A stretch of 64,000 nucleotides of DNA from the IMG/VR virus record IMGVR_UViG_3300021475_000005; one strand, written 5' to 3'. The notes under the pieces are model-generated. The model saw only the letters and a list, made by a program, of their open reading frames with translations, was not told where the DNA came from and searched no databases. This DNA is from a virus (taxonomy: Duplodnaviria; Heunggongvirae; Uroviricota; Caudoviricetes). Shown piece after piece: positions 1 to 64,000 of this stretch (positions are counted from its first letter, which is position 1; every line of letters starts with the position of its first letter). The translations under genes were made by a program, and so were the position numbers.

Positions 1-3000
1 GCTGGCGCATATGGCATCAGGTCGCGACATTCATATTCGATCTCGACGGTCAATGCTGTAGTCAATGGTGCGCCTGCGCCAACCGCCTTATACCAAAAAT
101 CTTTGCCGCCAGAATCAATCGATTTCTGCTCCAATGCAATCGTAGCGGCACTCAAGAAGACGAATGTTTCTCCAGCAGTGTGGCTATCGCAAGCCCATTC
201 TGTTCCGCGCACGCCGCGCAATAGGTTTGAGATCGTCCATGAACCATCAGCATTCGAGACAACATCCCGAAACTGAATTACTTCATCTCCGATGACCGCC
301 ATATTTCCACCAGCCCATAGCTCGTCATCGGTGATGGATTCGATATCGAACCACGAGATAGCGGGATAAATAGTTACCGTATTCAGCCAATCTAGTGCGA
401 AACAGCCATGACTTGGTGGTGCGAGTACTCCCTGTACCGTTCCCCATTCAACGTCGCTTGACATATTATCAAGAAGGGCAAAGCTGGAATCGTCAGGCGC
501 AATAAACATTGCAGCCGAATCAAAGGTTGATGGTCCCATATTCCCGACGCCCGCATAGTAGATGGAATACGCTCCATTACCAGCCGCGTCGGTATCTCTG
601 AGGTACGGCGTATTAAAGACGAAAGGACGCGCCGGTTGTGCGCCTTTGACAGTCTGAGTAAATCCGGTTCCCCCGTCCGCCGTGAGATTAAAACTATAAA
701 CACCGGAATCCTGACCGCTGGAATTCATGTTTGATGAATAATCCGCGCCCATTTCCATCTGCATGATACGTTCGAAATAAGAACGCCCATCCTGCAAATT
801 GACTGTAATGAGGTCAGTCGGATCAAGATAAGCATATGACAATGGGAAACGTGTCTCGTGCTTCGTACGTTCTCCCCATGTCGTATATAGCATAGCATTG
901 ACGCGATTCTTTGCATCATCCGGATGGAATGCGATTGTTGCTTCAACTCCTTCTTGCTGACGCGAGAACATGGTTGGTACTGGCGCAAAAATACGCTTGG
1001 ATAGTGCTGTACTCGTCTCAAAATCCTGTTCGAGATTATAATAGGTCAGACTGATTTGAGCAGGAAGATCGGCTTCAGAAAGACGCGTCTCTTTCCAAAA
1101 ATTAACGGTATTTGGATCGTTGCTGCCCTGCGCACTCAGGACTTTATAGGAAATTGTTTCGACGCTCTCCGTACCGCCGCGAATGACAGCAACAAGTTTG
1201 CCATCTCTTTCAACGATATCGAAAAGATAGATTTGAGTAAGTTCCTCGATGACGCTCTTAATGTCTGTCATCTGAGCGAAGCCATATCCATTCACAGGAA
1301 TAGCTGCAAGCGCGCTCATGTCGTATTGATCCGGAGTCAATCCAGTCTGCGCCATCAGTGAATTCAAGACGTATGAAAGATCGACTGCGACATTCGCGAA
1401 ATATCCCACACGCACAATGCGTGGGATATCTCCCATGCAAATCAGGTTACCTGTCTGTCCATCATAAATCTGACCACCTGAACCGGTTCCAGACGGAAGT
1501 GTGTAACCGTTTTCTCCCGGATTAAACTGTGCGCCGACAATAACGTCGATTAAAAAGAAAACGCCTGATTGTAGTTGTGGTGAAGCCGGAGTTAAATTAA
1601 CGAACGATCCGTCAGATGTATCCATAATGAATAGAAGACCACCCACAGACCACGCAATCTCTGCCGTGTCTAAGCGCTTGGCCTGATAGTCGTTATCTGC
1701 GAAACCGTGCGGTAGCAGGACCTGCCAAAGAATAGTCTGAGAATCTCTAGAGTATTTTGCCGCATAAGTATTATCGGTGCCAAGGCATTCGAAAAACATA
1801 ATAACGCAATCGGTGCTAACGTCTAATACAACAGCGAGCGGTTCCATGCGAATCGATCCTGAGCCAGCATCAGGATTGTTCAGCGTGAATGGAAGATATG
1901 ATGTATCGACAAATTCTACCGGCGTGATAAACGACAATGTCAACGTATTTGTATCGTCGAACAGGCTTCCACCCCAAAATAGCGCCCATGCGGCAGTATC
2001 GACCGCGCATGCACGACGCGGAGTGTAGATGTCGCCATATACTCCCAAAGCAGACGTTAAGCTTGGAGTCAGGAGATTATCGGTATACCAAATTTGACCG
2101 GAATAAGTGATCAAAATCGCCAACTCACCAGCCGTGTCATAAAGAACTCTATTCGCGGCAGGAATAAATGGCGGATCGAGTGTGACGTATGACGAGTAGC
2201 CAGTTCCCGGAATCGAGTGACTGACGGTACTGACAGGAGCTAATGAAAATGGATCGAGCCGAGCATAACGAGAGAGATTTTGCTGTCCGATGGTTGTTAG
2301 AATTTCTCCAAGGCTGCTAACATCCCAGACGGCTGCAAGTTTACCGCTGTCCCAATAATCTTCAGGAACCAACATTGGGAATGTTTCGCCAGTTTTAATG
2401 CCTGTCGTCATATCGACAGTGATGAGGCCATTTTCATTGGCGTCGTATAGATAAATTACGCCTCGATCAAAATCGGCAGTATACGGATCATCTTTTCCGT
2501 ACCCTGATAGTTCGACCGAACCATCATTGGTCAAATTCGTGTAGGGTGTTGCCTGCATTGGTCCGGCATATAATTCCACAGAAATTTGCGGAATCTGATT
2601 GCCGAAATCAGTCAACAGGAAGCTACTAAAGACGATGTAACAAATCCCACGGTAAGCAGGAGTATTTGATGCACCGACAGACGCTTGAATTATGGGATCG
2701 GGAAGCTGTTCCTCATCACCGGGGTAAAAGGTATAGAGGTACTTTCCATTATTCACGCTTGGAGAAGCACCGGTCGCGTCATAAATGATTTTACCATTTG
2801 CCCAGATTCTGCGAATCGATTGAACGGGTCCAACGCATAGCGCCATCGCCATATCGACGGTGTAAGTGAATTGCTTATAGAAGGAGCCGAGACCGGCCTT
2901 CTGAGTCGTCTTGTGTTCCTTAATCGGATTCGCCCAGATCATGTTCGCAGCAACACGCATGGTGCCGAACGCCTGCGGGATCGGATTTCCATACGTCGAT

Positions 3001-3107
3001 GCGGATACGCTGAGGTCTTTTAGGCGTGGACCTTCAGCGGGAAAGAGAAAGCTGATCGCCGCCGAAACAGCTTCGGCGATGATGAAGAATGCAAATGCCA
3101 TTGCCAT
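1..3107 (-). CDS. Central tail-tip / host-specificity protein (GTA 'megatron'-like); runs off the window end
   Basis: Not in the ORF track because it has no stop in the window. Hand translation starts MAMAFAFFIIAEAVSAAISFLFPAEGPRLKDLSVSASTYGNPIPQAFGTMRVAANMIWA, with a later PAYRGICYIVF motif typical of tail-tip proteins. Follows Dit, hub and NlpC genes. Confidence 0.85.
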   Translation of the reverse strand, partial: MAMAFAFFIIAEAVSAAISFLFPAEGPRLKDLSVSASTYGNPIPQAFGTMRVAANMIWANPIKEHKTTQKAGLGSFYKQFTYTVDMAMALCVGPVQSIRRIWANGKIIYDATGASPSVNNGKYLYTFYPGDEEQLPDPIIQASVGASNTPAYRGICYIVFSSFLLTDFGNQIPQISVELYAGPMQATPYTNLTNDGSVELSGYGKDDPYTADFDRGVIYLYDANENGLITVDMTTGIKTGETFPMLVPEDYWDSGKLAAVWDVSSLGEILTTIGQQNLSRYARLDPFSLAPVSTVSHSIPGTGYSSYVTLDPPFIPAANRVLYDTAGELAILITYSGQIWYTDNLLTPSLTSALGVYGDIYTPRRACAVDTAAWALFWGGSLFDDTNTLTLSFITPVEFVDTSYLPFTLNNPDAGSGSIRMEPLAVVLDVSTDCVIMFFECLGTDNTYAAKYSRDSQTILWQVLLPHGFADNDYQAKRLDTAEIAWSVGGLLFIMDTSDGSFVNLTPASPQLQSGVFFLIDVIVGAQFNPGENGYTLPSGTGSGGQIYDGQTGNLICMGDIPRIVRVGYFANVAVDLSYVLNSLMAQTGLTPDQYDMSALAAIPVNGYGFAQMTDIKSVIEELTQIYLFDIVERDGKLVAVIRGGTESVETISYKVLSAQGSNDPNTVNFWKETRLSEADLPAQISLTYYNLEQDFETSTALSKRIFAPVPTMFSRQQEGVEATIAFHPDDAKNRVNAMLYTTWGERTKHETRFPLSYAYLDPTDLITVNLQDGRSYFERIMQMEMGADYSSNMNSSGQDSGVYSFNLTADGGTGFTQTVKGAQPARPFVFNTPYLRDTDAAGNGAYSIYYAGVGNMGPSTFDSAAMFIAPDDSSFALLDNMSSDVEWGTVQGVLAPPSHGCFALDWLNTVTIYPAISWFDIESITDDELWAGGNMAVIGDEVIQFRDVVSNADGSWTISNLLRGVRGTEWACDSHTAGETFVFLSAATIALEQKSIDSGGKDFWYKAVGAGAPLTTALTVEIEYECRDLMPYAP

Positions 3108-3110
3108 GGG

Positions 3111-3536
3111 TTAGTCTTCAACCCCCGGAAATTCGAATGCGGCCCGGAAATGGTTCTTCAGTTCGCCTTCAAAAGGCTCTTCAATGGTGTGCTTGTGAAG
3201 CGCGCTGCAATGGATAACCGATAAACGGCCATATCGATCAATTGAGGTGATTCCCATATGCCACGGACGACCGTCAAACGAGAAAACAACAACTTGGCCC
3301 GGTTTCAATGGCGGATGCACCTGCGTGAACATGCGCTTCATCGTATCCATTGCGATGGCATCTTGCGGGTAAAGTCCGTACCGCTGGTAGTCTTCGCTCG
3401 GAAGACCGAAACTTTCACGCACCCGAATGAGCAGCCCATAGCAATCGAGACGCGTATCACTGCGTCCCATTCTCTGCCACCGCGTTTTGAGTTCTACAAA
3501 CCGGTATGCTGCTGCTACAATTTCTTCTCGTTTCAT
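3111..3536 (-). CDS. Tail-associated NlpC/P60 family peptidase
   Basis: GRSDTRLDCYGL (catalytic Cys) and WHMGI...IHC; lies between hub and tail-tip genes. Confidence 0.85.
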   Translation of the reverse strand: MKREEIVAAAYRFVELKTRWQRMGRSDTRLDCYGLLIRVRESFGLPSEDYQRYGLYPQDAIAMDTMKRMFTQVHPPLKPGQVVVFSFDGRPWHMGITSIDRYGRLSVIHCSALHKHTIEEPFEGELKNHFRAAFEFPGVED

Positions 3537-5156
3537 TTATTGAACCGGAACATCAGGCGTTGCCATATAAGCATCTTGTCCGGGCACATCGGGAAAACCT
3601 CGAAAATTCAAGATGTTGTTAAATTTCGTAATGCAAGTTGGCCGAGTCTTGTCGCAGCCGGGATGAATGACAAAACGATCTCCCGCGAGCATCGGACGAT
3701 AGGGAGGCTGGAAGAGCGTAATATTCGTACCATCCCATGTTTGAACCTGCATGGCATATCCAGCATTTGCGCCCGTTTCCCAGATCAAAAGTCCGGCATC
3801 GTAATAGCCGGAAGGATGCGGAAGTGTGCATGCAAAGATATTATTCTCTTCTACCGTTGTGACCGTCGTGACATCTTTGAAAGATGCAATGCATTTCCAT
3901 GTCACGCCGCTATCGGTATATGTCGCATTGAGCAACGCCGAGAAGGCAGGCTCGGTAGTGCCGCTAACGCCCGATGTCTGCGCTTGAAACATCACGCCAT
4001 CAGCCTGCAAGTCTGAATTGAATGTACCAACCGTATCATTGAATGAGAGCGTATAGCCGCCGAATGCGCCACCATTTTCGACCGTGCGCTTCTTGGTCGT
4101 ATTGAAGTCAACTCTGATCTTGCGTGTTCCCGATGGAATCAGGGTTGAGTTTGTTTGAATTGGAATCCAGCGGTTTAGCCCATATGTATGAGTACCCGGA
4201 TCGAAAATTGTCGTTACATTTCCATTGGCATCAACCGCCATGAGGCGGCAACTGGTCTTGGCGTCACTGGTCATGCACGCGACATAACCTGTGAAAACAC
4301 ACATGCATTTTCCAGTATCGATGTCATCTGTCGATAGGCCTGATGCCACCAGATCGACATCCTGATACATTCCAAGTGTCTTGGTCGTCTGTGTCGCGAT
4401 ATTGTCGGTGATAGCCGCAAACATGAGGCCGGTCGGACTATTGGTCAGGCTGTGCCAGCTTGTCCGGAGAGTCCAGCGCCCATCCACATCACCGTATGTC
4501 GTCCAGTTTTCAAGACTACGAACCAGTTCTCCAAGCGTTTCATCTTGGAACTGGTTGTTTGTCAAGAGACCGTTCACATAGTCCGTAGCTGATGTAATGT
4601 GCCCAATAATGCAATCACCTTGCTGATAGGCGAAAAGTGGCTTCCAGAAATCTGGATCGAGCCCGACTTTACAGCGTGAATCTCCTAGATCGGCGTTACA
4701 TTCTGGAGCATAGGGTTGACCCACACGATAGGCGAATACCTGCGAAAGTCCCCGAATTTCGGCATGGAAGGAATTGTCTTCCATCATCTCAATTTCGCCG
4801 AGCCAGCCGTCGCGCATCTCCAAGACGCCATCGTCCGTCGAATTATAATTGACGACGAAAACGGAGACCTGCGCAAAATCGTAGAGACCGCCTGCAATAT
4901 CGGCGCGGGCAATTGCGCCGGAATTCAGAATGGCATTGATTTCCATATTATCGACTTCGAGACTTGTCGAATTCGAAATGGACGCGCTCACAAATGAATT
5001 GTAGGGAAAATAAGTCTGGTTATAAACCGTGACTGGAATGTCGAGATTTGTCAGGCCAACAATATAGTTATCACGACGACGAATTTGAATGCATAAGCAC
5101 ACCGTCGTGACTTCGCCCTGAATATGGGCGAGGAGATTGGCAGAAATGTCTTTCAT
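3537..5156 (-). CDS. Tail hub / baseplate protein (DUF2163 / BR0599-like) with an inserted domain
   Basis: N-terminal TTVCLCIQIRRRD, CNADLGDSRC, and C-terminal PGCDKTRPTCITKFNNILNFRGFPDVPG. Confidence 0.85.
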   Translation of the reverse strand: MKDISANLLAHIQGEVTTVCLCIQIRRRDNYIVGLTNLDIPVTVYNQTYFPYNSFVSASISNSTSLEVDNMEINAILNSGAIARADIAGGLYDFAQVSVFVVNYNSTDDGVLEMRDGWLGEIEMMEDNSFHAEIRGLSQVFAYRVGQPYAPECNADLGDSRCKVGLDPDFWKPLFAYQQGDCIIGHITSATDYVNGLLTNNQFQDETLGELVRSLENWTTYGDVDGRWTLRTSWHSLTNSPTGLMFAAITDNIATQTTKTLGMYQDVDLVASGLSTDDIDTGKCMCVFTGYVACMTSDAKTSCRLMAVDANGNVTTIFDPGTHTYGLNRWIPIQTNSTLIPSGTRKIRVDFNTTKKRTVENGGAFGGYTLSFNDTVGTFNSDLQADGVMFQAQTSGVSGTTEPAFSALLNATYTDSGVTWKCIASFKDVTTVTTVEENNIFACTLPHPSGYYDAGLLIWETGANAGYAMQVQTWDGTNITLFQPPYRPMLAGDRFVIHPGCDKTRPTCITKFNNILNFRGFPDVPGQDAYMATPDVPVQ

Positions 5157-5809
5157 TAACTAAAAACCTGTCCCCAGTCACGCACTTCGACGAGTGTGAT
5201 GCTGTTGGCTGTTGCGACTTCAAAGAAATCCTGCGAGACATCAAAATGATCGATGTCGAAACGAACAGGAACGTGAAATTGGGCTGCACCGACGATGATT
5301 GCAGCATCGACCCCGGGAGCGGTCGTGAAAGTAAAAAGACCCGTCGTGTAATCTACGGTATAATCGCCCGGAGAGTTTTTTGTGACACCGCCGACTGTAA
5401 CGCCAGCTATCGTATTCCACGCCGGTTTCGTGATGATGCGTGTGTAGGTATCAGTCTCATCGGACTCAGCTTGATAGGATGTATAGGTTTTAATAAGCTG
5501 GAAAACAGTAGTCGTTCCATCGCCGACGCCGATCTGCTGGGCATTGATATTAAAATCATTATAATCAAGAAACCGGAATCCATAAGCCCGTCCTCGCCGC
5601 GCCATGAAGAATTCCGTCAAAGCCGTCATTTGATCCCAAGTCTTGATTGCTTGGGTTACATCGTATTTCGATTGGATGTTCTGCCAGTCAACATTGCGTT
5701 GCTCATAACCGGAATCGGCTGTGAAAATGCTTGTCTTGAATGCAGGCCCCCCGCTTGACCCATAGCTGATATCGGTCGGGAATAAAACTTCGTGAAAGGT
5801 TCCGGTCAT
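5156..5809 (-). CDS. Distal tail protein (DUF2460 / TIGR02217-like)
   Basis: FHEVLFPTDISYGSSGGPAFKT, FFMARRGRAYGFRF, FHVPVRFD. Start moved to MTGTFHEV at 5809. Confidence 0.85.
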   Translation of the reverse strand: MTGTFHEVLFPTDISYGSSGGPAFKTSIFTADSGYEQRNVDWQNIQSKYDVTQAIKTWDQMTALTEFFMARRGRAYGFRFLDYNDFNINAQQIGVGDGTTTVFQLIKTYTSYQAESDETDTYTRIITKPAWNTIAGVTVGGVTKNSPGDYTVDYTTGLFTFTTAPGVDAAIIVGAAQFHVPVRFDIDHFDVSQDFFEVATANSITLVEVRDWGQVFS

Positions 5810-5943
5810 TCGTAAACTCAAATGTGAGGAAGGATTTTCGACATGAATCGATGTCGAGAAGTCGTGTGCCCTGATCGCATGGATCAGGAATGCCGTCAAG
5901 AATTCCGAACAAGCATGTCGGAGACTATGACAGGAATATTATT

Positions 5944-8900
5944 TTATAGCGTTCCGGTCAGATTCCGGAGTGAGTTCCGCTTCATGAGGCGGTTCTGATC
6001 GCGGATGATTGCACCTTTGGATTGACGGAAGGCATCCGGATTCGGTGCGATAATGGTAATATTCGAATTCATCGACGGCGACTGCATGCCGCCTTCAATC
6101 GGAATCTTACGGTTACGGGACAGCGGAATGACGGCTTCATTCGGATGCACAATTGCTGGAATGCCATCCGTATTCGGCGTTCCTTCGGCGTAGTGAGGCG
6201 CGTCTCTGAATGAGGCATTTGTCATGACCTTTTCCACGGGCTGCGTGGTAAAGCCACCTTCTTTGAAGAGGCTTGTCGCCCCGTTCCATGCATTGCTGGC
6301 GAAATTGCTGATACCGGCCCAGTCAGTGGATAGCTGACCTTCCAAGTTGTTCCCAAGCGCACCTAGATAGCCACCAACGCCCGTATTGGCTGCCGTAGCG
6401 GTCGCAGTAGCTGCGCCGTTTGCCTGCCCCAGCATCGCCTGTGCGACCATGTTGAGCAACGATCCAAGAATGTTCGGCTGTTCTGCCTGCTGCGTTCCGG
6501 TGACGGTATTGGTGGACATCGTGCCGAGGACATTCGTCTGTGGTAATAGTGGGGGCTTTCTCGGTGGCTTAAGAAGATTTTCGATCAATCCGCCAAAAGT
6601 GCCGACAGCACCTAGCAATCCGTTTCCGATATTCTGGCTCGTGCTATTGCTGCTCTTGATGCCGAACAGATTACCGATCAGATCAAGCGTACTCGGATTC
6701 GGGGAAGAACCATCCGAATATGTTCCAGTCATTTGATTTGGCGTGATATTGACGCCCGATACGTCGCTTCCGCCGAATAGGCTTCCAAGGCTGTCGAGAA
6801 TGCCCGGCTGCGCAGCCGCGTTTTGTGCAGCAATCGTGCCCGCACCGTTGAGACTTGGCAGGCTCGTCGGAAGCAATGAGGAACCAACATTGGGGCCGAG
6901 TGCTTGCAGAGAGGCGTTGCTGTACGGCTGGAAAGTCGGCGTGCTGCCATTGCCCAGTCCCATAGACTGCATAAGCTGTGTGCCGCCCGGGAGTGCTCCG
7001 CCAAAGAAGCCTGATCCGGCATCCGATCCCGAACCGCCGACATCCAAAGCCCCACGAAGCGCAGGAATTCCTCCGCCAGTACCGGAGCCACCAGTCAATG
7101 CAGTCGCTAGCGTCCCATTCGCGCTGTCGAGCGTGTTGCTCACATCGCTATTGATCTGACCAAACTGGGTTGCGACTTGGAGCATGGCGGATGCAGCCTG
7201 CTGGAGAGTCGTGGCACCGGTTTGGAGAGTGACGGCAGCGTCTGCCATTGGGGCGACGGCCTTTTTATCAAAAGTATCTGTCATATCAAAGACAGCTTTT
7301 TGTTCCGGAGTTTCTGGATTCGGTGACGCAATACCGAGAGCCTTGAATGCTCCTCCAAGCAATGTATCAGTCTGTGCTTTCATCCATTCCTTGCGGGTGT
7401 CATCGAAGAGCTTCTTAAAAGCCTTCCCCGGCTTTTCGTCGCCGGTAGCAATATCGCTCAAGGCGTTCGAGAGACCTTCTGCGAAGCTTGCTTTGATATC
7501 CTCCATACGTTTTTCGAACGGTTCGAGACCATCGACCCATTTCTGGAAGCCCGGAGGATTTTCAAGCTGTTGCTTTGCCTTAGCCCAGTTTAGAGCGAAA
7601 TCTTTTTCGTCTTGAGACGCCGCGTCATTCAATACAGCAAGTGAGGCTTTCGAAAGTCCTGTCATCTGCTCAAGTGCGCTCTTATAATCGCTGTTTAACT
7701 TATTTGCGGTTGGATTGTTGGCATAAGTTTCCTGCAACGATTGAATTTGATCAGCCATGGCTCCGGCAGCTTCAGCGGTTCTATTGGCAATCTGAGCTTG
7801 TACATTCTGAGCCATGACATTATATTCACTCGTCCCCGTCGTCGGATCGACAATCGACATACGAGCACGAGCTTGATCGATAGTACCACCATTCTTCGCA
7901 GCGTTGGCTTCAAGACCCTTCATCATTGCGTTCTGAAACGGATCGTTGTTATTACGCGCAAAACTTGCGACAGTGTTTTGATTAAGCTGCTTTTGGAGAT
8001 CGAGTTGAGCCGCTAATGTTGCTTGAGTCTGCTTCCCAATAGCAACAGCCTCTTTGCCGGTCATATTGGCAATTTGTTGCGCTGTGTAACCTTCTTCTGT
8101 GAGTTTATTGGTCAACTCCATTAGATCAGCTTGCGCATCGAGTCCTTTTACCCGGAGAGCCGTGATGGCATTTCCCTCCGCCATAACACGATTAGACTTT
8201 TCGATAGGCTGCACCACATCAAAATTCTTCTGTGCAATTCTTTCATTTGCAGCCTGCATAGCCTTAAGATCGTCACTATTAACAACCGATTTAAGGCCAT
8301 GATTGGCAGTCATCAAATCAATTTGATTCGCAAAGATTTTCTTGAGGCCAATAAACTCTTCCTGCATTTGCTCTGCTGCTGCCGCAATGGGGCCACCTCC
8401 TGAAATAAATTTGTCAAGCTCCTTGCGATCACCTAACATCTTCATCTCTAAGGCTTTAGCTGGAGATTCTTGCGGAGTAACAGCTTCTTCATCGCTATCA
8501 AGCGCGTTTAATGCACTTTGAGGATTTGTAAATTGTGCCGCGTACTGATCCGGACGGCGATAACTAAGTACGTCCGAGGCCTTAAAAGGACTGGTATTTA
8601 CCTCATTGTTTTGATTTCCGCCGGTAACGAGAACGTTTCCTTTGGCATCCATTCCCGAATAAAATCCAACGTGACCTGTCGATCCAGCTTCTTGCGGCTT
8701 TAGGACGACAATATCACCCGGAATTGGATTCTTTTCTTCTTGGCCGTAATTTCTAAACGAACTAGCAGCAAGTGAATGTGTGGTAGGATGTCCATTATCT
8801 GCCAAAACCGCGTTGACAAAGGCAGCACACCACTTCACTTTTTCAGGGTCGAGGCCAAGGGTAATTTGGTTTGTACCAAAAAGAGTCTGAAGACCCTCAT

Positions 8901-11874
8901 CTCCTAAATGGTCGCCTCTATATCCTCGTGCATCGGTATACAATGCTGCTGCACTGGTCTTTTCAAGATAGTGAGGATCAGTCATAGGTGTATTCTTAAG
9001 CTTAGTTACTTCCGGACTATCTTCACCGGAAATATGCGGCTTAGCGTTGATTCTATTAAATGCACTTCCGTCCACTAGAGTTTGAAAGAGCGGTAAAATA
9101 TCTTTATTGAAATCCAATGGTTTGTTATCTTTATTATATTCTTCCATTGTATCTTGCATAAGTTCTGCCGCTTCTCTATTTGCTTTTGCGGCAGCTTGCT
9201 GTTGAATAGAAGCTTCAATTTGCTTATTTGCGGCGCTAATGCCTTCCTGCGTAACACGTGCATTTGCGCTATCTACTGCACCTCCTGCGATTCGTTGTGC
9301 ATTATGGATAGTATTCGCACCTGATAGGTCTTGCAGTGACCCATCCCATGCACTCTTCCATGAATTACCGATATCCGTCTTTGCAGCTTTATAATCATTA
9401 TATGCATCAACAGGACGGCCTTGCGCAATATCTGATAAAGCTTTTGCGGCTCCGACAATGACATCGACGGTTGACTTAATTCCTGCCCATGCAATACGAA
9501 TAGGAATCGCAATTTCGTCATACAGTCCAACAAACAATGCTTGCAAAGTACCTGCTATTGCGGCAAAGATTTTCGCACCGTTTGTCGAAACACCGAAGAA
9601 TTTTAGAAGGCTATTACCAAAATCATTGAATCCACCAGCAAGGTCATCCAAGGTTTGGTGAACGCTATCCATCACTTCCTTGAAAGTGGCGTCTTCAAGA
9701 TCACTGTAAAGAATATCGTGGCCCTGAGAAGTTTTCTGACCGGATGCCTTATCGCGTATCGCAAAAAGTACGGCTGCGGTACCGGCGATCACGACGCCTA
9801 ATCCACCAAGAGCGCCTGACAAACTAACCGCTGCTGCATCCGCTGCTGCTACACCCGGAAGTGCTGACTCACCGGCAATTGCGACTTTCGACGCATCACT
9901 TCCAGCAATTTCAGCAACGTCTCCAAAACCACGAATGCGCCCGGAAGCTTTAAAGCCGCTCGGAACTGCAACTAAGGTTCCAGCGGCAGCAGGCGCAGCC
10001 CGTTTGCCGAAAATGGCTTCTGTCGTTGTCATATTTGTAATAGCACGTGAAGACCGTGTCGAAGCTGCTGCACGTTCGGCACGACCTGCCATCATAGCGG
10101 CGTATCCACCAAGGCCCCCAGCGCCAGTAGATACAGTACTTACGGCTCCTTCAGTTGCTTCGGCTCCTGCAAGTCCGCGAATGTATGATGCTAACGTTCC
10201 GACAGATTGTGCGGCCTTTCCTGCTGCCACACTCCACGCAATGAATTCACCTGCAAGTTTGTACGCGACAAATGCTTTTAATAATGTAAGGATCGTATCA
10301 AGATGCTTAATAAGAAATTCAAGCCCAGTCCCCACCGCATGAATCGTGTCAGCGAGATTCTTTCCTAGTGTATCGGCAAGCTTCTGCATTCCAACAGTTA
10401 GATGTGCATTCGCTCCATCGCCAGTAATAATCAGCGAAGTCAGATTCTTTAATTCGCTACCGATAGAACTCATGAACTTTCCACCGCCAACTTCGCGGGC
10501 GAAAATAAAGAACGTATTTTTCAAACGGGACAAGGCAACGTCAGGACGCTGCTGCGCCAACGAAAGAAGCGGTTCATACATCTCGCGAACCGCTTTCGCC
10601 CATTCCGGGATAAATGTCGCTGACAACAATGTTCCACTATGCATCTGCTTGAAGAAATCAGTGACTGAGACGAAGTGCCCTTCCAATTTCGAAAGTGCCT
10701 GCGCACCAATGACGGCGTTACCGGGCAACTGAGCGCCGATCTGACGGTTGAATTCTTTTGAATAAACGACGCCTTTTTGCATCATTTCAGTCAAGCCGTA
10801 GAAGGCAAGCTGCTGCTGCTTAGCGCTCGATCCAACAACAGTTAGAGCAGTTGCAAGAGATTCATAGATCGAATTGGTTTGGTTAAGCTTCAAATCGGAT
10901 GCGGTGGCAGCAATAACGAAACGACCATACGTGTCAATGTTATCCTTGATCGAAAGACCGAGTTTCTGAGCGATCCCAATAAATGAACTTGTAGCCTTTT
11001 CAGCGCCTGCAAATGTTCCCGTTGCGAACAACATTGCCTTCTGAAGCTTTAGAAGCTGAATATTGGCCTGATAAAGACCACCGACGAATGCGCCTAATGT
11101 GAAAGACGTGAAAAGCGTCGAGAAGAGCGTACCAGCCTGATAGGTAAGACGAAAACGGCCTGACAGATTTGTCAAACCGTTGCCCATCATAGCAAATGTG
11201 CCTGCTGCGCGCTTACCTTTGGGCTCAGATTCCTCCAGAACTCGATTTAATCCCGCCGCCTGACCGACGACACCGGTGCCTCCTGCACTATTACCACGCC
11301 CCATAACGCTTCCTGCATTACGTGGCATGCGGTTAAGAGCGGCTGAAGCACGATTTGCAGCAGAAGCAATCTCGTTTAGATCATTGGCGACTCTGCGAGC
11401 GTTCGGAAACTCTTTCGCGTTGCCGATAACAACGAAAAGCTTTTCAAGATTGACGACTTGCTGATTTGTTGGAAATTTTGCTTTGCCGATACCATTGATC
11501 ATCTCCGCCATGGCAAAGATACCAGAATTTGGCTTGATCAGGCTGAGAGCAACGGCCATTTGACGGATACCGGCAAGCTTCTCAGGAGAAACCGTGCGAG
11601 CCCGTCCCATAGCATCTAGTGCAGCCGCCATCTCTTGGATGTGACCGACTGGATTACCGGCGTTCTTGATTTTAGAAAGAAGATTGGCGACAGAAGCGTA
11701 CTTCTCCATCGCCCGAGCAGCTTTTGTGAGATTGACATCCGCACTGGTTGCGGCTTTTGCAAAAGCCACTTCCATTTTTGAAGCGGAAGCGGTGGCGCGA
11801 TCAAGAGCCTTCGACAGCGCAAGTATGTCTGCTTGCGCTGCCTTAGAGTCAATTTTAAGTTTTAGGTCTTCCAT
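5944..11874 (-). CDS. Tape measure protein with an internal TIGR02594/NlpC-like peptidoglycan-hydrolase domain
   Basis: 1976 aa, Ala/Gly-rich, tape-measure motif (EMMQKGVVYSKEFNRQIGAQLPG); internal WCAAFVNAVL...PGDIVVL...GHVGFY...GGNQ. Confidence 0.93.
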   Translation of the reverse strand: MEDLKLKIDSKAAQADILALSKALDRATASASKMEVAFAKAATSADVNLTKAARAMEKYASVANLLSKIKNAGNPVGHIQEMAAALDAMGRARTVSPEKLAGIRQMAVALSLIKPNSGIFAMAEMINGIGKAKFPTNQQVVNLEKLFVVIGNAKEFPNARRVANDLNEIASAANRASAALNRMPRNAGSVMGRGNSAGGTGVVGQAAGLNRVLEESEPKGKRAAGTFAMMGNGLTNLSGRFRLTYQAGTLFSTLFTSFTLGAFVGGLYQANIQLLKLQKAMLFATGTFAGAEKATSSFIGIAQKLGLSIKDNIDTYGRFVIAATASDLKLNQTNSIYESLATALTVVGSSAKQQQLAFYGLTEMMQKGVVYSKEFNRQIGAQLPGNAVIGAQALSKLEGHFVSVTDFFKQMHSGTLLSATFIPEWAKAVREMYEPLLSLAQQRPDVALSRLKNTFFIFAREVGGGKFMSSIGSELKNLTSLIITGDGANAHLTVGMQKLADTLGKNLADTIHAVGTGLEFLIKHLDTILTLLKAFVAYKLAGEFIAWSVAAGKAAQSVGTLASYIRGLAGAEATEGAVSTVSTGAGGLGGYAAMMAGRAERAAASTRSSRAITNMTTTEAIFGKRAAPAAAGTLVAVPSGFKASGRIRGFGDVAEIAGSDASKVAIAGESALPGVAAADAAAVSLSGALGGLGVVIAGTAAVLFAIRDKASGQKTSQGHDILYSDLEDATFKEVMDSVHQTLDDLAGGFNDFGNSLLKFFGVSTNGAKIFAAIAGTLQALFVGLYDEIAIPIRIAWAGIKSTVDVIVGAAKALSDIAQGRPVDAYNDYKAAKTDIGNSWKSAWDGSLQDLSGANTIHNAQRIAGGAVDSANARVTQEGISAANKQIEASIQQQAAAKANREAAELMQDTMEEYNKDNKPLDFNKDILPLFQTLVDGSAFNRINAKPHISGEDSPEVTKLKNTPMTDPHYLEKTSAAALYTDARGYRGDHLGDEGLQTLFGTNQITLGLDPEKVKWCAAFVNAVLADNGHPTTHSLAASSFRNYGQEEKNPIPGDIVVLKPQEAGSTGHVGFYSGMDAKGNVLVTGGNQNNEVNTSPFKASDVLSYRRPDQYAAQFTNPQSALNALDSDEEAVTPQESPAKALEMKMLGDRKELDKFISGGGPIAAAAEQMQEEFIGLKKIFANQIDLMTANHGLKSVVNSDDLKAMQAANERIAQKNFDVVQPIEKSNRVMAEGNAITALRVKGLDAQADLMELTNKLTEEGYTAQQIANMTGKEAVAIGKQTQATLAAQLDLQKQLNQNTVASFARNNNDPFQNAMMKGLEANAAKNGGTIDQARARMSIVDPTTGTSEYNVMAQNVQAQIANRTAEAAGAMADQIQSLQETYANNPTANKLNSDYKSALEQMTGLSKASLAVLNDAASQDEKDFALNWAKAKQQLENPPGFQKWVDGLEPFEKRMEDIKASFAEGLSNALSDIATGDEKPGKAFKKLFDDTRKEWMKAQTDTLLGGAFKALGIASPNPETPEQKAVFDMTDTFDKKAVAPMADAAVTLQTGATTLQQAASAMLQVATQFGQINSDVSNTLDSANGTLATALTGGSGTGGGIPALRGALDVGGSGSDAGSGFFGGALPGGTQLMQSMGLGNGSTPTFQPYSNASLQALGPNVGSSLLPTSLPSLNGAGTIAAQNAAAQPGILDSLGSLFGGSDVSGVNITPNQMTGTYSDGSSPNPSTLDLIGNLFGIKSSNSTSQNIGNGLLGAVGTFGGLIENLLKPPRKPPLLPQTNVLGTMSTNTVTGTQQAEQPNILGSLLNMVAQAMLGQANGAATATATAANTGVGGYLGALGNNLEGQLSTDWAGISNFASNAWNGATSLFKEGGFTTQPVEKVMTNASFRDAPHYAEGTPNTDGIPAIVHPNEAVIPLSRNRKIPIEGGMQSPSMNSNITIIAPNPDAFRQSKGAIIRDQNRLMKRNSLRNLTGTL

Positions 11875-11880
11875 TGCCCA

Positions 11881-12303
11881 TTAACGACCCCGTCTCCGAT
11901 TTCGGCTTTTGGGGTTCATCTCATTTGATTGAATTGCGCGCTTGCGCTCTTCGTCTTCACGGACACGATCAATGTGTTCCATGTAGGCGTTATCGAGGCG
12001 CTCAACGTAGTAGAGAAAATCCTGAGTCTTTCGATAATCGAAAAGGTTCAGTCGGGCATACGCAGAGACTTCACTCAATGGGATTCGCAGAGCGCCATTG
12101 AATCCGATTGGTCGGGTATTCGATAAACGCCAAAAACCATTCCATGCCCAGAGAAGGTCATTAAACGGTTCTACTTTCGGTACAGCCTTAAGGGGACGTT
12201 CGGGTGCGATCCCCTTCTCAGCATTGACCTTTGCTTTCCATTCTGCGTTCTTGTCTTTCTTCGGCGCACTCAGAATGGATGTAAGCGCCTCTATTAGTTT
12301 TTT
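11881..12303 (-). CDS. C-terminal (-1 frame) part of tail assembly chaperone GT
   Basis: The -1 frame is open from the slippery heptamer A AAA AAC (12303-12297) to the stop at 11881: KLIEALTSILSAPKKDKNAEWKAK...WAWNGFWRLSNTRPIGFNGALRIPLSEVSAY. Confidence 0.8.
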   Translation of the reverse strand, partial: KKLIEALTSILSAPKKDKNAEWKAKVNAEKGIAPERPLKAVPKVEPFNDLLWAWNGFWRLSNTRPIGFNGALRIPLSEVSAYARLNLFDYRKTQDFLYYVERLDNAYMEHIDRVREDEERKRAIQSNEMNPKSRNRRRGR

Positions 12304-12719
12304 GAGCCGTCCTCGCGAACTTCCTCACGGAAGTTATCCGCATCGGTTGCAACACCAGCGACCCAGTTTGCCAGTTTCGGCAACTTCTTGATCAAAGCAT
12401 AGGCAGCCTCTGACGAGTAAGGAACATCGACCTGATCGCCGATCTTCACACCACGCCAATCAGCGATGACGCCGCCAGCGATGACACGGAGGCTTAATTC
12501 CTCATTCTTCTCTTCCGGAATCTTGAGGCCTGCACGAACAAGTTGCGCATACGGCTTCGCAAGCTTTTCACGAAGGTCGATAACGGCTTTTGCATTCAGA
12601 GCCCGGATTTTAAATCCGGTCTTGTCGTTGAGTTGTACCCAACGGCCATCTTCTTCGGATTCGCGGTTGGTGCTGAAAATTTCAAAAAGGTCGAGAACGT
12701 CGTTTGCTTCAGTAGTCAT
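12294..12719 (-). CDS. Tail assembly chaperone G
   Basis: Lies between tail tube and tape measure; EEDGRWV...IADWRGV...VPYSSEAA; ends TCA AAA AAC TAA. Start moved to MTTEAND at 12719. Confidence 0.85.
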   Translation of the reverse strand: MTTEANDVLDLFEIFSTNRESEEDGRWVQLNDKTGFKIRALNAKAVIDLREKLAKPYAQLVRAGLKIPEEKNEELSLRVIAGGVIADWRGVKIGDQVDVPYSSEAAYALIKKLPKLANWVAGVATDADNFREEVREDGSKN

Positions 12720-13000
12720 GATACTCTTTCGGGTAAACACTCCTATCGGGATTCATGGCGGGCGGAGTGAAACTCCCGGTCATGATAAATTTTGAATGGA
12801 TTTGTGAGGAGTGAGAGGTCGCCGCTCCCGAAAACCGCGACCTCTCTGCTTCCGGAAGCATTTTGGGTTAGCCAAAATGTCGGGACAATAATTCCAATCT
12901 CGAAAGATTGGGTAGGTCGCCGATAAATCGACGACGGGGATTATATCCAAACTGCGAAATGTGCCCTGTGTAGGCACACTTTGCAGATGGAATGTGACTC

Positions 13001-14884
13001 TTATCCGATAACCGGATAGACGGAGGAGAAACGGTCGATCTGAATGGTGCACTGCGTGACGGGGTCGCGCTTTGCGGTCCACTGCATATTTTCCATAACG
13101 TCTTGATCGCCACCAGCCGGATTGACAGTATCCGTCGAAAACACAACGGCAGGGAGCGTGAACTCATAGTGGTTCTTGTAAACGTCCTGCACGAAGAAGT
13201 TCAAGCTGACAGTGTCGTGATTGATGAAGTTGTCCCACAGATCGCCATCGGAGAAGTAGCCGTCAACGGAACCGGTGAATTCGATACGGCCTGCACCGAT
13301 ACCGACCGCGAACTTGCTTCCGACTGCCATCTGATCACGAAGGTTGTTCGTGCCTTGGAAGGCAATCGTCTTGAGTGCAGTGGAGAGTGCAGTTCCATTC
13401 TTGTAGATGGTTCCAACGTTCGTGGTCGCATTAGCGACTGGAGTCGTTGTCGTTCCAAGAGTGGTGTAACTGCCGGAATTTCCGAGTGTGGTAACGGTCT
13501 CACGAGACATGCCCTGTCCCTGAAGACCGAAGCCGCCCGTCAAGATTGCACCAGCGGAGATATTGTACTGCATGGTGCCGATACGCTGACCGTTGGCAAC
13601 GAAGTATTCGCCGACATCCTCAAAAGCAGTCTCGAATGAGAAAGAGTGAGGAACAATGTTGGCAGAATTTCCCGGGTTACGAAGCATCGAGCCTTTGATA
13701 GTAACCGGAAGGCTGCCGCTGTTTGCATTGGTTGGCGGAGCCGGGCTGACCGTGATTACGTCATCGACAACTGCGGTGATCGTATAGAAGCCATGTTCCG
13801 CTGCATTACCACCTGCATAGTTGACGACCGTCAACGCAGAGTTGGTATCGCCAGCTTTTGAAATCGCACCGCCCGGTGCGTTAAGGCTGCGGATTGTAAC
13901 AACGTTCGAAGCAACTTTTGCGACGACGTTTAACACTCCTTCACCCAAAGTGTTCGCAATTGCTGCCGGACGAAGTGCATTCAAAGCTGCTGCGATGTTT
14001 CCAGCAGTGATAGTATCATCGGTCGCAGATGCAACCACCATGATATTTCCTGCAATCGGAGAACCACCGAACTGAAGTGTAGCAGTATTGATGCCGTCCG
14101 TAACAGTCAAAGTTGCGCCTGCCGCAACAAGTGCCGGAGTCGTGGGATCAAGAACCGTTACAGTTCCAGATTCATAGCCGAGGCCGTCCACATAAATTTT
14201 CTGTCCCGGGACCAACTGTCCTGCTGACACTGCGGCAGTAAACGCGTTTCCGCCATTTGAGTCGAAGGTGCTGGCACCAGTCGTGCCCGAACGGATAGCA
14301 GTGCTTTTGAGGATGATTACGTCGTTTGCGTCTTCGACCGTCGTATAGATCGTGCCGCCTTCAATAACTGAAACAGTCGTTGCGACGGTGATGTCGGTAC
14401 GGGCTGCACCAGAGTTATAGACGCTGCTGACAATTTGAAAATAGTCATTGTTGGTGGGATTCACAAATCCACTGACACGGATACGATGCCCTGCAACAAA
14501 ATACAGGGACATATCAACGCCATTGATGGAAATGATATTGTTAGCGGTCCAGTTAACCGGAAGTCCGGCAGCGCCATCGAAAGTCATGGGGCGCGTCCAC
14601 GCGCCATACATGAAACCTTCCATGAAGTCGTCGTGAGAACCAGCCGAGAATTCGACGTTGATTTCACCTTTTGCCGATGCGCCGGTCTCGATGATATCCG
14701 GGACCATGCGGTCAGACCGAATTTCAGTGGAGATCGCCGTGGTCTTCTCGGCGTTCAGGGTGGAACCGGTATAACGGAGTTCACGAGTGATTCCGGAGCC
14801 GGGCGTTACAGCCCATGCAGTATCCGATTCCTTGATGTAGCGCATGCGAGCGCGATTGGAGTCGGCGAAAATACGCACTGTCAT
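13001..14884 (-). CDS. Major tail tube protein with an inserted domain
   Basis: 627 aa; ELRYTGSTLNAEKTTAISTEIRSDR and a C-terminal tube fold; positioned before the chaperone. Confidence 0.85.
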   Translation of the reverse strand: MTVRIFADSNRARMRYIKESDTAWAVTPGSGITRELRYTGSTLNAEKTTAISTEIRSDRMVPDIIETGASAKGEINVEFSAGSHDDFMEGFMYGAWTRPMTFDGAAGLPVNWTANNIISINGVDMSLYFVAGHRIRVSGFVNPTNNDYFQIVSSVYNSGAARTDITVATTVSVIEGGTIYTTVEDANDVIILKSTAIRSGTTGASTFDSNGGNAFTAAVSAGQLVPGQKIYVDGLGYESGTVTVLDPTTPALVAAGATLTVTDGINTATLQFGGSPIAGNIMVVASATDDTITAGNIAAALNALRPAAIANTLGEGVLNVVAKVASNVVTIRSLNAPGGAISKAGDTNSALTVVNYAGGNAAEHGFYTITAVVDDVITVSPAPPTNANSGSLPVTIKGSMLRNPGNSANIVPHSFSFETAFEDVGEYFVANGQRIGTMQYNISAGAILTGGFGLQGQGMSRETVTTLGNSGSYTTLGTTTTPVANATTNVGTIYKNGTALSTALKTIAFQGTNNLRDQMAVGSKFAVGIGAGRIEFTGSVDGYFSDGDLWDNFINHDTVSLNFFVQDVYKNHYEFTLPAVVFSTDTVNPAGGDQDVMENMQWTAKRDPVTQCTIQIDRFSSVYPVIG

Positions 14885-15131
14885 TGGTTATCACCAATCC
14901 TTAAATCTGAGACGGGAATGCGATTGCGAAACGCCCCGGTTCGCACGCGATGGACGGACCCTACCTCAGCGGATAGAACATGTCAAGAAAATCGACCAGT
15001 ATGGTCCAGTTTCCCGACTCGTGTCAAGAGGAGGTCAGTTTACCCTCCATTAACCAATTGTGAGGGAGGGTATTGTCAACCGCCTCAAGCCAGCGTATAT
15101 GTGAGGCGCAATCGACTATAGGAGGTGTCCC

Positions 15132-15566
15132 ATGAGGAACCTTGGAATTTGTGCTCTTCTGATCGCCGTGCTAGCAATCCTGACGTTCGCTCCAGCACAT
15201 GCCGATGACTTGGCACCCGGTACTTATCCGGGCCAACCGAATTATTATGATGCGGTGCCGGGACAAATTTCGGTGCCCCTCACAGCGCGGCTCAAATTGA
15301 TTCGTTCTCTACGGAACTATATTTCATCTCTCACAGGAACGGACGATATCCTCATGGAATCGGCGATCATCTGGAAGCGCGCCAGCGGAGGAGAAGAAGG
15401 TCTCGTGGTTTGCGGTAATTCCAGCGTCAATGGGCAAGATAAATACTGGGCAGCTTCTGCGGGCGATGACGGTGCTCGGCTGCATTTTATTCAATCGGAG
15501 GATGACTTCGAAGCCTCGGGTTGCAAAACGCCCAATGGAACCGTTCTTTTCGATCTCGACAGTTAG
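15132..15566 (+). CDS. Hypothetical exported protein (signal peptide), moron-like insertion
   Basis: Strong RBS (AGGAGGT) and signal peptide ending APAHA; on the opposite strand inside the structural module. Confidence 0.7.
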   Translation: MRNLGICALLIAVLAILTFAPAHADDLAPGTYPGQPNYYDAVPGQISVPLTARLKLIRSLRNYISSLTGTDDILMESAIIWKRASGGEEGLVVCGNSSVNGQDKYWAASAGDDGARLHFIQSEDDFEASGCKTPNGTVLFDLDS

Positions 15567-16003
15567 GTAGGGGCGGCGGCTGGATTGTTGTAGTAGAAGT
15601 CGAAATGGCAATCCACCACCACCACTTTCTTCCCGTTCTTGATCCCCAACTGCTTGACCGAAGCTGATTGAAGATTCACATAACCATCCGGTGGGACGAT
15701 CCATTGCTGGCGGTTGAGATAGTGCTTCAAAGCACCTGCGAGCTTCAGGGACGGCCCGTCGCCATCCTTTTCAGGCGCGAAGATCGTGAACTGCGCAATT
15801 CCCGGCGAACATTCTTGCCCAGTCATTGAGCCAAGTTCGAGTTGCTCGGCATCGGCTGTCCGGAACCAGAATTCCCCGTACAATGTACCATCGGTCGGCG
15901 GAACAAAAGGTTCCTCGCCGATCTTGCACAAAAAATTGTTGGTATTCACGACGGTGATCGCCTTCGTGTATAAAACCTGCCGAAGCATGTCGTGTTCTAG
16001 CAT
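15563..16003 (-). CDS. Putative tail terminator
   Basis: 146 aa just upstream of the tail tube; GIAQFTIFAPEKDGDG motif. Confidence 0.65.
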   Translation of the reverse strand: MLEHDMLRQVLYTKAITVVNTNNFLCKIGEEPFVPPTDGTLYGEFWFRTADAEQLELGSMTGQECSPGIAQFTIFAPEKDGDGPSLKLAGALKHYLNRQQWIVPPDGYVNLQSASVKQLGIKNGKKVVVVDCHFDFYYNNPAAAPT

Positions 16004-16014
16004 AACCGAATCCT

Positions 16015-16512
16015 TTAAGCCGTTAGACGGCCCATGACTTGACGAATTGCGAGCCGCACAATGCCATTCGCGCTACGAGACCGATCCTTGGTGGGTACAA
16101 GCCCATACTCGGCGTCCACAGCGATATCAGAGGCATTGGTGAGGAAAATATCCACCGGTTCCTTAGCAGACAGTGCGCCGGAAAGAGATTGCTTGGGGCG
16201 CACGCTATTTGCCTTGCGACGAGGCTCTTGTCCAAGCGGCATTCCGCCCGGATTGGCGAGGCTCTTACCGGTATGTCCGGGATCGAGAGGCGATTCGACG
16301 GGATCGATATGCCCATAGATTGGTGCTTTTGTAGACCAACGCCAGTTGACGATGAGTTCACCCTCCCAGACCGGCGTCAAGGCAAGGATGGCGTCATTCA
16401 ACGCAATCAGAATTTCGTCTTCTTGACGGATCGCGGCTGCGGTGACGCCTTTGAAGTAATTCTTGAAGACCGCACCTAAATTTCCATCCGCATGGTATGA
16501 GAAACGTGCCAT
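16015..16512 (-). CDS. Putative tail completion / neck protein
   Basis: TPVWEGELIVNW motif; TAATG overlap with the upstream gene. Confidence 0.6.
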   Translation of the reverse strand: MARFSYHADGNLGAVFKNYFKGVTAAAIRQEDEILIALNDAILALTPVWEGELIVNWRWSTKAPIYGHIDPVESPLDPGHTGKSLANPGGMPLGQEPRRKANSVRPKQSLSGALSAKEPVDIFLTNASDIAVDAEYGLVPTKDRSRSANGIVRLAIRQVMGRLTA

Positions 16513-16886
16513 TACCGCGAAGTTCTCACTTGGCAAACGATGACGGCTGCGGCTGGATCAGAAAGCCGACGTACGATTTCCCATGTACGCCCAGTTTCAT
16601 CCAGAACAATATCGGCGGACTTTGGTGCTACAGGCAGATCGAGCGCCGGAATGAGCAGCTTCGAGTCAGTCAGGACTGAAACGTTCGCATCGATCTCGCT
16701 TTCCTTAAAACGGGCAAAGACAGCGCGTGGCAGCGTATAGTTGACGGAGACTGGCACAACAGTTCCAGCTTCGATGTCGCGTGTGACTGCTCCAGTCAGA
16801 GACATGTAAGTGACTGTCTGGACAAGATCACCGAGTGTGATGAACGCCTGAAGAGCGGCAAGTTGAACTGTATTGCGTAAGCCCAT
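16512..16886 (-). CDS. Putative head closure (stopper) protein
   Basis: 124 aa, in the adaptor-stopper-neck gene order. Confidence 0.6.
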   Translation of the reverse strand: MGLRNTVQLAALQAFITLGDLVQTVTYMSLTGAVTRDIEAGTVVPVSVNYTLPRAVFARFKESEIDANVSVLTDSKLLIPALDLPVAPKSADIVLDETGRTWEIVRRLSDPAAAVIVCQVRTSR

Positions 16887-16897
16887 TATTTTTCCAA

Positions 16898-17419
16898 TTA
16901 GCTACGGATGATTTTCTTGAAGGCCGGACGAACGCCTTTATTCACGAGACCGATTGCCGACAGCATGGCAATGATAAAGTCAGGAAGAGCCGGACGAACA
17001 TAGCTATCATCGTAAACGATCTTGATGACATCGACTTCGATACGATTAAGGCCACGCTGGGGCTGCGGAGCCGTCCAGTCTGAGGTCATCAAATATGATG
17101 CCCACTCGCATACACCGTCCATCAGGACGGTGGGAATCACATCATCAGGGATTTGAAAGCCATCGGCATCATAGGCACAGGACCGGGGCCAGCGCAGTCC
17201 AGATTCATCATCGACGCGGGTGCCAGCCCATTGCATGATACCGTCTAATGACTTCGATGCGCGAACCAGCAGCTTTTGCTTCTGATCATCATCCAAGGCA
17301 GCCCATGTATCGGCTGCATATGAATTGACCGCGATATAATCGTTCGCGTAATCCTCGCTTACATACGAGTTTGCGTCGGGGTCTCCGACGCCATTCTCAA
17401 CAACAAATGTAAAACTCAT
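16898..17419 (-). CDS. Head-tail adaptor (DnaT-like phage family)
   Basis: VVENGVGDPDANSYVS...LRWPR...IPDDVIP. Confidence 0.8.
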   Translation of the reverse strand: MSFTFVVENGVGDPDANSYVSEDYANDYIAVNSYAADTWAALDDDQKQKLLVRASKSLDGIMQWAGTRVDDESGLRWPRSCAYDADGFQIPDDVIPTVLMDGVCEWASYLMTSDWTAPQPQRGLNRIEVDVIKIVYDDSYVRPALPDFIIAMLSAIGLVNKGVRPAFKKIIRS

Positions 17420-17445
17420 AATTAAGAGTCACTTTCTTGGATCAC

Positions 17446-18246
17446 TTAGTGACTCTGACTGTGCAGGAAAGTAGGGAGGTGGTCAAGATTCTCGACATCT
17501 CCTCTCAGTTCCGCAGCAAAAGCCCGTACCCACGCTGCGGTCAACGGTGAACGCACGACATCTTTCTCAGTAAATTCGATAAATGTCATACCCACATCAT
17601 GGCGCTTTCCAATTCCAATAACACGTTCTAGGCCGGAGTTAGGAATATCGATCTGTTCGAGATCGCCGGTAATGACACATTGCGCATCTTCGCCCATGCG
17701 CGTTAAGAAAAGACGTAAGTCGCCGAAGTCCGCATTTTGGGCCTCATCGAGCAGAACGAAAGTTGGAACGTTTCCAAATGTGCGTCCTCTCATATGCTCA
17801 AACGCAGCAATTTCGACCCGACCGTCTTGAAGCCACTGATCGAGGAGGGCCGATCCTACTTCAGCCTTGATCCCGTCGAAAATCGGAATCAACCAAGGGC
17901 GCATTTTGGCGTCGAGTTTACCCGGCAGAAAGCCGAGTTTATGTTGAGGCTTGGAGGCTGTGACGCGAGACAGGACGATCTTGTCGATGACGCCGTCTGC
18001 TAATCTGCGGGCTGCGATCCGGGCTGGAAGAAGTGTCTTACCTGTTCCAGCCGGACCCACAGCAAAAATGCTCTGACCGGCTCTGAGCGCCGCAAGGTAG
18101 AGGCTCTGGTTCTGGCTCCGGGCGGTTAGTGGCCCGGCTGATCCTTGAGCTTTCTTTTGTTTTTCTTTTCGACGTGCTTTACGTGCTTCTGATTTCGAGA
18201 TTGGGCGTGGGGTAATCGGATTTTCAAAAACGAGGTCGTCGTTCAC
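17446..18246 (-). CDS. phoH: PhoH family ATPase
   Basis: GPAGTGKT, LGFLPG, HMRGRTF, LDEAQN, LTRMGE, ITGDLEQID, DVVRS. Confidence 0.95.
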   Translation of the reverse strand: MNDDLVFENPITPRPISKSEARKARRKEKQKKAQGSAGPLTARSQNQSLYLAALRAGQSIFAVGPAGTGKTLLPARIAARRLADGVIDKIVLSRVTASKPQHKLGFLPGKLDAKMRPWLIPIFDGIKAEVGSALLDQWLQDGRVEIAAFEHMRGRTFGNVPTFVLLDEAQNADFGDLRLFLTRMGEDAQCVITGDLEQIDIPNSGLERVIGIGKRHDVGMTFIEFTEKDVVRSPLTAAWVRAFAAELRGDVENLDHLPTFLHSQSH

Positions 18247-18268
18247 TTAGTTCCCCGAAGGTCTCTGG

Positions 18269-18478
18269 TTATGAGGGCTCCTGAAGAATCTGATTTACCC
18301 TCTTGAGACCTGCGTTGAGATTAGAGAGGGATTTGGTCAGTGCCACCACGCTGGTAGCATTCAGTGCACCCGAAAGTAATGTCATGAAATCATCTGCCTC
18401 GATTTGCAGAGATGTTTGGATTTCCTCAAGAACTGTTTCGTTTGAAAGCGTTTCTTTTAGTGCAGCGTTTTGAACCAC
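18269..18478 (-). CDS. Hypothetical protein
   Basis: 69-aa ORF in operon orientation. Confidence 0.5.
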   Translation of the reverse strand: MVQNAALKETLSNETVLEEIQTSLQIEADDFMTLLSGALNATSVVALTKSLSNLNAGLKRVNQILQEPS

Positions 18479-18569
18479 AACTAGCCCTTTCTCTTCTCTG
18501 CCCCGAGAAAGAACTTTTCATGTCCGACGACTGCGAGCAAGAGGCTTTGCCTCCGCGCACAAAATAAAT

Positions 18570-18914
18570 TTAACGATGTGGCTTATCCTGTTTGGTATCG
18601 AGAAGATCGCGAATCTGACGAAGGAGATCAGTCTCATTCTTCATCCAGTCGCGGAGATCGGATGTCTGCGCTTCGAGCGTGCTGACGCGGGGTGCCAACT
18701 TCGCATCTGTTAGTTCATCCACACGGGCACTCAGGACAGCGTAACGTGATTCGTTCTGACCGTATAGACCGGCGGTGCCGAGCAAGAACGAAATCACAAT
18801 CGCCACATGTCCGAGATTCAAAGACCAATCAAAAGTTGGTCCTCTATGTTTGTGATGGTGCGAAGACGTATCCGCAGCATCAATTTCGTCGTCGAAGTTG
18901 ACCAATGTCTTCAC
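18570..18914 (-). CDS. Hypothetical membrane-anchored coiled-coil protein
   Basis: One TM segment (LNLGHVAIVISFLLGTAGLYG) followed by heptads. Confidence 0.6.
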   Translation of the reverse strand: MKTLVNFDDEIDAADTSSHHHKHRGPTFDWSLNLGHVAIVISFLLGTAGLYGQNESRYAVLSARVDELTDAKLAPRVSTLEAQTSDLRDWMKNETDLLRQIRDLLDTKQDKPHR

Positions 18915-19089
18915 TCGCGCGGGGATGAATCAATCTGGTCGGGTCCAGAGTTCGACACATACTTATGCCCCCGGCGCAAGTATTGTTTCGTTCGCGCAAG
19001 TTACTTTAGAGAGGGAATGAAGTCAAGAATTCCCCATTGATACAGTAAGTTGCATGGTTAATAGGAGGATTGGAACTGTGTGTCAAGGG

Positions 19090-19236
19090 CAAAATAAAAG
19101 CCCCATGGGGAGGAAACCCACGGGGCTTTCGTTAACAGCGTACAGATGAGCCCAAGCACGGGCTGCTTCGATCAGGAGAAAAAGGCCGCGCTGGGATTGC
19201 GGCTCAACACGGCCTTCTCCCGTACTAGTCGAAGGA
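19090..19236 (-). ncRNA. Candidate small structured RNA
   Basis: Own TTGACA(19271-19266)-17-TTATCC promoter, long irregular hairpin and terminator; no convincing ORF. Confidence 0.45.
19091..19129 (-). terminator. Intrinsic terminator at the end of the tRNA region
   Basis: AAAGCCCCGUGGG...AUGGGGCUUUUAUUUU on the minus strand. Confidence 0.8.
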
Positions 19237-19272
19237 CGATCAGGATAAGCAATCTTTCTGTGGGGTGTCAAG

Positions 19273-19350
19273 TGGACTCGCTACCGAGGCTCGAACTCGG
19301 ATCGTGAAGACTTCGGAGGTCAACGTTCTATCCATTTGAACTATAGCGAG
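19273..19350 (-). tRNA. tRNA-Arg(CCG)
   Basis: Cloverleaf, anticodon loop CUCCGAA, encoded CCA. Confidence 0.85.
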
Positions 19351-19354
19351 AAGG

Positions 19355-19429
19355 TGGCAGTCCCAGACGGATTCGAACCGCCGACCATTCGTTTAGAAGA
19401 CGAAGGCTCTTCCGCTGAGCTATGGGACT
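19355..19429 (-). tRNA. tRNA-Arg(UCU)
   Basis: Loop CUUCUAA, CCA. Confidence 0.92.
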
Positions 19430-19441
19430 ATGCACATTAAG

Positions 19442-19530
19442 TGGCACTGACGGCGAGATTCGAACTCGCAATGTGGTTTCCCACTCCAGATTCGTAGTCT
19501 GGTGCCTTGATCCAGTTAGACTACGTCAGT
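19442..19530 (-). tRNA. tRNA-Arg(ACG) with long variable arm
   Basis: Loop CUACGAA; V-arm GUGG-GAAA-CCAC; CCA. Confidence 0.88.
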
Positions 19531-19567
19531 GTATTATGTATACGGATAATCCGTACACTGATTAAAA

Positions 19568-19644
19568 TGGCTCCTGTTGCAAGGCTCGAACTTGCCGCGA
19601 TCTGATTAACAGTCAGATGTCCACACCCGGTGCACTTAACAGGA
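19568..19644 (-). tRNA. tRNA-Asn(GUU)
   Basis: Loop CUGUUAA, CCA. Confidence 0.9.
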
Positions 19645-19675
19645 ATAGTGAGATGACATATCTCACAGATTGATT

Positions 19676-19750
19676 TGGATCAAGGAGTAGGATTCGAACC
19701 CACGTTGCCGACGTTCAATGCGTCGTGTCCTACCGCTAGACGATCCTTGA
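19676..19750 (-). tRNA. tRNA-Gln(UUG), A33 variant
   Basis: Loop CAUUGAA, CCA. Confidence 0.85.
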
Positions 19751-19755
19751 AAATT

Positions 19756-19831
19756 TGGCTCACCCTCTTCGATTCGAACGAAGAGCCTCCAGATTCAGAG
19801 TCTGTTGCGCTACCAGTTGCGCCAAGGGTGA
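19756..19831 (-). tRNA. tRNA-Gln(CUG)
   Basis: Loop CUCUGAA, CCA. Confidence 0.9.
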
Positions 19832-19832
19832 A

Positions 19833-19907
19833 TGGTAGTTCCTCGGAGAATCGAACTCCGCTAAATCTCCGTGTAAAGGAGGCGACCAGCCACTGGCCCA
19901 AGGAACT
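19833..19907 (-). tRNA. tRNA-Val(UAC)
   Basis: Loop UUUACAC, CCA. Confidence 0.88.
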
Positions 19908-19941
19908 AAACTTTTTTACTCCTTTCGAGTAAACGTTGATT

Positions 19942-20016
19942 TGGTTGTCCCTGATGGAGTTGAACCATCTACCTAACGGTTATCAGCCGTTTGCTCTACC
20001 GATGAGCTAAGAGACA
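19942..20016 (-). tRNA. tRNA-Ile(GAU)
   Basis: Loop CUGAUAA, CCA. Confidence 0.92.
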
Positions 20017-20021
20017 TCATT

Positions 20022-20096
20022 TGGTTGGCCTACCGAGAATCGAACTCGGGCATAAACGCTCATCAGGCGCTTGCTGTACCACTTAGCTATAGGCCG
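20022..20096 (-). tRNA. tRNA-Ile(GAU), second copy, G37 variant
   Basis: Loop CUGAUGA, CCA. Confidence 0.85.
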
Positions 20097-20101
20097 AAAT
20101 T

Positions 20102-20176
20102 TGGTATCTCTTACTGGAATCGAACCAGTTCATCACGGCATGTCATACCGGTGCTCTCCCACTGAGCTAAAGAGAT
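20102..20176 (-). tRNA. tRNA-Val(GAC)
   Basis: Loop AUGACAU, CCA. Confidence 0.85.
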
Positions 20177-20177
20177 A

Positions 20178-20252
20178 TGGTCGATCTGGATGGTCTCGCA
20201 CCACCGACACGAAGATTTTCAGTCTCCTGCTCTACTCCTGAGCTACAGATCG
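20178..20252 (-). tRNA. tRNA-Phe(GAA)
   Basis: Loop CUGAAAA, T-loop UGCGAGA, CCA. Confidence 0.88.
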
Positions 20253-20345
20253 ATATTCGTTACTTCTCATCTCCATAATTCGCCGTTTCTGGCGAGTTAA
20301 CGTCTGTTTCGTTTGTAACTCGTCGTCTTTGACGAGTTCTGCTTT

Positions 20346-20431
20346 TGGTGGGAGTGGAAGGAATTGCACCTACTCACCCGTGGGGACTGATTTTACAGAC
20401 CAGCGCCGCTCTCTAACTCGACCGCACTCCC
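20346..20431 (-). tRNA. tRNA-Tyr(GUA)
   Basis: Loop CUGUAAA, long V-arm, CCA. Confidence 0.88.
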
Positions 20432-20444
20432 ATGGTCCAAATGC

Positions 20445-20483
20445 AAAAAGGCCCGCTCGGTGTTTACCGGGCGGGCCTTTCGG
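20445..20483 (-). terminator. Attenuator terminator ahead of the Tyr-to-Arg tRNA operon
   Basis: AAAGGCCCGCCCGGU-AAAC-ACCGAGCGGGCC-UUUUU; its 5' arm is also complementary to leader-ORF nt 20542-20527. Confidence 0.85.
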
Positions 20484-20503
20484 AACCTTGAGAGCGACTG
20501 GGT

Positions 20504-20593
20504 TTACCAGATATCCTGCTCACGCGCCGAAGACCCGCCCGGAATATACCGGACGAAGTTGACTTGCTGCACGCGGTTGAATCTCTTGCTCAT
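20504..20593 (-). CDS. Leader peptide A (MSKRFNRVQQVNFVRYIPGGSSAREQDIW), putative tRNA-operon attenuator
   Basis: ATG is 6 nt after the -10 box (leaderless-type); codons 4-17 match the downstream tRNA set. Confidence 0.8.
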   Translation of the reverse strand: MSKRFNRVQQVNFVRYIPGGSSAREQDIW

Positions 20594-20599
20594 GATGTT

Positions 20600-20628
20600 T
20601 GTGTACCTGATTCGATTTTGAATGTCAA
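20600..20628 (-). promoter_or_regulatory. Sigma70-type promoter of leader A / tRNA operon
   Basis: TTGACA-17 nt-TACACA. Confidence 0.8.
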
Positions 20629-20684
20629 GGATACCCAATATGGGGTGGTGAGTCAGTTTGACTGACTTGACATTCCCAAAACTT

Positions 20685-20890
20685 GTCGGGAGGGCTAGGA
20701 AAGGCCAGAGGCTTTTCATCTGGGCTGTAGCAATCCCAGAACAGCGCTACTCCTGCGCTCCGGCCTATCATAGCCCTCCCGACCTCGGCTTGCGCCGGAC
20801 GCGGATGCCACGCGATCTGGGGAGGCTAGGGGATTCGACAGGTGCGGTCAAGGATCGCGACTTTCGCGTATCTCAGGTACGGGAAAGTCG
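20685..20890 (-). ncRNA. Unidentified structured RNA at the 3' end of the Pro-to-Ser tRNA operon (strand inferred)
   Basis: 13-bp stem 20685-20697/20771-20783 enclosing a multibranch; further hairpins at 20811-20859 and 20858-20890. Confidence 0.5.
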
Positions 20891-20894
20891 TAAA

Positions 20895-20984
20895 TGGCGG
20901 AGAGTTGGCGAACCCGAGTCCCATACCCGTAAAGGTACACAAGGTTTAGCAAACCTGTCCCATCACCTGATGAGTTAACTCTCC
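20895..20984 (-). tRNA. tRNA-Ser(GCU), degenerate T-arm
   Basis: Loop UUGCUAA, long V-arm, CCA. Confidence 0.8.
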
Positions 20985-20989
20985 TAATC

Positions 20990-21079
20990 TGGCGGAGCGC
21001 ACTGAAGTTGCGTCAGAGGCCTTTGCAGGCTCGCGATGCTTTCCAAGCAGGCCGGGCGCGCTCGTCCCGTTTACGCTCC
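20990..21079 (-). tRNA. tRNA-Ser(GGA), degenerate T-loop
   Basis: Loop UUGGAAA, long V-arm, CCA. Confidence 0.8.
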
Positions 21080-21149
21080 AATTTTGCGCGAGATGCCACG
21101 ACGCATCCCTTTCAACCATTCCGGCACGTTGGCCTGCGCTGGTCTTGAC

Positions 21150-21239
21150 TGGAGGAAGGCGGGTGCTGCTGCCGCCCAAGCCGGTTAGGGCTCCATCCGT
21201 TTTCAAAACGGAGTCTAACACTGGTTAGATTCACCTTCC
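21150..21239 (-). tRNA. tRNA-Ser(UGA), degenerate T-loop
   Basis: Loop UUUGAAA, long V-arm, CCA. Confidence 0.8.
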
Positions 21240-21244
21240 GTAAT

Positions 21245-21335
21245 TGGCAGAGAGCGACGGGGATGCTCCGCAAACTTCTCTCGAAGTTCGATCCGCTTTC
21301 GAAACGGTCGCCGTACCTCGACGGCTTCACTCTCT
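21245..21335 (-). tRNA. tRNA-Ser(CGA), degenerate T-loop
   Basis: Loop UUCGAAA, long V-arm, CCA. Confidence 0.8.
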
Positions 21336-21342
21336 GTAAAAA

Positions 21343-21418
21343 TGGTGGACCTTGCCGGACTTGAACCGACCACCCGCTGCTTGCAAAGCAGCCGCTCTCC
21401 CAGATGAGCTAAAGGCCC
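21343..21418 (-). tRNA. tRNA-Ala(UGC)
   Basis: Loop UUUGCAA, G3:U70, CCA. Confidence 0.92.
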
Positions 21419-21424
21419 GTAGCT

Positions 21425-21496
21425 TGGTGGAGTAAATGGGAGTCGCGCCCATCGCAATCGGTTTGCAAGACCAATCTCCGCCCTCGCGGTTACCCC
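21425..21496 (-). tRNA. tRNA-Ala(UGC), second divergent copy
   Basis: Loop CUUGCAA, G3:U70, CCA. Confidence 0.8.
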
Positions 21497-21500
21497 GAAC

Positions 21501-21576
21501 TGGAACTGCGTGTCCGATTTGCACGGACCTCCTCCGCCTTCACAGGGCGGCGACTCGCTTGCTAGTCCTACGCAGC
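21501..21576 (-). tRNA. tRNA-His(GUG)
   Basis: Loop CUGUGAA; G1:U72; no encoded G-1. Confidence 0.85.
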
Positions 21577-21584
21577 ATTTAATT

Positions 21585-21668
21585 TGGTCGCTCTACCAGA
21601 ACTTGCATCTGGAATCCCGAAGGACAACGTTCTCAACGTTGCGCGTCTACTAGTTTCGCCATAGAGCG
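21585..21668 (-). tRNA. tRNA-Leu(GAG)
   Basis: Loop UUGAGAA, V-arm, CCA. Confidence 0.87.
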
Positions 21669-21677
21669 TTATTTTAG

Positions 21678-21760
21678 TGGTGCCTCAACCCAGACTCGAA
21701 CTGGGACGCTTTCGCACTGGGATTTGAAGCCAGCGTGTCTACCATTTCCACCATGGAGGC
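21678..21760 (-). tRNA. tRNA-Leu(CAA)
   Basis: Loop UUCAAAU, V-arm, CCA. Confidence 0.88.
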
Positions 21761-21772
21761 ATATTCGTTATT

Positions 21773-21855
21773 TGGTGCCCAACGTCGGGGTCGAACCGAC
21801 ACCTCAATGAGAACGGGATTTAAAGCCGTCGCGTCTGCCATTCCGCCAGATGGGC
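21773..21855 (-). tRNA. tRNA-Leu(UAA)
   Basis: Loop UUUAAAU, V-arm, CCA. Confidence 0.88.
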
Positions 21856-21896
21856 ATTATAAACTTGTGATCGAGTAGTACGATTCACTTGTAAGT

Positions 21897-21980
21897 TGGT
21901 AGCCCTAGAGGGACTTGCACCCCCACGTCTTTCGACATTGGTTCCTAAGACCAACGCGGCTTCTATTACGCCATAGGGCC
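21897..21980 (-). tRNA. tRNA-Leu(UAG)
   Basis: Loop CUUAGGA, V-arm, CCA. Confidence 0.88.
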
Positions 21981-21985
21981 AAACT

Positions 21986-22073
21986 TGGAGGACTCGGAGA
22001 GAATTGCACTCTCGGTGGCAGTTACGCTAGTGGATTAAGAATCCACGCCCATCGCTTCTCGGGTCACGAGTCC
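21986..22073 (-). tRNA. tRNA-Lys(CUU) with long variable arm
   Basis: Loop UUCUUAA, ~16-nt variable region, CCA. Confidence 0.83.
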
Positions 22074-22091
22074 AAATTATTCAGTATACTG

Positions 22092-22176
22092 AGGATCGGG
22101 TGAGATTTGCACTCACGATGGCATTTCTGCGTGGGTTTAAAAGACCCGTGACTTCGACTACTCTGTCCACCGATCC
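22092..22176 (-). tRNA. tRNA-Lys(UUU) with long variable arm; CCA not fully encoded
   Basis: Loop CUUUUAA; acceptor GGAUCGG/CCGAUCC. Confidence 0.82.
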
Positions 22177-22191
22177 ATCTCAGTATAAAAT

Positions 22192-22267
22192 TGGTTCCGC
22201 TTATCTGACTTGCACAGATCATCTCTCGTTTACGAGACGAGCGCATCGCTACCAATGCTTAAGCGGA
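22192..22267 (-). tRNA. tRNA-Thr(CGU)
   Basis: Loop CUCGUAA, CCA. Confidence 0.87.
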
Positions 22268-22272
22268 TCAAC

Positions 22273-22347
22273 TGGTGCCTCTTGAACGACCTGCCCGTTC
22301 CTCTCACCCCTACCAAAGGTGCTCATCGCTTTCTATGATTAAAAGGC
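22273..22347 (-). tRNA. tRNA-Thr(GGU), degenerate T-loop
   Basis: Loop UUGGUAG, CCA. Confidence 0.78.
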
Positions 22348-22348
22348 G

Positions 22349-22424
22349 TGGTGCCGATAGACAGGATCGAACTGCCTCCCTGACTGATTACAAAACAGTT
22401 GCGCTCCACTAGCGCCATATCGGC
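22349..22424 (-). tRNA. tRNA-Thr(UGU)
   Basis: Loop UUUGUAA, CCA. Confidence 0.88.
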
Positions 22425-22513
22425 AAAAAACAATTGCATGATTCGGGTAGTCTCGCCTTCTTCGCGTCCCGATAGTTTCAGCCATCACCGGCTTACGGAG
22501 ATCATGCACAAAA

Positions 22514-22601
22514 TGGTCAGAGTGGTGTGATTCGAACACACGATGCCTTTCGGCTCCTGCTCCCAAAGCAGGCGGAATGAGCCAGCCTATCCGACACTCT
22601 G
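22514..22601 (-). tRNA. tRNA-Pro(UGG) with long variable arm
   Basis: Loop UUUGGGA; V-arm GCC-GAAA-GGC; C1:G72, A73. Confidence 0.87.
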
Positions 22602-22648
22602 ATAATTCTAATATCATCATAGCGAATCTCCGCTTACGATGATTGAAT

Positions 22649-22724
22649 TGGTCTGCCTATCAGGATTTGAACCTGAATCACCAGCTTCCGAGGCCGGGGC
22701 TCTACCAAGTTAAGCTATAGACAG
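22649..22724 (-). tRNA. tRNA-Pro(CGG)
   Basis: Loop CUCGGAA, CCA. Confidence 0.87.
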
Positions 22725-22813
22725 TCGTTCTTCGTCTCCTGTTGGAGCCGGACCTGTTTCTGGAGCGGGGATCAGAAGGTTTGGTCGCGACTCGTGTTAG
22801 CCGCGAGAGGGAC

Positions 22814-22927
22814 TTAGTCCCGTAAGCGGCTTGAGAGTGGTGCGGTCGCTGGCGTTGTCAGCACGAGCGAATGCAAACTGGCGGAGGCCAGTTTGGGGCT
22901 CGACTTGAGTGACAACGTTGCGAACAT
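22814..22927 (-). CDS. Leader peptide C (MFATLSLKSSPKLASASLHSLVLTTPATAPLSSRLRD), putative tRNA-operon attenuator
   Basis: Lies between a promoter and the first tRNA; 30 of residues 3-33 are A/T/L/S/K/P/H, the isotypes of the downstream operon. Confidence 0.8.
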   Translation of the reverse strand: MFATLSLKSSPKLASASLHSLVLTTPATAPLSSRLRD

Positions 22928-22967
22928 TTTCAAACCTTTAAGTGGCGCGAGTCGCGCCGGAAGTCTT

Positions 22968-22996
22968 TGTGTCTCATATCCAGACTCGTATGTCAA
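22968..22996 (-). promoter_or_regulatory. Promoter of leader C / tRNA operon
   Basis: TTGACA-17 nt-GACACA, with GAGTC in the spacer. Confidence 0.7.
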
Positions 22997-23145
22997 CAAA
23001 GAAATTTCAAAATCCACTTTCCGGTTTCGCCGGGTTGCCGCGATTAACAAAAGGACGCCCGCTTTTGCAGGCGTCGTGTCGCTTTCTTTATGGCAATGCA
23101 TCCGAATTCCCGGATGAGCGGCTCATATGAGTAAAGGAGATCAAA

Positions 23146-23442
23146 ATGGACGATGATTGGGACAATGAAGAATGGGAACGCTGGATCGCGCTCACCGATG
23201 CGGAACAGGAGCAGGAACTCCGCGTGGCTGAGGCGGAATATATGGAATGGTATAGATCGTTGACGCCAAAGCAGCGCTACCATTATGAAGTCCGAGGACT
23301 TCTTCGACTCATCGTCAAGGAACGAAAAGGCTTAAAGCTCTTTCCCGAAATGCGAGATTTGATGGTTCGAAGAGCCCAGAAATTACTTTGGGCGCATCGG
23401 CATCATCGTCAAACCGGCATCTATCCTTCGTTCGACGACTAG
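23146..23442 (+). CDS. Hypothetical protein
   Basis: AAGGAGA RBS; 98 aa. Confidence 0.7.
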   Translation: MDDDWDNEEWERWIALTDAEQEQELRVAEAEYMEWYRSLTPKQRYHYEVRGLLRLIVKERKGLKLFPEMRDLMVRRAQKLLWAHRHHRQTGIYPSFDD

Positions 23443-23774
23443 CGGCAAAATACAGCATCAGTCGTCACGCCGACCTCGCCATCAATTTCTTCCAGCGCCG
23501 TGTCCGGAATTTCCGGCATGGGAACTGTGCCTCGAAGTGCGTGATAACTGTCAGCATGAAAAAACAACTGCCCATCCGTTATATTGTAATGGCAGTATCC
23601 ACGTTTCAAGTGCTGACCGAATGACGGACTGTACGTTGGTTTATCATCAGTGCCTGATCGTGCCCAGCGCCCTGTCGGGATAACATGCAGTTCTTCACAA
23701 GCTGGACACCAGTGATATAAATTGCCGCCAAACTCGGCGGTCCAAGGAGCAAGTTTCATTTTATTCCCACACAA
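23439..23774 (-). CDS. DUF6527-like zinc-binding protein
   Basis: HWCPACEELH...PTYSPS...CHYNITDG...DSYHALRG. Confidence 0.7.
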   Translation of the reverse strand: MCGNKMKLAPWTAEFGGNLYHWCPACEELHVIPTGRWARSGTDDKPTYSPSFGQHLKRGYCHYNITDGQLFFHADSYHALRGTVPMPEIPDTALEEIDGEVGVTTDAVFCR

Positions 23775-23776
23775 TG

Positions 23777-23802
23777 AAAAGGCCCGGATCGCTCCGGGCC
23801 TT
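23777..23802 (-). terminator. Intrinsic terminator
   Basis: AAGGCCCGGA-GCGA-UCCGGGCCUUUU. Confidence 0.75.
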
Positions 23803-23879
23803 GTTCGGCTACTCGCCGCCAGCCTGCTTTCACAGACACAAAGATCGCCAGATTTTCATCTGTCGCAGGACGATCTTAT

Positions 23880-24089
23880 TTACGCAGGTGCCAGTTTAGC
23901 CATCGCCTTACCAGCACGTTTCAATAATCCAGTCATTTGAGCGTTCGTATCTGGATTACGAGAAATTGTTCCATCCATGTGTCCCTGATGTAACTTCATC
24001 GCGGCTTGAAGGGCTGCTGTTCCAGCTTGATGTTCTTGCTGGAGATCAGGCCCGATAGAAGCCTGAAGATCAGAGATACCTTGGTCCAA
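23880..24089 (-). CDS. Hypothetical protein
   Basis: 69 aa; last gene of a tightly packed small-gene operon. Confidence 0.6.
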   Translation of the reverse strand: MDQGISDLQASIGPDLQQEHQAGTAALQAAMKLHQGHMDGTISRNPDTNAQMTGLLKRAGKAMAKLAPA

Positions 24090-24091
24090 TT

Positions 24092-24214
24092 TTATTTGCC
24101 CTTCTTCTTGGGCATCGGCATTGCCTTCTTTCCGCCAGCCGGTTTCTTGCCTGCACCTTTCTTCTTACCAAAGGGAGGTGCTGCACCGGGGAATGCAGGT
24201 TTCTTCGAGGCCAT
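24092..24214 (-). CDS. Small Lys/Pro/Gly-rich basic protein (40 aa)
   Basis: Below the track cutoff; MASKKPAFPGAAPPFGKKKGAGKKPAGGKKAMPMPKKKGK, with AAGGA RBS. Confidence 0.7.
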   Translation of the reverse strand: MASKKPAFPGAAPPFGKKKGAGKKPAGGKKAMPMPKKKGK

Positions 24215-24244
24215 TCGGGATTTCCTTTTGTTGGTTGAGGGTAG

Positions 24245-24466
24245 TTACATGCCCGGCGTGTCTGCGTCCGGGTCCATGTCGGGATCGCACATCGCCTGAT
24301 TGGGATGTGCATTATTATTCGGGTCCATCAATTCTCCGGTAGGCCATGCGCCACGAGGCGCAGAAGTTGGCGGACCAGCCTGATTGTTGGTGATGACGCC
24401 AACAAGCGCCTTCGAATTCGGGTGCTTCGTCGAAGCAGCCTTATTCTTTCGCATATTGTACTTCAT
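24245..24466 (-). CDS. Hypothetical protein
   Basis: 73 aa; abuts the stop of the upstream gene. Confidence 0.55.
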   Translation of the reverse strand: MKYNMRKNKAASTKHPNSKALVGVITNNQAGPPTSAPRGAWPTGELMDPNNNAHPNQAMCDPDMDPDADTPGM

Positions 24467-24679
24467 TTATTTTGGAGCCTTTCCATCGCGCTTCTTGTGG
24501 AAGCCTTCCAGAGTTTCGGCGAGACGCGCTTCTTTGCCGATCTTACCCGGTTCCGCAGCCGCCTTTTTGAGTTCGTCCTGCGGAATTTTCTGGCCTTGTG
24601 GAATTCCCAATGCACGATGCAGCGCGCCTTTGTCGCCGCCAATCGCTTTCTGGATAAAATGTTTTGCTTTCTTTGCCAT
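24467..24679 (-). CDS. Small basic phage protein
   Basis: MAKKAKHFIQKAIGGDKGALHRALGIPQGQKIP; GAGG RBS. Confidence 0.75.
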   Translation of the reverse strand: MAKKAKHFIQKAIGGDKGALHRALGIPQGQKIPQDELKKAAAEPGKIGKEARLAETLEGFHKKRDGKAPK

Positions 24680-24737
24680 GACGGCGCTACCTCAATAGGG
24701 ACCTGAGAAGCGCGGATTGTCTCGCTTATGACACAAC

Positions 24738-24756
24738 GAGTCAAGAATTCCGACTC
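24738..24756 (-). promoter_or_regulatory. Recurrent GAGTC-N9-GACTC / CTTGAC promoter motif (representative copy)
   Basis: Similar copies at 5893, 14980, 19020, 33093, 35975, 43834, 47755, 58916 and 63709, all upstream of minus-strand genes. Confidence 0.7.
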
Positions 24757-24815
24757 ATTGCCGGAGTCAAGTTACAGAGATGAAATCTAATATATGAAAT
24801 TTATAATATATGAGA

Positions 24816-24891
24816 TGGCGCACCTAACGAGATTCGAACTCGCAGCGACTTGATCGACAATCAAGCTTCATTCCCAGATGAACCTAGATGC
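24816..24891 (-). tRNA. tRNA-Asp(GUC)
   Basis: Loop UUGUCGA, CCA. Confidence 0.87.
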
Positions 24892-24912
24892 ATTATCTCA
24901 CATATAATAAAT

Positions 24913-24989
24913 TGGTCATGCCAACGAGATTCGAACTCGTGCCACAAGGATTGAAAGTCCCGTATCCTAGACCGCTAGACCATGGCATG
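24913..24989 (-). tRNA. tRNA-Glu(UUC)
   Basis: Loop CUUUCAA, CCA. Confidence 0.87.
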
Positions 24990-24991
24990 AT

Positions 24992-25071
24992 TGGTCGGGT
25001 CAACGGGGAACGATCCCGCATAGCAAGCTTGAGAGGCAAGCTGTCCTAGTCCTGATTTAGACGATGACCCG
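24992..25071 (-). tRNA. tRNA-Glu(CUC), weak anticodon stem
   Basis: Loop CUCUCAA, CCA. Confidence 0.75.
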
Positions 25072-25113
25072 TAGAGAGGAGTTTCGGACGGGTCGAAGAT
25101 TTACGTCGCGCGC

Positions 25114-25221
25114 TTAAGCGGCGACGCGCATATCTCGGCCCGTCGAACGTTCAAGTTCGCGGGCAACGGTGCCGGAGAGGCACACGTGCATGAGTGCGCG
25201 GATGTGATTCGAGATAACCAT
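25114..25221 (-). CDS. Leader peptide B (MVISNHIRALMHVCLSGTVARELERSTGRDMRVAA)
   Basis: Leaderless-type ATG after TTGACA(25255-25250)-17-GATGAA; precedes the Glu/Glu/Asp tRNAs; alternative RNA pairings present. Confidence 0.55.
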   Translation of the reverse strand: MVISNHIRALMHVCLSGTVARELERSTGRDMRVAA

Positions 25222-25337
25222 GCGCTTTCATCTCATTTTCAGACGGCCTTGTCAAGAATGCCTCGATAATATAGACGCCATATAGGAAAGCGGCTGAAAT
25301 CCGGCACTACCGGTCATAAAAAGCGACAGATGCCATA

Positions 25338-25366
25338 TTGACAGCCCCATTCCACTCCATTACACC
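25338..25366 (+). promoter_or_regulatory. Promoter of the RHH/OmpA/ABC operon
   Basis: TTGACA-17 nt-TACACC. Confidence 0.7.
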
Positions 25367-25393
25367 GCATCCCATAAAGAAGGGTCTCACTAC

Positions 25394-25570
25394 ATGGCGA
25401 AAAAACCGCCGAAGAAGAAAGAGTCCAGACTAGCTATGGCGTTGATGCAGAAGGATCGGGCGCTGATCGATAAAGCCGCTGCCCTTCTCGGCCTTCCACC
25501 CTCTGTCTGGGGACGTGCAATCATTCTCAAAGAGGCGGCAAAAGTCGTCGAAGCGGCAGGCGCAAAATGA
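25394..25570 (+). CDS. Ribbon-helix-helix (DUF1778-like) DNA-binding protein, 58 aa
   Basis: Below the track cutoff; MAKKPPKKKESRLAMALMQKDRALIDKAAALLGLPPSVWGRAIILKEAAKVVEAAGAK; ATGA overlap with the next gene. Confidence 0.7.
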   Translation: MAKKPPKKKESRLAMALMQKDRALIDKAAALLGLPPSVWGRAIILKEAAKVVEAAGAK

Positions 25571-26253
25571 CCAAACACCCGAGCATGTTGGAAAAACTGG
25601 GACTCGTCGAAAGCGACGAGCCGGAACTGCCACATGATCTTCCTCATGCGCCGCCACCCGCGCAGCCCTTGATGCAACCAAATACAATGGTGCCTCCTCC
25701 GGCTGCGGTCACTGGCGCACAACCTCCTCCGCAATTTACTTCAAGCGCTCCTTTATATACCGCGCCTGCGGTCCTGACCGAAGCCGACCAGAAGCAACTG
25801 CAAGCAATGACGACGCAAGTCTACGCGATGCCTTCTACATACGTTATCTTCCAACGTGTGCGTGAGAGCTTGGGTAATATCTCGGATGTCAATATGATAT
25901 TCAAGGTGTTGTCGGCGGCAAACCCGGGCGTCACAACCGATAAGGTTGTTGCAGATATCGAAACTCATCTTGGGATCGTCGGTACGCTGCGGGCTCGCTT
26001 CGATCAGCAGATGAAGGACGCACGTGCTGCAAAGATTGATGGTCCAACGCAAGGGATTGCCGATCTCACTGCGGCGAATGCGGCTGCCGTTCAGCAGATC
26101 GCCGACCGCACAGCCAAGATCGCGCAGATGCAGACAGATATTGCGAATGCCGACCGGGCTCTCCAAGATGCGGCGGTACATTTCAAACTGGTTGAAGATC
26201 AGTTGAACGCGCCTCTGCTCCAAACCAAACAGCTTCTCTCCACCGCTCACTAA
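25567..26253 (+). CDS. Coiled-coil protein with Pro-rich N-terminus
   Basis: 228 aa; LEKLGLVES start and C-terminal heptads. Confidence 0.75.
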   Translation: MTKHPSMLEKLGLVESDEPELPHDLPHAPPPAQPLMQPNTMVPPPAAVTGAQPPPQFTSSAPLYTAPAVLTEADQKQLQAMTTQVYAMPSTYVIFQRVRESLGNISDVNMIFKVLSAANPGVTTDKVVADIETHLGIVGTLRARFDQQMKDARAAKIDGPTQGIADLTAANAAAVQQIADRTAKIAQMQTDIANADRALQDAAVHFKLVEDQLNAPLLQTKQLLSTAH

Positions 26254-26262
26254 GGAATTGAT

Positions 26263-27285
26263 ATGAGCAACGATCTGGTCTCGACGCCGTGGACTCCACC
26301 GGAGTCCAAAGTCATGCAGTCAATCGTCAAATGGGGAGGTTTGGCTGCGCTCGTAATTGGAGGTTTCATTGCCTTCAATACGTTTGCGCCAACGGTCGTG
26401 ACTGCTGTCACGTTGCTCAATCTTATCTTGCAAGACGCCACGCACATGATCATTTCCGGAGTCGGGTTGATCATCGTGGCTTGGCTGGCGAGAGAAACAA
26501 TCAGCCCGGCTGGCAGTATCAATCGCCTTCTCCGGATGCCGTATTGGATCATGGTCAACGGTTTGACCAGATTCTTTTTGAACATCGATCCACTTTCGCC
26601 GATCACGGAACGGTTGCAAGCCGTCCGCGCCGATCAGGCGCAGTTTCAAAAGCAGTTCGAAACACTCGATGGCCTGATTTCAAGTCTGCACGATAAGGCG
26701 GCGAACTATCGCGATCAGAGTGCGAAAGCCCAACGGCTTGGAATCGCTGCAACCAAGCAGGGTCAAAAAGCTGCGGCTGAAGTCGCCATTTCAAATTTCG
26801 GTCGATTCAAAGATGCTGCTGATTCTTATGAGGCGACGGCACAACGGCTTGATCCAATCCGCAAGACTTTTCAGAACATTTCGCAGGCGTGCGATATCAC
26901 GGCCCAGAAACTTGAAACTGAGCGCACTCTCCTTGCCGACAAATGGCAAGTACAGAAAGCAGTGGGTTCTGCTACGAAGGCCGCGAGTCGTATTCTCGGT
27001 CGTTCTAAGACGCAGGTCTGGGATATGGCACAACAGGCGGAGACGCTCATCGATACCAAATATTCCGAAGAGCTTGGGCATCTCGATCACCTGAAAAATT
27101 ACGCGGAACCGTTCTTGCAATCGATTGACGTGGAAAATGCGTCATACAGCGAAGAAATGTTCCAGCAAGTTCAGACAGGGGGAGCCAAACTACTCGAATC
27201 AACGGCTGCGACACCACTTCCTCTGGCCCCTCCCGTTGAGGCAAGTACATCTTCGGATATGCTTGCCGGATTCATCCGTTCGTAG
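26263..27285 (+). CDS. Membrane-anchored coiled-coil (PspA/IM30-like) protein
   Basis: Two N-terminal TM helices followed by a long helical coiled coil. Confidence 0.7.
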   Translation: MSNDLVSTPWTPPESKVMQSIVKWGGLAALVIGGFIAFNTFAPTVVTAVTLLNLILQDATHMIISGVGLIIVAWLARETISPAGSINRLLRMPYWIMVNGLTRFFLNIDPLSPITERLQAVRADQAQFQKQFETLDGLISSLHDKAANYRDQSAKAQRLGIAATKQGQKAAAEVAISNFGRFKDAADSYEATAQRLDPIRKTFQNISQACDITAQKLETERTLLADKWQVQKAVGSATKAASRILGRSKTQVWDMAQQAETLIDTKYSEELGHLDHLKNYAEPFLQSIDVENASYSEEMFQQVQTGGAKLLESTAATPLPLAPPVEASTSSDMLAGFIRS

Positions 27286-27304
27286 ATTTAATCAGGAGAC
27301 GACA

Positions 27305-29071
27305 ATGGCATTGAAAATTACACGCGCAGGCTTTCTTGTCATCGCCGTCGTGGGCGTCGCGGCCCTCGGCGCGCTCGGCAAGTTCGCCATCAACAAAGGC
27401 ATTCTCGGCAAACCGACAGACGTTGTGTCGTCGGTTCCGACAGTCACGACAATTCAACACTTTACTGTGTCGGATTCTGCGGCGACTTATTCCCTTCCCG
27501 TATCTGCCAAACCAACTTCCATGCCGACATGTCCGGTCATGGAAGAACTGGCATGGAATGCCATGGGCGCACTCAACGTCGCCAATGGCGGTGCAGAGAC
27601 CGACCGCGATTCCATGGTCGCCAAATATACGAATGGCGGCTGCATCTCGCTCAAGCGTCAAGACGATTATGGGCAGATGGAAACCAATCTTGCAGCTTTC
27701 GTCAGTTCCGATGGAGCGAAAGGCGACGCGTTTATCGCTATTATGGGCGACGCCTATCCGTATGTCGCTGCCGCGCTTCAGAAATTGATTCCGGGACAGT
27801 TTGAAGCCATCGGCGCTATCGGCTTCTCGGATGGCGAAGACAAGTGCATGCTTCCGGGCGAGGTTGCCAAGGACCCGCAAAAGGCTCGCGGAACGCTCGT
27901 CGCTGCTGTGGCACGTGACGGCGACTGGAACATTTGCGTGAAGTGGGCATCGGACAATGGAATTCCGATCAATGTCGATCAGAAGACTTATGACCCGACC
28001 GCAATGAACTTCATGGATGTGGATGCTTTCACGACCGCCGACGACAAACTCATTGCAGGCGCTTGCGAAGATCGTACGGTTGTGTCGAACGGTCTGACGC
28101 ATGGTACGAAGAAAGTCTGCGTCAACGGCGTAGCGACATGGACACCGGGCGACGTGGATGTCATCAAGAAATATCCGGGCAGCATCGTCGGCGTTGCATC
28201 GACACATGACTATGCAGGGCAGATGCCAGCCCTCATCATCGGTGCGAAAACATGGATGGCGGCGCACCACGATTACGTGGTCGGCTTGCTACGGGCTTCC
28301 GACCGGGGCGCGATGGCGATCCGGACCAGTGAAGGTGGCTTGATGCAAATGGGCGCAGCAAACGCTCAAATCTTCAAGGAGCAAACGCCAGACTATTGGG
28401 CGCACTATTTCAAAGGCGAAACTGTCTCACACGCTGGCGATATGGTGAACCTCGGCGGTTCGAAAGTGATCACGCTTCAAGAAGAACGCGATTACTTCGG
28501 CATGCGCGCTGGCACCGAAAACATTTACGCATCGGTCTATCGCGTGTTCGCAAACTATGATGGGACGTTCTACCCGACCCTGTATCCGAAATCTGGATCG
28601 GATTCTATTCCGTCATACGAAGAGGTCGTCGATACCAGCTATCTCGCCGATGCTCTTGCCGGAATTCCCGAAACTCAAGGCGCAGTCACTGCTGCACTGG
28701 CAGTGTCGGCTCCTATCACGCAGACGGTCTCCAAGAAGTCTTGGCACATCGAGTTTGACTCCGGTCAGGCAACGATCAAGCCGGATTCGATGAATCAGCT
28801 TTATCAGATCGAAGATACGGCGGCGATGACCAATCTCCGTATTCGCTTGGATGGCTATACGGACAGCACGGGGTCGGCGACGCGTAACATTCCGCTCTCG
28901 GAAGCGCGGGCTCAGGCCGTGGCTAACTGGTTGACGACCAAAGCTCCGAATAACTTCCCGGCTACGCGTATGGAAGCCCGTGGGCACGGTTCTGACGATC
29001 CGCTGTGCTCTGATAACACGGCAGATTGCCGCGCTCAGAACCGTCGCGTTGAAATCAGCCTAGGATCATAA
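27305..29071 (+). CDS. ABC substrate-binding-like protein fused to a C-terminal OmpA peptidoglycan-binding domain
   Basis: N-terminal TM anchor; ATWTPGD binding-protein motif; IEFDSGQATI...DGYTDSTG...LSEARAQAV...NRRVEI; AGGAG RBS at 27305. Confidence 0.85.
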   Translation: MALKITRAGFLVIAVVGVAALGALGKFAINKGILGKPTDVVSSVPTVTTIQHFTVSDSAATYSLPVSAKPTSMPTCPVMEELAWNAMGALNVANGGAETDRDSMVAKYTNGGCISLKRQDDYGQMETNLAAFVSSDGAKGDAFIAIMGDAYPYVAAALQKLIPGQFEAIGAIGFSDGEDKCMLPGEVAKDPQKARGTLVAAVARDGDWNICVKWASDNGIPINVDQKTYDPTAMNFMDVDAFTTADDKLIAGACEDRTVVSNGLTHGTKKVCVNGVATWTPGDVDVIKKYPGSIVGVASTHDYAGQMPALIIGAKTWMAAHHDYVVGLLRASDRGAMAIRTSEGGLMQMGAANAQIFKEQTPDYWAHYFKGETVSHAGDMVNLGGSKVITLQEERDYFGMRAGTENIYASVYRVFANYDGTFYPTLYPKSGSDSIPSYEEVVDTSYLADALAGIPETQGAVTAALAVSAPITQTVSKKSWHIEFDSGQATIKPDSMNQLYQIEDTAAMTNLRIRLDGYTDSTGSATRNIPLSEARAQAVANWLTTKAPNNFPATRMEARGHGSDDPLCSDNTADCRAQNRRVEISLGS

Positions 29072-29106
29072 TCTCTTTCTCACTGTGTCTTAAAAAGGAG
29101 TTGTCC

Positions 29107-29307
29107 ATGACTGCATTCAAACAGAAACTCGTTACTGCCGTCGTAGGTGCGATGGCAGGGCGCAAATGCGATTGCGAAGGCTGCAATTGCCACTATGGGG
29201 AGGCGGACGCCGAAAAGCTCGTTTCCGCCATCGCGCCAATCGTTGCCGACGAATGCGCAAAGGAAGTTCACGACGATCTTCTGGCTCGCCTTCGCCTGCA
29301 CGCCTGA
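29107..29307 (+). CDS. Hypothetical protein
   Basis: AAGGAG RBS; CDCEGCNCH. Confidence 0.55.
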   Translation: MTAFKQKLVTAVVGAMAGRKCDCEGCNCHYGEADAEKLVSAIAPIVADECAKEVHDDLLARLRLHA

Positions 29308-29348
29308 CAATACGGCGAGGAAAAGCATAAATGAGTACGTGCCGCGAA

Positions 29349-29582
29349 ATGCCTATCGTAACCAAGTATGCTTTCCTCGTCGAACTAGGCGAAGATGAGT
29401 ACATGCCTTATGGATGGTTCCATGAGCCCAGTAACAATCCTCTCGACACGGGAGGTCATTGGGAATCTCTTTCGGTCGTCTCCTATCCCCTAAAGAAAGC
29501 CAGTGAGATTGCAGAGAGGCATCATCTTGATACGGTCGAGGATTATGAGTTATGGGCTGCAATAAATGAGATAGAGGAGTGA
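29349..29582 (+). CDS. Hypothetical protein
   Basis: Acidic ORF with GTGA overlap to the next gene. Confidence 0.55.
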   Translation: MPIVTKYAFLVELGEDEYMPYGWFHEPSNNPLDTGGHWESLSVVSYPLKKASEIAERHHLDTVEDYELWAAINEIEE

Positions 29583-29806
29583 CATTGCTGACGGCATTTG
29601 GCTTGCTCGCCGTCACTTTAATGATTCTGTTTCATAGCCTTGAGTCTCGTAGTCATTGGTTCATGCTGGCGTTCGCTGGAAGTTGTCTTTTGGGATCGAT
29701 CTACGGTTTTGCGCAAGGAGCATGGCCCTTTGGAATTGCAGAATTCGTCTGGACGGGAACCGCTCTCGTGAAGTGGAATACGATCAGGAAGATGATGCCG
29801 AAATGA
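29579..29806 (+). CDS. Small multi-pass membrane protein
   Basis: Hydrophobic 75 aa; YGFAQGAWPFGIAEFVW. Confidence 0.7.
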   Translation: MTLLTAFGLLAVTLMILFHSLESRSHWFMLAFAGSCLLGSIYGFAQGAWPFGIAEFVWTGTALVKWNTIRKMMPK

Positions 29807-30033
29807 GACGGAACGAATGCACTGAAGACCTGAAAAAGCCTTGGGCAAATCGTATGCGCAGGGATACTCAAGTCGCGGGAGCAATCGAATTAGCCTTCCT
29901 GCGAGGTGAACAATCCGGGCGCGAGAAAACGATTGCGCGTGTTCTCAAAATCATCGCTAAGTGGTTTTCCAGTGATTCTGATATCAAAGGCTGCCTCCGG
30001 GAAGTCCGTGCATTGAAGGACGACCATTCATGA
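29803..30033 (+). CDS. Hypothetical protein
   Basis: ATGA overlaps on both sides. Confidence 0.55.
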   Translation: MRRNECTEDLKKPWANRMRRDTQVAGAIELAFLRGEQSGREKTIARVLKIIAKWFSSDSDIKGCLREVRALKDDHS

Positions 30034-30818
30034 ACAATCTGCTTTCCCTCATCACGCCGAATGCCTGTATCAATAAGAGTACGCGGTCGGCGATCATCTT
30101 CGGCTGGATTGTTGTCACGCTGTTGATCTGGCAATTCGTTGATATCCGTTTCCTTCCCAAGCCAACTGAAATTCTCAATGCGTTCGAGACGCTCCGGCAG
30201 AATGGTACCTTCCTTGAATTCGGCACCAGCATCTGGACGATGATGGAAGCAATCTTCTGGACTGTCGCGATTTCACTTTCGCTCGCGTATTTGTCCGTCT
30301 TGCCCATCCTCGAACCATTCGTAAAGTTCATCACCGGGCTTCGCTATCTCGGCCTCGTCGGCCTCATGCTGGCCTTCACGCTGATCGCGCCGGACGGGCA
30401 TGCACTCAAGGTCATGGTGCTGACGTTCGGTATGACAGTCTTTTATCTCCGCGATATGCTCAGTATTGTTCAAGCAATCCCGCAGGAAGAATATGACCAT
30501 GCCGAGACCCTCGGGATGAGCCAGATTCGCATCATCTATGAGGTGATCGTCTTGGGAACCCTCGACGAGGCGCTCGAATCTCTTCGCGTCAATGCTGCGA
30601 TGGGTTGGATGATGCTGACAATGGTCGAGGGCATCGTTCGCTCAGAGGGCGGCATAGGCACCGTGCTGATCAATATGAACCGGCATATGGATTTGCCCGC
30701 AACCGGCGCGATCCTGATTAGCCTTTTCTGTGTTGGAATTATTCAGGACTTCCTCATTGGGATGTTCCGAAACTATATCGCTTGCCCGTATGCCAATCTC
30801 GGGAAAGGACGCGGCTGA
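30030..30818 (+). CDS. ABC transporter permease (SsuC/TauC-like)
   Basis: Multiple TM helices, FLPKPTEI, EAA-like loop (YDHAETLGMS), EGGIG. Confidence 0.9.
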   Translation: MNNLLSLITPNACINKSTRSAIIFGWIVVTLLIWQFVDIRFLPKPTEILNAFETLRQNGTFLEFGTSIWTMMEAIFWTVAISLSLAYLSVLPILEPFVKFITGLRYLGLVGLMLAFTLIAPDGHALKVMVLTFGMTVFYLRDMLSIVQAIPQEEYDHAETLGMSQIRIIYEVIVLGTLDEALESLRVNAAMGWMMLTMVEGIVRSEGGIGTVLINMNRHMDLPATGAILISLFCVGIIQDFLIGMFRNYIACPYANLGKGRG

Positions 30819-31645
30819 TGTCTTCTGATTACACTTACGAGCGCGCCGAAGTTCTGCTTAAGGTCACTGGCCTGTGCGTGAACTACAGCTTGCCGATCCT
30901 GCGCGATGTCAATATCGAAATTCGGGACATCAAACGTCCGGGGATCACGCAAGGCCAGAAAGTGGCGCTCTTGGCACCGAGCGGGACAGGTAAGACGCAA
31001 CTCTTCAAACGCCTCTCAGGACTTCTTCCGCCCAGTTCAGGTACCGTTCTGATTGGCATTGACCAGACGCCAGTCAAAGCTGGAATGGTTGGAATAGTGC
31101 CTCAGAATTACCTCCTGTTCGGACACCGAACGGTCGAGAGCAGTCTGCTTTTGGCTGCCGGGATGCGCGAAAAAAACAGTACGACGGCAAAGGCCAAGGT
31201 TCTGGAGCTTCTGGAGCAGTTCGGACTTGCCGATAAGCGTCACGTCTATCCGCAGGAGCTTTCAGGGGGCCAGAGACAGCGAATCTCGATTGCCGAGCAG
31301 TTGCTCTCTAGCAATCACTTTCTGCTCATGGACGAGCCGTTCTCGGGCTTGGACATCATCGCGAAGAAAACGGTCTGCGATGTGATCGATGCGGTATCGT
31401 CGCGAGACGAACTGAATACGACCATCTTCTCGACCCACGACATCGAGAGCGCCGTCATGATCGCAGATACGATCCTGATCCTCGGACGCGATAAGGATGT
31501 TCATGGAATGCCGGTACCGGGTGCGCGTATCCAGCAGACCATCGATCTAATCGAGCGCAACTTGGCGTGGCATACGGACGTGGAGCATATGCCGAACTTC
31601 GTTTCTACCGTTCAGGAAATCAAGAGCATCTTTACGACACTATGA
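30818..31645 (+). CDS. ABC transporter ATP-binding protein
   Basis: APSGTGKT, LSGGQRQR, LLMDEPFSGLD, STHD. Confidence 0.95.
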   Translation: MSSDYTYERAEVLLKVTGLCVNYSLPILRDVNIEIRDIKRPGITQGQKVALLAPSGTGKTQLFKRLSGLLPPSSGTVLIGIDQTPVKAGMVGIVPQNYLLFGHRTVESSLLLAAGMREKNSTTAKAKVLELLEQFGLADKRHVYPQELSGGQRQRISIAEQLLSSNHFLLMDEPFSGLDIIAKKTVCDVIDAVSSRDELNTTIFSTHDIESAVMIADTILILGRDKDVHGMPVPGARIQQTIDLIERNLAWHTDVEHMPNFVSTVQEIKSIFTTL

Positions 31646-31851
31646 CCGCGTTTGATATCTTCATGGGGTGGGCCTACACGATGATGGGAAGTTCTCTCAT
31701 CTGCGTAAGTGCACTTTGGTTCTCGTCGGTGATCAAACTGAATCTTAAAGTCGCGGACACCGGCATCTTTGGCGTCATCATGCCGATCTTGATGGCGACA
31801 GGTCTGTTCCTTGTCTGGAACGGAATTCCTATTGTTCTTGGAATCAACTAG
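31642..31851 (+). CDS. Small membrane protein
   Basis: Two TM helices; ATGA overlap. Confidence 0.6.
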   Translation: MTAFDIFMGWAYTMMGSSLICVSALWFSSVIKLNLKVADTGIFGVIMPILMATGLFLVWNGIPIVLGIN

Positions 31852-31860
31852 GAGAAAGCT

Positions 31861-32577
31861 ATGCACCTGAATATGATGCAAGTCGTAACACCAGAAGAAC
31901 AGATGAAAACGCTCATTGCGAACTCCTACCGCGACTTCCATGCGCCGGGCGTCGATTACGTTTGCCTGCATAGGCATCCGCATCTGACCATAAAGGCGTA
32001 TTTCTTCGATGAAGGAAGTGGACGCGCGCTTGGGAAGAACCGGCAGATCGTCAGTCCACATGACCATCGCTACGATTTTGCTACTCTCGTCCTACGTGGG
32101 AAAATAGGAAATGCCATATGGGTCGAAACGGCTGAGACGGGGATGTATGGCGACGGCGTTACAAAATTTTTGGAATACAGTTTCCGTACGCCTCTAAATG
32201 GCGGCGCAGGTTTCAAATATGAGCGCGAAAGCTGGCTCAGGTTAAGTGGTACTCGCGTTCACCAAGTCGGTTCGCGCCATACGATGTGCTATGACCAAAT
32301 CCATACACTCATCGATGTTGCGCCCGAAACCGTGCTGCTCATCTGGCAATATCCCGATGTGAAAGGGCCATTCGCATCGAGCCGTACATTCGTCGATCCC
32401 TACGGTGCCAGTATGCTGAAACATCCAACGGGTGCTCCATCACTGGAAGGCCTATACAACAAGTTTACAGAGGCCCAGATAACCCAAAGGCTGAAGCAAC
32501 TTGAGTCGCTTCAGCCCCGGATTCTTCAAAACTATGCGCTGCATAGCTTGGCAGGTTTGGACTACATCGCCGATTAG
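31861..32577 (+). CDS. Hypothetical protein, possible cupin-like fold
   Basis: PHDHRYDF...LRG and a later QIHTL resemble a cupin metal-binding motif. Confidence 0.55.
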   Translation: MHLNMMQVVTPEEQMKTLIANSYRDFHAPGVDYVCLHRHPHLTIKAYFFDEGSGRALGKNRQIVSPHDHRYDFATLVLRGKIGNAIWVETAETGMYGDGVTKFLEYSFRTPLNGGAGFKYERESWLRLSGTRVHQVGSRHTMCYDQIHTLIDVAPETVLLIWQYPDVKGPFASSRTFVDPYGASMLKHPTGAPSLEGLYNKFTEAQITQRLKQLESLQPRILQNYALHSLAGLDYIAD

Positions 32578-33041
32578 GCGTCGATGTACTCGATCATGAC
32601 GGTAGCTGCGCCGGTCGATCCGTCGCCGCCTGAAATTGAGATGCTGAGATCGCCGACAGGCTGCACGTAGACTGGCACATTAAAGTCGCCGGGCGCTGTG
32701 ACGGCTGCATGCGTTCCATCCGTGATGGACGTTGCAGCCAGTGCGCCGCTGCCGCCAGAATGGTCGCCTACGGTGATCTTACCGCCGCTTGGGTAAGCCG
32801 CAGTGACGTGCTCGCGGATGCCAATAATCTTCGAGCCTGACGGAAGCGCTGGGATCGCGACAGGGCCTGCTACGCCAATGGCGACGTGCTGGCACTTGAT
32901 GGCGAGAGCCACGGCTGCGGTAGCTGCCTTTCCTGCTGCATTAACTTCATTGAGTGCGCCCACCACATTGTTGCGATTGACGGTTGTCAATTGCGACATA
33001 TCGCTGTGGTCGCGTTCCGGATCGTATACGCCGCTTGCCAT
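32574..33041 (-). CDS. Putative virion structural protein
   Basis: LTTVNRNNVVGALNEV repeat plus a beta-rich domain; preceded by the recurrent promoter motif. Confidence 0.55.
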   Translation of the reverse strand: MASGVYDPERDHSDMSQLTTVNRNNVVGALNEVNAAGKAATAAVALAIKCQHVAIGVAGPVAIPALPSGSKIIGIREHVTAAYPSGGKITVGDHSGGSGALAATSITDGTHAAVTAPGDFNVPVYVQPVGDLSISISGGDGSTGAATVMIEYIDA

Positions 33042-33115
33042 GGAAATTTCCTTAAGAGATTATGAACTGCAAGATGACATTTAAGACAGATAGAGTCAAG
33101 AATGATGACTCATGA

Positions 33116-33760
33116 TTAGGTCCAAATAACAGGAACGTTCTGACTCGTTTGGAGGGTATTAAAGGTCAGCACAAGATAGTCTTGCGTGTATCCGGATGCA
33201 TTCGTATGCGAGACAGTTGTAGCCGTGTAATCGGTAAAGGCGTTCCAGTCTAACGTATTGGGCATTACATCAGGCGTTGCAATTTGCGGGCGACGAGGCA
33301 GTCCAATGCTTGCCGGATATGCGATGCATGGATAGCCTCCGGCTGCGCAGGCATACTGAACTGTCATCTCCAACTTGCGGTCGATAAACTCGCTTGATGT
33401 TAAAGCTAAAATATCCGCGCTCGACGCCGGAGGTGCTTGAACGACACCCCAGTAAACCAATGGAAGGAATTCAAGCTGGGTCCGCTGACGTGCCTGCGTA
33501 TCTTCATCGGCGCAAATCAGTTCCCATGTCGTATCGTCGGTGAAAGGACCGATTTGGGTGACCTGTGTAATGGCGGGGTTGAGAGCAACACCGTTGAGTG
33601 AAAGCGAGACGGCAGCTTTGGAAAGTCCCCAGTTTAGGATAACGGATGGGACAGTAGAACCGATCTCGGCAATCGGGGGATTTGGCGCGAAGATCGCGAC
33701 GACCATTTCGACCGGAACAGAGAACTGTCCGTAGAAAACACTATACGTGAAGTTGGTCAT
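33116..33760 (-). CDS. Putative virion structural protein
   Basis: Beta-rich; YPCIAYPASIG...TNASGYTQDY. Confidence 0.55.
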   Translation of the reverse strand: MTNFTYSVFYGQFSVPVEMVVAIFAPNPPIAEIGSTVPSVILNWGLSKAAVSLSLNGVALNPAITQVTQIGPFTDDTTWELICADEDTQARQRTQLEFLPLVYWGVVQAPPASSADILALTSSEFIDRKLEMTVQYACAAGGYPCIAYPASIGLPRRPQIATPDVMPNTLDWNAFTDYTATTVSHTNASGYTQDYLVLTFNTLQTSQNVPVIWT

Positions 33761-33770
33761 ATTACCTCAT

Positions 33771-33796
33771 AAAGAAATGGCACCCGAAGGTGCCAC
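33771..33796 (-). terminator. Terminator after the Trp-to-Gly tRNA cluster
   Basis: UGGCACC-UUCG-GGUGCCA-UUUCUUU. Confidence 0.75.
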
Positions 33797-33818
33797 TTCT
33801 CCGACTGAAGGGTCTGTC

Positions 33819-33894
33819 TGGTGCGGTGTGAGGATACTGATTCCCCGTCCTGCTGATTGGAAGTCAGCCGCTACCACCATTGAGCTAACACCGC
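33819..33894 (-). tRNA. tRNA-Gly(UCC), degenerate T-loop
   Basis: Loop CUUCCAA, CCA. Confidence 0.83.
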
Positions 33895-34127
33895 GAATTT
33901 CCGTGGTTGGCGATATCCTCACCTTTCCTGCTGCACCACAAACAGCGCTTCCTCATGCAGGTTACTCGACCATGTCTCCTTTAGGGCTTTAGACATGCAA
34001 TCGAAACCGAGAAACGTCAGAATATCATTCTATTTATTCCGGTCAGCCAAGGCCGTACTTATTTGAATGACAGAGCTAACGGCTATTACCAAAAGTCCTA
34101 CGCACCCGACATGGATGAATATCGAAT

Positions 34128-34200
34128 TGGCGCTAGGGGATGGGATTTCACCACCGATAGCAAATAAGCGCTTACATGCTATCTCTTACACGACCCAAGC
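34128..34200 (-). ncRNA. Anticodon-less tRNA-like RNA 1
   Basis: Acceptor GCUUGGG/CCCUAGC-G-CCA, T-arm GGUGG-UGAAAUC-CCAUC, no D-stem; a long helix replaces the anticodon arm. Confidence 0.65.
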
Positions 34201-34205
34201 AAACT

Positions 34206-34268
34206 TGGAGCCAAGGGCTGGAATTACACCAGCCGGGACTTGCCCCCGTCTTTATACAAGACCTCGGC
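34206..34268 (-). ncRNA. Mini tRNA-like RNA 2 (63 nt)
   Basis: Acceptor GCCGAGG/CCUUGGC-U-CCA, T-arm GCUGG-UGUAAUU-CCAGC, truncated anticodon hairpin. Confidence 0.65.
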
Positions 34269-34274
34269 ATAAAC

Positions 34275-34350
34275 TGGAGCGGGTAAGGAGCCCAGTGATC
34301 TCCTCTATCTACGTTGGCAACGTAGCGCCTCGCCTCTAGGCTTTACCCGC
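34275..34350 (-). tRNA. tRNA-Gly(GCC), degenerate T-loop
   Basis: Loop UUGCCAA, U73, CCA. Confidence 0.83.
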
Positions 34351-34434
34351 ATTTAATTCTAGTTTCGCAATACGGCGCTCACGACGATGAGCAAACCTGA
34401 TATCACGACTGTGTGCTTTCTTGCTGCGCCGATT

Positions 34435-34508
34435 TGGAAGAGTGTATGGGAGTCGAACCCATATCGCTTGTTTTGCAGACAAGAGCCTCACCGCCCGGCT
34501 CACACCCT
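34435..34508 (-). tRNA. tRNA-Cys(GCA)
   Basis: Loop CUGCAAA, U73, CCA. Confidence 0.9.
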
Positions 34509-34516
34509 AAAAATCG

Positions 34517-34591
34517 TGGCACCAGTTGAGCGATTCGAACGCCCGACACGCGGTTTTGGAGGCCGCTGTTCTACCCCTGAACTAAACTGGT
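34517..34591 (-). tRNA. tRNA-Trp(CCA)
   Basis: Loop CUCCAAA, G73, CCA. Confidence 0.92.
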
Positions 34592-34614
34592 GTAAACTTT
34601 TGTGACTCAACGAG

Positions 34615-35142
34615 TCACTGAATATTTGCGTACTCTAGCAAAGCTTTATACGCGATGTCAACTGATCCTTCTGCTCCATCAACTTCAAGATGGATTTTTT
34701 CTGGACCAAACAACTGTCGAATCCGGTCGTCGAGTTCTCGCGCCTCGGATTCCGTCTGACTTCTTCCGTATGTCGCGTATGGTTTAACGCGGCGGACGTA
34801 GCAATTAAAATTATTATATCCCTCGTATAATTCCCAAACCCGTCGAGCGAACCAATCCTGCGTATAGTCGCCTTTCGTATACATCAGGCCAAGCGGTAGA
34901 GCCGTATCATGTATAATAAAATCCACATGCCCTAATAGATCGCGTAAACGCCGATCCTGCTCTCTTGTAACAACGCCCTGATCGTTGATTGTGTTCCAGT
35001 CTCGACGAAACGTGAGTTCTTTCGCATATTCTGGAACGTACTCTGCCTTATGCCCTCGGCTTTTCAGTTTGGCGATCAAGCCATACGACAAGGTCGATTT
35101 TCCGACTCCGGGACCACCTAACGAATTAAAGACGATTGTCAT
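34615..35142 (-). CDS. P-loop kinase/ATPase (AAA_28 / NadR-kinase-like)
   Basis: GGPGVGKST, EYVPEYAKEL, GRSQTESEA. Confidence 0.8.
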   Translation of the reverse strand: MTIVFNSLGGPGVGKSTLSYGLIAKLKSRGHKAEYVPEYAKELTFRRDWNTINDQGVVTREQDRRLRDLLGHVDFIIHDTALPLGLMYTKGDYTQDWFARRVWELYEGYNNFNCYVRRVKPYATYGRSQTESEARELDDRIRQLFGPEKIHLEVDGAEGSVDIAYKALLEYANIQ

Positions 35143-35633
35143 TATGTAATTTCTTTCTGTTTCTCTCTATATCGAGCCCCAGCGTCTCTTCGGCAAATCC
35201 GGCACCCTTCCTTACCATCGTAAGTCACTCTATTTTCCGGAATTTTCTCATGTCCTTGAGGACAATGAGTTTCAGACAATCTTTTCCATTCTTCCTGTAG
35301 TGGTGATAACTTAGGATACCTTTCGAACGTACGAATCTTATGGCAATTGGCACATACGACTTCACATTTAAGCGCTTCTTCCAATGATTTACGCCAGTTT
35401 CTACTTATGAATCTAGCTACATTGGCGGTCTTATCGTCACCTATGTGATCAAACTCAAGAACACGAAAATCATCATTCCCGCAATCTTTACATTTATGAT
35501 CACCGACAATTTTCAAAAGTTCTGCCCGCCATTCCCTATGTCGAACTTGCTCTTGATACCTTAGTCTTTCCTTATTGTCGGCCTTATACTTACGGTAATA
35601 AGCCCGATTTTCCTCGGGGGTCATTTTAGTCAT
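35142..35633 (-). CDS. HNH endonuclease
   Basis: CKDC...LEFDH...CEVVCANCHKIRT and a C-terminal THCPQGHE...CRIC; lower GC than neighbours. Confidence 0.85.
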   Translation of the reverse strand: MTKMTPEENRAYYRKYKADNKERLRYQEQVRHREWRAELLKIVGDHKCKDCGNDDFRVLEFDHIGDDKTANVARFISRNWRKSLEEALKCEVVCANCHKIRTFERYPKLSPLQEEWKRLSETHCPQGHEKIPENRVTYDGKEGCRICRRDAGARYREKQKEIT

Positions 35634-35653
35634 TTAATGGGATAACAAAATCC

Positions 35654-35929
35654 TTAGCCTGCTTTCGGTTTGATCCAAGCGCTCGGGACATAAGTTTCAG
35701 CCACATCTTTCGAGAGATCGACGAATCGCTTGATCTGCGAAAGCTCTTCAGCTTCTCTCTCTTCAGCCTCTACCTTGACGGTCTCAACCGTCTTCACAGC
35801 GGGCTCGGCATCCGGATCGAGCGGTTGCGCCAGCCATCCTTTTTCGAGGCGCAATTCATTCGCCTTTCCGACCGGAAGATCGAAAGGTTCGCCTGTCTCA
35901 GGATGATAAACACGGATACGATCCGGCAT
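35654..35929 (-). CDS. Hypothetical protein
   Basis: MPDRIRVYHPETGEPFD; downstream of the promoter motif at 35975. Confidence 0.6.
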   Translation of the reverse strand: MPDRIRVYHPETGEPFDLPVGKANELRLEKGWLAQPLDPDAEPAVKTVETVKVEAEEREAEELSQIKRFVDLSKDVAETYVPSAWIKPKAG

Positions 35930-36061
35930 GGCTGACCTCAACTATGAGGCGCACCTTAATTCAAGGAAATCGAGGAGTCAAGATCGCCGACTCTTCGTGT
36001 CATCGATTAATCCATATGCCGAATCTCCCCTACAAGGGGTAAAACTCCATATAAATCAATC

Positions 36062-36382
36062 TTAAATGTAGAAGACGACCGGAAGGAGGCGCTGCTCGCC
36101 GAAGATTTCTCCCGTCGAAAGGGTGACTCGGTAAGTAAGAAGGTAAGTATTGCCGGGCAATCCGCCTGTGATCTGCTGGATGACTCGTGTGCCGGATAAT
36201 GATGCTCCTCCCATACGAATATCGCTCGGCGAACTCGCATCTCCGGCAAAGAAGTCCGAATCGACCTCGAAGCTCGCAATGGTTGCGCCGGGAGATTGGG
36301 CTGCAATCTGCGCAGCAAAATCCATCGACGTAATCGGCTCTTCGAAACTGAACTTCGATGGAAATGATTGGGGTTTTATCAT
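36062..36382 (-). CDS. Putative virion protein (fibre adaptor-like)
   Basis: ITSMDFA...ITGGLPGNTYLLTYRVTLSTGE. Confidence 0.55.
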   Translation of the reverse strand: MIKPQSFPSKFSFEEPITSMDFAAQIAAQSPGATIASFEVDSDFFAGDASSPSDIRMGGASLSGTRVIQQITGGLPGNTYLLTYRVTLSTGEIFGEQRLLPVVFYI

Positions 36383-36406
36383 AACTCTACCTTTTCGGGA
36401 AGTCTA

Positions 36407-39400
36407 TCATGCAGCCATTGCGGTTGCAAAGAATCTGGGTGCCATCTCGGCTGCAAAACTACGAACCGCCATTGCATCCTGCGACTCACGGACGATCTGA
36501 TACTCGGCGAACGAACGGAGCGTGTTGATGCCGTCCCCGAACATACGGAGCGCCGTCTGATGGTGCCATGTGCGCCCAACGGCAGTAGTAACGAAGAAGA
36601 CACCCGAGAATTCAAGATAAGTGAAATAGGTGATCTCGACGCTGCTCTCAAAAGCGGTAAAGGCTTCAAAGTCAGTAGTGACGCCGGATGCTTCGCTCAC
36701 TGGAACGTTCGATGTCGTTGCCGACAGCGAAGCTACCACATCGATCTCGGGTAATGGGACCATCTGTGCGCTTGTGTTGATTTCAAGAGGAAATTCACCA
36801 TTGAAGATGACAGATGCATGAATAATAACTTCCGCATAAGACGTAATGAGTGCGGTTGCGCTTACAGCAGCCGACATGGCTATCTGAATGTCTGAATTCA
36901 ATGTCGTGAGCCAGTTCGTCGCAACATTTTCCGTATGAAGAGTAGTTGCAGTCCGTGAAATCTGCGATTCCATGCTGCCATCTATACGAGCACCAATTTC
37001 TTCCAATGGTTCAACAGCAGATTCCGCTTTCGTACCACTTTCTTCACGAACAGGTAGAGTTGCTAAGGTATTAGCGCTGAAATTAACCGGATTCGGCCAG
37101 ATAGCAGAACAGATACCGACCCAATCGATGCGCCCAATCAGGAATGCCTCTGCGGACATCGCAAATTCAATCTGATGCGTATGCGTTGCGCGTGTCTCTG
37201 TCGAATTTTCGTTGAAAATCGTCTCTGCGCGGAAAAGATTGGCTAAATACGTAATCTCGACAAGATTGACGCCCTCGGAAGACACAGAAATTTCCGGATC
37301 ACCCTCAAAATCCTGTGTTGAGACCATTCCGGCATCGAAAAACGCTTCAATCTCGGATTGCAGACTTGTATTGAACTCGACGAGGTCTGAAATACTGGTT
37401 TGAAGATCGCCAATCCAGTCACTATCGAGTTCTTCCGTCATGCTAACGTCTGTCAACGTCGCGATGCCGCTCTCAATCTGCGCGAACGAGCTTGCCAAGC
37501 CTTCAATAATTGAGATAGCGTTAGAAGTTACATTGGTTCCATACTCAATCTGAAACTTTTCTTGAATCGTGTGCATGATAGCCAACCAATTAGCCATCAC
37601 ATGGATAGAAGAAGCAATTGCAGTCTGCATCTCAAAGAATGTGCTCTGATCTGCTTGCGAAGATGCCAAGTTATACAGTGCTGTATTCAAATCCGCGCGA
37701 ACACTTGTAGAAAACTCCGTTTGCACACGCGATGTCGCTTGAGATAACACACCGAATTCAATCGGAGCGTATGTTGTCGATAAGAAGCTAGAATTGTGAA
37801 ATTCCAGAGGAGAAATATTATCTGCATTCAACGATGTGCGCCATTCGGAAGGTCCGGAAATATCCAGTTTCGATGACGCCGAGATTTCCATTTGAGAATA
37901 TGCTCGACCGTAAATGCCATAGCCAAAATCTACGAAGCCCAAGTTATCGGCACGCGCTGTCATGCCAAAATCGATATTCTGGTGTGCCGTGAAGCGAGCG
38001 CCTGTTGCGGCTTCGATCAGAACGTGAGTCAGCGCTAATGGCGCTGACAAATGATCGGAAGGAATTCGCGAATTATTGAATGAAGTTCCACTTTCCTCGA
38101 CGGTTCCAATATCGTCATGTTGCGCAGACATCCCACGCTCTGATACCGAGGCAATATCAGCTTTCGTCGTCATGCCAAAATCGTCAAAGATATGAATTCC
38201 GGCTTGTTCGTTTGTTAGATAATCGAATGCGACGTGTGGATTACTGTAAATACGCGCAGCGCTCTCCAGCGACCCAACAAGATCAATCTTCGATGAAGCT
38301 GCTCTTTCGGACGGCGCGCTGCTATCGCTGCGCGCTCCCATTCCAAACTCAGTTTGCTGTCTTGAAGTTGCACGCATTCCAGTTCCGAATTCAAGCGGGT
38401 TTCGTGGAGTGAATGTCGCAACGCTAGAGCCGAGGAACTCAGTCGGGACCAATTGATCTGTGTTCAACGTCGCTTGCCAGCATGGCAAGGAGACATTATC
38501 GCTTTTGGCTGAGCCTGCGAATTCTATCTGTTGTTTGGGTTGCACATTCTGTAATATATATGCCCAGTCCTGCACGGATGCAGTATCCGCTCTAAATGTC
38601 GCGCCGAATTCAATCAAATTATGTTCTTGAACGGTGTTTAAGATAATATGAAATTCTTGTGGAACGATTACATCCATAAATAGCGATGAAGCATATTCCA
38701 GTTTGGGGAGAACATCGGATTTTGCTGACATTCCCCATTCTTGGCTTGGGATCAGGTCTGTGTGTGTCGTCAGCGCAACTTCATTAACTCCATTGATATC
38801 GGAATTCAGGATGGAGAGCCAATCCATAGATGATAGGATATTTCCCATGATGGAAATGATCGGATTTTCAACAATGAACACTGGGCCTGACGTAATAGCT
38901 TGACGCTGTTGTGTCTCCACTACAAAAGACGGGAATGGGAATGCAGCGTTGATACGTGCGGAGTATTTCGCGATGAGCCACTCTGCGAATGCTAATGTGT
39001 CGGCAGCGATTTTAACGTTGGACAGCCAATCAAAATTGGTAAGAATGTTTCCGATCACAGTCAAAATCGGATTCTCATTCACAAAGACAGGTCCAGAAGT
39101 GATCGCTTGGCGCTGCTGCGTCTCCACTACAAAAGACGGGAATGGGAATGCAGCGTTGATACGTGCGGAATACTTGGCTGTCAGCCATTCCACAAACGCC
39201 ATCGTATCGGCGGTTACGAGCAATCCTTGCAGGGCGATTAAGCCGATTGTATCCGAATTTAACTGCGCTTGACTCTGGATAGGCGAGATAATGTCTAACC
39301 GATTAGATGCAGAGAACTCTTTCGGTGGGATCGCATCTGAGTTGAGACTTGACCCAAATTCAATCAAATTATGTTCTTGAACGGTGTTTAAGATAATATT

Positions 39401-40210
39401 AAATTCTGATGGAACGATTACATCCATAAATAGCGATGAAGCGTATTCCAGTTTGGGGAGGATATCGGATTTTTCGCTAGAAGCATTTTCTTGAGTCGAG
39501 AGAATATCAACCTTCGATGAAGTAGATAACTCAGATGCGGAGACAACATCATTTTTGGACGATGTCCCTCCTTCATTCTGGGAAAAAATATCAACGCGAT
39601 CCGAAGATGAAACTTCTAACCGAGTCAGTATATCGTTTCTTGCACTCGAAGCGATCTCTTGAATCGAAAGGATATCAGCTTTTGATAAGCTAGAGGACTC
39701 CAATGCTGGAATGATATCGCTTCTCGAAGATGCTCCTTCTTCAATTGGGGTAATAGAATCTACACGATCCGCAGATGCGATTTCTACATTTCCAAGATCA
39801 TCACGTCTTGATGTCACATCCGGTTCCACGCGAGGAACGATGTCGAACTGGATGTTATCACTAAACGTCAGACTACCGACGATATCGGACTTCGTTGTTA
39901 GAATAGGAATTTCATTGATAAAAGACGGACCACTGATAATTGCCTGTCGTCCGATGACGCCAGATTCAATCATCATTGCTGGAAAAGGGAGTCCTGCAAC
40001 GATCCGGGCATTGTATTTAATTATATTGAATTCGTTACGGCCAACGGTATCTGACAAGATACTAGATGCCGTTTCTTCCAAGCTGATAACGTCAGCGTTG
40101 ACTTTTTCAGAGCCAACGAGAAAAACAGACACAACAATGTTTTGTTGGCCTGCGCGTTCAGTGGCAAAAGCTGGGAAAGGAAATCCCGCGAGGATGCGCT
40201 GCGTGCTCAC
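36407..40210 (-). CDS. Large 14-residue-repeat protein (putative filament/fibre)
   Basis: 1267 aa; D-x5-E-x7 periodicity; four RIxAxFPFP modules. Confidence 0.7.
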   Translation of the reverse strand: MSTQRILAGFPFPAFATERAGQQNIVVSVFLVGSEKVNADVISLEETASSILSDTVGRNEFNIIKYNARIVAGLPFPAMMIESGVIGRQAIISGPSFINEIPILTTKSDIVGSLTFSDNIQFDIVPRVEPDVTSRRDDLGNVEIASADRVDSITPIEEGASSRSDIIPALESSSLSKADILSIQEIASSARNDILTRLEVSSSDRVDIFSQNEGGTSSKNDVVSASELSTSSKVDILSTQENASSEKSDILPKLEYASSLFMDVIVPSEFNIILNTVQEHNLIEFGSSLNSDAIPPKEFSASNRLDIISPIQSQAQLNSDTIGLIALQGLLVTADTMAFVEWLTAKYSARINAAFPFPSFVVETQQRQAITSGPVFVNENPILTVIGNILTNFDWLSNVKIAADTLAFAEWLIAKYSARINAAFPFPSFVVETQQRQAITSGPVFIVENPIISIMGNILSSMDWLSILNSDINGVNEVALTTHTDLIPSQEWGMSAKSDVLPKLEYASSLFMDVIVPQEFHIILNTVQEHNLIEFGATFRADTASVQDWAYILQNVQPKQQIEFAGSAKSDNVSLPCWQATLNTDQLVPTEFLGSSVATFTPRNPLEFGTGMRATSRQQTEFGMGARSDSSAPSERAASSKIDLVGSLESAARIYSNPHVAFDYLTNEQAGIHIFDDFGMTTKADIASVSERGMSAQHDDIGTVEESGTSFNNSRIPSDHLSAPLALTHVLIEAATGARFTAHQNIDFGMTARADNLGFVDFGYGIYGRAYSQMEISASSKLDISGPSEWRTSLNADNISPLEFHNSSFLSTTYAPIEFGVLSQATSRVQTEFSTSVRADLNTALYNLASSQADQSTFFEMQTAIASSIHVMANWLAIMHTIQEKFQIEYGTNVTSNAISIIEGLASSFAQIESGIATLTDVSMTEELDSDWIGDLQTSISDLVEFNTSLQSEIEAFFDAGMVSTQDFEGDPEISVSSEGVNLVEITYLANLFRAETIFNENSTETRATHTHQIEFAMSAEAFLIGRIDWVGICSAIWPNPVNFSANTLATLPVREESGTKAESAVEPLEEIGARIDGSMESQISRTATTLHTENVATNWLTTLNSDIQIAMSAAVSATALITSYAEVIIHASVIFNGEFPLEINTSAQMVPLPEIDVVASLSATTSNVPVSEASGVTTDFEAFTAFESSVEITYFTYLEFSGVFFVTTAVGRTWHHQTALRMFGDGINTLRSFAEYQIVRESQDAMAVRSFAAEMAPRFFATAMAA
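38607..39473. repeat. Intragenic direct repeats
   Basis: ~117-nt near-identical copies at 38607-38723 and 39357-39473 (offset 750 nt), enclosing a second duplication with offset 207 nt (38914 vs 39121). Confidence 0.85.
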
Positions 40211-40222
40211 GTCGCAATCCTC

Positions 40223-41560
40223 TTAGGAGAAATAGATAGCCGGGTCTACCCAGATGGTTTTCGACACTTTCGGAATCCGTACATAGGCACGAATATATCC
40301 TTGTGTCTGAGGTGTAAAAGAGACAGTGATTTTCTGTGCAATTGGGCTTGTCAGACCGGTAGTGACCCAAGAAGCTGATGAAGATGAGATATTTGCACCG
40401 GCAGCTAATGGGTCCGCTGGACCACTGGAAATCAATGATGCAAGGGGATCAGTGGTATCGGTGAGCCCGTAAACATCAAGATAGATATCAGAATTTTGAA
40501 GTGTCACACCGTCATTGAGTATTTCAAGGTTAACATTGACAGTCTGCCCTACCTTAGAATTCCAAGTATCGATTGGGAATGTTTCGAAAGGAAACGTATT
40601 ATTGGTATTAGCAGTGGTAATGATTTTCCACGACATCGATTGAACACTATCATTCGCGCCACCGCTGCGTACTACAGTTGTCTCCGTAGATAATGTACCA
40701 GCGTAGGTGTAGCGCTCCTGACGGTTCGTGGTGGCAGCCGAATCACAGTTTATCAAATCAATTATAGAAGCATCAATAGTAGGTGTAGCAGCGATAGTGA
40801 CCGATGCGCCTAGCTTACAATTAACAAATATAACTTTTAATGCACTCGCGACTGCTCCGACAATAATATGACCAGAGGCCAACGCACTCAGATCGCAGCC
40901 TTCAAACAGAACTATAGATGAAACGGCGGATGAGACAGAAATTAAGGTCGTAGGAATTGTAGCGCCTTGAATCAAACTAGGCGTATTCCGCCAGTAAACT
41001 GTGCCATTGACTGTAAGACCTTGGCTGGCATTGGAAAAACTACATGTCGTGTTAAACAACTCTATGTAACCAGTTCCAGAACCACCAGAAGTATTCGTGC
41101 CGATTACTATGCGAGCACCAGTGCCGGTGCATTTTACATTTAATTGGCAATTGATAAGTTTCAACCCTACAGGGACAGCCGCTGCACCTCCAATGTTTAA
41201 ATTGTTGCTACCAGACCCAGTTGCATTGTTGAAAATGATGCCGTAAATCTTCGCGTAGCCGGTTGTGGTAATAACGGCAGCACCTGTCACCGTGATCTGA
41301 CCAGTGGTGCGCAAGTCGGCTGAGACAGGAGGTACAGACCCTGCGTGGTTAACACAAATGACAAGGTCTGGGACAGCAGAAGTACCATTAAACGCAAGCG
41401 CGACGGAACCCGCAGTAGATTCGGCATGATCTTCCGAAACGTAGTAGGTATCTCCCGCTGCACCACCTGCTATCGCAGCCGTCATCGTCGTGTAGGCATT
41501 CGCCCACGACGTACCGTTATTCGAGCCTGCTGCGCCTGAACGAACGTAATGCGCTGTCAC
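40223..41560 (-). CDS. Putative virion beta-helix / fibre-like protein
   Basis: 445 aa, G/S/T-rich; YVRSGAAGSNNGTSWANAYTT start typical of beta-helix proteins. Confidence 0.6.
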   Translation of the reverse strand: MTAHYVRSGAAGSNNGTSWANAYTTMTAAIAGGAAGDTYYVSEDHAESTAGSVALAFNGTSAVPDLVICVNHAGSVPPVSADLRTTGQITVTGAAVITTTGYAKIYGIIFNNATGSGSNNLNIGGAAAVPVGLKLINCQLNVKCTGTGARIVIGTNTSGGSGTGYIELFNTTCSFSNASQGLTVNGTVYWRNTPSLIQGATIPTTLISVSSAVSSIVLFEGCDLSALASGHIIVGAVASALKVIFVNCKLGASVTIAATPTIDASIIDLINCDSAATTNRQERYTYAGTLSTETTVVRSGGANDSVQSMSWKIITTANTNNTFPFETFPIDTWNSKVGQTVNVNLEILNDGVTLQNSDIYLDVYGLTDTTDPLASLISSGPADPLAAGANISSSSASWVTTGLTSPIAQKITVSFTPQTQGYIRAYVRIPKVSKTIWVDPAIYFS

Positions 41561-41760
41561 GAATCATCCGTAGAGAATAGAGTGTTGTAATAATTAACTG
41601 TGGCTGTCAGATGCGCATCCAAATCGCATCCGGGCGCTGCAAGATATTGGATCATCTGAGTTGAGCCATCACTGATGGTAATGGTTTCAACAATCCAATG
41701 TGAACCGTCTGCTTGGGTGGCTCCGCTAGAATAACTCGATGAGACTACCGAAAGGGACAC
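41557..41760 (-). CDS. Hypothetical protein
   Basis: 67 aa; GGAGG RBS. Confidence 0.55.
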   Translation of the reverse strand: MSLSVVSSSYSSGATQADGSHWIVETITISDGSTQMIQYLAAPGCDLDAHLTATVNYYNTLFSTDDS

Positions 41761-41770
41761 AGTTCCTCCG

Positions 41771-42805
41771 TTAGGTCGTCTGACCCGTCACACGAATATC
41801 GAAAGAAGTCTTCGCCGCTGCGAGTCCTGCCGTTAAGGCAAGAGACAGCCACATACCTTGTGCGCCCGCAGCATTTGGCGTTGCACCAGATGGAAGATTC
41901 TGAGGCGACGGAACGTTGATGGTCTGCGGTGACGAGCCCGATGAGAACGACGTGATTCCAGAGACAGGTGCAGTCTGGCGATTGGCAACGGTGCCGGTAT
42001 CATTGAGCGCGTTCGTGAGTGCGAACTGCAATGTTCCAGAAGAAGGATCGACCTGTTTCGAGATTACCACAACTGTCAATGCGGTTGTGGTATTGCTGTT
42101 GACTGCAAAGATTTTTTCGTAATAGGTACGGTTCGAGCCACCCGGAACGTCGGCAGCCGCGTTATAGAACGGACGACGAATCTGTGTGACTTGGTTCGGT
42201 GCAAGGTCGAACAACATTCCTTCATAGATGGAATATGTCGATGCGGACGACGGCACAGTTCCCCATGCGCGGTTGACGTAGACGATGTCGCCCGAAATCC
42301 GGATGATGCGGCGAAGCTGGTTCTGAACACCAGAAGGCAGGTTGTTCGTGATGCGGATAATCTGCCCGACAGAAACGGAAGCGCCGTCGCCGGACTGAAG
42401 TGTGATGGATGCTGCGGTCGCACCTGATGCAGCCGAGGCCGCCTGCGCGGTGTGTGCTGAGATGACAGCCGTGTTCGAGATTGCTGCCAGATCGCCGACA
42501 GCCGTTGTACCAGCAATAACACCTTTCAAGAGGCGCTCAAAAGACTGCGATCCTGTAACTGGCGTTGTGCCGTTGAAAGTCTTGGTTTCGGTCTGGATGA
42601 CACCCGTGGAGTCGCGGCCTGAAAGTGTAATGGTCGCAGCCGTGTCCGAGGCAGATGACGAGACATAGTTCATCGTACCAGCAGGCGAGATGTCGTTGAA
42701 GAAGATCAACTTCGTGGTATCGAGCGCGCCGCCCGTGGTCGTGCCATCGCCGTCCGGCATATTTGCCGAACCGTAAAAATAGAGATCGCTTTCCAAGACA
42801 GACAT
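41771..42805 (-). CDS. Putative virion structural protein
   Basis: 344 aa, S/T/A/G-rich, strong codon bias. Confidence 0.65.
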   Translation of the reverse strand: MSVLESDLYFYGSANMPDGDGTTTGGALDTTKLIFFNDISPAGTMNYVSSSASDTAATITLSGRDSTGVIQTETKTFNGTTPVTGSQSFERLLKGVIAGTTAVGDLAAISNTAVISAHTAQAASAASGATAASITLQSGDGASVSVGQIIRITNNLPSGVQNQLRRIIRISGDIVYVNRAWGTVPSSASTYSIYEGMLFDLAPNQVTQIRRPFYNAAADVPGGSNRTYYEKIFAVNSNTTTALTVVVISKQVDPSSGTLQFALTNALNDTGTVANRQTAPVSGITSFSSGSSPQTINVPSPQNLPSGATPNAAGAQGMWLSLALTAGLAAAKTSFDIRVTGQTT

Positions 42806-42818
42806 TATTTAAATTCCT

Positions 42819-43124
42819 TTATTCAGCCAGCGTGATCCAGATGCTTCCATTGCCCGATGCGCTGGCAGCAATTACGGCGGAAATCTGCTCTTCGCCGAAG
42901 ATCGAGACTTCGACAATTGTATTGGCGGGGATGCGGGGGGCCGATGAAGGATCGACAGTTGGGGAAACCGTTCCGACCGGATCGCGTTGAATATGGATAT
43001 CCACATCACTCGAAATCAGCAGCCGGAATTTTCTGACATCCGGGACATCAGCCGTATAAACAGTTGCGGCGGAGTTCGTCACCGATTCGACGACGGTTAC
43101 GCCAATGAAGCCGAAGTGAATCAT
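42819..43124 (-). CDS. Hypothetical virion-associated protein
   Basis: 101 aa, beta-rich. Confidence 0.55.
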   Translation of the reverse strand: MIHFGFIGVTVVESVTNSAATVYTADVPDVRKFRLLISSDVDIHIQRDPVGTVSPTVDPSSAPRIPANTIVEVSIFGEEQISAVIAASASGNGSIWITLAE

Positions 43125-43130
43125 CTAGGA

Positions 43131-43349
43131 TTATCTCTTATTATAGAAGTCTGGATTTTCCGACTTCAACGGAAAACGGCCACCGTTCTGAAGATCATAC
43201 TCGCCGCCGCTAACAATCTTGGCACTTGTTACAGTGTGACCGGCTGACTTGAGTGATTTCACAAATTCGAACGCCATCTGATCGATGTCTTGCGGGATAC
43301 CATTGTGGTGGCATCCAGTGACGTGAATGCTGATGATGTTATTTCCCAT
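43131..43349 (-). CDS. Hypothetical protein
   Basis: MGNNIISIHVTGCHHNG...FVKSLKSAGHTV. Confidence 0.6.
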   Translation of the reverse strand: MGNNIISIHVTGCHHNGIPQDIDQMAFEFVKSLKSAGHTVTSAKIVSGGEYDLQNGGRFPLKSENPDFYNKR

Positions 43350-43755
43350 CTTCAGCTTTCGCTTCACGAGCTTGGCGACGACGCTTCGCTGCCGGTGTTT
43401 CAGGGATTACAACTGATTCTTCTTCGCCTGTGTCATCCGGCTCGTCGAGTACAGGGTCTTTAAATGCCTCTACTTCGACGACTTCCTCAACAACAGGTTC
43501 TTTCTCGACGCCAAGCGTGCGCTCACCGATGGCATTGCCGCCAGTCCCCATGCGATCAAGAAGTTCTTGTGTCGCTGACTTCGGAGACGGCGGCGTGGAA
43601 CGTGCGAATGGGACTGGGTCCATAGGAGACCCGGCTTTCTGCTCGGGCTTCCATTTCCAGTAGCCGCTGCAACCATTCACGAGGTCTCGGGCATTGAGAA
43701 GACTCTCATCACGAACTTCTCCCTGCTGCCCATACACTTTGACTGTCTTTGCCAT
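43339..43755 (-). CDS. Hypothetical protein
   Basis: MAKTVKVY start with AGGA RBS; downstream of the promoter motif at 43834. Confidence 0.6.
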   Translation of the reverse strand: MAKTVKVYGQQGEVRDESLLNARDLVNGCSGYWKWKPEQKAGSPMDPVPFARSTPPSPKSATQELLDRMGTGGNAIGERTLGVEKEPVVEEVVEVEAFKDPVLDEPDDTGEEESVVIPETPAAKRRRQAREAKAEDGK

Positions 43756-43910
43756 TCTTGTTCCTAATTTTTCGGGATTAATGGCGCTCGGGTGCACCAG
43801 ATTTGTGGTTCAGATATACTATGAACAGCTTGAGTGTCAAGGATTCCGACCTCATCTGTCAGTTAAGGGAAATGGTGTAATGAGTTTTATCTCATTACAC
43901 CATCAACTTA

Positions 43911-44696
43911 TTACTTGCTGTTGCGAACCGTCCAGTAATCGCTCGCAAGATTCGGGTTTTCCAGATACGTCGCTGGCATCCAAAAGCATCCCGGGTCAGC
44001 TTTGACGCCCCAGTCTAGCCCCCATGAATTCTGAACGAGATAATAAAGCTGTCCGGTTCCATTGAAGTTCTGATCGTAGCCGATGCAGCAAACCGCATGA
44101 CCGCCAAGAACCTGCTCGGTCGGCTTCGGCATCGGAACGATACCGGTGCTTGCCACAGCCTGAGATTCAAAGCTCTCATAAACCGTGAAGCCGAAGACAA
44201 ACGGAAAGCCGCTTGCAAGGCAGTTTAGAAAATCAGCCCGAGTAGCAAGACGCGAGTAGCTGATGACCTTGTCATTCGCCGCATCCTGAATGGCATGGCG
44301 AGACGGCTTGTGCGGAAAGGTGGAGACGATATATGGAAAGTCTTTCTCAGGCGGAATGCCTTTGACGGACATGACCTTAATAACATCGCGGAGTTCGGCT
44401 CCGGCATCCTGTGGATAGGAGCCTTCAGCGATGAGAGATTCGATATATGTGAACATTCTGCTCCAGCAGGTATCACCGGGAGGAGCGCCGTGGACAAACT
44501 GCCACATCCACATCGTTGAGTTTGCTGTGCAGGACCCGAGATCGCCCTGATCGAAGACCAATGCAAGTTTCGGCTTTAGATTGACAGAAGGCGGTTCGAC
44601 AACCGCAGTTGCGTGATGAACGGCACCGTATAGTAAATCACGGTGATCTGGAAGATCACGCTTCCAGCCATAACGCTTAATGGTACGTTGAATCAT
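43911..44696 (-). CDS. Papain-family (C1A) cysteine peptidase
   Basis: DQGDLGSCTAN, GGHAVCCIGY, QNSWG. Confidence 0.93.
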   Translation of the reverse strand: MIQRTIKRYGWKRDLPDHRDLLYGAVHHATAVVEPPSVNLKPKLALVFDQGDLGSCTANSTMWMWQFVHGAPPGDTCWSRMFTYIESLIAEGSYPQDAGAELRDVIKVMSVKGIPPEKDFPYIVSTFPHKPSRHAIQDAANDKVISYSRLATRADFLNCLASGFPFVFGFTVYESFESQAVASTGIVPMPKPTEQVLGGHAVCCIGYDQNFNGTGQLYYLVQNSWGLDWGVKADPGCFWMPATYLENPNLASDYWTVRNSK

Positions 44697-45071
44697 TTAG
44701 ACAAGTCCCCTCTTATGTTCAGCTACGACAAAGTTCTTCGGCTTCAAATGAGCCTTGAGAACTTCAATGGCTTCCCGGGGATTCGCATCACCGCACATGA
44801 AGACATCGAAGGCTGCAAAATTACGTTCGGGCCATGTGTGAACGCTGATGTGGCTCTCAGCCAACACAGCGACGCCTGAGACCCCTCCACCGTCACCGAA
44901 GGTGTGGAGATGGATGTGAAGCAACGTGGCTCCAGCGGCCTCTACAGCGGCAAGGATGGCCTCTTCGAGGCGCTCACAATCGTCGAGCCCCTCAGCATCC
45001 CAAAAATCTGCAATCAGGTGCGACCCAGCAAACACCAGACCGTCCCGCGTGATGAAGTGGTCTTTCTCCAC
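44697..45071 (-). CDS. speD: S-adenosylmethionine decarboxylase proenzyme
   Basis: GSHLIADF...GVSGVAVLAESHISVHTWPE...DVFMCG (self-cleavage E-S-H). Confidence 0.95.
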   Translation of the reverse strand: MEKDHFITRDGLVFAGSHLIADFWDAEGLDDCERLEEAILAAVEAAGATLLHIHLHTFGDGGGVSGVAVLAESHISVHTWPERNFAAFDVFMCGDANPREAIEVLKAHLKPKNFVVAEHKRGLV

Positions 45072-45128
45072 AAGCGTCTCCGTGAACGGCTAGCCGTCTG
45101 TTTGATCAGGCACCTTTGAATTTTGAAG

Positions 45129-45162
45129 AAAAAAGGGCAGCAGCCGATTAGACTGCTGCCCC
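45129..45162 (-). terminator. Terminator after the capsid operon
   Basis: GGGCAGCAG...CUGCUGCCC-UUUUUU. Confidence 0.85.
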
Positions 45163-45185
45163 TGATTCATTAGCCGTTTAGGCTA

Positions 45186-45635
45186 TTAGCCCCACGCAAG
45201 GTTGGGAGCGATGAATGCCCAGTACTGGAAGATTGGGGTCGTTCCAGCGCAGACAATATCGAGGCCAAACTGGGCGGCAGCCGCGTGAGTGTTCTGCAAC
45301 GTGCGCGTGTCGAACTTCCAGCGATAAGTCTCGCCGATGTTCGCGGTCGTCAGGACCTGAGTTTCCTGATCGGTGCCGTTCGCGCCGTTGATGTCGTAAG
45401 ACTTGAAGTGAACCGTGTAGGTTTCATCTCCGGTCGTGTGGTCAAGGGCAACAACGTGGAAGACCACGTCGAAGGAACCTTCACCGAAACGTCCGTCAAG
45501 ATCACCACGACCTTTTGTGATGAGATTAAGATCGACAATGGACGAAACGTTTGAACCAACGTTCGTGACCGCTGCTGATCCCACCAGTTGAAGCGCCAAA
45601 AGCGCATCGTAGGTGGACTTTACTTTGCTTTCCAT
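45186..45635 (-). CDS. Minor capsid / decoration protein
   Basis: Directly after the MCP; VALDHTTGDETY; strong RBS. Confidence 0.75.
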   Translation of the reverse strand: MESKVKSTYDALLALQLVGSAAVTNVGSNVSSIVDLNLITKGRGDLDGRFGEGSFDVVFHVVALDHTTGDETYTVHFKSYDINGANGTDQETQVLTTANIGETYRWKFDTRTLQNTHAAAAQFGLDIVCAGTTPIFQYWAFIAPNLAWG

Positions 45636-45685
45636 CTGAGGATTTCCTTATCCGTTTGGAGTTATGAAGTCTGTATGACCACTTA

Positions 45686-46621
45686 TTAGGCGGTCACAGC
45701 AGCCTTCTTGATGCCCCAGATGCGAGCCGCAGAACGACCGCTCATGACGGCCAAGCTGACGAGCCACTCGATACGGGTACGCATGACAGGCTGGCTCTGG
45801 ATTTGACCGAGGTCATCAACTTCCATGACACCGTTCTGGAGACCAACGACACCCTCGTCGCCGATACGGACGACGTAGATGGACGTTCCTACTGAGGAAC
45901 CACCACCCGGGTTTGCTTCGTTGAAGTCGATGACTTGGTTGTTGGCGTCATCGTAGTTGGTCGTAAGAATCGGGAGGTCGTTGTAGAACGCAATACGTTC
46001 TCCGAACTCGTTCTTTTCCCACTGAACATAACCACCAACAGACGGATTACGTGCGGACTGCGAGAGCAGATTACGCATCGGACGCGACATGATTAGGTGA
46101 GTTGCGCCATCGACTGCGTCGATTGCGGTGTCAAGCACCGACAACGACAGAGCGTCACCACCGGACGAAGAACCGGCAGGGAAAAGCTGCGAACCAGTAA
46201 TACGCTTACGGATGCCGTCGAACTCACGAGGATCGTTTTCGGAGTCGCCGTTGATCATCTTGCCAGCAATGAACAAGCTGAGGGCCTTGACCTTCATCTT
46301 TTCCTGCGTGGTGCGGATGTCTGGACCATGCGTCTTTAGGAGCGCCTTATCCACGTCGAGGTCGCCACCGACGATGCGGAGACGTTCGGTCTGTGGGTTA
46401 ATGATACCGGTATTCGTGGTATACGACTCGTTGATACCACGGAAGGCAACACCAGCAAGCTGGCCTTCCTGAATGTAAACGTATGCTCCACCTTGAATGT
46501 CGATGAACGGCAATACGCGCAGAAGATCAGGCGCTGCGAACAATTCGATGATTGCCGCGCGCTTCACTTCGTCATTGCCAAGTGCCTGTTCGGCAGCTTG
46601 GAGAAGCGTCAAAGCTGACAT
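45686..46621 (-). CDS. Major capsid protein
   Basis: 311 aa; GVAFRGINESY, IVGGDLDVDK, NGDSENDPREFDGIRKR, RTRIEWLVSLA. Confidence 0.9.
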   Translation of the reverse strand: MSALTLLQAAEQALGNDEVKRAAIIELFAAPDLLRVLPFIDIQGGAYVYIQEGQLAGVAFRGINESYTTNTGIINPQTERLRIVGGDLDVDKALLKTHGPDIRTTQEKMKVKALSLFIAGKMINGDSENDPREFDGIRKRITGSQLFPAGSSSGGDALSLSVLDTAIDAVDGATHLIMSRPMRNLLSQSARNPSVGGYVQWEKNEFGERIAFYNDLPILTTNYDDANNQVIDFNEANPGGGSSVGTSIYVVRIGDEGVVGLQNGVMEVDDLGQIQSQPVMRTRIEWLVSLAVMSGRSAARIWGIKKAAVTA

Positions 46622-46833
46622 TGCTTATTTCCTCAATACTTAGCTGGACAGCAACGAGACGGCCCCCGTCTCGGGATCGCCCCGGATCGTCCAGCGACCT
46701 CCGAGGTAATTTGGAAAATCACATAGGTATGTGATTTTGATGTTTGGATGGGCGAAGTGTTTCCACTTCGCCCAAGCTGCTCCCCGTTAATGAGGAAGTC
46801 CGTATGTCACTTTCCTAGTTGGAAATGTGACTC

Positions 46834-47622
46834 TTAGACGTTAGGTTTTCCGCCGTTCGCCAGTTCAAGGCGTTGCGCTGCGGTCATATTTCTAATCTGT
46901 TCCGGCGTGCGTTTCAGCACTTTCTTAGCTGTATCGCCGCCTGCTCCACCACCATTGGAAGGTTTGAAGAAGTAAGGCTTTTCTTCCTTCAACCGACCAA
47001 TCCACTCACGTGGTGTCATCGGTGTCGTACCATCCGCTCCGTAGATCGGCGCGTCACCCTCGTAAGGGATGATGCGGCCATGATCGTCGCAACGGAAAAT
47101 TCCGAGTGCCGACATCGTAATGTCAGAAATGGCTTTCGGCTCGACACCGGAGTCAGTCTGCATTGCGGCATCCTTAATGGCGGATGCAACCAAAGTCTGC
47201 TTGTAACGACCATCGAGAGTTTCAGCTTTGGTACGCCAAGCTGCCACTTCCTTACCGACTGTCTGGAGCCGGTTATCGTAGTCCTTACGAAGTTCTTCTG
47301 TGCGTCGAGAAAGTTGTTCCTCGATGGCACGCGATTCCTTCAGTTCGCCGTCCTTGACCCGTTGCGCGGTTGCGCGCAACTCTTCAAGTTGTTGCTGAAA
47401 GCTTGAAGGGTCTTCCCCAACAATGGTTCTCAGCGGCGTAAGCTGTTCAAGAAGCGTATCGCGTTCTTTGCTCAGCTTGATGTTGTTGTCACGAAACTCG
47501 TCAACAGCGGTCTTCGGAACAACGTTGACTGCGACTTTACCTTCTCCGCCTTCAACAGTCTTTGCGAACTCACGCAACTCCTTGGGAACTGCATCCAAGG
47601 AATCATAATTCAAAATCGGCAT
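46834..47622 (-). CDS. Capsid scaffolding protein
   Basis: Coiled coil, DEFRDNNI, PYFFKPSNGGGAGG; upstream of the MCP. Confidence 0.85.
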   Translation of the reverse strand: MPILNYDSLDAVPKELREFAKTVEGGEGKVAVNVVPKTAVDEFRDNNIKLSKERDTLLEQLTPLRTIVGEDPSSFQQQLEELRATAQRVKDGELKESRAIEEQLSRRTEELRKDYDNRLQTVGKEVAAWRTKAETLDGRYKQTLVASAIKDAAMQTDSGVEPKAISDITMSALGIFRCDDHGRIIPYEGDAPIYGADGTTPMTPREWIGRLKEEKPYFFKPSNGGGAGGDTAKKVLKRTPEQIRNMTAAQRLELANGGKPNV

Positions 47623-47826
47623 TTTCTACTTTCTCTGGGAACCATACGACCCGTATGGAGGGGCACCGACCCTCGGTGCTCAGGAGAAAAATGGACAGGT
47701 TCGGAAGCCTTCCATTAATCGGGAATGCGCGGACCCTACTAAAGTTCGAGAATGAAGTCAAGAAAAAAGACTCAATCTGTCCAGATTCTCGACAGGATGT
47801 CAAGAGGGTAAGGTCAAAATAAACAG

Positions 47827-47860
47827 AAAAAAGGCCCGGTAGTCGATCTACCGGGCCTTC
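47827..47860 (-). terminator. Terminator after Ro60
   Basis: AAGGCCCGGUAGA...CUACCGGGCCUUUUUU. Confidence 0.85.
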
Positions 47861-47888
47861 AAAAACGTTGAATTATAAAGCTTTTATG

Positions 47889-49214
47889 TTACTCGTTGCC
47901 AGCCTTCTCGACCTCGGCGATCCAGCGGAGAACGTTTTCCGAAAAACCGTCGATATGGTTCCAGCGACCGTAGCCCACGCCATTCTTGTTCGAGGCCACG
48001 TTGATCAAATAGGCATGCTTTGTATCCGGAGCCACTGTCTTGTCATGGGACTGCTCGTCCGTGATGACGATCAAACGGTCATGTTTGATCTTATAGACAG
48101 TCCGAAGAGCTTCGCCGAGATAGGTGCCACCATGCATCTGACTCTTCGAGATCGCCTCGATCCCAGCCATTCCAAGGCGGCGCGGGACTTCAACCACCTC
48201 GTGAGAAAATGTGAAAACTCTCACATCCTCTCCGGGGAAGATAGCGGCAAGCGTCGCCGCTGCGTCCAGCCGGGTAAGGTCCGACTTCTCGGACAACTTG
48301 ACATCCATCGAGCCTGAGACATCGACAAGAAGGATCGTCTTGCCCGGAAGCTTCTCCATTTCCTTCAAGGAGGCGATGAGAGCTTCGTCGATTGCCGGTT
48401 CGAAGGACTTGGCATGCCGGGCAGCCGCCGTGAAGCGGAAGGGAAGAACCTTTTCAGCACCTTTGCGTGCCTTCAAGGCTGCAAGGACGAGATCGCGGTC
48501 AACATTCGCCTCAACCATGTTGCGGAGATTGCGCAACAAAGCGAGATAGCCGAGTTTCCCGGTCGAGAGAAGCCGCTCAAAAGTTTCCTTCTTGCCTTCG
48601 CCTGCACTCAACGCCACTTCCCATGTATCGGGGGCATTGAGCGTGTTGTTGACGAGGCTATCCCACAAAGCCTGCTGCTCCGCATCCTTCGGTTTCGGAT
48701 GCGTCAAGAATAGAACATCCCGAAGACGGATTTCATTCTTTCGGTCGTACTTACCAAGTTGGTAGGCATCGAACTTCGTAAAAGCCATCGCGAGGCCGCG
48801 CTTAAGTTGCGCGGACAGCGGCGCATCTTTGCCGTTGAGCTTCCAATAGAGCGCCAACAGTTCAGAGAGTTCGTCGGCACGCTGAATGACACGTGCGATT
48901 GTCATACTCGTGAGATTATTGCCAGCGCCGGTCTTGCAGAGGGCGACGAGGAGCAGGAGGCTGACATGACGAAGCTTCATATCCTCGCGAGCTTCGATGG
49001 CGATCAAGCCAAGTGTGCCGGGGCTGACCTTCTGGGCAAGATCGTAGATGCGCTTGCTGATCTCGACGCCGTCCTCATAAAATTCATTCTCAAACAGCAT
49101 GCACGACATCACCGAACGGCGAAGCTGTTGCTCCACGGTCGTGCGCGCAGCCGGTGCGCCTTCATGCGTCGTTTCGGTGAAGGAATTCTTGGTCTTGATG
49201 TTTGTACGGGCCAT
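47889..49214 (-). CDS. rsr: Ro60/Rsr orthologue (TROVE + vWA RNA-binding protein)
   Basis: ENEFYEDG, QRADEL, FDAYQLGKY, TWEVALS, ALLRNLRN, LPFRF, vWA DVSGSM, GGT, ITDEQ. Confidence 0.93.
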   Translation of the reverse strand: MARTNIKTKNSFTETTHEGAPAARTTVEQQLRRSVMSCMLFENEFYEDGVEISKRIYDLAQKVSPGTLGLIAIEAREDMKLRHVSLLLLVALCKTGAGNNLTSMTIARVIQRADELSELLALYWKLNGKDAPLSAQLKRGLAMAFTKFDAYQLGKYDRKNEIRLRDVLFLTHPKPKDAEQQALWDSLVNNTLNAPDTWEVALSAGEGKKETFERLLSTGKLGYLALLRNLRNMVEANVDRDLVLAALKARKGAEKVLPFRFTAAARHAKSFEPAIDEALIASLKEMEKLPGKTILLVDVSGSMDVKLSEKSDLTRLDAAATLAAIFPGEDVRVFTFSHEVVEVPRRLGMAGIEAISKSQMHGGTYLGEALRTVYKIKHDRLIVITDEQSHDKTVAPDTKHAYLINVASNKNGVGYGRWNHIDGFSENVLRWIAEVEKAGNE

Positions 49215-49248
49215 GTTTCTCTCGGGTTGGAATACCAAACGCGATGTC

Positions 49249-49290
49249 GCGAATCCTGACATGTGTAGACAGGATTCGCAGGAGTGTCAA
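49249..49290 (-). promoter_or_regulatory. Ro60 promoter with a palindrome over the -10 box
   Basis: TTGACA-17-TACACA; GCGAATCCTG (49249-58) / CAGGATTCGC (49270-79). Confidence 0.75.
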
Positions 49291-49489
49291 TCGTGAGTAG
49301 GCAGCAAAAGCAGTTGATTGAATTCCGGTGCAATAATTACGGGCACACGCAGCAGTCGTGAACAGCGAAATAGCATATACAGACGCCAGATACGAAATGC
49401 CATCACGAAACCTTCTTCTCGCGCTAGACGAAAATATTTCAGCATAAACTTACTTCTTCTCCGTTATGTGTGCATGTCTACGCCCAGGA

Positions 49490-49684
49490 TTAGGAATGAA
49501 GTGGTTTTGCATGATACTCCCAGACTGCAAGCAATTCTTCGAGCGTGATGGTTCGTCCATAGTATGGAATTTCGTGGGGTAATCCCACAGGACGCTTGAT
49601 TGTGAAGCTGCCCCCATCAGGAAGTGTGTAAGCGATATCTTGGAATACATATCCCGCTAAAGCGTATTCTTCATGTTCTGACAT
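49490..49684 (-). CDS. Hypothetical protein
   Basis: MSEHEEYALAG..., the C-terminal part of a track ORF. Confidence 0.45.
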   Translation of the reverse strand: MSEHEEYALAGYVFQDIAYTLPDGGSFTIKRPVGLPHEIPYYGRTITLEELLAVWEYHAKPLHS

Positions 49685-49761
49685 CTGGACAGCTACGTTT
49701 GTCGTTCGGTTGGAGGACGAGATTAATGGTGTGACTGTCATGCACATTGTAGAGGTAACGG

Positions 49762-50109
49762 TCAGGGTCGGCCATAAAGGCGACGCGCCAATCTCAGTTC
49801 TTCTTGCGTCAGCACATAACCGGGTCCGTAGCACCCTAGAAGGCGCTTCCGCCTTTCTTGAAGCCAACCCGCTTTCAGAACTGCTTGTGATTTGGCGGGA
49901 ACACTCGAAGGTATTGGATTAGGTGGTTCAGGCGTCCCTTCCATCGTATTTTCGATAAACGGTAAGTTAGTCATTTCTCGCAAAGCAGCTTCTTGATTCT
50001 CCAATGCTTCTTCAGCGGACAGTAGCCGTCCGTCGATGCGGACATTTGCTGTTTTTCCCCATTTGATGCCGTGCTGATCCAAAATTGCCTGTGCTTCTTC
50101 GCGTGTCAT
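49762..50109 (-). CDS. Hypothetical protein
   Basis: MTREEAQAILDQHG start. Confidence 0.55.
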   Translation of the reverse strand: MTREEAQAILDQHGIKWGKTANVRIDGRLLSAEEALENQEAALREMTNLPFIENTMEGTPEPPNPIPSSVPAKSQAVLKAGWLQERRKRLLGCYGPGYVLTQEELRLARRLYGRP

Positions 50110-50154
50110 TTGATTTTCTTGGCTGCGTGTTTTGAGGGGAGGCTGCAAAAGGAT

Positions 50155-50275
50155 ATTGAGATGGAACAAGCGATAACGAAATTGCCTCACCGTGAGGCGC
50201 TTTTCCCATAAGGAAGATGGCGGGAAAAGTTCGAGTTGAACGAACGATGAATTCGTCGTCTACGCCAATCTCAAT
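50155..50275 (-). ncRNA. YrlA-like Y RNA 5 (permuted tRNA domain, CCA in the acceptor loop)
   Basis: Ends pair; T-arm GUUCG-UUCAACU-CGAAC, acceptor UUUUCCC-GCCA-loop-GGGAAAA, D-arm GCCUC-ACGGU-GAGGC; motif GGCGUA/CGCUUGUUC. Confidence 0.8.
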
Positions 50276-50284
50276 TCTTAGTGC

Positions 50285-50405
50285 TCAACGAAGATAGACG
50301 CGCTCGGGATCGAACCGGGACACCTCTGCTGTTAGCCTTTTAGCAACTCACCGCCCTTGTCGGACTGCTACCCTTTTGGTTGGCTTAGTGGACTATCTTC
50401 GTTGA
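50285..50405 (-). ncRNA. Unclassified T-arm-containing structured RNA
   Basis: 13-bp closing stem UCAACGAAGAUAG/CUAUCUUCGUUGA, GGUUCGAUCCC T-loop; lacks the shared Y motif. Confidence 0.6.
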
Positions 50406-50412
50406 TTGGTAA

Positions 50413-50571
50413 GATGCATTGCAGGATTGAAAAGTACAGGCGCTACCACGTCTTTACAATTAAACCGGCTTGATACCGATTCAAGTGCTGTGGAATTTGA
50501 ATCCACTAGCGCCCGAAGGCACATCATCCGAAGCATGTGATAACTACGCTATTTCAATCCGGCAATGCATC
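50413..50571 (-). ncRNA. YrlA-like Y RNA 4
   Basis: ~20-bp closing stem, T-arm GUGGA-UUCAAAU-UCCAC, closed acceptor-like hairpin, D-like arm; motif AGCGUA/CGCCUGUAC. Confidence 0.7.
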
Positions 50572-50582
50572 CAATTCAGATT

Positions 50583-50728
50583 GATGACTATTCCGAGAAC
50601 AGACGTGAAGACATTTTTAGCGCTCTTCCACTGAGCTACGGTTGCACAGTACAACCGGTTGGATTCGAACCAACGACCTCTCGATTACAAGTCGAAGAAT
50701 TTCTTCACTTCACTACGGACTAGTCATC
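50583..50728 (-). ncRNA. YrlA-like Y RNA 3
   Basis: T-arm GUUGG-UUCGAAU-CCAAC, closed acceptor CGGUUG/CAACCG, D-arm GCUC-AGUGGAA-GAGC in T-acceptor-D order; motif AGUGAA/CGUCUGUUC. Confidence 0.85.
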
Positions 50729-50755
50729 GATCTGAACCGATGATTTTGTTGAGCA

Positions 50756-50883
50756 GGGTGGAACAGGCGACCCGGCGAGCGCCCCAGTATAGACTTATGA
50801 AGTCCGACTAAAGGCATTTGCTTGATATCAGGTTTTTGGCCTGACTTTTGGTAAGCGAAGAACTCCGGTTCTACACCAACCCC
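50756..50883 (-). ncRNA. Y RNA 2 (no tRNA domain)
   Basis: GGGUUGGUGUAGAACCGG...CCGGGUCGCCUGUUCCACCC. Confidence 0.7.
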
Positions 50884-51015
50884 ATTCTCAACAACTTTAA
50901 AAACTATGCAGGCATCGAGTACAATTGCCGCCGTACCCATTGTCGATCCACTTATGGATACCCAATACGCATAACAACAATTTAAGATTTCTCATCTCTA
51001 CAAACCTTATATAAT

Positions 51016-51100
51016 ATCAGGGAACAGGCGCTTACGGGGTAGGCTGCCTACAGCCATGACGGTCATTATCAAGAAGTAACCGTTTGCTTTCACCACTGAT
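51016..51100 (-). ncRNA. Y RNA 1 (short, no tRNA domain)
   Basis: AUCAGUGGUGAAAGCAAACGG...CCGUAAGCGCCUGUUCCCUGAU; TTGACA upstream at 51136-51131. Confidence 0.7.
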
Positions 51101-51147
51101 TGTGACCTTCTCTCATAACCGACTCGTGATGTCAAGGACGAATTTGC

Positions 51148-51540
51148 CTACCAAAACAAAATTTTTGCAGGTTTCTGCTTTTTGTATTTCCGGCGATCCT
51201 CAGCCGTCTTCTTCTTATGACATTTAACGCATAATAGCCGGACATTCGTCGGTTCCCAAAACTCTGGATCGCCATAGGCTATAAAGAGCGGAAGGATGTG
51301 GTCAGCTTCCCAATCGTCAGTCAGATAAAAATGAGTTTTTCCACATTCATGACAGATACCGAAGTCACGGAAGAAAACATACTGCCGCATCCGTTGCGGA
51401 TCGGCACGAAGCAGGTAATGTGTCCTGCAAACGTTGCTACAAAACTTCGCTTTATCCTTTGTTTTGAGTCCACACCAGCGACACATGCCGAGAGGCGCTT
51501 TGTGGAAGCGGCCCGGATAAGCGCGATGCGCGGCCATCAA
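51148..51540 (-). CDS. HNH endonuclease
   Basis: CHECG...WEADHILP...NVRLLCVKCHKKKT. Confidence 0.85.
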   Translation of the reverse strand: MMAAHRAYPGRFHKAPLGMCRWCGLKTKDKAKFCSNVCRTHYLLRADPQRMRQYVFFRDFGICHECGKTHFYLTDDWEADHILPLFIAYGDPEFWEPTNVRLLCVKCHKKKTAEDRRKYKKQKPAKILFW

Positions 51541-51649
51541 TCATCTTCGCCGTCATAACCGTGATATGGAGGTTCTTCCATACTATTTCCGAGGACAAAG
51601 AGAAACCAAGCTGCTGCAATGAAGAGCATCGTTCCGAGCGCTACGAAAA

Positions 51650-52231
51650 TCATGGCGTCACCGGAAGCGCTTCTGCCTGCGTCTTCTCCCGGATCAACGA
51701 CCAACGAATTAGAGAAACCGTTTCAGCCCACGTCTCGGCATATTGGACATGCACGAGAAGATCGCGTTGAAACTTCTCTAATTCATAGGGGCGAACTTGA
51801 AAGCCGTAAAGATACTTAACGGTCTGGAGATGCCTCAGCACGTCGAGCTTGTCGTCGATGAAATGCGTCAGTCCCAGAATTTCTGCAATCGGTGCCTTAT
51901 CGGCACGCTCCAGACAAAAGTAGACATTCTCAGGAAGCACACCGGTCTTTGCATAAAAATTTTGATGTGTCAGCCATTCACGAGATCGTACTTGCGTTTT
52001 CAGGCGTGCTTTTGAGACGATGAAGACGTTCTCGGGCCAAAACATATCGACAAGTTCTGCAATGCTGTCGGTTGCGCGATGTACTTCGGTTGTTTGCAGA
52101 TAATTGTCCGAGAAAAACGACGTATCGGTATTATCATTGGCGCGGTCTATGATAACGCCTCCGATATCGATGCCGAGTTTCAGGTTAGTATCCATAGTCG
52201 TCATAGTCGTCCCAATCATCAGAAAGGTCAC
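51650..52231 (-). CDS. HAD-superfamily hydrolase-like protein
   Basis: GIDIGGVI...VSK...HFIDDK. Confidence 0.7.
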   Translation of the reverse strand: MTFLMIGTTMTTMDTNLKLGIDIGGVIIDRANDNTDTSFFSDNYLQTTEVHRATDSIAELVDMFWPENVFIVSKARLKTQVRSREWLTHQNFYAKTGVLPENVYFCLERADKAPIAEILGLTHFIDDKLDVLRHLQTVKYLYGFQVRPYELEKFQRDLLVHVQYAETWAETVSLIRWSLIREKTQAEALPVTP

Positions 52232-52302
52232 CTCGCCATAAAAGCACCAAGCTTATTACGATCACTATCGCCGCTATAGTCAAGTTAAGTGCCATCTGAG
52301 CC

Positions 52303-52596
52303 TCAGTTCAATTTAAATTCCTTACCGATGTGCTTAAGATCGGTTGGAGAGATGATACCGCGTACTGCGACAATAACGGAGTGCAGCTTACCGTCGAGAT
52401 TTTGTTCCCAGTGGTCCAAGAACCGCGTCAGGACCGGAAACTGTGGGGCTCGATCCAATTCCTGCCATATGAACTCCTGAATTAGTGCAGGGTGATCCGG
52501 CAGGTGATAAAATATTTGTGCCGTCGTCAATCGCCAGCCCAGCAACATCGATCTGTCACTCATCATGGACTCTGATAAAACTGTTCTTCTTTCCAA
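52303..52596 (-). CDS. usg: Usg family protein
   Basis: GWRLTTAQIFYHLPDHPALIQEFIWQELDRAPQFPVLTRFLDHWEQNLDGKLHSV. Confidence 0.88.
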   Translation of the reverse strand: MERRTVLSESMMSDRSMLLGWRLTTAQIFYHLPDHPALIQEFIWQELDRAPQFPVLTRFLDHWEQNLDGKLHSVIVAVRGIISPTDLKHIGKEFKLN

Positions 52597-52735
52597 GGGC
52601 CACCAGACAGGCAGCGGCGAGTACGCATATCAAGGTAGCACTTCACGCATTGCGAACATTTGACGAGCCGGTAGATGTCTGGATGCTTCTCAGGAGAAGC
52701 TGGGTCTGGATCACTAGGTGTTAAGGTCCGCGATG

Positions 52736-53185
52736 TCATAGAGTGAGCACATCAATTCCGTTGCCGCTCCGCGTATCAATCTGCATCGCAGCGTAAACAG
52801 CTTCTTCCGGCGTTGCGCCTGCCGTCATCGCTCCGAGTGCAAGCTCCATCCCCGATCCATAAGCGTGGAAAGGTGCGCGAGACAACTGCAACCCGGCCCA
52901 CGAAAATTCGATGGCAAGTTCAGGATCATTTTTGGTAAAGAGCACACCAATACCTTCGATGCGTTCTTCACCACTTCCTTCACCCATGAGGGGAGGATCG
53001 CCAACACAACCAAGACGAACCCATGCGCAAAATCTATGACAAAGCGAGCCTGTCCCAGCCGCTCCAGCCAAGACGCCTTTATTACGTGCAATCTTGGTGA
53101 TCTGCCCGATGTTAAAACCGTTCAGGGTGATGCGACGGTCGGCAGCCAACATTTTATGTTTTGCGGAGTACGCAATTGTCGTCAT
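52736..53185 (-). CDS. Ntn-hydrolase (HslV / proteasome-beta-like) protein
   Basis: MTTIAY...AAD, AYGSGMELALGAM...AMQIDTRSG. Confidence 0.8.
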   Translation of the reverse strand: MTTIAYSAKHKMLAADRRITLNGFNIGQITKIARNKGVLAGAAGTGSLCHRFCAWVRLGCVGDPPLMGEGSGEERIEGIGVLFTKNDPELAIEFSWAGLQLSRAPFHAYGSGMELALGAMTAGATPEEAVYAAMQIDTRSGNGIDVLTL

Positions 53186-53628
53186 TTGCGCCAAAAGAGA
53201 AGAGTACGAAGAATACCATTCTTGAAGATTTTAAATTCCTGTGGATTGATCGGTACCGTCTGATCTTTCGCATCGACATAGTCGAGTGTCAATGGATCGA
53301 TGTTCTCGCGTCCCCAATGTTCCTTGTATTCGCGTACTTGTGCTTCAACATCATGCTTCTTCTGCCGCATCTTGCAATCGACGCCGCGCAGGATAATCCC
53401 GCTCATGTCATCTGCATGCCCAAGACCAAAGCGTTTCTTCATGTGAATGTGAAGCGGATGCGCTTCATTCCAAAGCCATGCATTACGCATGGCGGTTCCG
53501 TAACCGTGATGCATACTCTCCGCGCCGGTTTGATAGATATACGTAGCATCCGTCAAAGTCATGCTGTTGAAGATCAGTTCGACTGCTTCTTCCAGTGTAT
53601 CGGGGTTATGCTCGCTTGGATTGATCAT
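53182..53628 (-). CDS. Hypothetical protein (DUF6794-like)
   Basis: PDTLEEAV...HHGYGTAMRNAWLW...HADDMSGIIL. Confidence 0.65.
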   Translation of the reverse strand: MINPSEHNPDTLEEAVELIFNSMTLTDATYIYQTGAESMHHGYGTAMRNAWLWNEAHPLHIHMKKRFGLGHADDMSGIILRGVDCKMRQKKHDVEAQVREYKEHWGRENIDPLTLDYVDAKDQTVPINPQEFKIFKNGILRTLLFWRK

Positions 53629-53629
53629 A

Positions 53630-55791
53630 TTAGCACCGTGCTACCAAATCGTCGCCGTGAATGGAATTCAATTTTGCCTGTGGTCTTGGGCCTCCCATTG
53701 ACGGATCGATCTCGTGGGCGAAAACGAGATTCAAATGGGCTCGCACTAACGCTATCTGCGGCGCTGTCAATTGAACAGTAGGTGTCGTCAATTCAAAAAA
53801 GCCTTGCAGCCAGAAACAAAAATCTCGCGATGTCATTCGATCCTCGGATCAGTAAAGGTCAGCGTGCCGCCGTCGATGCGCTCGGCATAGTCCGGTGTGT
53901 TCCAAGCATAGTCAGTTTCGGCATCAGTCCATGTCTCTTCGTTCGACGAAGAGAATTCTACCCAATCGCCCCATGCTTTATAGGCCTTCCATGGAACGAT
54001 GTAGGAATGCCCACTGTTATCGTGTCCAACAAAATATCGTTCTGGCCTTTCCACGCTTCCGCGTGACTCACGAAAAGCTTCAGCACCCGGAGTTGCGATG
54101 ATTATTTTAGAGCCTAACATAAGTTCCTCAGTATATCTGAACGCTGACAAGGGCGCTCGTGCCTTTCAAGAACATCTTAAGGACATCGATCCGCCGCATT
54201 GACATGCGATTAAGCTGGGACGCAAGTATGGTGAAGCGAAAATATTTCTCTTCGCGTTCCTTGGCAGCCTGCGCTTCAGCCTCATCCGCTTTCTTCTTTA
54301 GATCGGCAAGGAAATCATGAGGATCAATATCCCAGTTTTTGTATCCGTTATCCGCCATCAAATTGAATCCGTATAAGTTTCAGTGTCTGGAATTTCGCGC
54401 TCAACGCCATCATCAAACATTTCCTTATCGATGATGTACGGACAATCACTAAGCGGAAGTCGCTCAATCCCGTCCGACCATTTTGGGTCTGGGATATTCG
54501 GGACTGGTGGAAGCGTCACAAAAGCGATGCGATCTTCGCGGACGCCACAGGTATCGAAGGCTGCAAAGATTTTTCCGATCTTCACGTACCATGCAGTACC
54601 TTCAACCATCGTCTCGTGCTCGTACTGAATGCCACCGTAGGTCAGGAGCATTAATCCAAGCAGGAAACCAACGATGACGAACTCACGCTGCATACTTAGG
54701 TCTTAGCTCGAACAGAAGCGCTGACGTTGACACTAACTCCGGTAAAGGCATTCTCTTCACGCCAAGATATGGAGCCGGAGCAACTGACATAAACGTTCTC
54801 ATTGTCACTTGGATTGATCAAAACTTGTAGGATGTGTTCCAATGCATCCTGTGCGATATCTCGGTCTGCACGATGCGTCGGTTGACTGTCTACGACCTTA
54901 TCGAATTCCGCATCGACCTTTCCGATAGCGTCGTCTTTACTGCTGGCTGTGATCGAGAATGAGTAGCTCATATTATTCCCTTCTGGTTTTGGTTTGAGAA
55001 AGTTATTGTGCAGTCTCGCTGGGCATCAGTCCGTACTCGATAGACCGGCGCATGGCTTCGTCCGATGCTGCATTCACCCAGTCATCGACATGATCTTGAC
55101 CCTTGTGGATCAGGACCTCACAGAGAGGGCAATGATGCGATCCGTCATCCTTCATGTGCAGAAGATATTCGCCACCCTGCTGAAGAGCATTTGAATAGAT
55201 GCCGATTGTGACGCCACGCAGCGGATCGAAGTTTGTCGCATTCTCACCGTTGAGATTTGCGTCTTTCATTTTTTGTTTCAGTTCTTCATCGGTCTGAGGA
55301 CGAAGCTTCCACAAGCCACGGAGCGTCATGGCATCTTTGATGTCGGCATAATGTTTGTCGCAGAGTTGCATATCAAGGTCCGCTATGTGCGAGTAGTTGA
55401 AGATACCGTGCGATGGCAGTAATCATTTCCAGCAATTGCTCCATAGGAACGCGTATTGTTCCTGACGGTGCTAGTTGGCTGTCTATCTTCTCTACACCCC
55501 TAATCGAGAAACTGATGACGCCGTCATCCTCGACATTTACTGCCAAGGAAGGAGGCGCAGTCCCGGTAGGGATGTATGAGAAGATATTCATCACTTCACT
55601 TTGAATTTGGCTGCGACGTTCATGATCTTCGTGACAGTCTCGTCATAGTTGCCTTCAACCAAATGCCCATTGGGCCATTCAACAGAAACAACACAAGTAA
55701 CGTTTGGTTGGCCTTCTAAGACACGTAAGATATGTGCTATGTTGAACAGAACTTTCCGTCCGGTAGTCGAAACCTTGAATTCAACAAACAT
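53630..55791 (-). other. Run of eight small hypothetical genes (53630-53836, 53833-54150, 54128-54358, 54358-54693, 54696-54971, 55003-55371, 55373-55594, 55591-55791)
   Basis: Tightly tiled ORFs with overlapping start/stop codons; no recognisable motifs. Confidence 0.6.
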
Positions 55792-56147
55792 CAAACCTGA
55801 CTCAAGGCGGCGACCGTAACCGAGCACAAACGATTCTTCATGCGTTCATTGATGGGGAGGAAGTGATACGGAGCCATCCGAGGGTCGAGCTTTTCGATCT
55901 CACTGAATGTATGACCATATTGCCATCCATCCTTCTTGCGCTCTTCGATCCACACATTATGTTGGGCAGCATCACCAAGTGTTGGAAACTTCAAACGGAA
56001 ATCAACGGCAGCGAGAGCAGCTTCACGCTGATCAGACGGTGCATCGTCCCATGCCAGTTGGCTGTCGTCGCCTTGCTCGAACATGTAGGCACGCTGTGCC
56101 TCATGGTAAACGCGAGCGATCATATGTTTACGGTCTGGAGATAACAT
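55791..56147 (-). CDS. RyR-domain protein
   Basis: IARVYHEAQRAY...QHNVWIEERKKDGWQYG...DPRMAPYHFLP. Confidence 0.8.
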   Translation of the reverse strand: MLSPDRKHMIARVYHEAQRAYMFEQGDDSQLAWDDAPSDQREAALAAVDFRLKFPTLGDAAQHNVWIEERKKDGWQYGHTFSEIEKLDPRMAPYHFLPINERMKNRLCSVTVAALSQV

Positions 56148-56157
56148 TGTAGTCCTT

Positions 56158-58054
56158 TCAAGAGAGTAAGAAAAAATTTTCCGTACAGCCTGCTGCGAGT
56201 TTGCATCTAAGCTGTGAGAGGTACTCGTGCAACGAATTCACCAATAGACTTTCGCTATCTTTTGATGGAGCAAAACGAATTTCATTTTCATACTCACCTA
56301 TCGCAAGATAAATTGCACGAAAGCGGAGGCCCATTAACGGGGACCTTATAGATTTGAAGACTGTCTCCTTTGGGTTATGAGAACGCTGAAGCCTTTCTGC
56401 GGTATCATGCCTTGAGACGACGATCAAAATCGGCAGATCGGGGCGCTCTGTAACAATGTTCTCGCCGAGATGCATTAACGAGGAACTCTTCTGGAACGAC
56501 CTTCAAAGATAAGAGCGTGAAGCTCATCATACGAGCCCGATACTTTTGCAATCACTGTACCTCGAAGAAAAACTAAACAATATTCGTCAGTAGTGGCAGT
56601 GGCAGCAAGCTGATCAACAGCATCACATCTGATTGTCGTTTCTCTTCCGTCAGAAAGAGTACCTTGGATGTAATCGCTCATGGGATGATCGCTCCATTCT
56701 TCGGGTACCACGAATTGTTTTTATCCATTCCCACTATTTGAACCCATTCAATCCGGTGGGTTGGATAAAAAACAAGATCGTCGCCTGCGCAGTGGCAAAA
56801 GCCGTTTGTTACAATGGCGTCAGCTTGCTCACGTGCGACAGGCGACGAATTTACGGTGAAGGTAAAAGGGTAATGACGATCAACTACCTTCACAATGATC
56901 TTTATCTCGCGCTCCCCGTCCAATGAGACCTTATTCTTTTCAGAAAGCGGTGCAACAGGCTCGTCGTAGCGAGGGACGATGCGCTCTCTCGGATGAACGA
57001 TGCCTGCACGATCCTTCGGGAAATTCCTGAACCACTCATTGTCGATGAAACCTTTCGGTGGTGTTCCACATGTGCTGGGTTTCGTACCGGCATCTGGACT
57101 GTGTGACTCGCAACCGGGCAACGCACAAGGATCGAACTTGTTGAACGATCTCACCATGTCATCCCAGAATTCACGGTCTTCATCATCATCATGTTCAAGC
57201 TGTTGCTTGATCTCCTCGTCATGAAAAGGAGAGTTGGCTGCCGGAAAAGCATCCGCAAAATTTTTCCATCTAAATTTAGGTGGCTGCACTGCTCTTACTT
57301 TAACAGTATCAAAGAATTCTTTCAGTTGACGAAATTCTTCGTTCTTGCGTTCGGCGCGTTCTCTTTCATGCTTAGAGAACTCGGCCTTTGCCTGTCTGAG
57401 TTTATCAGTCCACGCATCGAGGCGCTCTTTCAAATCATCTTTTGGGGGTGACATTGGAACTGCATCTCTTTGGTAAGTAGATTTATCAGGATAAGGCGCA
57501 ACATTTCGAATCTGCTGTCGGATCATCTCTTCGCGTTCTTCCGGCGTCATCGCTACAACACGGCGAGCCGATTCTTCGAGAAGAGCTTCCAAGTCAGGCC
57601 GAGGTGGAGCATTAAACTGAAACCGCTTATTTGTTTTCATCGATCTCAGCCAAATTTCCACGCGACTCGCTTACCTTCGTCGTTCGTTCATAAATAACGA
57701 AGCTGCAATCAGATTTTTTGACTGCGTCCAGAATGTAGTCGAACATCGTATCGTCTTCATTGACTTCGCGAATAGGCACGATGTAGTAATCCGCATGGAA
57801 GGGAGCGTTAAGTCGGATACGCTTCCAGTACTTCAGCGTCTTCACGACTTCGCGAGCATCTTCTGGATCGCCGCCAAGTCCGCTACCCAAACGGCATCGT
57901 CTTCCTCGGCGACGCAATTGTCATCGACGTATTTGAGCCACATCCAATCGTCTTCGTCGATCTGGTGGTATTCCCAGCCGCGTGCGGTGAGAGCATTCGT
58001 TTCGGCTTCTGAAAACTCTTCGAAGACCTCATCCATTTTCTGTACTAGACCCAT
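56158..58054 (-). other. Run of hypothetical genes (56158-56475, 56475-56682, 56678-57640, ~57627-57845, 57842-58054)
   Basis: Tiled ORFs; no recognisable motifs. Confidence 0.55.
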
Positions 58055-58866
58055 TCTGATTGCCTTTCTTTGGCGTTGGCGTTGGTGTTATTGATACCGG
58101 TGTTGGCATTGAGTGCCTGTTTAACCTTCCAATTCTTTTCGTGGATCGGCCAAAGTTCATTGAATGTATCCAGCCACCGCATTCTTGCGATGCATGGATT
58201 CCAAATTTCGATTTTGTCCGGATATGGTTTGATCTGCCGGAGAAACTCCCACTCGTCACCCGGTTGGTCTGCAACCATCAAGTCGCGTTTCTCAGTCGCA
58301 GCCATGCGAATATCGATTTGCTTGACTATAGGAGACATCTTTGTCGGGAGATGAAATTGATAAGCAATTGCGCCCGCTGCGGCATCTTCATATTTCTGGA
58401 AGTCTGGGCACAACTGTTTAAGTGGTGTCGTCGTGTCACCAACTAGGGACTCTTGGGAATCATGCATCAAGGCTTCAAATTTGTATTCCTCGGGAGCGTT
58501 CTCACATGCATGCACTGAATGCTGTGCGACCGTATATGCCAAGAAGCCGCTTTTGTTATGCCCGTTGAAACGGGCAATCTTACTCAGCGCGCCTGCAATA
58601 TCTTCCGGCTTTATCGGATACCGATAAGGTTCAAGAAAATTAAAATAGCCACCCGATGTAAGCTGGATTGAGGGTTCGCAAATCAGGAATGGAGGCAGCC
58701 CGCGCTTCTCCAGAAGATCGAGATAGGCTCGCGCCAATACCTCAAGGTCAAATTCTGGAGGAGCCTTATACGGTGTCGAGACGCATAAGCGATGCCGTTC
58801 GGCGGCGCGCTTGGCTGCTTCGTGCAGCCCTACATCGTATTGGTACCCTAATTTCTCGGGAGACAT
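58045..58866 (-). CDS. HD-domain phosphohydrolase (YfbR/YfdR-like deoxynucleotidase)
   Basis: IAGALSKIARFNGH...YTVAQHSV...ALMHDSQESLVGDTTTPLK. Confidence 0.85.
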   Translation of the reverse strand: MSPEKLGYQYDVGLHEAAKRAAERHRLCVSTPYKAPPEFDLEVLARAYLDLLEKRGLPPFLICEPSIQLTSGGYFNFLEPYRYPIKPEDIAGALSKIARFNGHNKSGFLAYTVAQHSVHACENAPEEYKFEALMHDSQESLVGDTTTPLKQLCPDFQKYEDAAAGAIAYQFHLPTKMSPIVKQIDIRMAATEKRDLMVADQPGDEWEFLRQIKPYPDKIEIWNPCIARMRWLDTFNELWPIHEKNWKVKQALNANTGINNTNANAKERQSEWV

Positions 58867-58958
58867 CGAATCCGTTTGTTCAACTCAGGAGGTCAGAAAG
58901 CATATTGGACTCTACCTGTCAAGATGCTGGACTCATAATCCTCTACGGGATCAAGAGC

Positions 58959-61688
58959 TTAGCTTTGAGCAGGCGAGACAATCGAGTTGGGATTCGATCC
59001 AGCTTTAGAATCACAATAGCGCTGGTGGATGTAATTGAAGACGAAAGGCATCGCGGTGCCGAGTGCGGTGAGCACGGCTGCAATATTATTGGGGGAGGAG
59101 ATGGCGATGAAAGGAACGACAAAGATAATCACCCACATGCCGATGCGCGTGGGTGACAGGACGATCTCAGGGCCGGGCTCGACCACATTGAGGAAGCGCA
59201 AGCACGTGCGCCAAATACGACGCGTACCGTCTTCTTTATAGCAATGTGGCGGAAGGGACTTGAGCATTTAATAGATACGTGGACCGATAAAGGTTGGAGA
59301 AATTTCGACGATATCACCAGTGCGTACTTCAGGAAAAGGTACAGCCGGATAAAAGCCTACTGGTTGATCCAGCTTCTTTTCGATGGCTTCGAGCCTTTCC
59401 AGAATTTTCTTCATGAATTCGTCTTTTGCGGGATCGACACAATCAGGTTGATTAGTCTTGCGGTCGAACTCTTCCGCTTGTCGTATTAGCCGCTTGTATT
59501 CAAGCGCCTTCTGATAGTCCCACCACTCATTCGGCATACGCATGCCATAATCTGTAATTGCACTAACCGCGCACATCTTGATTGTCTCCGCCACACTCTT
59601 GATAAAGAACGAGTGCTTGATTCTGGATTTGCTTAAAAAGTTTGCTGCTCTCAGGATTAGGCCAGTTCTTGGCAGGGATCATGAGGTTGGTGAGGGCCTG
59701 CTCATAGCTCGCCGCCAAGCGCAGCAACTCGTCAGCACGAGTATGACCCCGTGCTGCGAGTTCCCGCATATGAAAGGCAATTGTTTTGGCAGGTCTTGAG
59801 GCCACTGGTTAGGCAGCCGGAGGGGTAATCCCAAGCTTGGAGAAAACCCAAGCGCGGAAGGTGGGAATGAAATAGAGAGCGGCCCCGAGGCCTCCCACTA
59901 CAACTAGAACGGCTACAAACATCGCGAGAATCCTTTTAGGTTGGGCGATCAGGAAGCGCTATCCTTACGCTTCTGGACCGGACGTGTCAAGTTTCAGGAC
60001 ATGAAACTTTTACCACGGCGGTAAAATCAAGGCATCCTTGATAATCCAGATCGAGGCTGCGGCTCCAGCGAGGAAGCTTAGAAGGATTACAGAAATCAGC
60101 CAGATCATTTAGAGATTCCTATATTCTAAGCAGACTTCTGGGTATATGGACACTTCGTATCCACGCTTACTGTACCAACGAACAGTCAAATGCCGCATGC
60201 TTATGTGAGGTAATTCAATCCATTGACCCGTTTCTGGGTCTTGCTTGACAGCAGGACAGGTCATTTTCTCATGGCTGTCGATTACTGTCATCAATGGACC
60301 ACCACAACCAAGGGCCACCGCATCACCGACTTTCAATGATGTGAGAGATTTCATTCCTTCATTTTCTCGACAAAGTTATCCCTACAGAAGTCGAATAATT
60401 TGGATTGGAAATCTTTTGGATAACTCTCAGGAAGTTCAATGCGCGTAGCATTATACCAGAACACGCTTAATCCGTGCCATGCACTTGATACTGCTATTTC
60501 GTGTACACGAACGTCGCTGCGCATTTCGCCAAGGCACTTCATTCTTTCATCTCGGAAGTCAATTCAAGTGTATACCGAGAATTACGCGTTTCGATCTCGC
60601 CAGTCTCCTCGTCGAAGCTCATAACCCACGATGTGTGTCCGAACTGTCCGGCGTAATATGGGTGATCGAGAAATTTACCTCGAATCATATATCCGAGACC
60701 TACATCTTCCTTGTAGTAATTTTCTGTCTCAGCCTTATCGAAATGGGCACGATACCAGTTACGGATCGTGCCATTGTGAGGTTTCACAACTTCTGACATG
60801 TAGTCCTTAACACAGGCGGCGCGGAGCAGAACCGGGATTGGGTGGAAGATTGCGCCAGATGTGATGAAGTTGATCTTCCGTCACCTGAACGTGCGAATCC
60901 TTTTTCAGAAGAGCGAGTTCAGATTCGATCTTGTTAAGACGATCTGAAAGTTGAGTCAAGATGGCGCTGAGTGCCGGATCGATTTTTATGTGAAGATCAA
61001 GCTTTTCTTTCTTAGGTTTAGCAGCCTGTTTCTTTTCCTTAATAAATTTCACATTGTTCTTGGGCTTCGTCTTGGTAGCCATTATTTTGCTTTCCGCTTC
61101 TTCGGTTTTGATGTGGGTTTTTTCGTTCTGGGCTTGCGTTTTTGTTTTGGTTTCGGCTGTGTAGGGATAGGGACAGTCGTTGGATGAAGAAGCGCTAAGT
61201 CCTCATCATCCAAGATATCCATCTCGTCATCTTCCGAAAGGGACTCGTGATCGAGGTCGTCGATCAATTCATTCAACGAATTATAATTCTTCCGGCCCAT
61301 GATGATGATTTTAAATTGAACCCTTACCGCAGTCACAACGATCTGGACCACAATAGACAAGACACATTTTTCCAAGATTGCGTGGGCGACCCCAACAGTC
61401 CTTTAATGAACGGTATGGTTCTGATAATGGGACGAGGGCTGGTTTAGGCGGAACATACTCGTGACGGATTTGTGGTCCGTCAGGCAGCTTGGGAAAGCCT
61501 TCAAAATTTTCCGTATTCGGAAAACGAGGGGCACTACCTTCAAATGTTTTGTCGCAGGTCAAGGTGTTATCGTAGAAGAGATCGAGTTGATAAGGAGGAA
61601 GGTGGCATCGTGTGTCTGTTAAAGGCCAACGATCCAGTCGGCTGTACTTGCACCGGCAATCGTCGCCCGGATTGCACTCGCATGCCAT
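58959..61688 (-). other. Run of small genes downstream of the portal (incl. membrane proteins 58959-59267 and 59809-59922, and YodC/DUF2158-like 60109-60354)
   Basis: Tiled ORFs; LKVGDAVALGCGGPLMTV is a DUF2158-like start. Confidence 0.6.
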
Positions 61689-63583
61689 TAGTTACCTCCG
61701 GAACCGCCTGTGCCACCCGGATTAGGCTTCTTCGCTTTGGAAACCTTTCCACTACGTCCCGGTGATGGCGGAGCCGGGCCAGCGGCCTTGGAAGGATTCG
61801 GTCCTTGTGGGTATGGAGCCTGCGGAGCCATGATCTTTGGCGGTGGCGCTTTTTCTTCGAGAACAACCTGACGTTCTTGCAGATCGATTTCCTGCTGCTG
61901 CATATCCGCTTCGCGTGCCACAGAAACCTGATCCAGTTCCTGCTGACGAGTTGCGTAGCCGCGTTGACGCGCTTGGGCATCGGGGCTGTTGATGAAGCTC
62001 ATAGGGTCCTTCAATGCAGAAATGAAATCATCCAGCGTCATGTCCGGGTCGATGACTTCTGCCTTGTGAAGATAGTCATAGAAAACCTCAACAGGAATGA
62101 CACCATCGTCATACATCATATGAATCGCACGGAGTTCACGGGCACCGACTGGGGCCGACAAGAACGCCTGATTGATTTCGTAACGGATGTTTTCGGATTC
62201 GGTGAGTGGGATATCGCGCCACATCATCCACCAGCGGAAGACTTCGCGCATGCCGTCTTCGGTGCTGAGAATGACATTCAGGAGGAGGGATTGTTCGTTT
62301 GCTTCCCGCAGGACGGTCTGATCTTTGGATTCGGAAGACTTCACACCGGGCATGAGGCGTCCGCCAATGGCAGCGATCTGTTCTTCTTTGCCTGTAAGAG
62401 CGCTCTCAAGCGCTTTCAGGCCTGTTCCATGGAATTCTAGGATACCGGGCGCATGAGCGTCGGCTGGGGTTTCCCAGACCATGTCAGGGCCGATGTGATA
62501 CTCAGAAGCGCCTTCGTCGTCTTTGCCGGGCGCGTAATAGACTGGAAGGGCGGTAAAGACACGACCATGTTCGAGGTCGGCGTAGGTACGATAATGGCTG
62601 AGGTTGAGATCGACGATATCGAGGAGCGGTGGTTTCTCGCAGTCAGCGGCATTTGATGTTGCGCCGAAGAACATGAACGGGATGAAACTAAGTGGGACGC
62701 CGCGAACTGTGGGTACAAAGTTCAGTTCGGGGACGGTACGAGGATCGTCCGAGTATACCTTCTGCCGATAGAGCCACGTAAAATCTTCCTGCTGTTCGAG
62801 TAGGAGTTCCCGGTAAACTGTTTTGTAAGTATAGGCTTCGAGATAACGGTTGACCGGTCGAACCATTTGGCCCATCCGGTTACGGCCCCATTGACTATCG
62901 ATGGCTGCTTGAGCGGCGTTCTGAACCGCGTTGGTGGCGCGCATGCCTTCCGGTGAGCCCGGATCGCGTTGACCGATCCATGGATTTTGCTGATCAGGGG
63001 CATTGGAGATGGAGCGTACAAACTCGCGCAGGAGGACGCGAGTGACCATGTAGCGCCCGTTGATGGATTGGACTGTCCAATCGAGAATGTTCTCGGCTGC
63101 ATAGCCCACGGCATAGGGTAGAGGAGTTTTTGAAGGTGTTTCTGGAACATCGACGAGGACGCCGAAACGGCCCATGGCGATCACTTCAGCCATCACGGTC
63201 TTCGTGAATGCTACATGACCAGCGCCATCTTTTGCGAAATTGTTGACGATGGCGTCTTTGAATTTGGATGGTAAGTTTTTGATGACAGGGTCGCGGCGGA
63301 AGACTTGACCAAGCATGCCTGTCTGCGTCTGAGCAGACATATTGTAGAAGACGGCACGCTCTAAGTAGCGAAGATAAGCATCGTCATCCTGACCGGGCAT
63401 GCGCCGCAGATAAATTTCGGCTTTGCGCTTGACTTCACGGGAGCCGGAAATTACATCTCGAATCTTGGCCCAATCTACCCTCCAGTACATAAACTCTGGA
63501 TGAACGACGACTGATGTGGCGTTTGCAACGCCCGCAGCTACGCGAGAAATGTTTGTGCTATTGGGACTCTGACCGGCTGCCAT
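61688..63583 (-). CDS. Portal protein (DUF4055-like)
   Basis: YLERAVFYN, GRFGVLVD, IPFMFFG, KPPLLDIVDLNLSHYRTYADLEHG; 631 aa. Confidence 0.9.
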   Translation of the reverse strand: MAAGQSPNSTNISRVAAGVANATSVVVHPEFMYWRVDWAKIRDVISGSREVKRKAEIYLRRMPGQDDDAYLRYLERAVFYNMSAQTQTGMLGQVFRRDPVIKNLPSKFKDAIVNNFAKDGAGHVAFTKTVMAEVIAMGRFGVLVDVPETPSKTPLPYAVGYAAENILDWTVQSINGRYMVTRVLLREFVRSISNAPDQQNPWIGQRDPGSPEGMRATNAVQNAAQAAIDSQWGRNRMGQMVRPVNRYLEAYTYKTVYRELLLEQQEDFTWLYRQKVYSDDPRTVPELNFVPTVRGVPLSFIPFMFFGATSNAADCEKPPLLDIVDLNLSHYRTYADLEHGRVFTALPVYYAPGKDDEGASEYHIGPDMVWETPADAHAPGILEFHGTGLKALESALTGKEEQIAAIGGRLMPGVKSSESKDQTVLREANEQSLLLNVILSTEDGMREVFRWWMMWRDIPLTESENIRYEINQAFLSAPVGARELRAIHMMYDDGVIPVEVFYDYLHKAEVIDPDMTLDDFISALKDPMSFINSPDAQARQRGYATRQQELDQVSVAREADMQQQEIDLQERQVVLEEKAPPPKIMAPQAPYPQGPNPSKAAGPAPPSPGRSGKVSKAKKPNPGGTGGSGGN

Positions 63584-64000
63584 GTGATTCCTATTATGCC
63601 TTCGGCAAAGAAAAGGGGCAGCGACCTTAGCCGCTGCCAGTTGCCATAAGGAGATCGGCTTCAGACATAAAATAAGCCGACGAAGCTGTGTCTCATGGTT
63701 CTAGGATGGTGTCAAGAATTCCAGAATCACCTGTCGGAGGCTTCGACAGACCCTTGACAAGGCTGAGGAATTAGGCGTAGAGTTCGTCATCTGTGTGGTT
63801 CCAAAGTCGGTTTAACGAACAAAGGAGGCGCTCTCGGCAGGATAACAAACCCCATACCCACCTTATAGAAACCTTTTGTCGTATATTGGATAGCGCCGTC
63901 CGAGTGACTCTCGGGCGGCGCTTTGTTTTGGAATCGTTGACGAGATGGGACAGTGTGTCAGGATCGAGCTTTCAACTTAAAGGATTCGGATGAGGCATTC

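Follow-up and report, generated by a model that had tools for sequence, protein, structure and literature searches.

The stretch of DNA analysed here (64,000 nt, referred to below as the window) belongs to the 156-kb genome of an uncultured giant phage and carries 33 tRNA or tRNA-like genes, all on the minus strand, arranged in three blocks with non-overlapping amino acid sets (Table 1). According to ARAGORN with default settings, 25 tRNAs are located at 19273-24989, and relaxed settings add Lys(CTT), a second Ala(TGC), Ser(CGA), and a Glu(CTC)-like gene. A search for a 7-bp acceptor stem with an encoded CCA end, followed by folding, adds cloverleaves for Ser(TGA), Ser(GGA), Ser(GCT), and Thr(GGT). 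These 8 additional genes, however, are not scored above threshold by Rfam. Each block is preceded by a TTGACA promoter with a 17-nt spacer and by a short ORF (29, 37, and 35 codons for blocks 1, 2, and 3, respectively). Thus, the count of 33, the partition into three blocks, and the promoter-ORF arrangement given in the earlier note are confirmed.

Table 1. Coordinates of the promoters, leader ORFs, RNA structures, and tRNA genes of the three blocks in the window.
Feature	Position	Strand	Description
Block 3 promoter, −35 hexamer	25250-25255	−	TTGACA; 28 nt from the −35 hexamer to the ATG
Block 3 −10-like hexamer	25227-25232	−	
Block 3 leader ORF	25114-25221	−	35 codons; GAA-CTT-GAA at 25150-25158, a GAT inside 25129-25137
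Block 3 hairpin	25088-25143	−	5' arm 25132-25143 (inside the ORF), 3' arm 25088-25100; inner hairpin 25105-25129 with the stop codon in its loop; no U-tract
Block 3 tRNAs	24816-25071	−	Glu(CTC)-like 24992-25071, Glu(TTC) 24913-24989, Asp(GTC) 24816-24891
Block 2 promoter, −35 hexamer	22991-22996	−	TTGACA
Block 2 −10-like hexamer	22968-22973	−	
Block 2 Shine-Dalgarno-like AAAGG	22935-22939	−	
Block 2 leader ORF	22814-22927	−	37 codons
Block 2 structured spacer	22725-22821	−	Stop-codon hairpin 22809-22821, alternative helices, last hairpin 22733-22751 without U-tract
Block 2 tRNAs	20895-22724	−	18 genes: Pro x2, Thr x3, Lys x2, Leu x4, His, Ala x2, Ser x4
Block 1 promoter, −35 hexamer	20623-20628	−	TTGACA; 29 nt from the −35 hexamer to the ATG
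Block 1 −10-like hexamer	20600-20605	−	
Block 1 leader ORF	20504-20593	−	29 codons; sensor codons 4-17 at 20543-20584
Block 1 segments 1 and 2	20534-20555	−	Segment 1 20549-20555, segment 2 20534-20542; anti-antiterminator hairpin, whose 5' arm and loop hold the last sensor codons
Block 1 intrinsic terminator	20439-20477	−	Segment 3 20467-20477, segment 4 20450-20460, U-tract 20439-20449
Block 1 tRNAs	19273-20431	−	12 genes: Tyr, Phe, Val, Ile, Ile, Val, Gln, Gln, Asn, Arg, Arg, Arg

According to amino acid composition, the leaders of blocks 1 and 2 match their own tRNA sets. In leader 1, codons 4-17 (14 of 14) are drawn only from Arg, Phe, Asn, Val, Gln, Tyr, and Ile, with all seven residues used. 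In leader 2, 30 of 31 residues at positions 3-33 belong to the block 2 set (Ala, Thr, Leu, Ser, Lys, Pro, and His), and 31 of 36 in total (binomial tail 6.6e-8). In a six-frame scan of the whole genome, the block 1 run ties for the longest and is the only one using all seven residues, while the block 2 run of 19 is the longest for its alphabet. Leader 3, in contrast, has only 3 Glu or Asp residues in 34, which is no enrichment. The earlier note also described the two large leaders as codon-matched to their operons. At the codon level, however, matching beyond amino acid composition is not significant: leader 1 covers 11 of 11 anticodons (synonymous-shuffle P = 0.07) and leader 2 covers 15 of the 16 included in the test (P = 0.54), or 16 of 17 when Thr(GGT), detected later, is counted (only Pro(CGG) is missed).

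To test whether leader content tracks block tRNA content, the window was compared with related phages, and the result is strongly positive. The phage is a distant relative of phiCbK-like Caulobacter and Brevundimonas phages, with a portal protein 57% identical to theirs and syntenic arrays. Nine Dolichocephalovirinae phages and the window were scored on all three blocks, and a tenth phage, C1, was examined for its block 1 and block 2 leaders only. They keep the same three leader types with the residue order permuted, and the block 1 leaders of 10 phages use the same seven-residue alphabet in different orders. The block 3 leader of the window is homologous to the 20-21-codon leaders of phiCbK, Colossus, Kabachok, Gurke, Bajun, and BL9, which share a conserved Glu...Glu...Gly-Arg-Asp pattern. 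These block 3 leaders, however, are also not enriched in Glu or Asp (3 of about 20 residues, 2 of 20 in BL9; P about 0.4 to 0.8).

Changes in array content are followed by the leaders as well. In the Bertelyviruses C1 and BL9, tRNA-Trp sits at the end of block 2 and the block 2 leader has a Trp codon, which is present in none of the 8 other block 2 leaders. Erythrobacter phages L02 and XM05 and Sphingobium phage Lacusarx sort their tRNAs into three different blocks (Pro/Met/Val/Ile/Ala/Asn, Lys/Gly/Asp/Glu/Arg/Phe, and Ser/Tyr/Leu/Thr/His/Gln/Cys/Trp). In L02, each leader consists of 74-85% own-block residues (binomial tails from 6e-4 down to 8e-8). For the leaders of this group denoted X1, X2, and X3, the X2 and X3 leaders of XM05 and Lacusarx match similarly (58-90%), whereas X1 of XM05 matches only 40% against an incompletely detected tRNA set, and no X1 leader was identified in Lacusarx. 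The correct leader-to-block assignment ranks first of 6 permutations in all 11 three-block phages. As a negative control, the related Ruegeria phages DSS3P8 and RpAliso have unsorted arrays and no such leaders.

These observations bear on the possibility that the terminators are constitutive insulators or partial stops between operons, with short ORFs that are untranslated or encode unrelated micropeptides and a compositional match arising by coincidence or as a by-product of RNA structure. Gene callers do annotate several of the ORFs as hypothetical proteins, and the ORF tails are clearly shaped by the RNA helices. However, the alphabet is kept while the residue order is permuted, two different amino acid partitions are each mirrored by their own leaders, and a Trp codon appears together with tRNA-Trp. 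In addition, the start codon keeps a fixed leaderless distance from the promoter (28-33 nt) in the block 1, block 3, and X3 leaders where a TTGAC was found. For the block 1 leaders of the 10 phages this distance is 28-31 nt, with no room for a 5' UTR. Together with the covariation of antiterminator and terminator described below, this makes such a reading very unlikely.

The alternative RNA pairings reported in the earlier note are strong and conserved for block 1, where the leader is followed by a textbook four-segment attenuator. Across the 10 phages, the hairpin of segments 1 and 2 is 90% paired with 3 compensatory pairs, the antiterminator formed by segments 2 and 3 is 97% paired with 2 compensatory pairs (against 27-52% when the register is slid), and the terminator is 97.7% paired with 3 compensatory pairs. 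When folding was performed with a ribosome mask held at codon 12 or earlier, segment 2 paired with the 5' arm of the terminator in all 10 phages. As for block 2 of the relatives, a ribosome at the stop codon gives the terminator in phiCbK, Rogue, Kabachok, and Gurke, and a ribosome stalled 12 codons before the stop gives the antiterminator in these four and in Bajun, where no terminator formed at the stop.

For blocks 2 and 3 of the window, in contrast, alternative pairings are present but ambiguous: neither last hairpin is followed by a U-tract, and masked folds of block 2 show no clean switch. The last block 2 hairpin is homologous to the phiCbK block 2 terminator, which does have a U-tract, and the block 3 hairpin matches the architecture of the relatives, where a short U-rich tail follows. 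Tentatively, the leaders of these two blocks may be real sensors whose output is not intrinsic termination but Rho-dependent termination, RNase processing, or sequestration of the 5' end of the first tRNA. The block 2 spacer is richer in C than in G (32 and 21, respectively, in 89 nt), the block 3 segment around 25084-25099 can pair either with the ORF or with the first bases of the Glu(CTC)-like gene, and the longest own-alphabet run in the genome argues that the block 2 leader is still in use. However, homologous hairpins in relatives do carry U-tracts, the host and its termination requirements are unknown, and there is no direct evidence for Rho or any RNase.

Contigs from a soil metatranscriptome library, identical to the window, join each leader to the first tRNAs of its block (20265-20563, 21758-22948, and 24826-25200). 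This evidence is weak, since contigs prove neither RNA origin nor a single transcript.

The same logic is known from multivalent leader-peptide attenuators of enterobacterial amino acid operons (ilvGMEDA for Ile/Leu/Val and thr for Thr/Ile), in which a short promoter-proximal ORF carries codons for several amino acids and ribosome position selects among mutually exclusive anti-antiterminator, antiterminator, and terminator helices. Here, however, the controlled genes are tRNAs rather than biosynthetic enzymes, so the loop closes on tRNA supply rather than amino acid supply, seven or eight amino acids are sampled mostly once to three times each instead of in runs of one to three amino acids, the block 1 and block 3 mRNAs are leaderless, and the system lies on a phage genome. 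There is no sequence similarity (the Rfam Thr_leader model scores 15.8 bits against a threshold of 55). The trpL, hisL, leuL, and pheL attenuators share the four-segment logic, with regulatory codons in and just upstream of segment 1 and, as in block 1, an intrinsic terminator with a U-tract, but sense a single amino acid with tandem codons. In block 1 the stop codon lies about 30 nt beyond segment 2, inside its own small hairpin, so termination relies on the 1:2 hairpin re-forming behind the ribosome rather than on a ribosome parked on segment 2. The pheST (pheM leader) attenuator and T-box riboswitches also control the decoding machinery according to the state of the cognate tRNA, but regulate aminoacyl-tRNA synthetases and not tRNA genes; T-boxes bind uncharged tRNA directly and need no ORF, and no T-box match was found in the window. 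Leaderless polycysteine short ORFs in mycobacteria (bioRxiv 10.1101/834739) likewise act as ribosome-read sensors at the 5' end of an operon, but that system is bacterial, senses a single amino acid, and controls protein-coding genes. No published account of such attenuators for tRNA operons was found in literature searches.

The earlier note proposed that the phage tests a panel of codons and transcribes only the replacement tRNA module that is needed, with anti-phage anticodon nucleases as the destroyers of host tRNAs. This proposal is supported in that leader content tracks block tRNA content, whereas depletion by host defence remains a guess. Single codons per isoacceptor suit an all-or-none loss better than a graded shortage, and all 11 block 1 anticodons are represented. 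The genome also carries RNA-repair or quality-control genes (a Ro60/TROVE protein and a weak YrlA-like RNA match), while phage L02 has an RNA-splicing ligase annotated next to its array and, according to its authors, a CCA-adding enzyme (PMC9127768). However, nothing here links the leaders to any nuclease, isoacceptor coverage is what amino acid composition alone predicts, and demand-driven feedback explains the same anatomy without invoking defence, which leaves the alarm reading possible but rather unlikely.

Our best reading, held with fair confidence although translation of the leaders, ribosome stalling, and a response of read-through to stalling are inferred without experimental evidence, is that each block is a separate operon whose transcript begins with a short sensor ORF, and that ribosome-mediated attenuation turns on a tRNA operon when its codons are decoded slowly. 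Most sensor codons occur only once or twice, which gives low sensitivity in classical attenuation models unless depletion is severe, the block 1 and block 3 ORFs rely on leaderless initiation in an unknown host, and stalling would also result from amino acid starvation, which extra tRNA cannot cure. In block 1, a ribosome running through the 14 sensor codons without delay would allow segment 1 to re-pair with segment 2, so that segments 3 and 4 form the terminator and RNA polymerase stops in front of tRNA-Tyr. Vice versa, a ribosome held on any sensor codon because its charged tRNA is scarce would cover segment 1, segment 2 would pair with segment 3, and the 12 tRNA genes would be transcribed. 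Blocks 2 and 3 carry sensors homologous to those of the relatives, although their output step in the window is unclear. Because the output is the tRNAs that read the sensor codons, the circuit in this reading is a negative feedback that matches tRNA supply to decoding demand, block by block, and the same design is present in the Caulobacter phage phiCbK.

ARAGORN at default settings finds 25 tRNA genes between positions 19273 and 24989, all on the minus strand, and relaxed settings add Lys(CTT), a second Ala(TGC), Ser(CGA), and a Glu(CTC)-like gene. A further search for 7-bp acceptor stems followed by a discriminator base and an encoded CCA, with subsequent folding of the hits, gives clean cloverleaves for Ser(TGA), Ser(GGA), Ser(GCT), and Thr(GGT). 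The total is 33, which is the number given in the earlier note. Rfam, however, does not score these 8 unusual genes above its threshold, so their function as tRNAs is inferred from the fold alone. The genes fall into 3 blocks, each preceded by TTGACA, a 17-nt spacer, a hexamer, and a short ORF. A fourth group has no leader and starts about 25 nt after the stop of an AAA_28-domain gene; no leader is found in front of the Trp/Gly blocks of phages PW and Gurke either. In addition, 2 structured stretches inside or after block 2 are not tRNAs by any test used here.

Coordinates of the tRNA blocks, leaders, RNA elements, and neighboring features (window positions unless stated otherwise)
Feature	Position	Strand	Description
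Block 1	19273-20431		Tyr, Phe, Val, Ile, Gln, Asn, Arg
Block 2	20895-22724		Pro, Thr, Lys, Leu, His, Ala, Ser
Block 3	24816-25071		Glu, Asp
Fourth tRNA group	33822-34591	minus	Trp, Cys, Gly and others
Block 1 leader ORF	20504-20593		29 codons
Block 2 leader ORF	22814-22927		37 codons
Block 3 leader ORF	25114-25221		35 codons
Block 1 segment 1	20549-20555		last sensor codons
Block 1 segment 2	20534-20542		
Block 1 segment 3	20467-20477		5' arm of terminator
Block 1 terminator 3' arm	20450-20460		
Block 1 U-tract	20439-20449		
Block 1 terminator with U-tract	20439-20477		10-bp GC-rich stem
Block 2 last hairpin	22733-22751		short, no U-tract
Stop-codon hairpin, leader 1	20498-20510		
Stop-codon hairpin, leader 2	22809-22821		
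Stop-codon hairpin, leader 3	25105-25129		
C-rich motif, block 2 spacer	about 22770-22790		
RNA-library contig, block 1	20265-20563		across the terminator into tRNA-Tyr
RNA-library contig, block 2	21758-22948		
RNA-library contig, block 3	24826-25200		
RNA-library contig, between blocks 3 and 2	23678-24690		
PhoH gene	17446-18246		follows block 1
Structured stretch	22425-22513	minus	89 nt, 7-bp terminal helix, no CCA end
Structured stretch	20690-20894	minus	spacer of about 200 nt with a long GGAGGGC...GCCCTCC helix
Region between blocks 3 and 2	23439-24690	minus	
DUF6527 protein gene	23439-23774		
Short Lys-rich ORF	24092-24214		
Short Lys-rich ORF	24467-24679		
AAA_28-domain gene	34615-35142		precedes the fourth tRNA group
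Ro60/TROVE plus vWA protein gene	47889-49262	minus	Pfam TROVE, E = 9e-16
YrlA-like (Y RNA-like) match	50590-50707	minus	34.8 bits, gathering score 69
XM05 locus (L029), X3 operon	L029 positions 360-410		terminator after the first tRNA, Ser(CGA)

According to composition, the leaders of blocks 1 and 2 match their own blocks strongly. Codons 4-17 of the block 1 leader are 14 consecutive codons from exactly the 7 amino acids of that block, and each of its 11 distinct anticodons can read at least one of them. In the block 2 leader, 31 of the 36 residues after the initiator Met come from the 7 amino acids of block 2 (binomial tail 6.6e-8), and its codons are readable by 16 of the 17 anticodons, with only Pro(CGG) being missed. 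In a six-frame scan of the whole 156-kb genome, the block 2 run of 19 is the longest such run anywhere, while the block 1 run of 14 ties for the longest and is the only one that uses all 7 residues. That the 2 record runs sit directly in front of the matching tRNA blocks is far from chance. The block 3 leader, however, has only 2 Glu codons and 1 Asp codon in 34 residues, and thus no enrichment is observed. Moreover, once the amino acid sequence is fixed, the choice among synonymous codons is not significantly tuned to the isoacceptors of the block (P = 0.07 and 0.54 for blocks 1 and 2, respectively). The match is solid at the amino acid level and only suggestive at the isoacceptor level.

Block 1 has the full anatomy of a classical attenuator. 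Segment 1 pairs with segment 2, segment 2 is perfectly complementary to segment 3, and segment 3 is the 5' arm of a GC-rich terminator that is followed by a U-tract and ends 8 nt before tRNA-Tyr. When the nascent RNA is folded with a ribosome held at codon 8 or codon 12, in both cases segment 2 pairs with segment 3 to form the antiterminator, whereas without a ribosome the RNA folds into 1:2 plus the terminator. Folds with a masked ribosome agree in 10 phages. A T-box riboswitch is not supported, because no T-box match is found in 18000-36000 at E up to 0.1 or in 20432-21345 at E up to 10. Over the leaders Rfam returns only tRNA and chance sub-threshold matches.

The window, which is part of a 156-kb IMG/VR record estimated to be 59% complete, has tail, portal, and other phage genes. 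Its portal protein is 57% identical over 91% of its length to that of the phiCbK-like giant siphophages of Caulobacter and Brevundimonas, the Dolichocephalovirinae. Their tRNA arrays are syntenic with the window, in the order Trp-Gly-Gly, Glu-Asp, Pro...Ser, Tyr/Phe...Arg, and PhoH follows block 1 in PW, Gurke, and Bajun, as it does in the window. The AAA_28-domain gene sits before tRNA-Trp, where the annotation of Bajun places a NadR-like gene. In the Colossus-, Kabachok-, and Bajun-type phages a peptide deformylase gene lies upstream of the block 1 leader promoter, directly in Bajun and 1 or 2 short genes away in the others. However, the GC content is about 50% against the 62-66% reported for phiCbK-like phages, and megablast of the array against cultured phages gives no match. 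It is therefore a distant relative, not a member of a named genus. Searches for related loci with 3 neighboring proteins yield either no relatives or relatives without nearby tRNAs, a back-translated pattern of leader 1 has no hits in IMG/VR, and a pattern for the block 1 attenuator finds only 3 cultured phiCbK-like genomes.

Every lineage examined carries the 3 leader types (phiCbK, Rogue, BL10, Karma, Colossus, PW, Kabachok, Gurke, Bajun, BL9, and, for the block 1 and block 2 leaders, C1). Several of these leaders are annotated as hypothetical proteins, e.g., phiCbK gp335, and in phiCbK the depositors had already annotated a rho-independent terminator immediately before each of the 3 blocks. 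The block 1 leaders keep the same 7-residue alphabet but arrange it in different orders, which argues for selection on codon content, not on a peptide. In an alignment of the block 1 element from 10 phages, the 1:2 hairpin, antiterminator 2:3, and terminator 3:4 have 90%, 97%, and 97.7% of cells paired, with 3, 2, and 3 pairs changed on both sides, respectively; for the antiterminator the value falls to 27-52% when the register is slid. In BL9 and Bajun a G-to-A change in segment 2 is matched by a C-to-T change in segment 3. As for initiation, the ATGs of the window's blocks 1 and 3 lie 29 and 28 nt after the -35 hexamer, and in the block 1, block 3, and X3 leaders where a TTGAC was found this distance is 28-33 nt (X1-X3 denote the 3 blocks of the Erythrobacter and Sphingobium phages considered below). 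This is the spacing at which transcription begins at the A of the AUG, i.e., the geometry of leaderless mRNAs. Block 2 leaders, in contrast, have 5' UTRs of roughly 35 to 100 nt, and in the window an AAAGG lies 7 nt before the block 2 ATG.

In the relatives, a chain of alternative helices after the block 2 leader ends in a canonical terminator. With a ribosome at the stop codon the terminator forms in phiCbK, Rogue, Kabachok, and Gurke, but not in Bajun, and with the ribosome stalled 12 codons before the stop an upstream segment captures the 5' arm of the terminator in all 5. An earlier stall, at codon 20, however, leaves the terminator intact in phiCbK and Rogue. In the window, the homologous last hairpin has no U-tract, and the masked folds give no clean switch. 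A C-rich motif (CCCAAA, followed a few bases later by CAGCAG in the Colossus- and Kabachok-type phages) recurs between the block 2 leader and its terminator in relatives and in the window, and could be a Rho loading site or part of the switch. Regarding block 3, in all lineages the 5' arm of the terminal hairpin lies inside the ORF on the Gly-Arg-Asp codons, the stop codon sits in the apical loop, and the Glu codons lie 15-25 nt upstream. A ribosome held on Glu or Asp would therefore physically cover that arm, although in the window no U-tract follows. The stop codon of each leader sits in the loop of its own small hairpin, whose stem sequence differs between phages while the hairpin is kept; it might control the timing of ribosome release or simply act as a spacer. 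Thus, block 1 is regarded as a complete attenuator, and blocks 2 and 3 of the window as homologous sensors whose output step is unresolved.

The earlier note suggested testing whether leader content tracks the tRNA content of the block in related phages, and 3 independent observations indicate that it does. First, in the Bertelyviruses C1 and BL9 tRNA-Trp has moved from the Trp-Gly block to the end of block 2, and their block 2 leader contains a Trp codon in the middle of the sensor, while none of the 8 other block 2 leaders has one. Second, Erythrobacter phages L02 and XM05 and Sphingobium phage Lacusarx, which are more distant CbK-like phages (the 2 Erythrobacter portals are 37-38% identical to that of the window, and the L02 authors name Lacusarx as its closest relative), sort their tRNAs quite differently: Pro, Met, Val, Ile, Ala, and Asn in X1; Lys, Gly, Asp, Glu, Arg, and Phe in X2; and Ser, Tyr, Leu, Thr, His, Gln, Cys, and Trp in X3. 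Apart from the 2 X1 cases noted here, each block is preceded by a promoter and a leader written in its own set, including the rare residues Cys, Trp, and Met where the block holds those tRNAs. In L02 the own-block fractions are 0.74-0.85 against at most 0.26 for other blocks, with binomial tails from 6e-4 down to 8e-8, and the X2 and X3 leaders of XM05 and Lacusarx score 0.58-0.90. X1 of XM05, however, scores only 0.40, against a tRNA set that ARAGORN detected incompletely, and no X1 leader was identified in Lacusarx. In the X3 operon of XM05 the canonical terminator lies after the first tRNA rather than directly after the leader, and the attenuator may therefore include that tRNA. Third, in all 11 phages with 3 leaders the true leader-to-block assignment scores best of the 6 possible assignments, although in this scoring the Kabachok block 2 row used a wrong frame and the Colossus block 1 tRNA set is truncated by the locus end, and these 2 rows should be ignored. 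As a negative control, the Ruegeria phages DSS3P8 and RpAliso have unsorted arrays interspersed with genes and no matched leaders, and matched leaders are likewise absent from a 271-kb IMG/VR relative.

A soil metatranscriptome library holds contigs identical to the window that join each leader to the first tRNAs of its block, and a second study holds a piece of the block 2 leader. The soil contigs begin 11-30 nt downstream of the 3 predicted start sites and leave the stretches just upstream of the block 2 and block 3 promoters uncovered, while a further contig lies between blocks 3 and 2. However, contigs cannot prove RNA origin, transcript ends, or a single molecule, so these data are only compatible with expression and some read-through.

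The best-supported reading is ribosome-mediated attenuation, in which translation, stalling, and regulated read-through are inferred rather than demonstrated. According to this reading, the default state is termination, and a ribosome delayed on any sensor codon frees the antiterminator, so that the block is transcribed. Since the product is the tRNAs that read the sensor, the loop regulates tRNA supply against decoding demand, separately for each block. The selective driver might be late-infection demand, codon-usage mismatch with the host, or tRNA cleavage by host defenses, between which the sequence does not decide. The last option, which corresponds to the inference of the earlier note, is attractive but remains a tentative and rather unlikely possibility. 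In that case the leaders would be a modular alarm against tRNA-targeting defenses, each polling single codons for every isoacceptor of its block, and the phage would transcribe only the replacement tRNA module whose host counterparts have been cleaved, which would make tRNA arrays an inducible counter-defense rather than a constitutive codon-usage aid. The genome also encodes a Ro60/TROVE plus vWA protein about 1.3 kb from a YrlA-like match, which is below the gathering score and overlaps a tRNA-like hit; together they look like a phage-borne Ro/Y-RNA quality-control module.

The closest known systems are the multivalent ilv and thr leaders and the trp, his, leu, and phe attenuators. The pheST leader and the T-boxes are close in the sense that they control translation machinery, and the mycobacterial polycysteine short ORFs in being leaderless. 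None of these controls tRNA genes, and none samples 7 or 8 amino acids. Full-text literature searches found no account of attenuated tRNA operons, and neither the phiCbK genome paper nor the L02 paper mentions one.

Why phages carry tRNA genes and how those genes are controlled are long-standing open questions, and here the regulatory logic can be read from the sequence. The same elements are present in phiCbK and other cultured phages of Caulobacter crescentus, a well-developed genetic model, which makes the hypothesis directly testable, and the leaders, as a natural set of multi-codon sensors, could serve as reporters of isotype-specific tRNA availability. It appears that tRNA operons are switched on by slow decoding of exactly the codons they serve. 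Leader-peptide attenuation would extend from amino acid and synthetase genes to tRNA genes, and to phages, and the design would explain why these arrays are sorted by amino acid, since each sensor can only report on the codons it contains.

What the first reader, a model, noticed from the sequence alone, without database searches (positions are those of the whole stretch)
20445..20628. Leader A samples every anticodon of its operon and carries a 16-bp antiterminator
Seen: codons 4-17 are AGA TTC AAC CGC GTG CAG CAA GTC AAC TTC GTC CGG TAT ATT. These give a cognate codon for all 11 distinct downstream anticodons (Arg UCU/ACG/CCG, Phe, Asn, Val UAC/GAC, Gln CUG/UUG, Tyr, Ile) and nothing else. 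A rough uniform-codon estimate is (21/61)^14, about 3e-7, uncorrected for choosing the window after the fact. The next segment CCGGGCGGGUCUUCGG (20542-20527) can form 16 bp with the 5' arm of the U5 terminator (20483-20467). Inference: a ribosome stalled in the sensor codons leaves this segment free and allows read-through. Stalls at codons 15-17 may partly cover it, so not all codons need be equivalent.
Basis: partly seen in the sequence, partly recalled or inferred. Interest (0 to 1): 0.92.

Follow-up and report, generated by a model that had tools for sequence, protein, structure and literature searches.

The report
Leader-peptide attenuator gating phage tRNA operon
In front of 12 tRNA genes, this phiCbK-related phage carries a 29-codon mini-gene written in the codons those tRNAs read and wired to a switchable transcription stop, so it probably makes the tRNAs only when ribosomes decode those codons slowly; I found no paper describing such control for tRNA genes, and the same switch sits unannotated in the model phage phiCbK.

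Summary
Observation confirmed. A promoter-proximal, probably leaderless 29-codon ORF (20593-20504, minus strand) has 14 consecutive codons for the seven amino acids of the 12 tRNAs that follow; all 11 anticodons are covered, four by wobble. A 16-bp antiterminator (one bulge, one G-U) competes with a U5 terminator 13 nt before tRNA-Tyr. The element recurs before the same tRNA block in 15 relatives, including phiCbK: 205/206 sensor codons and 34/35 amino-acid replacements stay inside the set, and the helices show compensatory changes. (1) A conserved protector hairpin (sensor codons pairing with the antiterminator strand) makes this a full four-segment attenuator, so an ATG knock-out should terminate (super-attenuation), not read through. 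(2) Covering every anticodon holds only in this lineage; relatives conserve the amino-acid set. Mechanism: ribosome-mediated transcription attenuation (inferred, about 0.85; no 3'-end or stalling data). It works like ilvGMEDA/thr/pheST leaders, but gates tRNA genes, forming a feedback loop on tRNA supply. No publication found in 10 searches. The scan has noted this design in many other phage genomes, including other phiCbK-like ones.

The parts
20623..20628 (-). -35 box TTGACA
   Evidence: sequence; TTGACN at this place in all 16 leaders
20600..20605 (-). -10 box (weak sigma-70 match, no last T), 17 nt after the -35 box
   Evidence: position conserved, sequence variable; promoter activity inferred
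20504..20593 (-). 29-codon leader ORF; ATG 6 nt after the -10 box, no Shine-Dalgarno: probably leaderless
   Evidence: 5-8 nt spacing in all 16 leaders
20543..20584 (-). sensor codons 4-17, all Arg/Phe/Asn/Val/Gln/Tyr/Ile
20549..20576 (-). segment 1 (protector 5' strand); core 20555-20549 pairs with 20542-20536, extension with 20535-20519
20527..20542 (-). segment 2: antiterminator 5' strand and protector 3' strand
20467..20483 (-). segment 3: antiterminator 3' strand and terminator 5' arm
20450..20460 (-). segment 4: terminator 3' arm
20445..20449 (-). U5 tract; expected 3' end about 20445-20441
   Evidence: sequence; orthologous terminator annotated in phiCbK NC_019405 at 51465-51502
19273..20431 (-). 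12-gene tRNA operon: Tyr-GUA, Phe-GAA, Val-GAC, Ile-GAU x2, Val-UAC, Gln-CUG, Gln-UUG, Asn-GUU, Arg-ACG, Arg-UCU, Arg-CCG

Best explanation
A ribosome-mediated transcription attenuator that makes a 12-tRNA operon respond to decoding speed at its own codons. Host RNA polymerase starts at or next to the ATG and a 70S ribosome loads on the leaderless RNA (inferred). If Arg/Phe/Asn/Val/Gln/Tyr/Ile codons are read fast, the ribosome runs over segment 2, segments 3 and 4 form the terminator and RNA ends near 20443, before tRNA-Tyr. If charged tRNA for one of these codons is short (depleted, cleaved, uncharged or overdrawn), the ribosome lags in codons 4-15, melts the protector, leaves segment 2 free, 2:3 forms before segment 4 is made, and all 12 tRNAs are transcribed; they then relieve the stall (negative feedback). 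Untranslated RNA, including any read-through from the upstream tRNA block, folds 1:2 plus 3:4 and stops. In folding models stalls at codons 10-14 switch best, 4-9 partly, and 16-17 (the only Tyr and Ile codons here) poorly. Shown: anatomy, conservation, codon constraint, covariation, competing folds in silico. Inferred: start site, translation, termination, the switch itself and the physiological trigger.
For: Same promoter-ORF-helix layout before the same tRNA block in 8 of 8 Dolichocephalovirinae records fetched by synteny, not by motif, and 16 leaders in all. 205/206 sensor codons in the set; 34/35 replacements along a spanning tree stay in the set, against 23% for random non-synonymous single changes; tails 27%. 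The other five frames hold 2-7 of 13-14. Indels in the sensor are whole codons, while segment 2 changed frame between this lineage and the rest, so the tail is constrained as RNA, not as peptide. Antiterminator 89.7% paired, 5 pairs changed on both sides, slid controls at most 57%; terminator 97.9%; protector 89.9%, 2 pairs changed on both sides. 2:3 duplex -27 to -35.5 kcal/mol in all 16; it is lost when the modelled ribosome reaches codons 15-17 in all 13 modelled. Label swap: the second leader (22927) has 30/31 residues from its own operon's set and 1/31 from this one. The same motif retrieves poly-His leaders before hisG in Gemmatimonadota genomes. Leaderless mRNAs and leader attenuation work in Caulobacter (PMC4117421).
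Against: No direct 3'-end, start-site or ribosome data: phage-infected RNA-seq was available only as contigs, one of which spans leader and tRNAs without a break. At full-length equilibrium the terminator wins at every ribosome position in L035, Colossus and PW, so read-through there needs kinetic trapping of 2:3. The -10 box is weak. Sensor codons also pair in the protector, so part of their conservation is structural. The invariant core pairs in loci found by motif are conserved by construction. All 16 leaders share one origin.
Confidence: 0.85

Rival explanations
1. Translation-coupled switch that reads general translation stress or timing (any elongation block, antibiotic, ribosome-targeting defence) rather than the supply of these particular tRNAs; the codon match is incidental to it or secondary.
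For: Any stall in codons 4-15 would give the same folding outcome. Tyr and Ile codons here sit where sensing is predicted to be weak. Full anticodon coverage is not conserved.
Against: General stress would not keep 34/35 replacements inside the operon's set nor give the second leader a different, matching set.
Confidence: 0.06
2. The peptide itself is the functional product (an arrest peptide or small protein rich in beta-prone residues), and the hairpin is a plain terminator.
For: Conserved length 29-32 aa; many relatives have Arg-Ala-Gly after the sensor, as in SecM-like arrest motifs (own knowledge).
Against: Residue identity varies freely within the set; the tail changed frame in this lineage, which loses Arg-Ala-Gly; no Pfam/NCBIfam hit; a plain terminator 13 nt before the first tRNA would silence the operon, and it does not explain the covarying 2:3 helix.
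Confidence: 0.04
3. The structures control precursor processing or stability (an RNase site gated by translation) rather than termination.
For: Infected-cell RNA contigs span the junction; the U tract is only U5 then GCAU.
Against: GC-rich hairpin plus U tract conserved in 16 leaders, mostly followed by further U; mutually exclusive 2:3 versus 3:4 is the textbook terminator switch.
Confidence: 0.04
4. T-box-like direct sensing: tRNAs pair with the codons in the RNA without a ribosome.
For: Codons match downstream anticodons.
Against: No T-box Rfam hit and no T-box motif in the window; conserved start codon, open frame and stop; 14 contiguous in-frame codons cannot each be a specifier loop.
Confidence: 0.01

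Closest known systems
Multivalent leader-peptide attenuators of amino-acid operons (E. coli ilvGMEDA, thr, ilvBN; Caulobacter ilv leader)
   Same: Short leader ORF with regulatory codons, segments 1:2, 2:3, 3:4, intrinsic terminator, predicted super-attenuation (PMC1183508; PMC4117421).
   Different: Controls tRNA genes, not enzymes; seven amino acids in one 14-codon panel with almost no tandem repeats; phage-borne; the regulated product is the sensed molecule itself.
Attenuators of aminoacyl-tRNA synthetase genes (E. coli pheM-pheST, own knowledge; Caulobacter trpS leader CDS, PMC4117421)
   Same: Leader translation tunes a component of the decoding machinery by feedback.
   Different: One amino acid each, and the target is the synthetase, not the tRNA.
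Leaderless short-ORF attenuators (mycobacterial polycysteine leaders, bioRxiv 10.1101/834739; poly-His leaders before hisG seen here in Gemmatimonadota)
   Same: Start codon at the transcription start, sensor codons right behind it.
   Different: Single amino acid; protein-coding targets.
T-box riboswitches
   Same: tRNA status controls a terminator/antiterminator switch.
   Different: T-boxes bind one uncharged tRNA directly, with no translation; motif absent here.
Phage tRNAs as counter-defence (T5/SP15 tRNA-Tyr against retron-Eco7, tRNA-Lys against PrrC; PMC11555353)
   Same: Gives a plausible trigger: host tRNA cleavage.
   Different: There rescue is tied to a strong promoter; my term search of that paper showed no conditional, codon-sensing control.

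Membership tests
Ribosome-mediated transcription attenuator | Short leader ORF between promoter and operon, with conserved start and stop | tested here: met
   29-32 codons in 16 leaders
Ribosome-mediated transcription attenuator | Regulatory codons cognate to the operon's function | tested here: met
   14/14 here, 205/206 overall, 34/35 replacements in set
Ribosome-mediated transcription attenuator | Intrinsic terminator (3:4) before the first gene | tested here: met
   97.9% paired, 3 pairs changed on both sides, U tract; by sequence only
Ribosome-mediated transcription attenuator | Mutually exclusive antiterminator (2:3) | tested here: met
   15-17 bp in all 16, covariation
Ribosome-mediated transcription attenuator | Protector/pause hairpin (1:2) | tested here: met
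   forms in all 16 before segment 3 is made; pausing not tested
Ribosome-mediated transcription attenuator | Geometry: stall on sensor codons frees 2, run-through covers 2 | tested here: met
   in silico with assumed 6-12 nt footprint; last 2-3 sensor codons fall on the wrong side
Ribosome-mediated transcription attenuator | Leader is translated and termination changes with decoding speed in vivo | not testable with these tools
   only contigs of infected-cell RNA-seq; raw-read runs were uninfected
Ribosome-mediated transcription attenuator | Regulated genes encode amino-acid biosynthesis or synthetase proteins (all described cases) | tested here: not met
   12 tRNA genes; hence a variant, not a member of any named leader family; no Rfam leader hit above threshold (Thr_leader E 2.9, RcsR1 E 1.1)
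T-box riboswitch | Stem I with specifier loop and T-box bulge motif | tested here: not met

The most novel reading that the evidence does not exclude
phiCbK-like phages run a modular, demand-driven tRNA supply: tRNAs are sorted by amino acid into operons, each behind its own codon panel, so the phage measures which tRNAs the infected cell lacks (for example after anticodon-nuclease defence) and replaces just that group. This would make phage tRNA arrays an inducible counter-defence and homeostatic circuit rather than a constitutive supplement.
Probability: 0.5. Interest if true: 0.92.

Novelty: new variant of a known kind. Interest (0 to 1): 0.8.

Why it matters
Why phages carry tRNAs is a long-standing question (codon supplementation versus replacement of destroyed host tRNAs). 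An attenuator that reads the operon's own codons says these tRNAs are made on demand, and gives a built-in reporter of which tRNAs run short during infection. It extends attenuation from protein-coding operons to tRNA genes and to a seven-amino-acid panel. It is directly testable in phiCbK and Caulobacter, where an infection RNA-seq time course already exists (GSE241057, PMC10688885).

Tried and rejected
Exact DNA search for the leader start in IMG/VR: none. tblastn of the 29-aa peptide against phages: none; blastn of the operon hit tRNAs only. PhoH-based locus search: none. Metagenome pattern scan: mostly chance hits, one true relative identical to L035. Genome scan: no bacterial tRNA array with this motif among 80 hits; the motif is narrow, so this is not absence. 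Rhodobacter phage RcXuper, with a different tRNA order, had no match to the motif. Read laying: two infected-cell contig sets show presence only; runs X13 and X18 were uninfected and matched host tRNAs only. The supplement of PMC10688885 gave no tRNA or leader rows under the terms tried. Weak Rfam hits (Thr_leader, RcsR1, two miRNAs) are below threshold and not used. The P(anti) column used a wrong index and was ignored; redone. ARAGORN miscalls some phage tRNAs in relatives (Asn as Ile-AAT), so anticodon lists for relatives are approximate. Ten literature searches found no tRNA-operon attenuator; the library lacks most subscription journals.

Full report
Context. The window is part of a 156-kb linear IMG/VR virus record, 59% complete by CheckV. 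Its head-tail adaptor is 52-56% identical to those of Brevundimonas phage Bajun and Caulobacter phage phiCbK, and the order tRNA blocks, PhoH, adaptor, tail genes is shared with them, so it is a Dolichocephalovirinae-like siphophage; the host is not known, an alphaproteobacterium is my inference. The tRNA genes fall in blocks with non-overlapping amino-acid sets. The block behind this finding has 12 genes from Tyr (20431) to Arg-CCG (19273).

Observation. The ORF runs 20593-20504 (29 aa), codons 4-17 are as stated, and the 20542-20527 segment pairs with 20483-20467 over 16 bp with one bulge and one G-U (-31.9 kcal/mol). All 11 anticodons are covered, four of them by wobble. In this phage's long ORFs the seven amino acids make up 33.9% of residues and never run longer than 9. 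One other 14-run occurs in six frames of the record, without start codon or promoter. Given 14 in-set codons, covering all 11 anticodon classes has probability 0.1-0.4%; given the amino-acid sequence, 3-6%. No random 110-nt stretch of 3000 paired with segment 3 as well as the leader does.

Relatives. I fetched the syntenic region of eight cultured phages by way of the adaptor protein, not the motif: phiCbK, Bajun, Colossus, PW, SC, Rogue, Gurke, Marchewka. All eight have promoter, 31-32-codon ORF, the same helices and U tract directly before the Tyr/Phe/Val/Ile/Gln/Asn/Arg block. A motif scan added Karma, BL10, BL9 and four uncultured contigs, of which L035 is the closest. None of the leaders is annotated; phiCbK's record marks only the terminator. 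In all 16 the ATG lies 5-8 nt after the -10 box with no Shine-Dalgarno, which points to leaderless translation, common in Caulobacter (375 mRNAs, PMC4117421).

Codon constraint. Between the first in-set run and segment 2, 205 of 206 codons are in the set, and 34 of 35 amino-acid replacements along a spanning tree stay in it, although only 23% of random non-synonymous single changes would. The tails are 27% in-set, and the other five frames of the same DNA hold 2-7 of 13-14. Indels in the sensor are whole codons, whereas segment 2 lies in a different frame in this phage and L035 than in the other 14. So the front is constrained as codons and the back as RNA. The second leader of the window has 30/31 residues from its own block's set and one from this set. 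The limit: complete anticodon coverage is seen only here and in L035. Karma, BL10 and L047 have Arg-UCU but no AGA in the leader, and four leaders show six of seven amino acids before segment 2. What is conserved is the amino-acid panel with several isoacceptors.

RNA structure. On a 15-sequence alignment the antiterminator core is 89.7% paired with 5 pairs changed on both sides, the terminator 97.9% with 3, and slid controls are far lower. L035 changes a C-G pair of the distal antiterminator to U-A, and SC changes all four segments in concert. It forms in all 16 before segment 3 exists. Shared ancestry inflates such counts, and invariant core pairs in motif-found loci are circular, so I lean on the two-sided changes in the synteny-found phages.

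Switch model. Naked full-length RNA folds 1:2 plus 3:4 (P 0.91-1.0 here, at least 0.98 in 14 of 16; SC 0.22, BL9 0.87), though only 2 kcal/mol below the antiterminated form here. Just before segment 4 is made, 2:3 is favoured in all 16. With a ribosome covering 9 nt past its A-site codon, the protector is gone from about codon 11 and 2:3 is lost at codons 15-17 in all 13 leaders modelled. In this phage the terminator probability is about 0.5 for stalls at codons 5-8, near 0 at 11-14 and above 0.9 from 15. This is the classical four-segment design, in which blocked leader translation gives super-attenuation (PMC1183508). In L035, Colossus and PW equilibrium always favours the terminator, so the switch must be kinetic there. 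These are folding calculations with an assumed footprint, not measurements.

Expression data. Four RNA-seq runs of 2023 hold the Karma/phiCbK region, probably the infection series of PMC10688885 (ids are coded; my inference). As contigs they show only that leader and tRNAs are present on one piece; the two raw-read runs were uninfected. Start, 3' end and level remain untested.

Mechanism and trigger. Best explanation: ribosome-mediated attenuation sensing charged-tRNA supply for the operon's own codons, closing a negative feedback loop (0.85). The device cannot tell tRNA destruction from overdraw or amino-acid starvation. Host anticodon nucleases are a plausible trigger, since phage tRNAs rescue infection from retron-Eco7 and PrrC (PMC11555353), but nothing here shows which pressure maintains it. 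Rivals (general stress switch, functional peptide, processing control, T-box-like sensing) each fail on the in-set replacements, the frame change or the covarying 2:3 helix.

Comparison and novelty. It works like the multivalent ilvGMEDA/thr leaders and the synthetase leaders, and meets every sequence-level criterion of a ribosome-mediated attenuator. The same helix motif even retrieves poly-His leaders before hisG in bacterial genomes. It is not a member of any named leader family and its targets are tRNA genes. Ten searches found no description of such control, and the phiCbK genome paper does not mention attenuation; subscription journals are largely missing from the library. Earlier notes of this scan report the same design in many other phage genomes; one gave me the lead to Karma, and I did not count them as evidence. 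Verdict: real, new variant of a known kind, interest 0.8.

Noticed in passing
window 22927-22814 (-): Second leader, 37 codons, 30 of 31 residues from the Pro/Thr/Lys/Leu/His/Ala/Ser set of the tRNA block behind it; its ATG lies about 45 nt after the -10 box, so it is not leaderless.
   Followed up: partly
window 25221-25114 (-); L003 about 18080: Third promoter-proximal ORF before the Glu/Glu/Asp tRNAs; relatives have a 20-21-codon leaderless version with conserved Glu-Arg-Glu and Arg-Asp, followed by a short hairpin. The window's version is 35 codons with the same motif near its end.
   Followed up: partly
window 21340-20630 (-): No hairpin-plus-U terminator between the Ser tRNAs and the leader promoter: read-through from the upstream tRNA block would enter the leader untranslated and stop at this terminator, which may double as that block's end.
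   Followed up: partly
window 20890-20685 (-); L003 21035-21290: Highly folded non-coding stretch (-99 kcal/mol) just upstream of the promoter; phiCbK has a structured stretch with its own TTGACA at the same place. No Rfam match.
   Followed up: no
window 19271-19090 (-): TTGACA promoter right after the last Arg tRNA, then a long hairpin with U tract and a second terminator-like hairpin; similar layout in phiCbK and Colossus; probably a small RNA.
   Followed up: no
L003 21540-21625, 22231-22505: phiCbK appears to encode Tyr-GUA, Asn-GUU, Arg-ACG and Arg-CCG tRNAs (anticodon loops read by eye) that its annotation and PMC3556154 list as absent; the gene annotated Gly-UCC at 22510 sits where Karma has Arg-UCU.
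   Followed up: no
window 19907-19833 and codon 8 (20572): The GTG codon is invariant in all leaders; most relatives have Val-CAC at this tRNA position, this phage and L035 have Val-UAC. AGA appears only in these two leaders.
   Followed up: partly
L149, L208, L213, L228, L248, L250: Leaderless poly-His leader attenuators before hisG in Gemmatimonadota genomes, with the same helix motif.
   Followed up: partly
window 20677-20656: 22-nt stretch repeated exactly at genome position 51539-51560.
   Followed up: no

What the first reader, a model, noticed from the sequence alone, without database searches (positions are those of the whole stretch)
22725..22996. Leader C is built from the seven amino acids of the 18-tRNA Pro-to-Ser operon
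Seen: 30 of residues 3-33 are A/T/L/S/K/P/H (rough uniform estimate about 1e-9, uncorrected). The ORF includes codons for Ser GCU/GGA/UGA/CGA, Leu GAG/CAA/UAG/UAA, Lys CUU/UUU, Thr CGU/GGU/UGU, Ala, His and Pro UGG; only CCG is missing. The single exception, Val22, lies in CUCGUG, which is complementary to CACGAG downstream of the stop. The same downstream region is also complementary to the 5'UTR elements CGCGACUCG and AAGGUUUG. No U-tract terminator is visible, so the output (Rho-dependent termination or processing) is inference.
Basis: partly seen in the sequence, partly recalled or inferred. Interest (0 to 1): 0.88.

Follow-up and report, generated by a model that had tools for sequence, protein, structure and literature searches.

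The report
Leader peptide gating phage tRNA operon
A soil phage related to Caulobacter phage phiCbK puts a tiny gene, spelled almost only in the seven amino acids served by the 18 tRNA genes behind it, inside a switchable RNA leader, so it probably makes those tRNAs only when ribosomes read these codons slowly; I found no published case of this control for tRNA genes.

Summary
Confirmed and extended. The 37-codon ORF (22927-22814) heads an 18-tRNA Pro/Thr/Lys/Leu/His/Ala/Ser operon of a 156-kb phiCbK-like phage. Its 30/31 stretch is the best in the genome; 0 of 50,000 shuffles match it. All 15 relatives with the region in hand (about 11 lineages, including phiCbK gp335) have an equivalent leader: 94% in-set codons, all seven amino acids, replacements staying in the set. 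The other large operon has its own matched leader. Finishing the ORF favours a final hairpin; a stall anywhere earlier favours an antiterminator, an OR gate over about 30 codons. That hairpin is an intrinsic terminator in 7 of 16 phages but has no U-tract here, so this copy's output (Rho most likely) stays inferred, and its modelled switch is weak. The Val22 pairing is not conserved; isoacceptor matching holds only for Lys. No experiment shows regulation. I found no publication; the scan has noted this design before on other DNA, including the phiCbK family. Verdict: new variant of leader-peptide attenuation.

The parts
22968..22996 (-). Sigma70-type promoter: -35 hexamer 22996-22991, -10 region about 22975-22968
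   Evidence: Same motif pair upstream of all leaders in 15-19 phages; invariant in alignment A2; an RNA-library contig begins at 22948, none at 23018-23268 (weak hint). Not picked up by the strict consensus scan.
22944..22958 (-). 5' hairpin P0
   Evidence: 6 bp, two compensatory changes in L008
22931..22938 (-). Leader RBS; 5' strand of the long-range anti-RBS helix
   Evidence: Pairs with 22783-22776 (-7.8 kcal/mol); equivalent helix with different letters in L001 and L008
22814..22927 (-). Leader ORF C, 37 codons; sensing zone codons 3-33
   Evidence: no Pfam family
22842..22926 (-). ORF-internal long hairpin pairing codons 2-7 with codons 22-29; forms only when untranslated
   Evidence: MFE and 3-sequence consensus fold; may explain nucleotide conservation at codons 25-29
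22799..22831 (-). Hairpin G (segments 1:2), with the stop codon in its inner loop
   Evidence: -10.0 outer, -7.1 inner; pairs 100% in A2; equivalent stop-spanning hairpin in most homologues
22785..22806 (-). Hairpin H (segments 2:3), mutually exclusive with G and AT
   Evidence: -11.6; 100% paired in A2; first post-stop stem in nearly all homologues
22745..22793 (-). Antiterminator helix AT (22793-22783 with 22754-22745), enclosing a C-rich linker with a small hairpin (22777-22758)
   Evidence: -14.2; 100% paired in A2; dominant when the modelled ribosome is at codons 2-29
22776..22783 (-). Anti-RBS strand, seen in window, L001 and L008
22733..22750 (-). Terminator-like hairpin T (segments 4:5), weak (-5.6), no U-tract
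   Evidence: Positional homologue of the annotated intrinsic terminator behind phiCbK gp335
20895..22724 (-). 18-tRNA operon: Pro x2, Thr x3, Lys x2, Leu x4, His, Ala x2, Ser x4; no internal -35 hexamer
   Evidence: one RNA-library contig spans 21758-22948, leader plus tRNAs
23054..23075 (-). Intrinsic terminator upstream of the promoter, insulating the unit
20440..20628 (-). Sister unit: promoter, leaderless ORF A (20593-20504), classical antiterminator/terminator before the Tyr/Phe/Val/Ile/Gln/Asn/Arg operon
   Evidence: Codons 4-17 in set: 14/14 here, 252/266 in 19 phages; P(terminator) about 0 with the ribosome at codons 10-14, 0.82 from codon 15
25072..25255 (-). Sister unit: promoter, leaderless ORF B (25221-25114) before Glu/Glu/Asp tRNAs
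   Evidence: Positionally conserved Glu and Asp codons 5-13 codons before the stop in 15 phages, but no compositional enrichment (12% vs 11.5% background)

Best explanation
Leader C is a ribosome-read sensor that gates transcription into the 18-tRNA operon. SHOWN in sequence: promoter, RBS, conserved ORF with operon-matched composition, and four overlapping helices. MODELLED: if the first ribosome reaches the last 8 or so codons, it melts G; H forms; the antiterminator strand is taken up; T forms and the C-rich linker is exposed (OFF). If it is delayed at any of about 30 Pro/Thr/Lys/Leu/His/Ala/Ser codons, G persists, AT forms, and polymerase reads on (ON). Because OFF needs completion rather than a stall at one position, a long seven-amino-acid OR gate is possible. 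INFERRED: OFF is intrinsic termination in phiCbK-like relatives. In this U-less copy it is most likely Rho-dependent termination, helped by the anti-RBS helix that blocks re-loading and leaves the C-rich leader bare (as in mgtL/corL). My split for this copy, given a sensor: Rho about 0.5, factor-assisted weak intrinsic about 0.2, processing or decay about 0.3. INFERRED: the physiological signal is shortage of usable tRNA, and the phage tRNAs close a negative feedback loop.
For: Composition far beyond chance. Out-of-sample: 438/467 in 14 other leaders with the same zone rule, plus 26/29 in L473; all seven amino acids in each of the 15 leaders. In five disjoint pairs, 40 of 47 replacements stay in the set against 48% expected from single-base neighbours (p about 2e-7); lengths vary from 31 to 45 codons with the frame kept. 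Reciprocal specificity: C leaders have 6% set-A residues (background 33.5%), A leaders' zone is 95% set A. BL9/SC moved tRNA-Trp into this operon and carry the only mid-zone Trp codon. An AAA codon is present in 10/10 leaders whose operon has Lys-UUU and in 1/6 without, though AAA is 0-11% of Lys codons in the GC-rich relatives. P(T) rises when the ribosome is at the stop in 10 of 11 lineages (sign p 0.006; combined shuffle p about 5e-5). In the window the modelled switch point is codon 29/30, close to the end of the biased zone. phiCbK has an annotated terminator at T. RNA contig links leader and tRNAs.
Against: No experiment. In the window the switch is weak: P(T) 0.09 to 0.26 (27% of shuffles as large) or to 0.4-0.5; T is only -5.6 kcal/mol with zero U. 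T lacks a good U-tract in 9 of 16 phages. Bajun goes the wrong way, L251 and BL57 barely switch. G and AT pairs are invariant in A2, so they give no covariation proof; three sequences give weak covariation for the rest. Isoacceptor matching fails for Ser-UGA and Leu-UAA. Trp codons occur near the end of the L251 and Bambus leaders without a Trp tRNA. No Rho site can be proven from sequence. The folds are equilibrium models, T arms were chosen by eye, and lineages are related.
Confidence: 0.7

Rival explanations
1. The ORF is a tRNA-supply sensor, but in this U-less lineage the switch acts after transcription: H/T versus AT sets how the precursor's 5' end is processed or degraded.
For: No U-tract here or in about half of the homologues; in L007 segment 4 pairs with the tRNA-Pro 5' strand itself; an RBS-like purine run is hidden in T and freed in AT without a conserved start codon behind it; the anti-RBS helix can form only after the whole leader is made.
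Against: The homologous hairpin is a plain intrinsic terminator in 7 phages; tRNA-Pro keeps at least 8 unpaired 5' nt in both states here, enough for RNase P by established knowledge; one 5' switch would have to govern 17 downstream tRNAs.
Confidence: 0.16
2. Vestigial: the attenuator works in phiCbK-type phages but lost its U-tract in this lineage and the operon is constitutive.
For: Weak T, zero U, weak modelled switch; read-through RNA seen.
Against: Window, L001 and L008 are far apart (PhoH 68% and 53% identical) yet keep the ORF, the bias (29/30, 31/31, 22/24), invariant G/H/AT/T cores, and share a covarying anti-RBS helix.
Confidence: 0.06
3. The composition is a by-product of a C-rich, structured RNA (a rut site or hairpins), not of selection on codons.
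For: ORF body is 38% C; many in-set codons have C in the middle; restricted-alphabet small ORFs do occur (1 of 414 reaches 31/31 for some seven residues).
Against: Shuffles that keep dinucleotides never reach 30 and the other two frames are unbiased; Lys and His, which are not middle-C codons, occur in every leader; leader A shows the opposite set; Trp and Lys-AAA follow operon content.
Confidence: 0.03
4. The peptide is the product (a small protein or arrest peptide), or it is the tail of the 95-codon frame open from 23101.
For: Annotated as a hypothetical CDS in phiCbK, BL9, Bajun, Rogue; the frame is open 65 codons upstream in the window.
Against: Sequence identity 50-75% between lineages with no invariant motif while composition is kept; the long frame crosses a terminator and the promoter and is closed after 14-18 codons in L001 and L008; no Pfam match.
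Confidence: 0.05

Closest known systems
Multivalent leader-peptide attenuators of enterobacterial amino-acid operons (ilvGMEDA: Ile/Val/Leu; thr: Thr/Ile; also trp, his, pheA, leu) and the pheST attenuator
   Same: Short ORF rich in control codons, mutually exclusive antiterminator and terminator, read-out by ribosome speed (trp logic described in PMC8346122; ilv, thr and pheST from my own knowledge).
   Different: Controls tRNA genes, in a phage; seven amino acids rather than one to three; five segments, with OFF requiring completion of the ORF rather than ON requiring a stall at a set position; no U-tract in this copy.
uORF-controlled Rho-dependent attenuators mgtL/mgtA and corL/corA of Salmonella
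   Same: Efficient uORF translation restructures the leader towards termination; stalling gives read-through; no intrinsic terminator needed (PMC12360218).
   Different: Signal there is Mg2+ through Pro codons and targets are transporters; a Rho site is not shown here.
T-box riboswitches
   Same: Sense tRNA status and switch terminator against antiterminator (PMC8346122).
   Different: Bind one tRNA directly through a specifier loop, no ORF; no Rfam T-box match here.
Anabaena PCC 7120 trn L-array
   Same: A long tRNA operon induced when translation is impaired (PMC8421152).
   Different: The paper has no mention of attenuation or a leader; tRNAs are not sorted behind matched ORFs as far as I read.
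phiCbK gp335 and equivalents (BAJUN_02440, BL9 gp552, Rogue gp349)
   Same: Positional and compositional orthologues of this ORF.
   Different: Annotated only as hypothetical proteins; the phiCbK genome paper reports no RNA elements besides tRNAs and explains the tRNAs by codon usage (PMC3556154). phiCbK, Rogue and Bajun have a U-tract.

Membership tests
Classical leader-peptide transcription attenuator | Short ORF with start signals between promoter and regulated genes | tested here: met
   Promoter, RBS, ORF; conserved in 16 phages
Classical leader-peptide transcription attenuator | Control codons matching the function of the regulated genes | tested here: met
Classical leader-peptide transcription attenuator | Mutually exclusive antiterminator and terminator-type helices set by ribosome position | tested here: inconclusive
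   Helices present and conserved; modelled switch in 10 of 11 lineages, but weak in the window itself
Classical leader-peptide transcription attenuator | Intrinsic terminator (GC hairpin plus U-tract) | tested here: not met
   Zero U after T in the window; met in 7 of 16 homologues including phiCbK
Classical leader-peptide transcription attenuator | Translation of the ORF and stall-dependent read-through in vivo | not testable with these tools
   Only assembled RNA contigs were available
uORF-controlled Rho-dependent attenuator (mgtL/corL type) | C-rich, conditionally unstructured rut region freed by completed translation | tested here: inconclusive
   C/G 1.64 in the ORF and 1.52 after the stop; 1.2-1.6 in L001 and L008; linker is only about 30 nt and partly paired
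uORF-controlled Rho-dependent attenuator (mgtL/corL type) | Termination sensitive to bicyclomycin or rho mutation | not testable with these tools
   Needs experiment
T-box riboswitch | Stem I with specifier loop and T-box antiterminator bulge | tested here: not met
   No Rfam match at gathering or E<=5

The most novel reading that the evidence does not exclude
The leader is a phage-built monitor of the host's usable tRNA pool. It detects loss of tRNA (cleavage by defence nucleases or decay during infection) rather than amino-acid starvation, partly at isoacceptor level, integrates seven amino acids through a completion-sensing five-segment switch, and in about half of the family works without an intrinsic terminator; with the sister leaders it forms a modular tRNA homeostat.
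Probability: 0.35. Interest if true: 0.9.

Novelty: new variant of a known kind. Interest (0 to 1): 0.8.

Why it matters
Why phages carry large tRNA sets is an open question: codon-usage supplement, replacement of degraded host tRNAs, or counter-defence. A leader that reads the codons of its own tRNA block implies supply on demand and names the signal the phage watches. Extra tRNA does not cure amino-acid starvation, so tRNA loss is the likelier trigger (inference). It also explains why these phages sort tRNA genes into blocks with non-overlapping amino acids. The same element is gp335 of phiCbK, a long-used laboratory phage with a tractable host, so the question is directly testable. A seven-input attenuator would also widen what leader peptides are known to do.

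Tried and rejected
Val22 pairing: not conserved. Full isoacceptor sampling as a rule: Lys-UUU p 0.002 and Thr-UGU p 0.03 uncorrected for kinship, Ser-UGA p 1, Leu-UAA p 0.2; 14 of 17 exact cognates in the window is only modestly above what 31 in-set codons give. 95-codon upstream frame: rejected. Translation from the RBS-like run inside T: no conserved start codon. Rfam: only tRNAs. Pfam on the peptide: nothing. Distant Cbk-like phages with interleaved tRNA arrays (RcXuper, DSS3P8, Cp1R7A-A1, L009, L010, L025) showed no clearly matched ORF in a crude test. Run X1 may be the source of this DNA and X3 holds a small share; neither is used as support. Uncovered stretches in X2 are a weak hint only. 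Ten paper searches found no tRNA-operon attenuator; most subscription journals are not searched, and the Turnbough 2019 review was not held.

Full report
Setting. The window is part of a 156,272-bp contig. Its tail tube protein is 55% identical to that of Caulobacter phage phiCbK, and its PhoH groups with phiCbK-like phages and soil assemblies; the runs that hold it are soil metagenomes. The host is probably an alphaproteobacterium (inference). The minus strand carries four tRNA blocks with non-overlapping amino acids: Trp/Cys/Gly, Glu/Asp, Pro/Thr/Lys/Leu/His/Ala/Ser (18 genes, 22724-20895) and Tyr/Phe/Val/Ile/Gln/Asn/Arg.

Observation. The ORF runs 22927-22814, 69 nt after a -35 hexamer and 89 nt before tRNA-Pro. 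30 of codons 3-33 are in the operon's set. The probability is 1.2e-9 on uniform codons and 1.3e-10 on the phage's background of 42.5%; counting the whole ORF without choosing a window, 31/36 gives 8e-8. It is the best 31-codon window in six frames of the genome (next 26), no dinucleotide shuffle in 50,000 reaches 30, and the other two frames are unbiased. A restricted alphabet alone is not proof, since 1 of 414 small ORFs uses only seven residues over 31 codons; the match to the operon is what counts.

Homologues. Through PhoH I fetched the tRNA region of related phages. All 15 that include the start of the Pro-to-Ser block have a 31-45-codon ORF in the same place, among them phiCbK gp335. They fall into about 11 lineages on a PhoH tree whose deep forks are unresolved. 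With the zone rule fixed (codon 3 to five before the end), 467/497 codons in 15 leaders are in the set, 438/467 without the window, and each leader has all seven amino acids; L473 adds 26/29. Between lineages only 50-75% of residues are identical, but 40 of 47 replacements in five disjoint pairs stay in the set, against 48% expected from single-base neighbours. The leader of the Tyr-to-Arg block shows the mirror pattern, 252/266 in its own set over codons 4-17 in 19 phages, while C leaders contain 6% of those residues. Selection is therefore on which amino acids are encoded, not on a peptide sequence.

Natural experiments. CcrBL9 and CcrSC have tRNA-Trp at the end of this operon and the only mid-zone Trp codon (codon 24); this is one event, and two other leaders have a Trp codon near the stop without that tRNA. 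L007 has tRNA-Cys in the Glu/Asp block and three Cys codons in that leader, though two other B leaders have one Cys. An AAA codon is in 10/10 leaders whose operon has Lys-UUU and 1/6 without; kinship inflates this, and phages without that tRNA also avoid AAA genome-wide. Ser-UGA and Leu-UAA show no such match.

RNA anatomy. The region folds far better than shuffles (z -5.2). Four overlapping helices follow the sensing zone: G (22831-22799, around the stop codon), H (22806-22785), AT (22793-22783 with 22754-22745) and T (22750-22733). G excludes H, H excludes AT, AT excludes T. Their cores are invariant or fully paired in window, L001 and L008, and equivalent helices with different letters appear in the other lineages. 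Folding with a ribosome footprint gives P(T) of 0-0.2 at A-site codons 2-29 and 0.4-0.5 from codon 30 in the window. A stricter comparison gives 0.09 against 0.26, which 27% of shuffles match, because a ribosome on the stop still covers part of H. Across lineages P(T) is higher at the stop in 10 of 11 (sign p 0.006; combined shuffle p about 5e-5). These are equilibrium models with T arms picked by eye.

The missing U-tract. In phiCbK, Rogue, BL57, Bajun, Kikimora, Bambus and L251, T is followed by 5-7 U in 8 nt and is annotated as a terminator in phiCbK. In the window it is followed by none, and in L001, L008, L473, L007, Colossus, PW, BL9 and SC by 2-4. The U-less state is thus shared and kept, not a defect of this genome. 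Window, L001 and L008 also share a helix between the leader's RBS and 22783-22776 with changed letters on both sides and a hairpin that buries the first codons. Both would stop further ribosomes from loading once the leader is complete, leaving C-rich RNA (C/G about 1.5-1.6) bare. That fits Rho-dependent termination of the mgtL/corL type (PMC12360218) but does not prove it.

Expression. In soil metatranscriptome X2 one contig spans 21758-22948, leader plus tRNAs; others span 24826-25200 and 20265-20563, each starting 14-30 nt inside a predicted start, and 23018-23268 is uncovered. Contigs cannot show starts, strand or levels, DNA may be present, and it is one study; this is a weak hint that the promoters are used and read-through occurs. 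No -35 hexamer lies inside the operon.

Mechanism. Most likely the first ribosome races the polymerase. Completion melts G and commits the RNA to H plus T (OFF); delay at any in-set codon leaves G plus AT (ON). Unlike the trp attenuator, the stall need not be at a fixed place, which is what lets one ORF sample seven amino acids. Sister leader A is a classical four-segment attenuator with a true terminator (P(T) about 0 at codons 10-14, 0.82 otherwise), and leader B appears to rely on two or three positioned Glu/Asp codons. I put a ribosome-read sensor that controls this operon at about 0.86, and control by premature termination at 0.70. That the signal is tRNA loss rather than starvation is inference.

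Comparison and novelty. It works like the multivalent ilv and thr attenuators and, in logic, like mgtL. This copy fails the intrinsic-terminator test, so I do not file it as a classical member. It is not a T-box. The phiCbK genome paper describes no such element (PMC3556154), the Anabaena inducible tRNA operon paper mentions no attenuation (PMC8421152), and ten searches found no tRNA-operon attenuator; closed journals were not searched. The scan's own notes report the same design on other DNA (601 notes in at least 262 genomes hold the search words), including the phiCbK family. I saw them after reaching my reading and count them as repetition, not evidence. What I add for this copy is the five-segment logic, the spread of the U-less state and the anti-RBS helix. 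Verdict: new variant of a known kind, interest 0.8.

Noticed in passing
window 20665-20790 (-): Strongly folding non-tRNA RNA (z -5.1) between the last Ser tRNA and promoter A; no Rfam match; a similar-looking motif follows Ser-GCU in phiCbK (L257 about 15150) and Bajun (L258 about 8300).
   Followed up: partly
L259 about 12490, L261 about 12410, L265 about 11415, L264 about 5830, L007 about 8212, L267 about 7340: An RBS plus a 4-5-codon mini-ORF containing two Gly codons lies between the operon-A terminator and tRNA-Tyr in six phages; others keep the RBS-like run without a start codon.
   Followed up: no
window 22733-22740 and homologues: The 3' arm of T carries an RBS-like purine run followed by a short conserved tail in most U-less leaders; it is hidden in T and exposed in AT, with no conserved start codon. 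Unexplained.
   Followed up: partly
L007:2620-2660: Segment 4 of the leader pairs with the 5' acceptor strand of tRNA-Pro, so the OFF state would misfold the first tRNA.
   Followed up: partly
window 22430-22510 (-) and 34128-34268 (-): tRNA-like spacers with a closing stem but no usable anticodon arm; similar end-paired spacers sit between tRNAs in L008, L251, L258, L260.
   Followed up: no
window 33822-34591 (-): The Trp/Cys/Gly block has a promoter directly upstream (34661) and no matched leader; no tRNA-Met was detected in the genome at relaxed threshold, though L001, L005 and L008 have one.
   Followed up: partly
window 24092-24214 and 24467-24679 (-): Two small Lys-rich ORFs between operons B and C, both with counterparts in L001 (1094-1294 and about 1393-1502); the 40-codon one uses only seven residue types over 31 codons.
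   Followed up: no
window 47889-49262 (-): TROVE/Ro60-like RNA-binding protein; scan notes mention Y-RNA-like repeats upstream, not checked.
   Followed up: no
window 23146-23442 (+): 98-aa ORF divergent from leader C, with a similar gene in the same place in L001 (1669-1977); no database relative found.
   Followed up: partly
L257, L264, L266 (phiCbK, Rogue, BL57): Several tRNAs missing from the public annotation (Thr, His, Ala, Tyr, Ser-GCU) are present or visible by relaxed search, so the published statement that these phages lack Thr and Tyr tRNAs looks wrong.
   Followed up: partly
L260:4438, L262:4259: A possible Pro-GGG tRNA follows Glu/Asp in BL9 and SC (relaxed ARAGORN only); their B leader has no Pro codon.
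   Followed up: no
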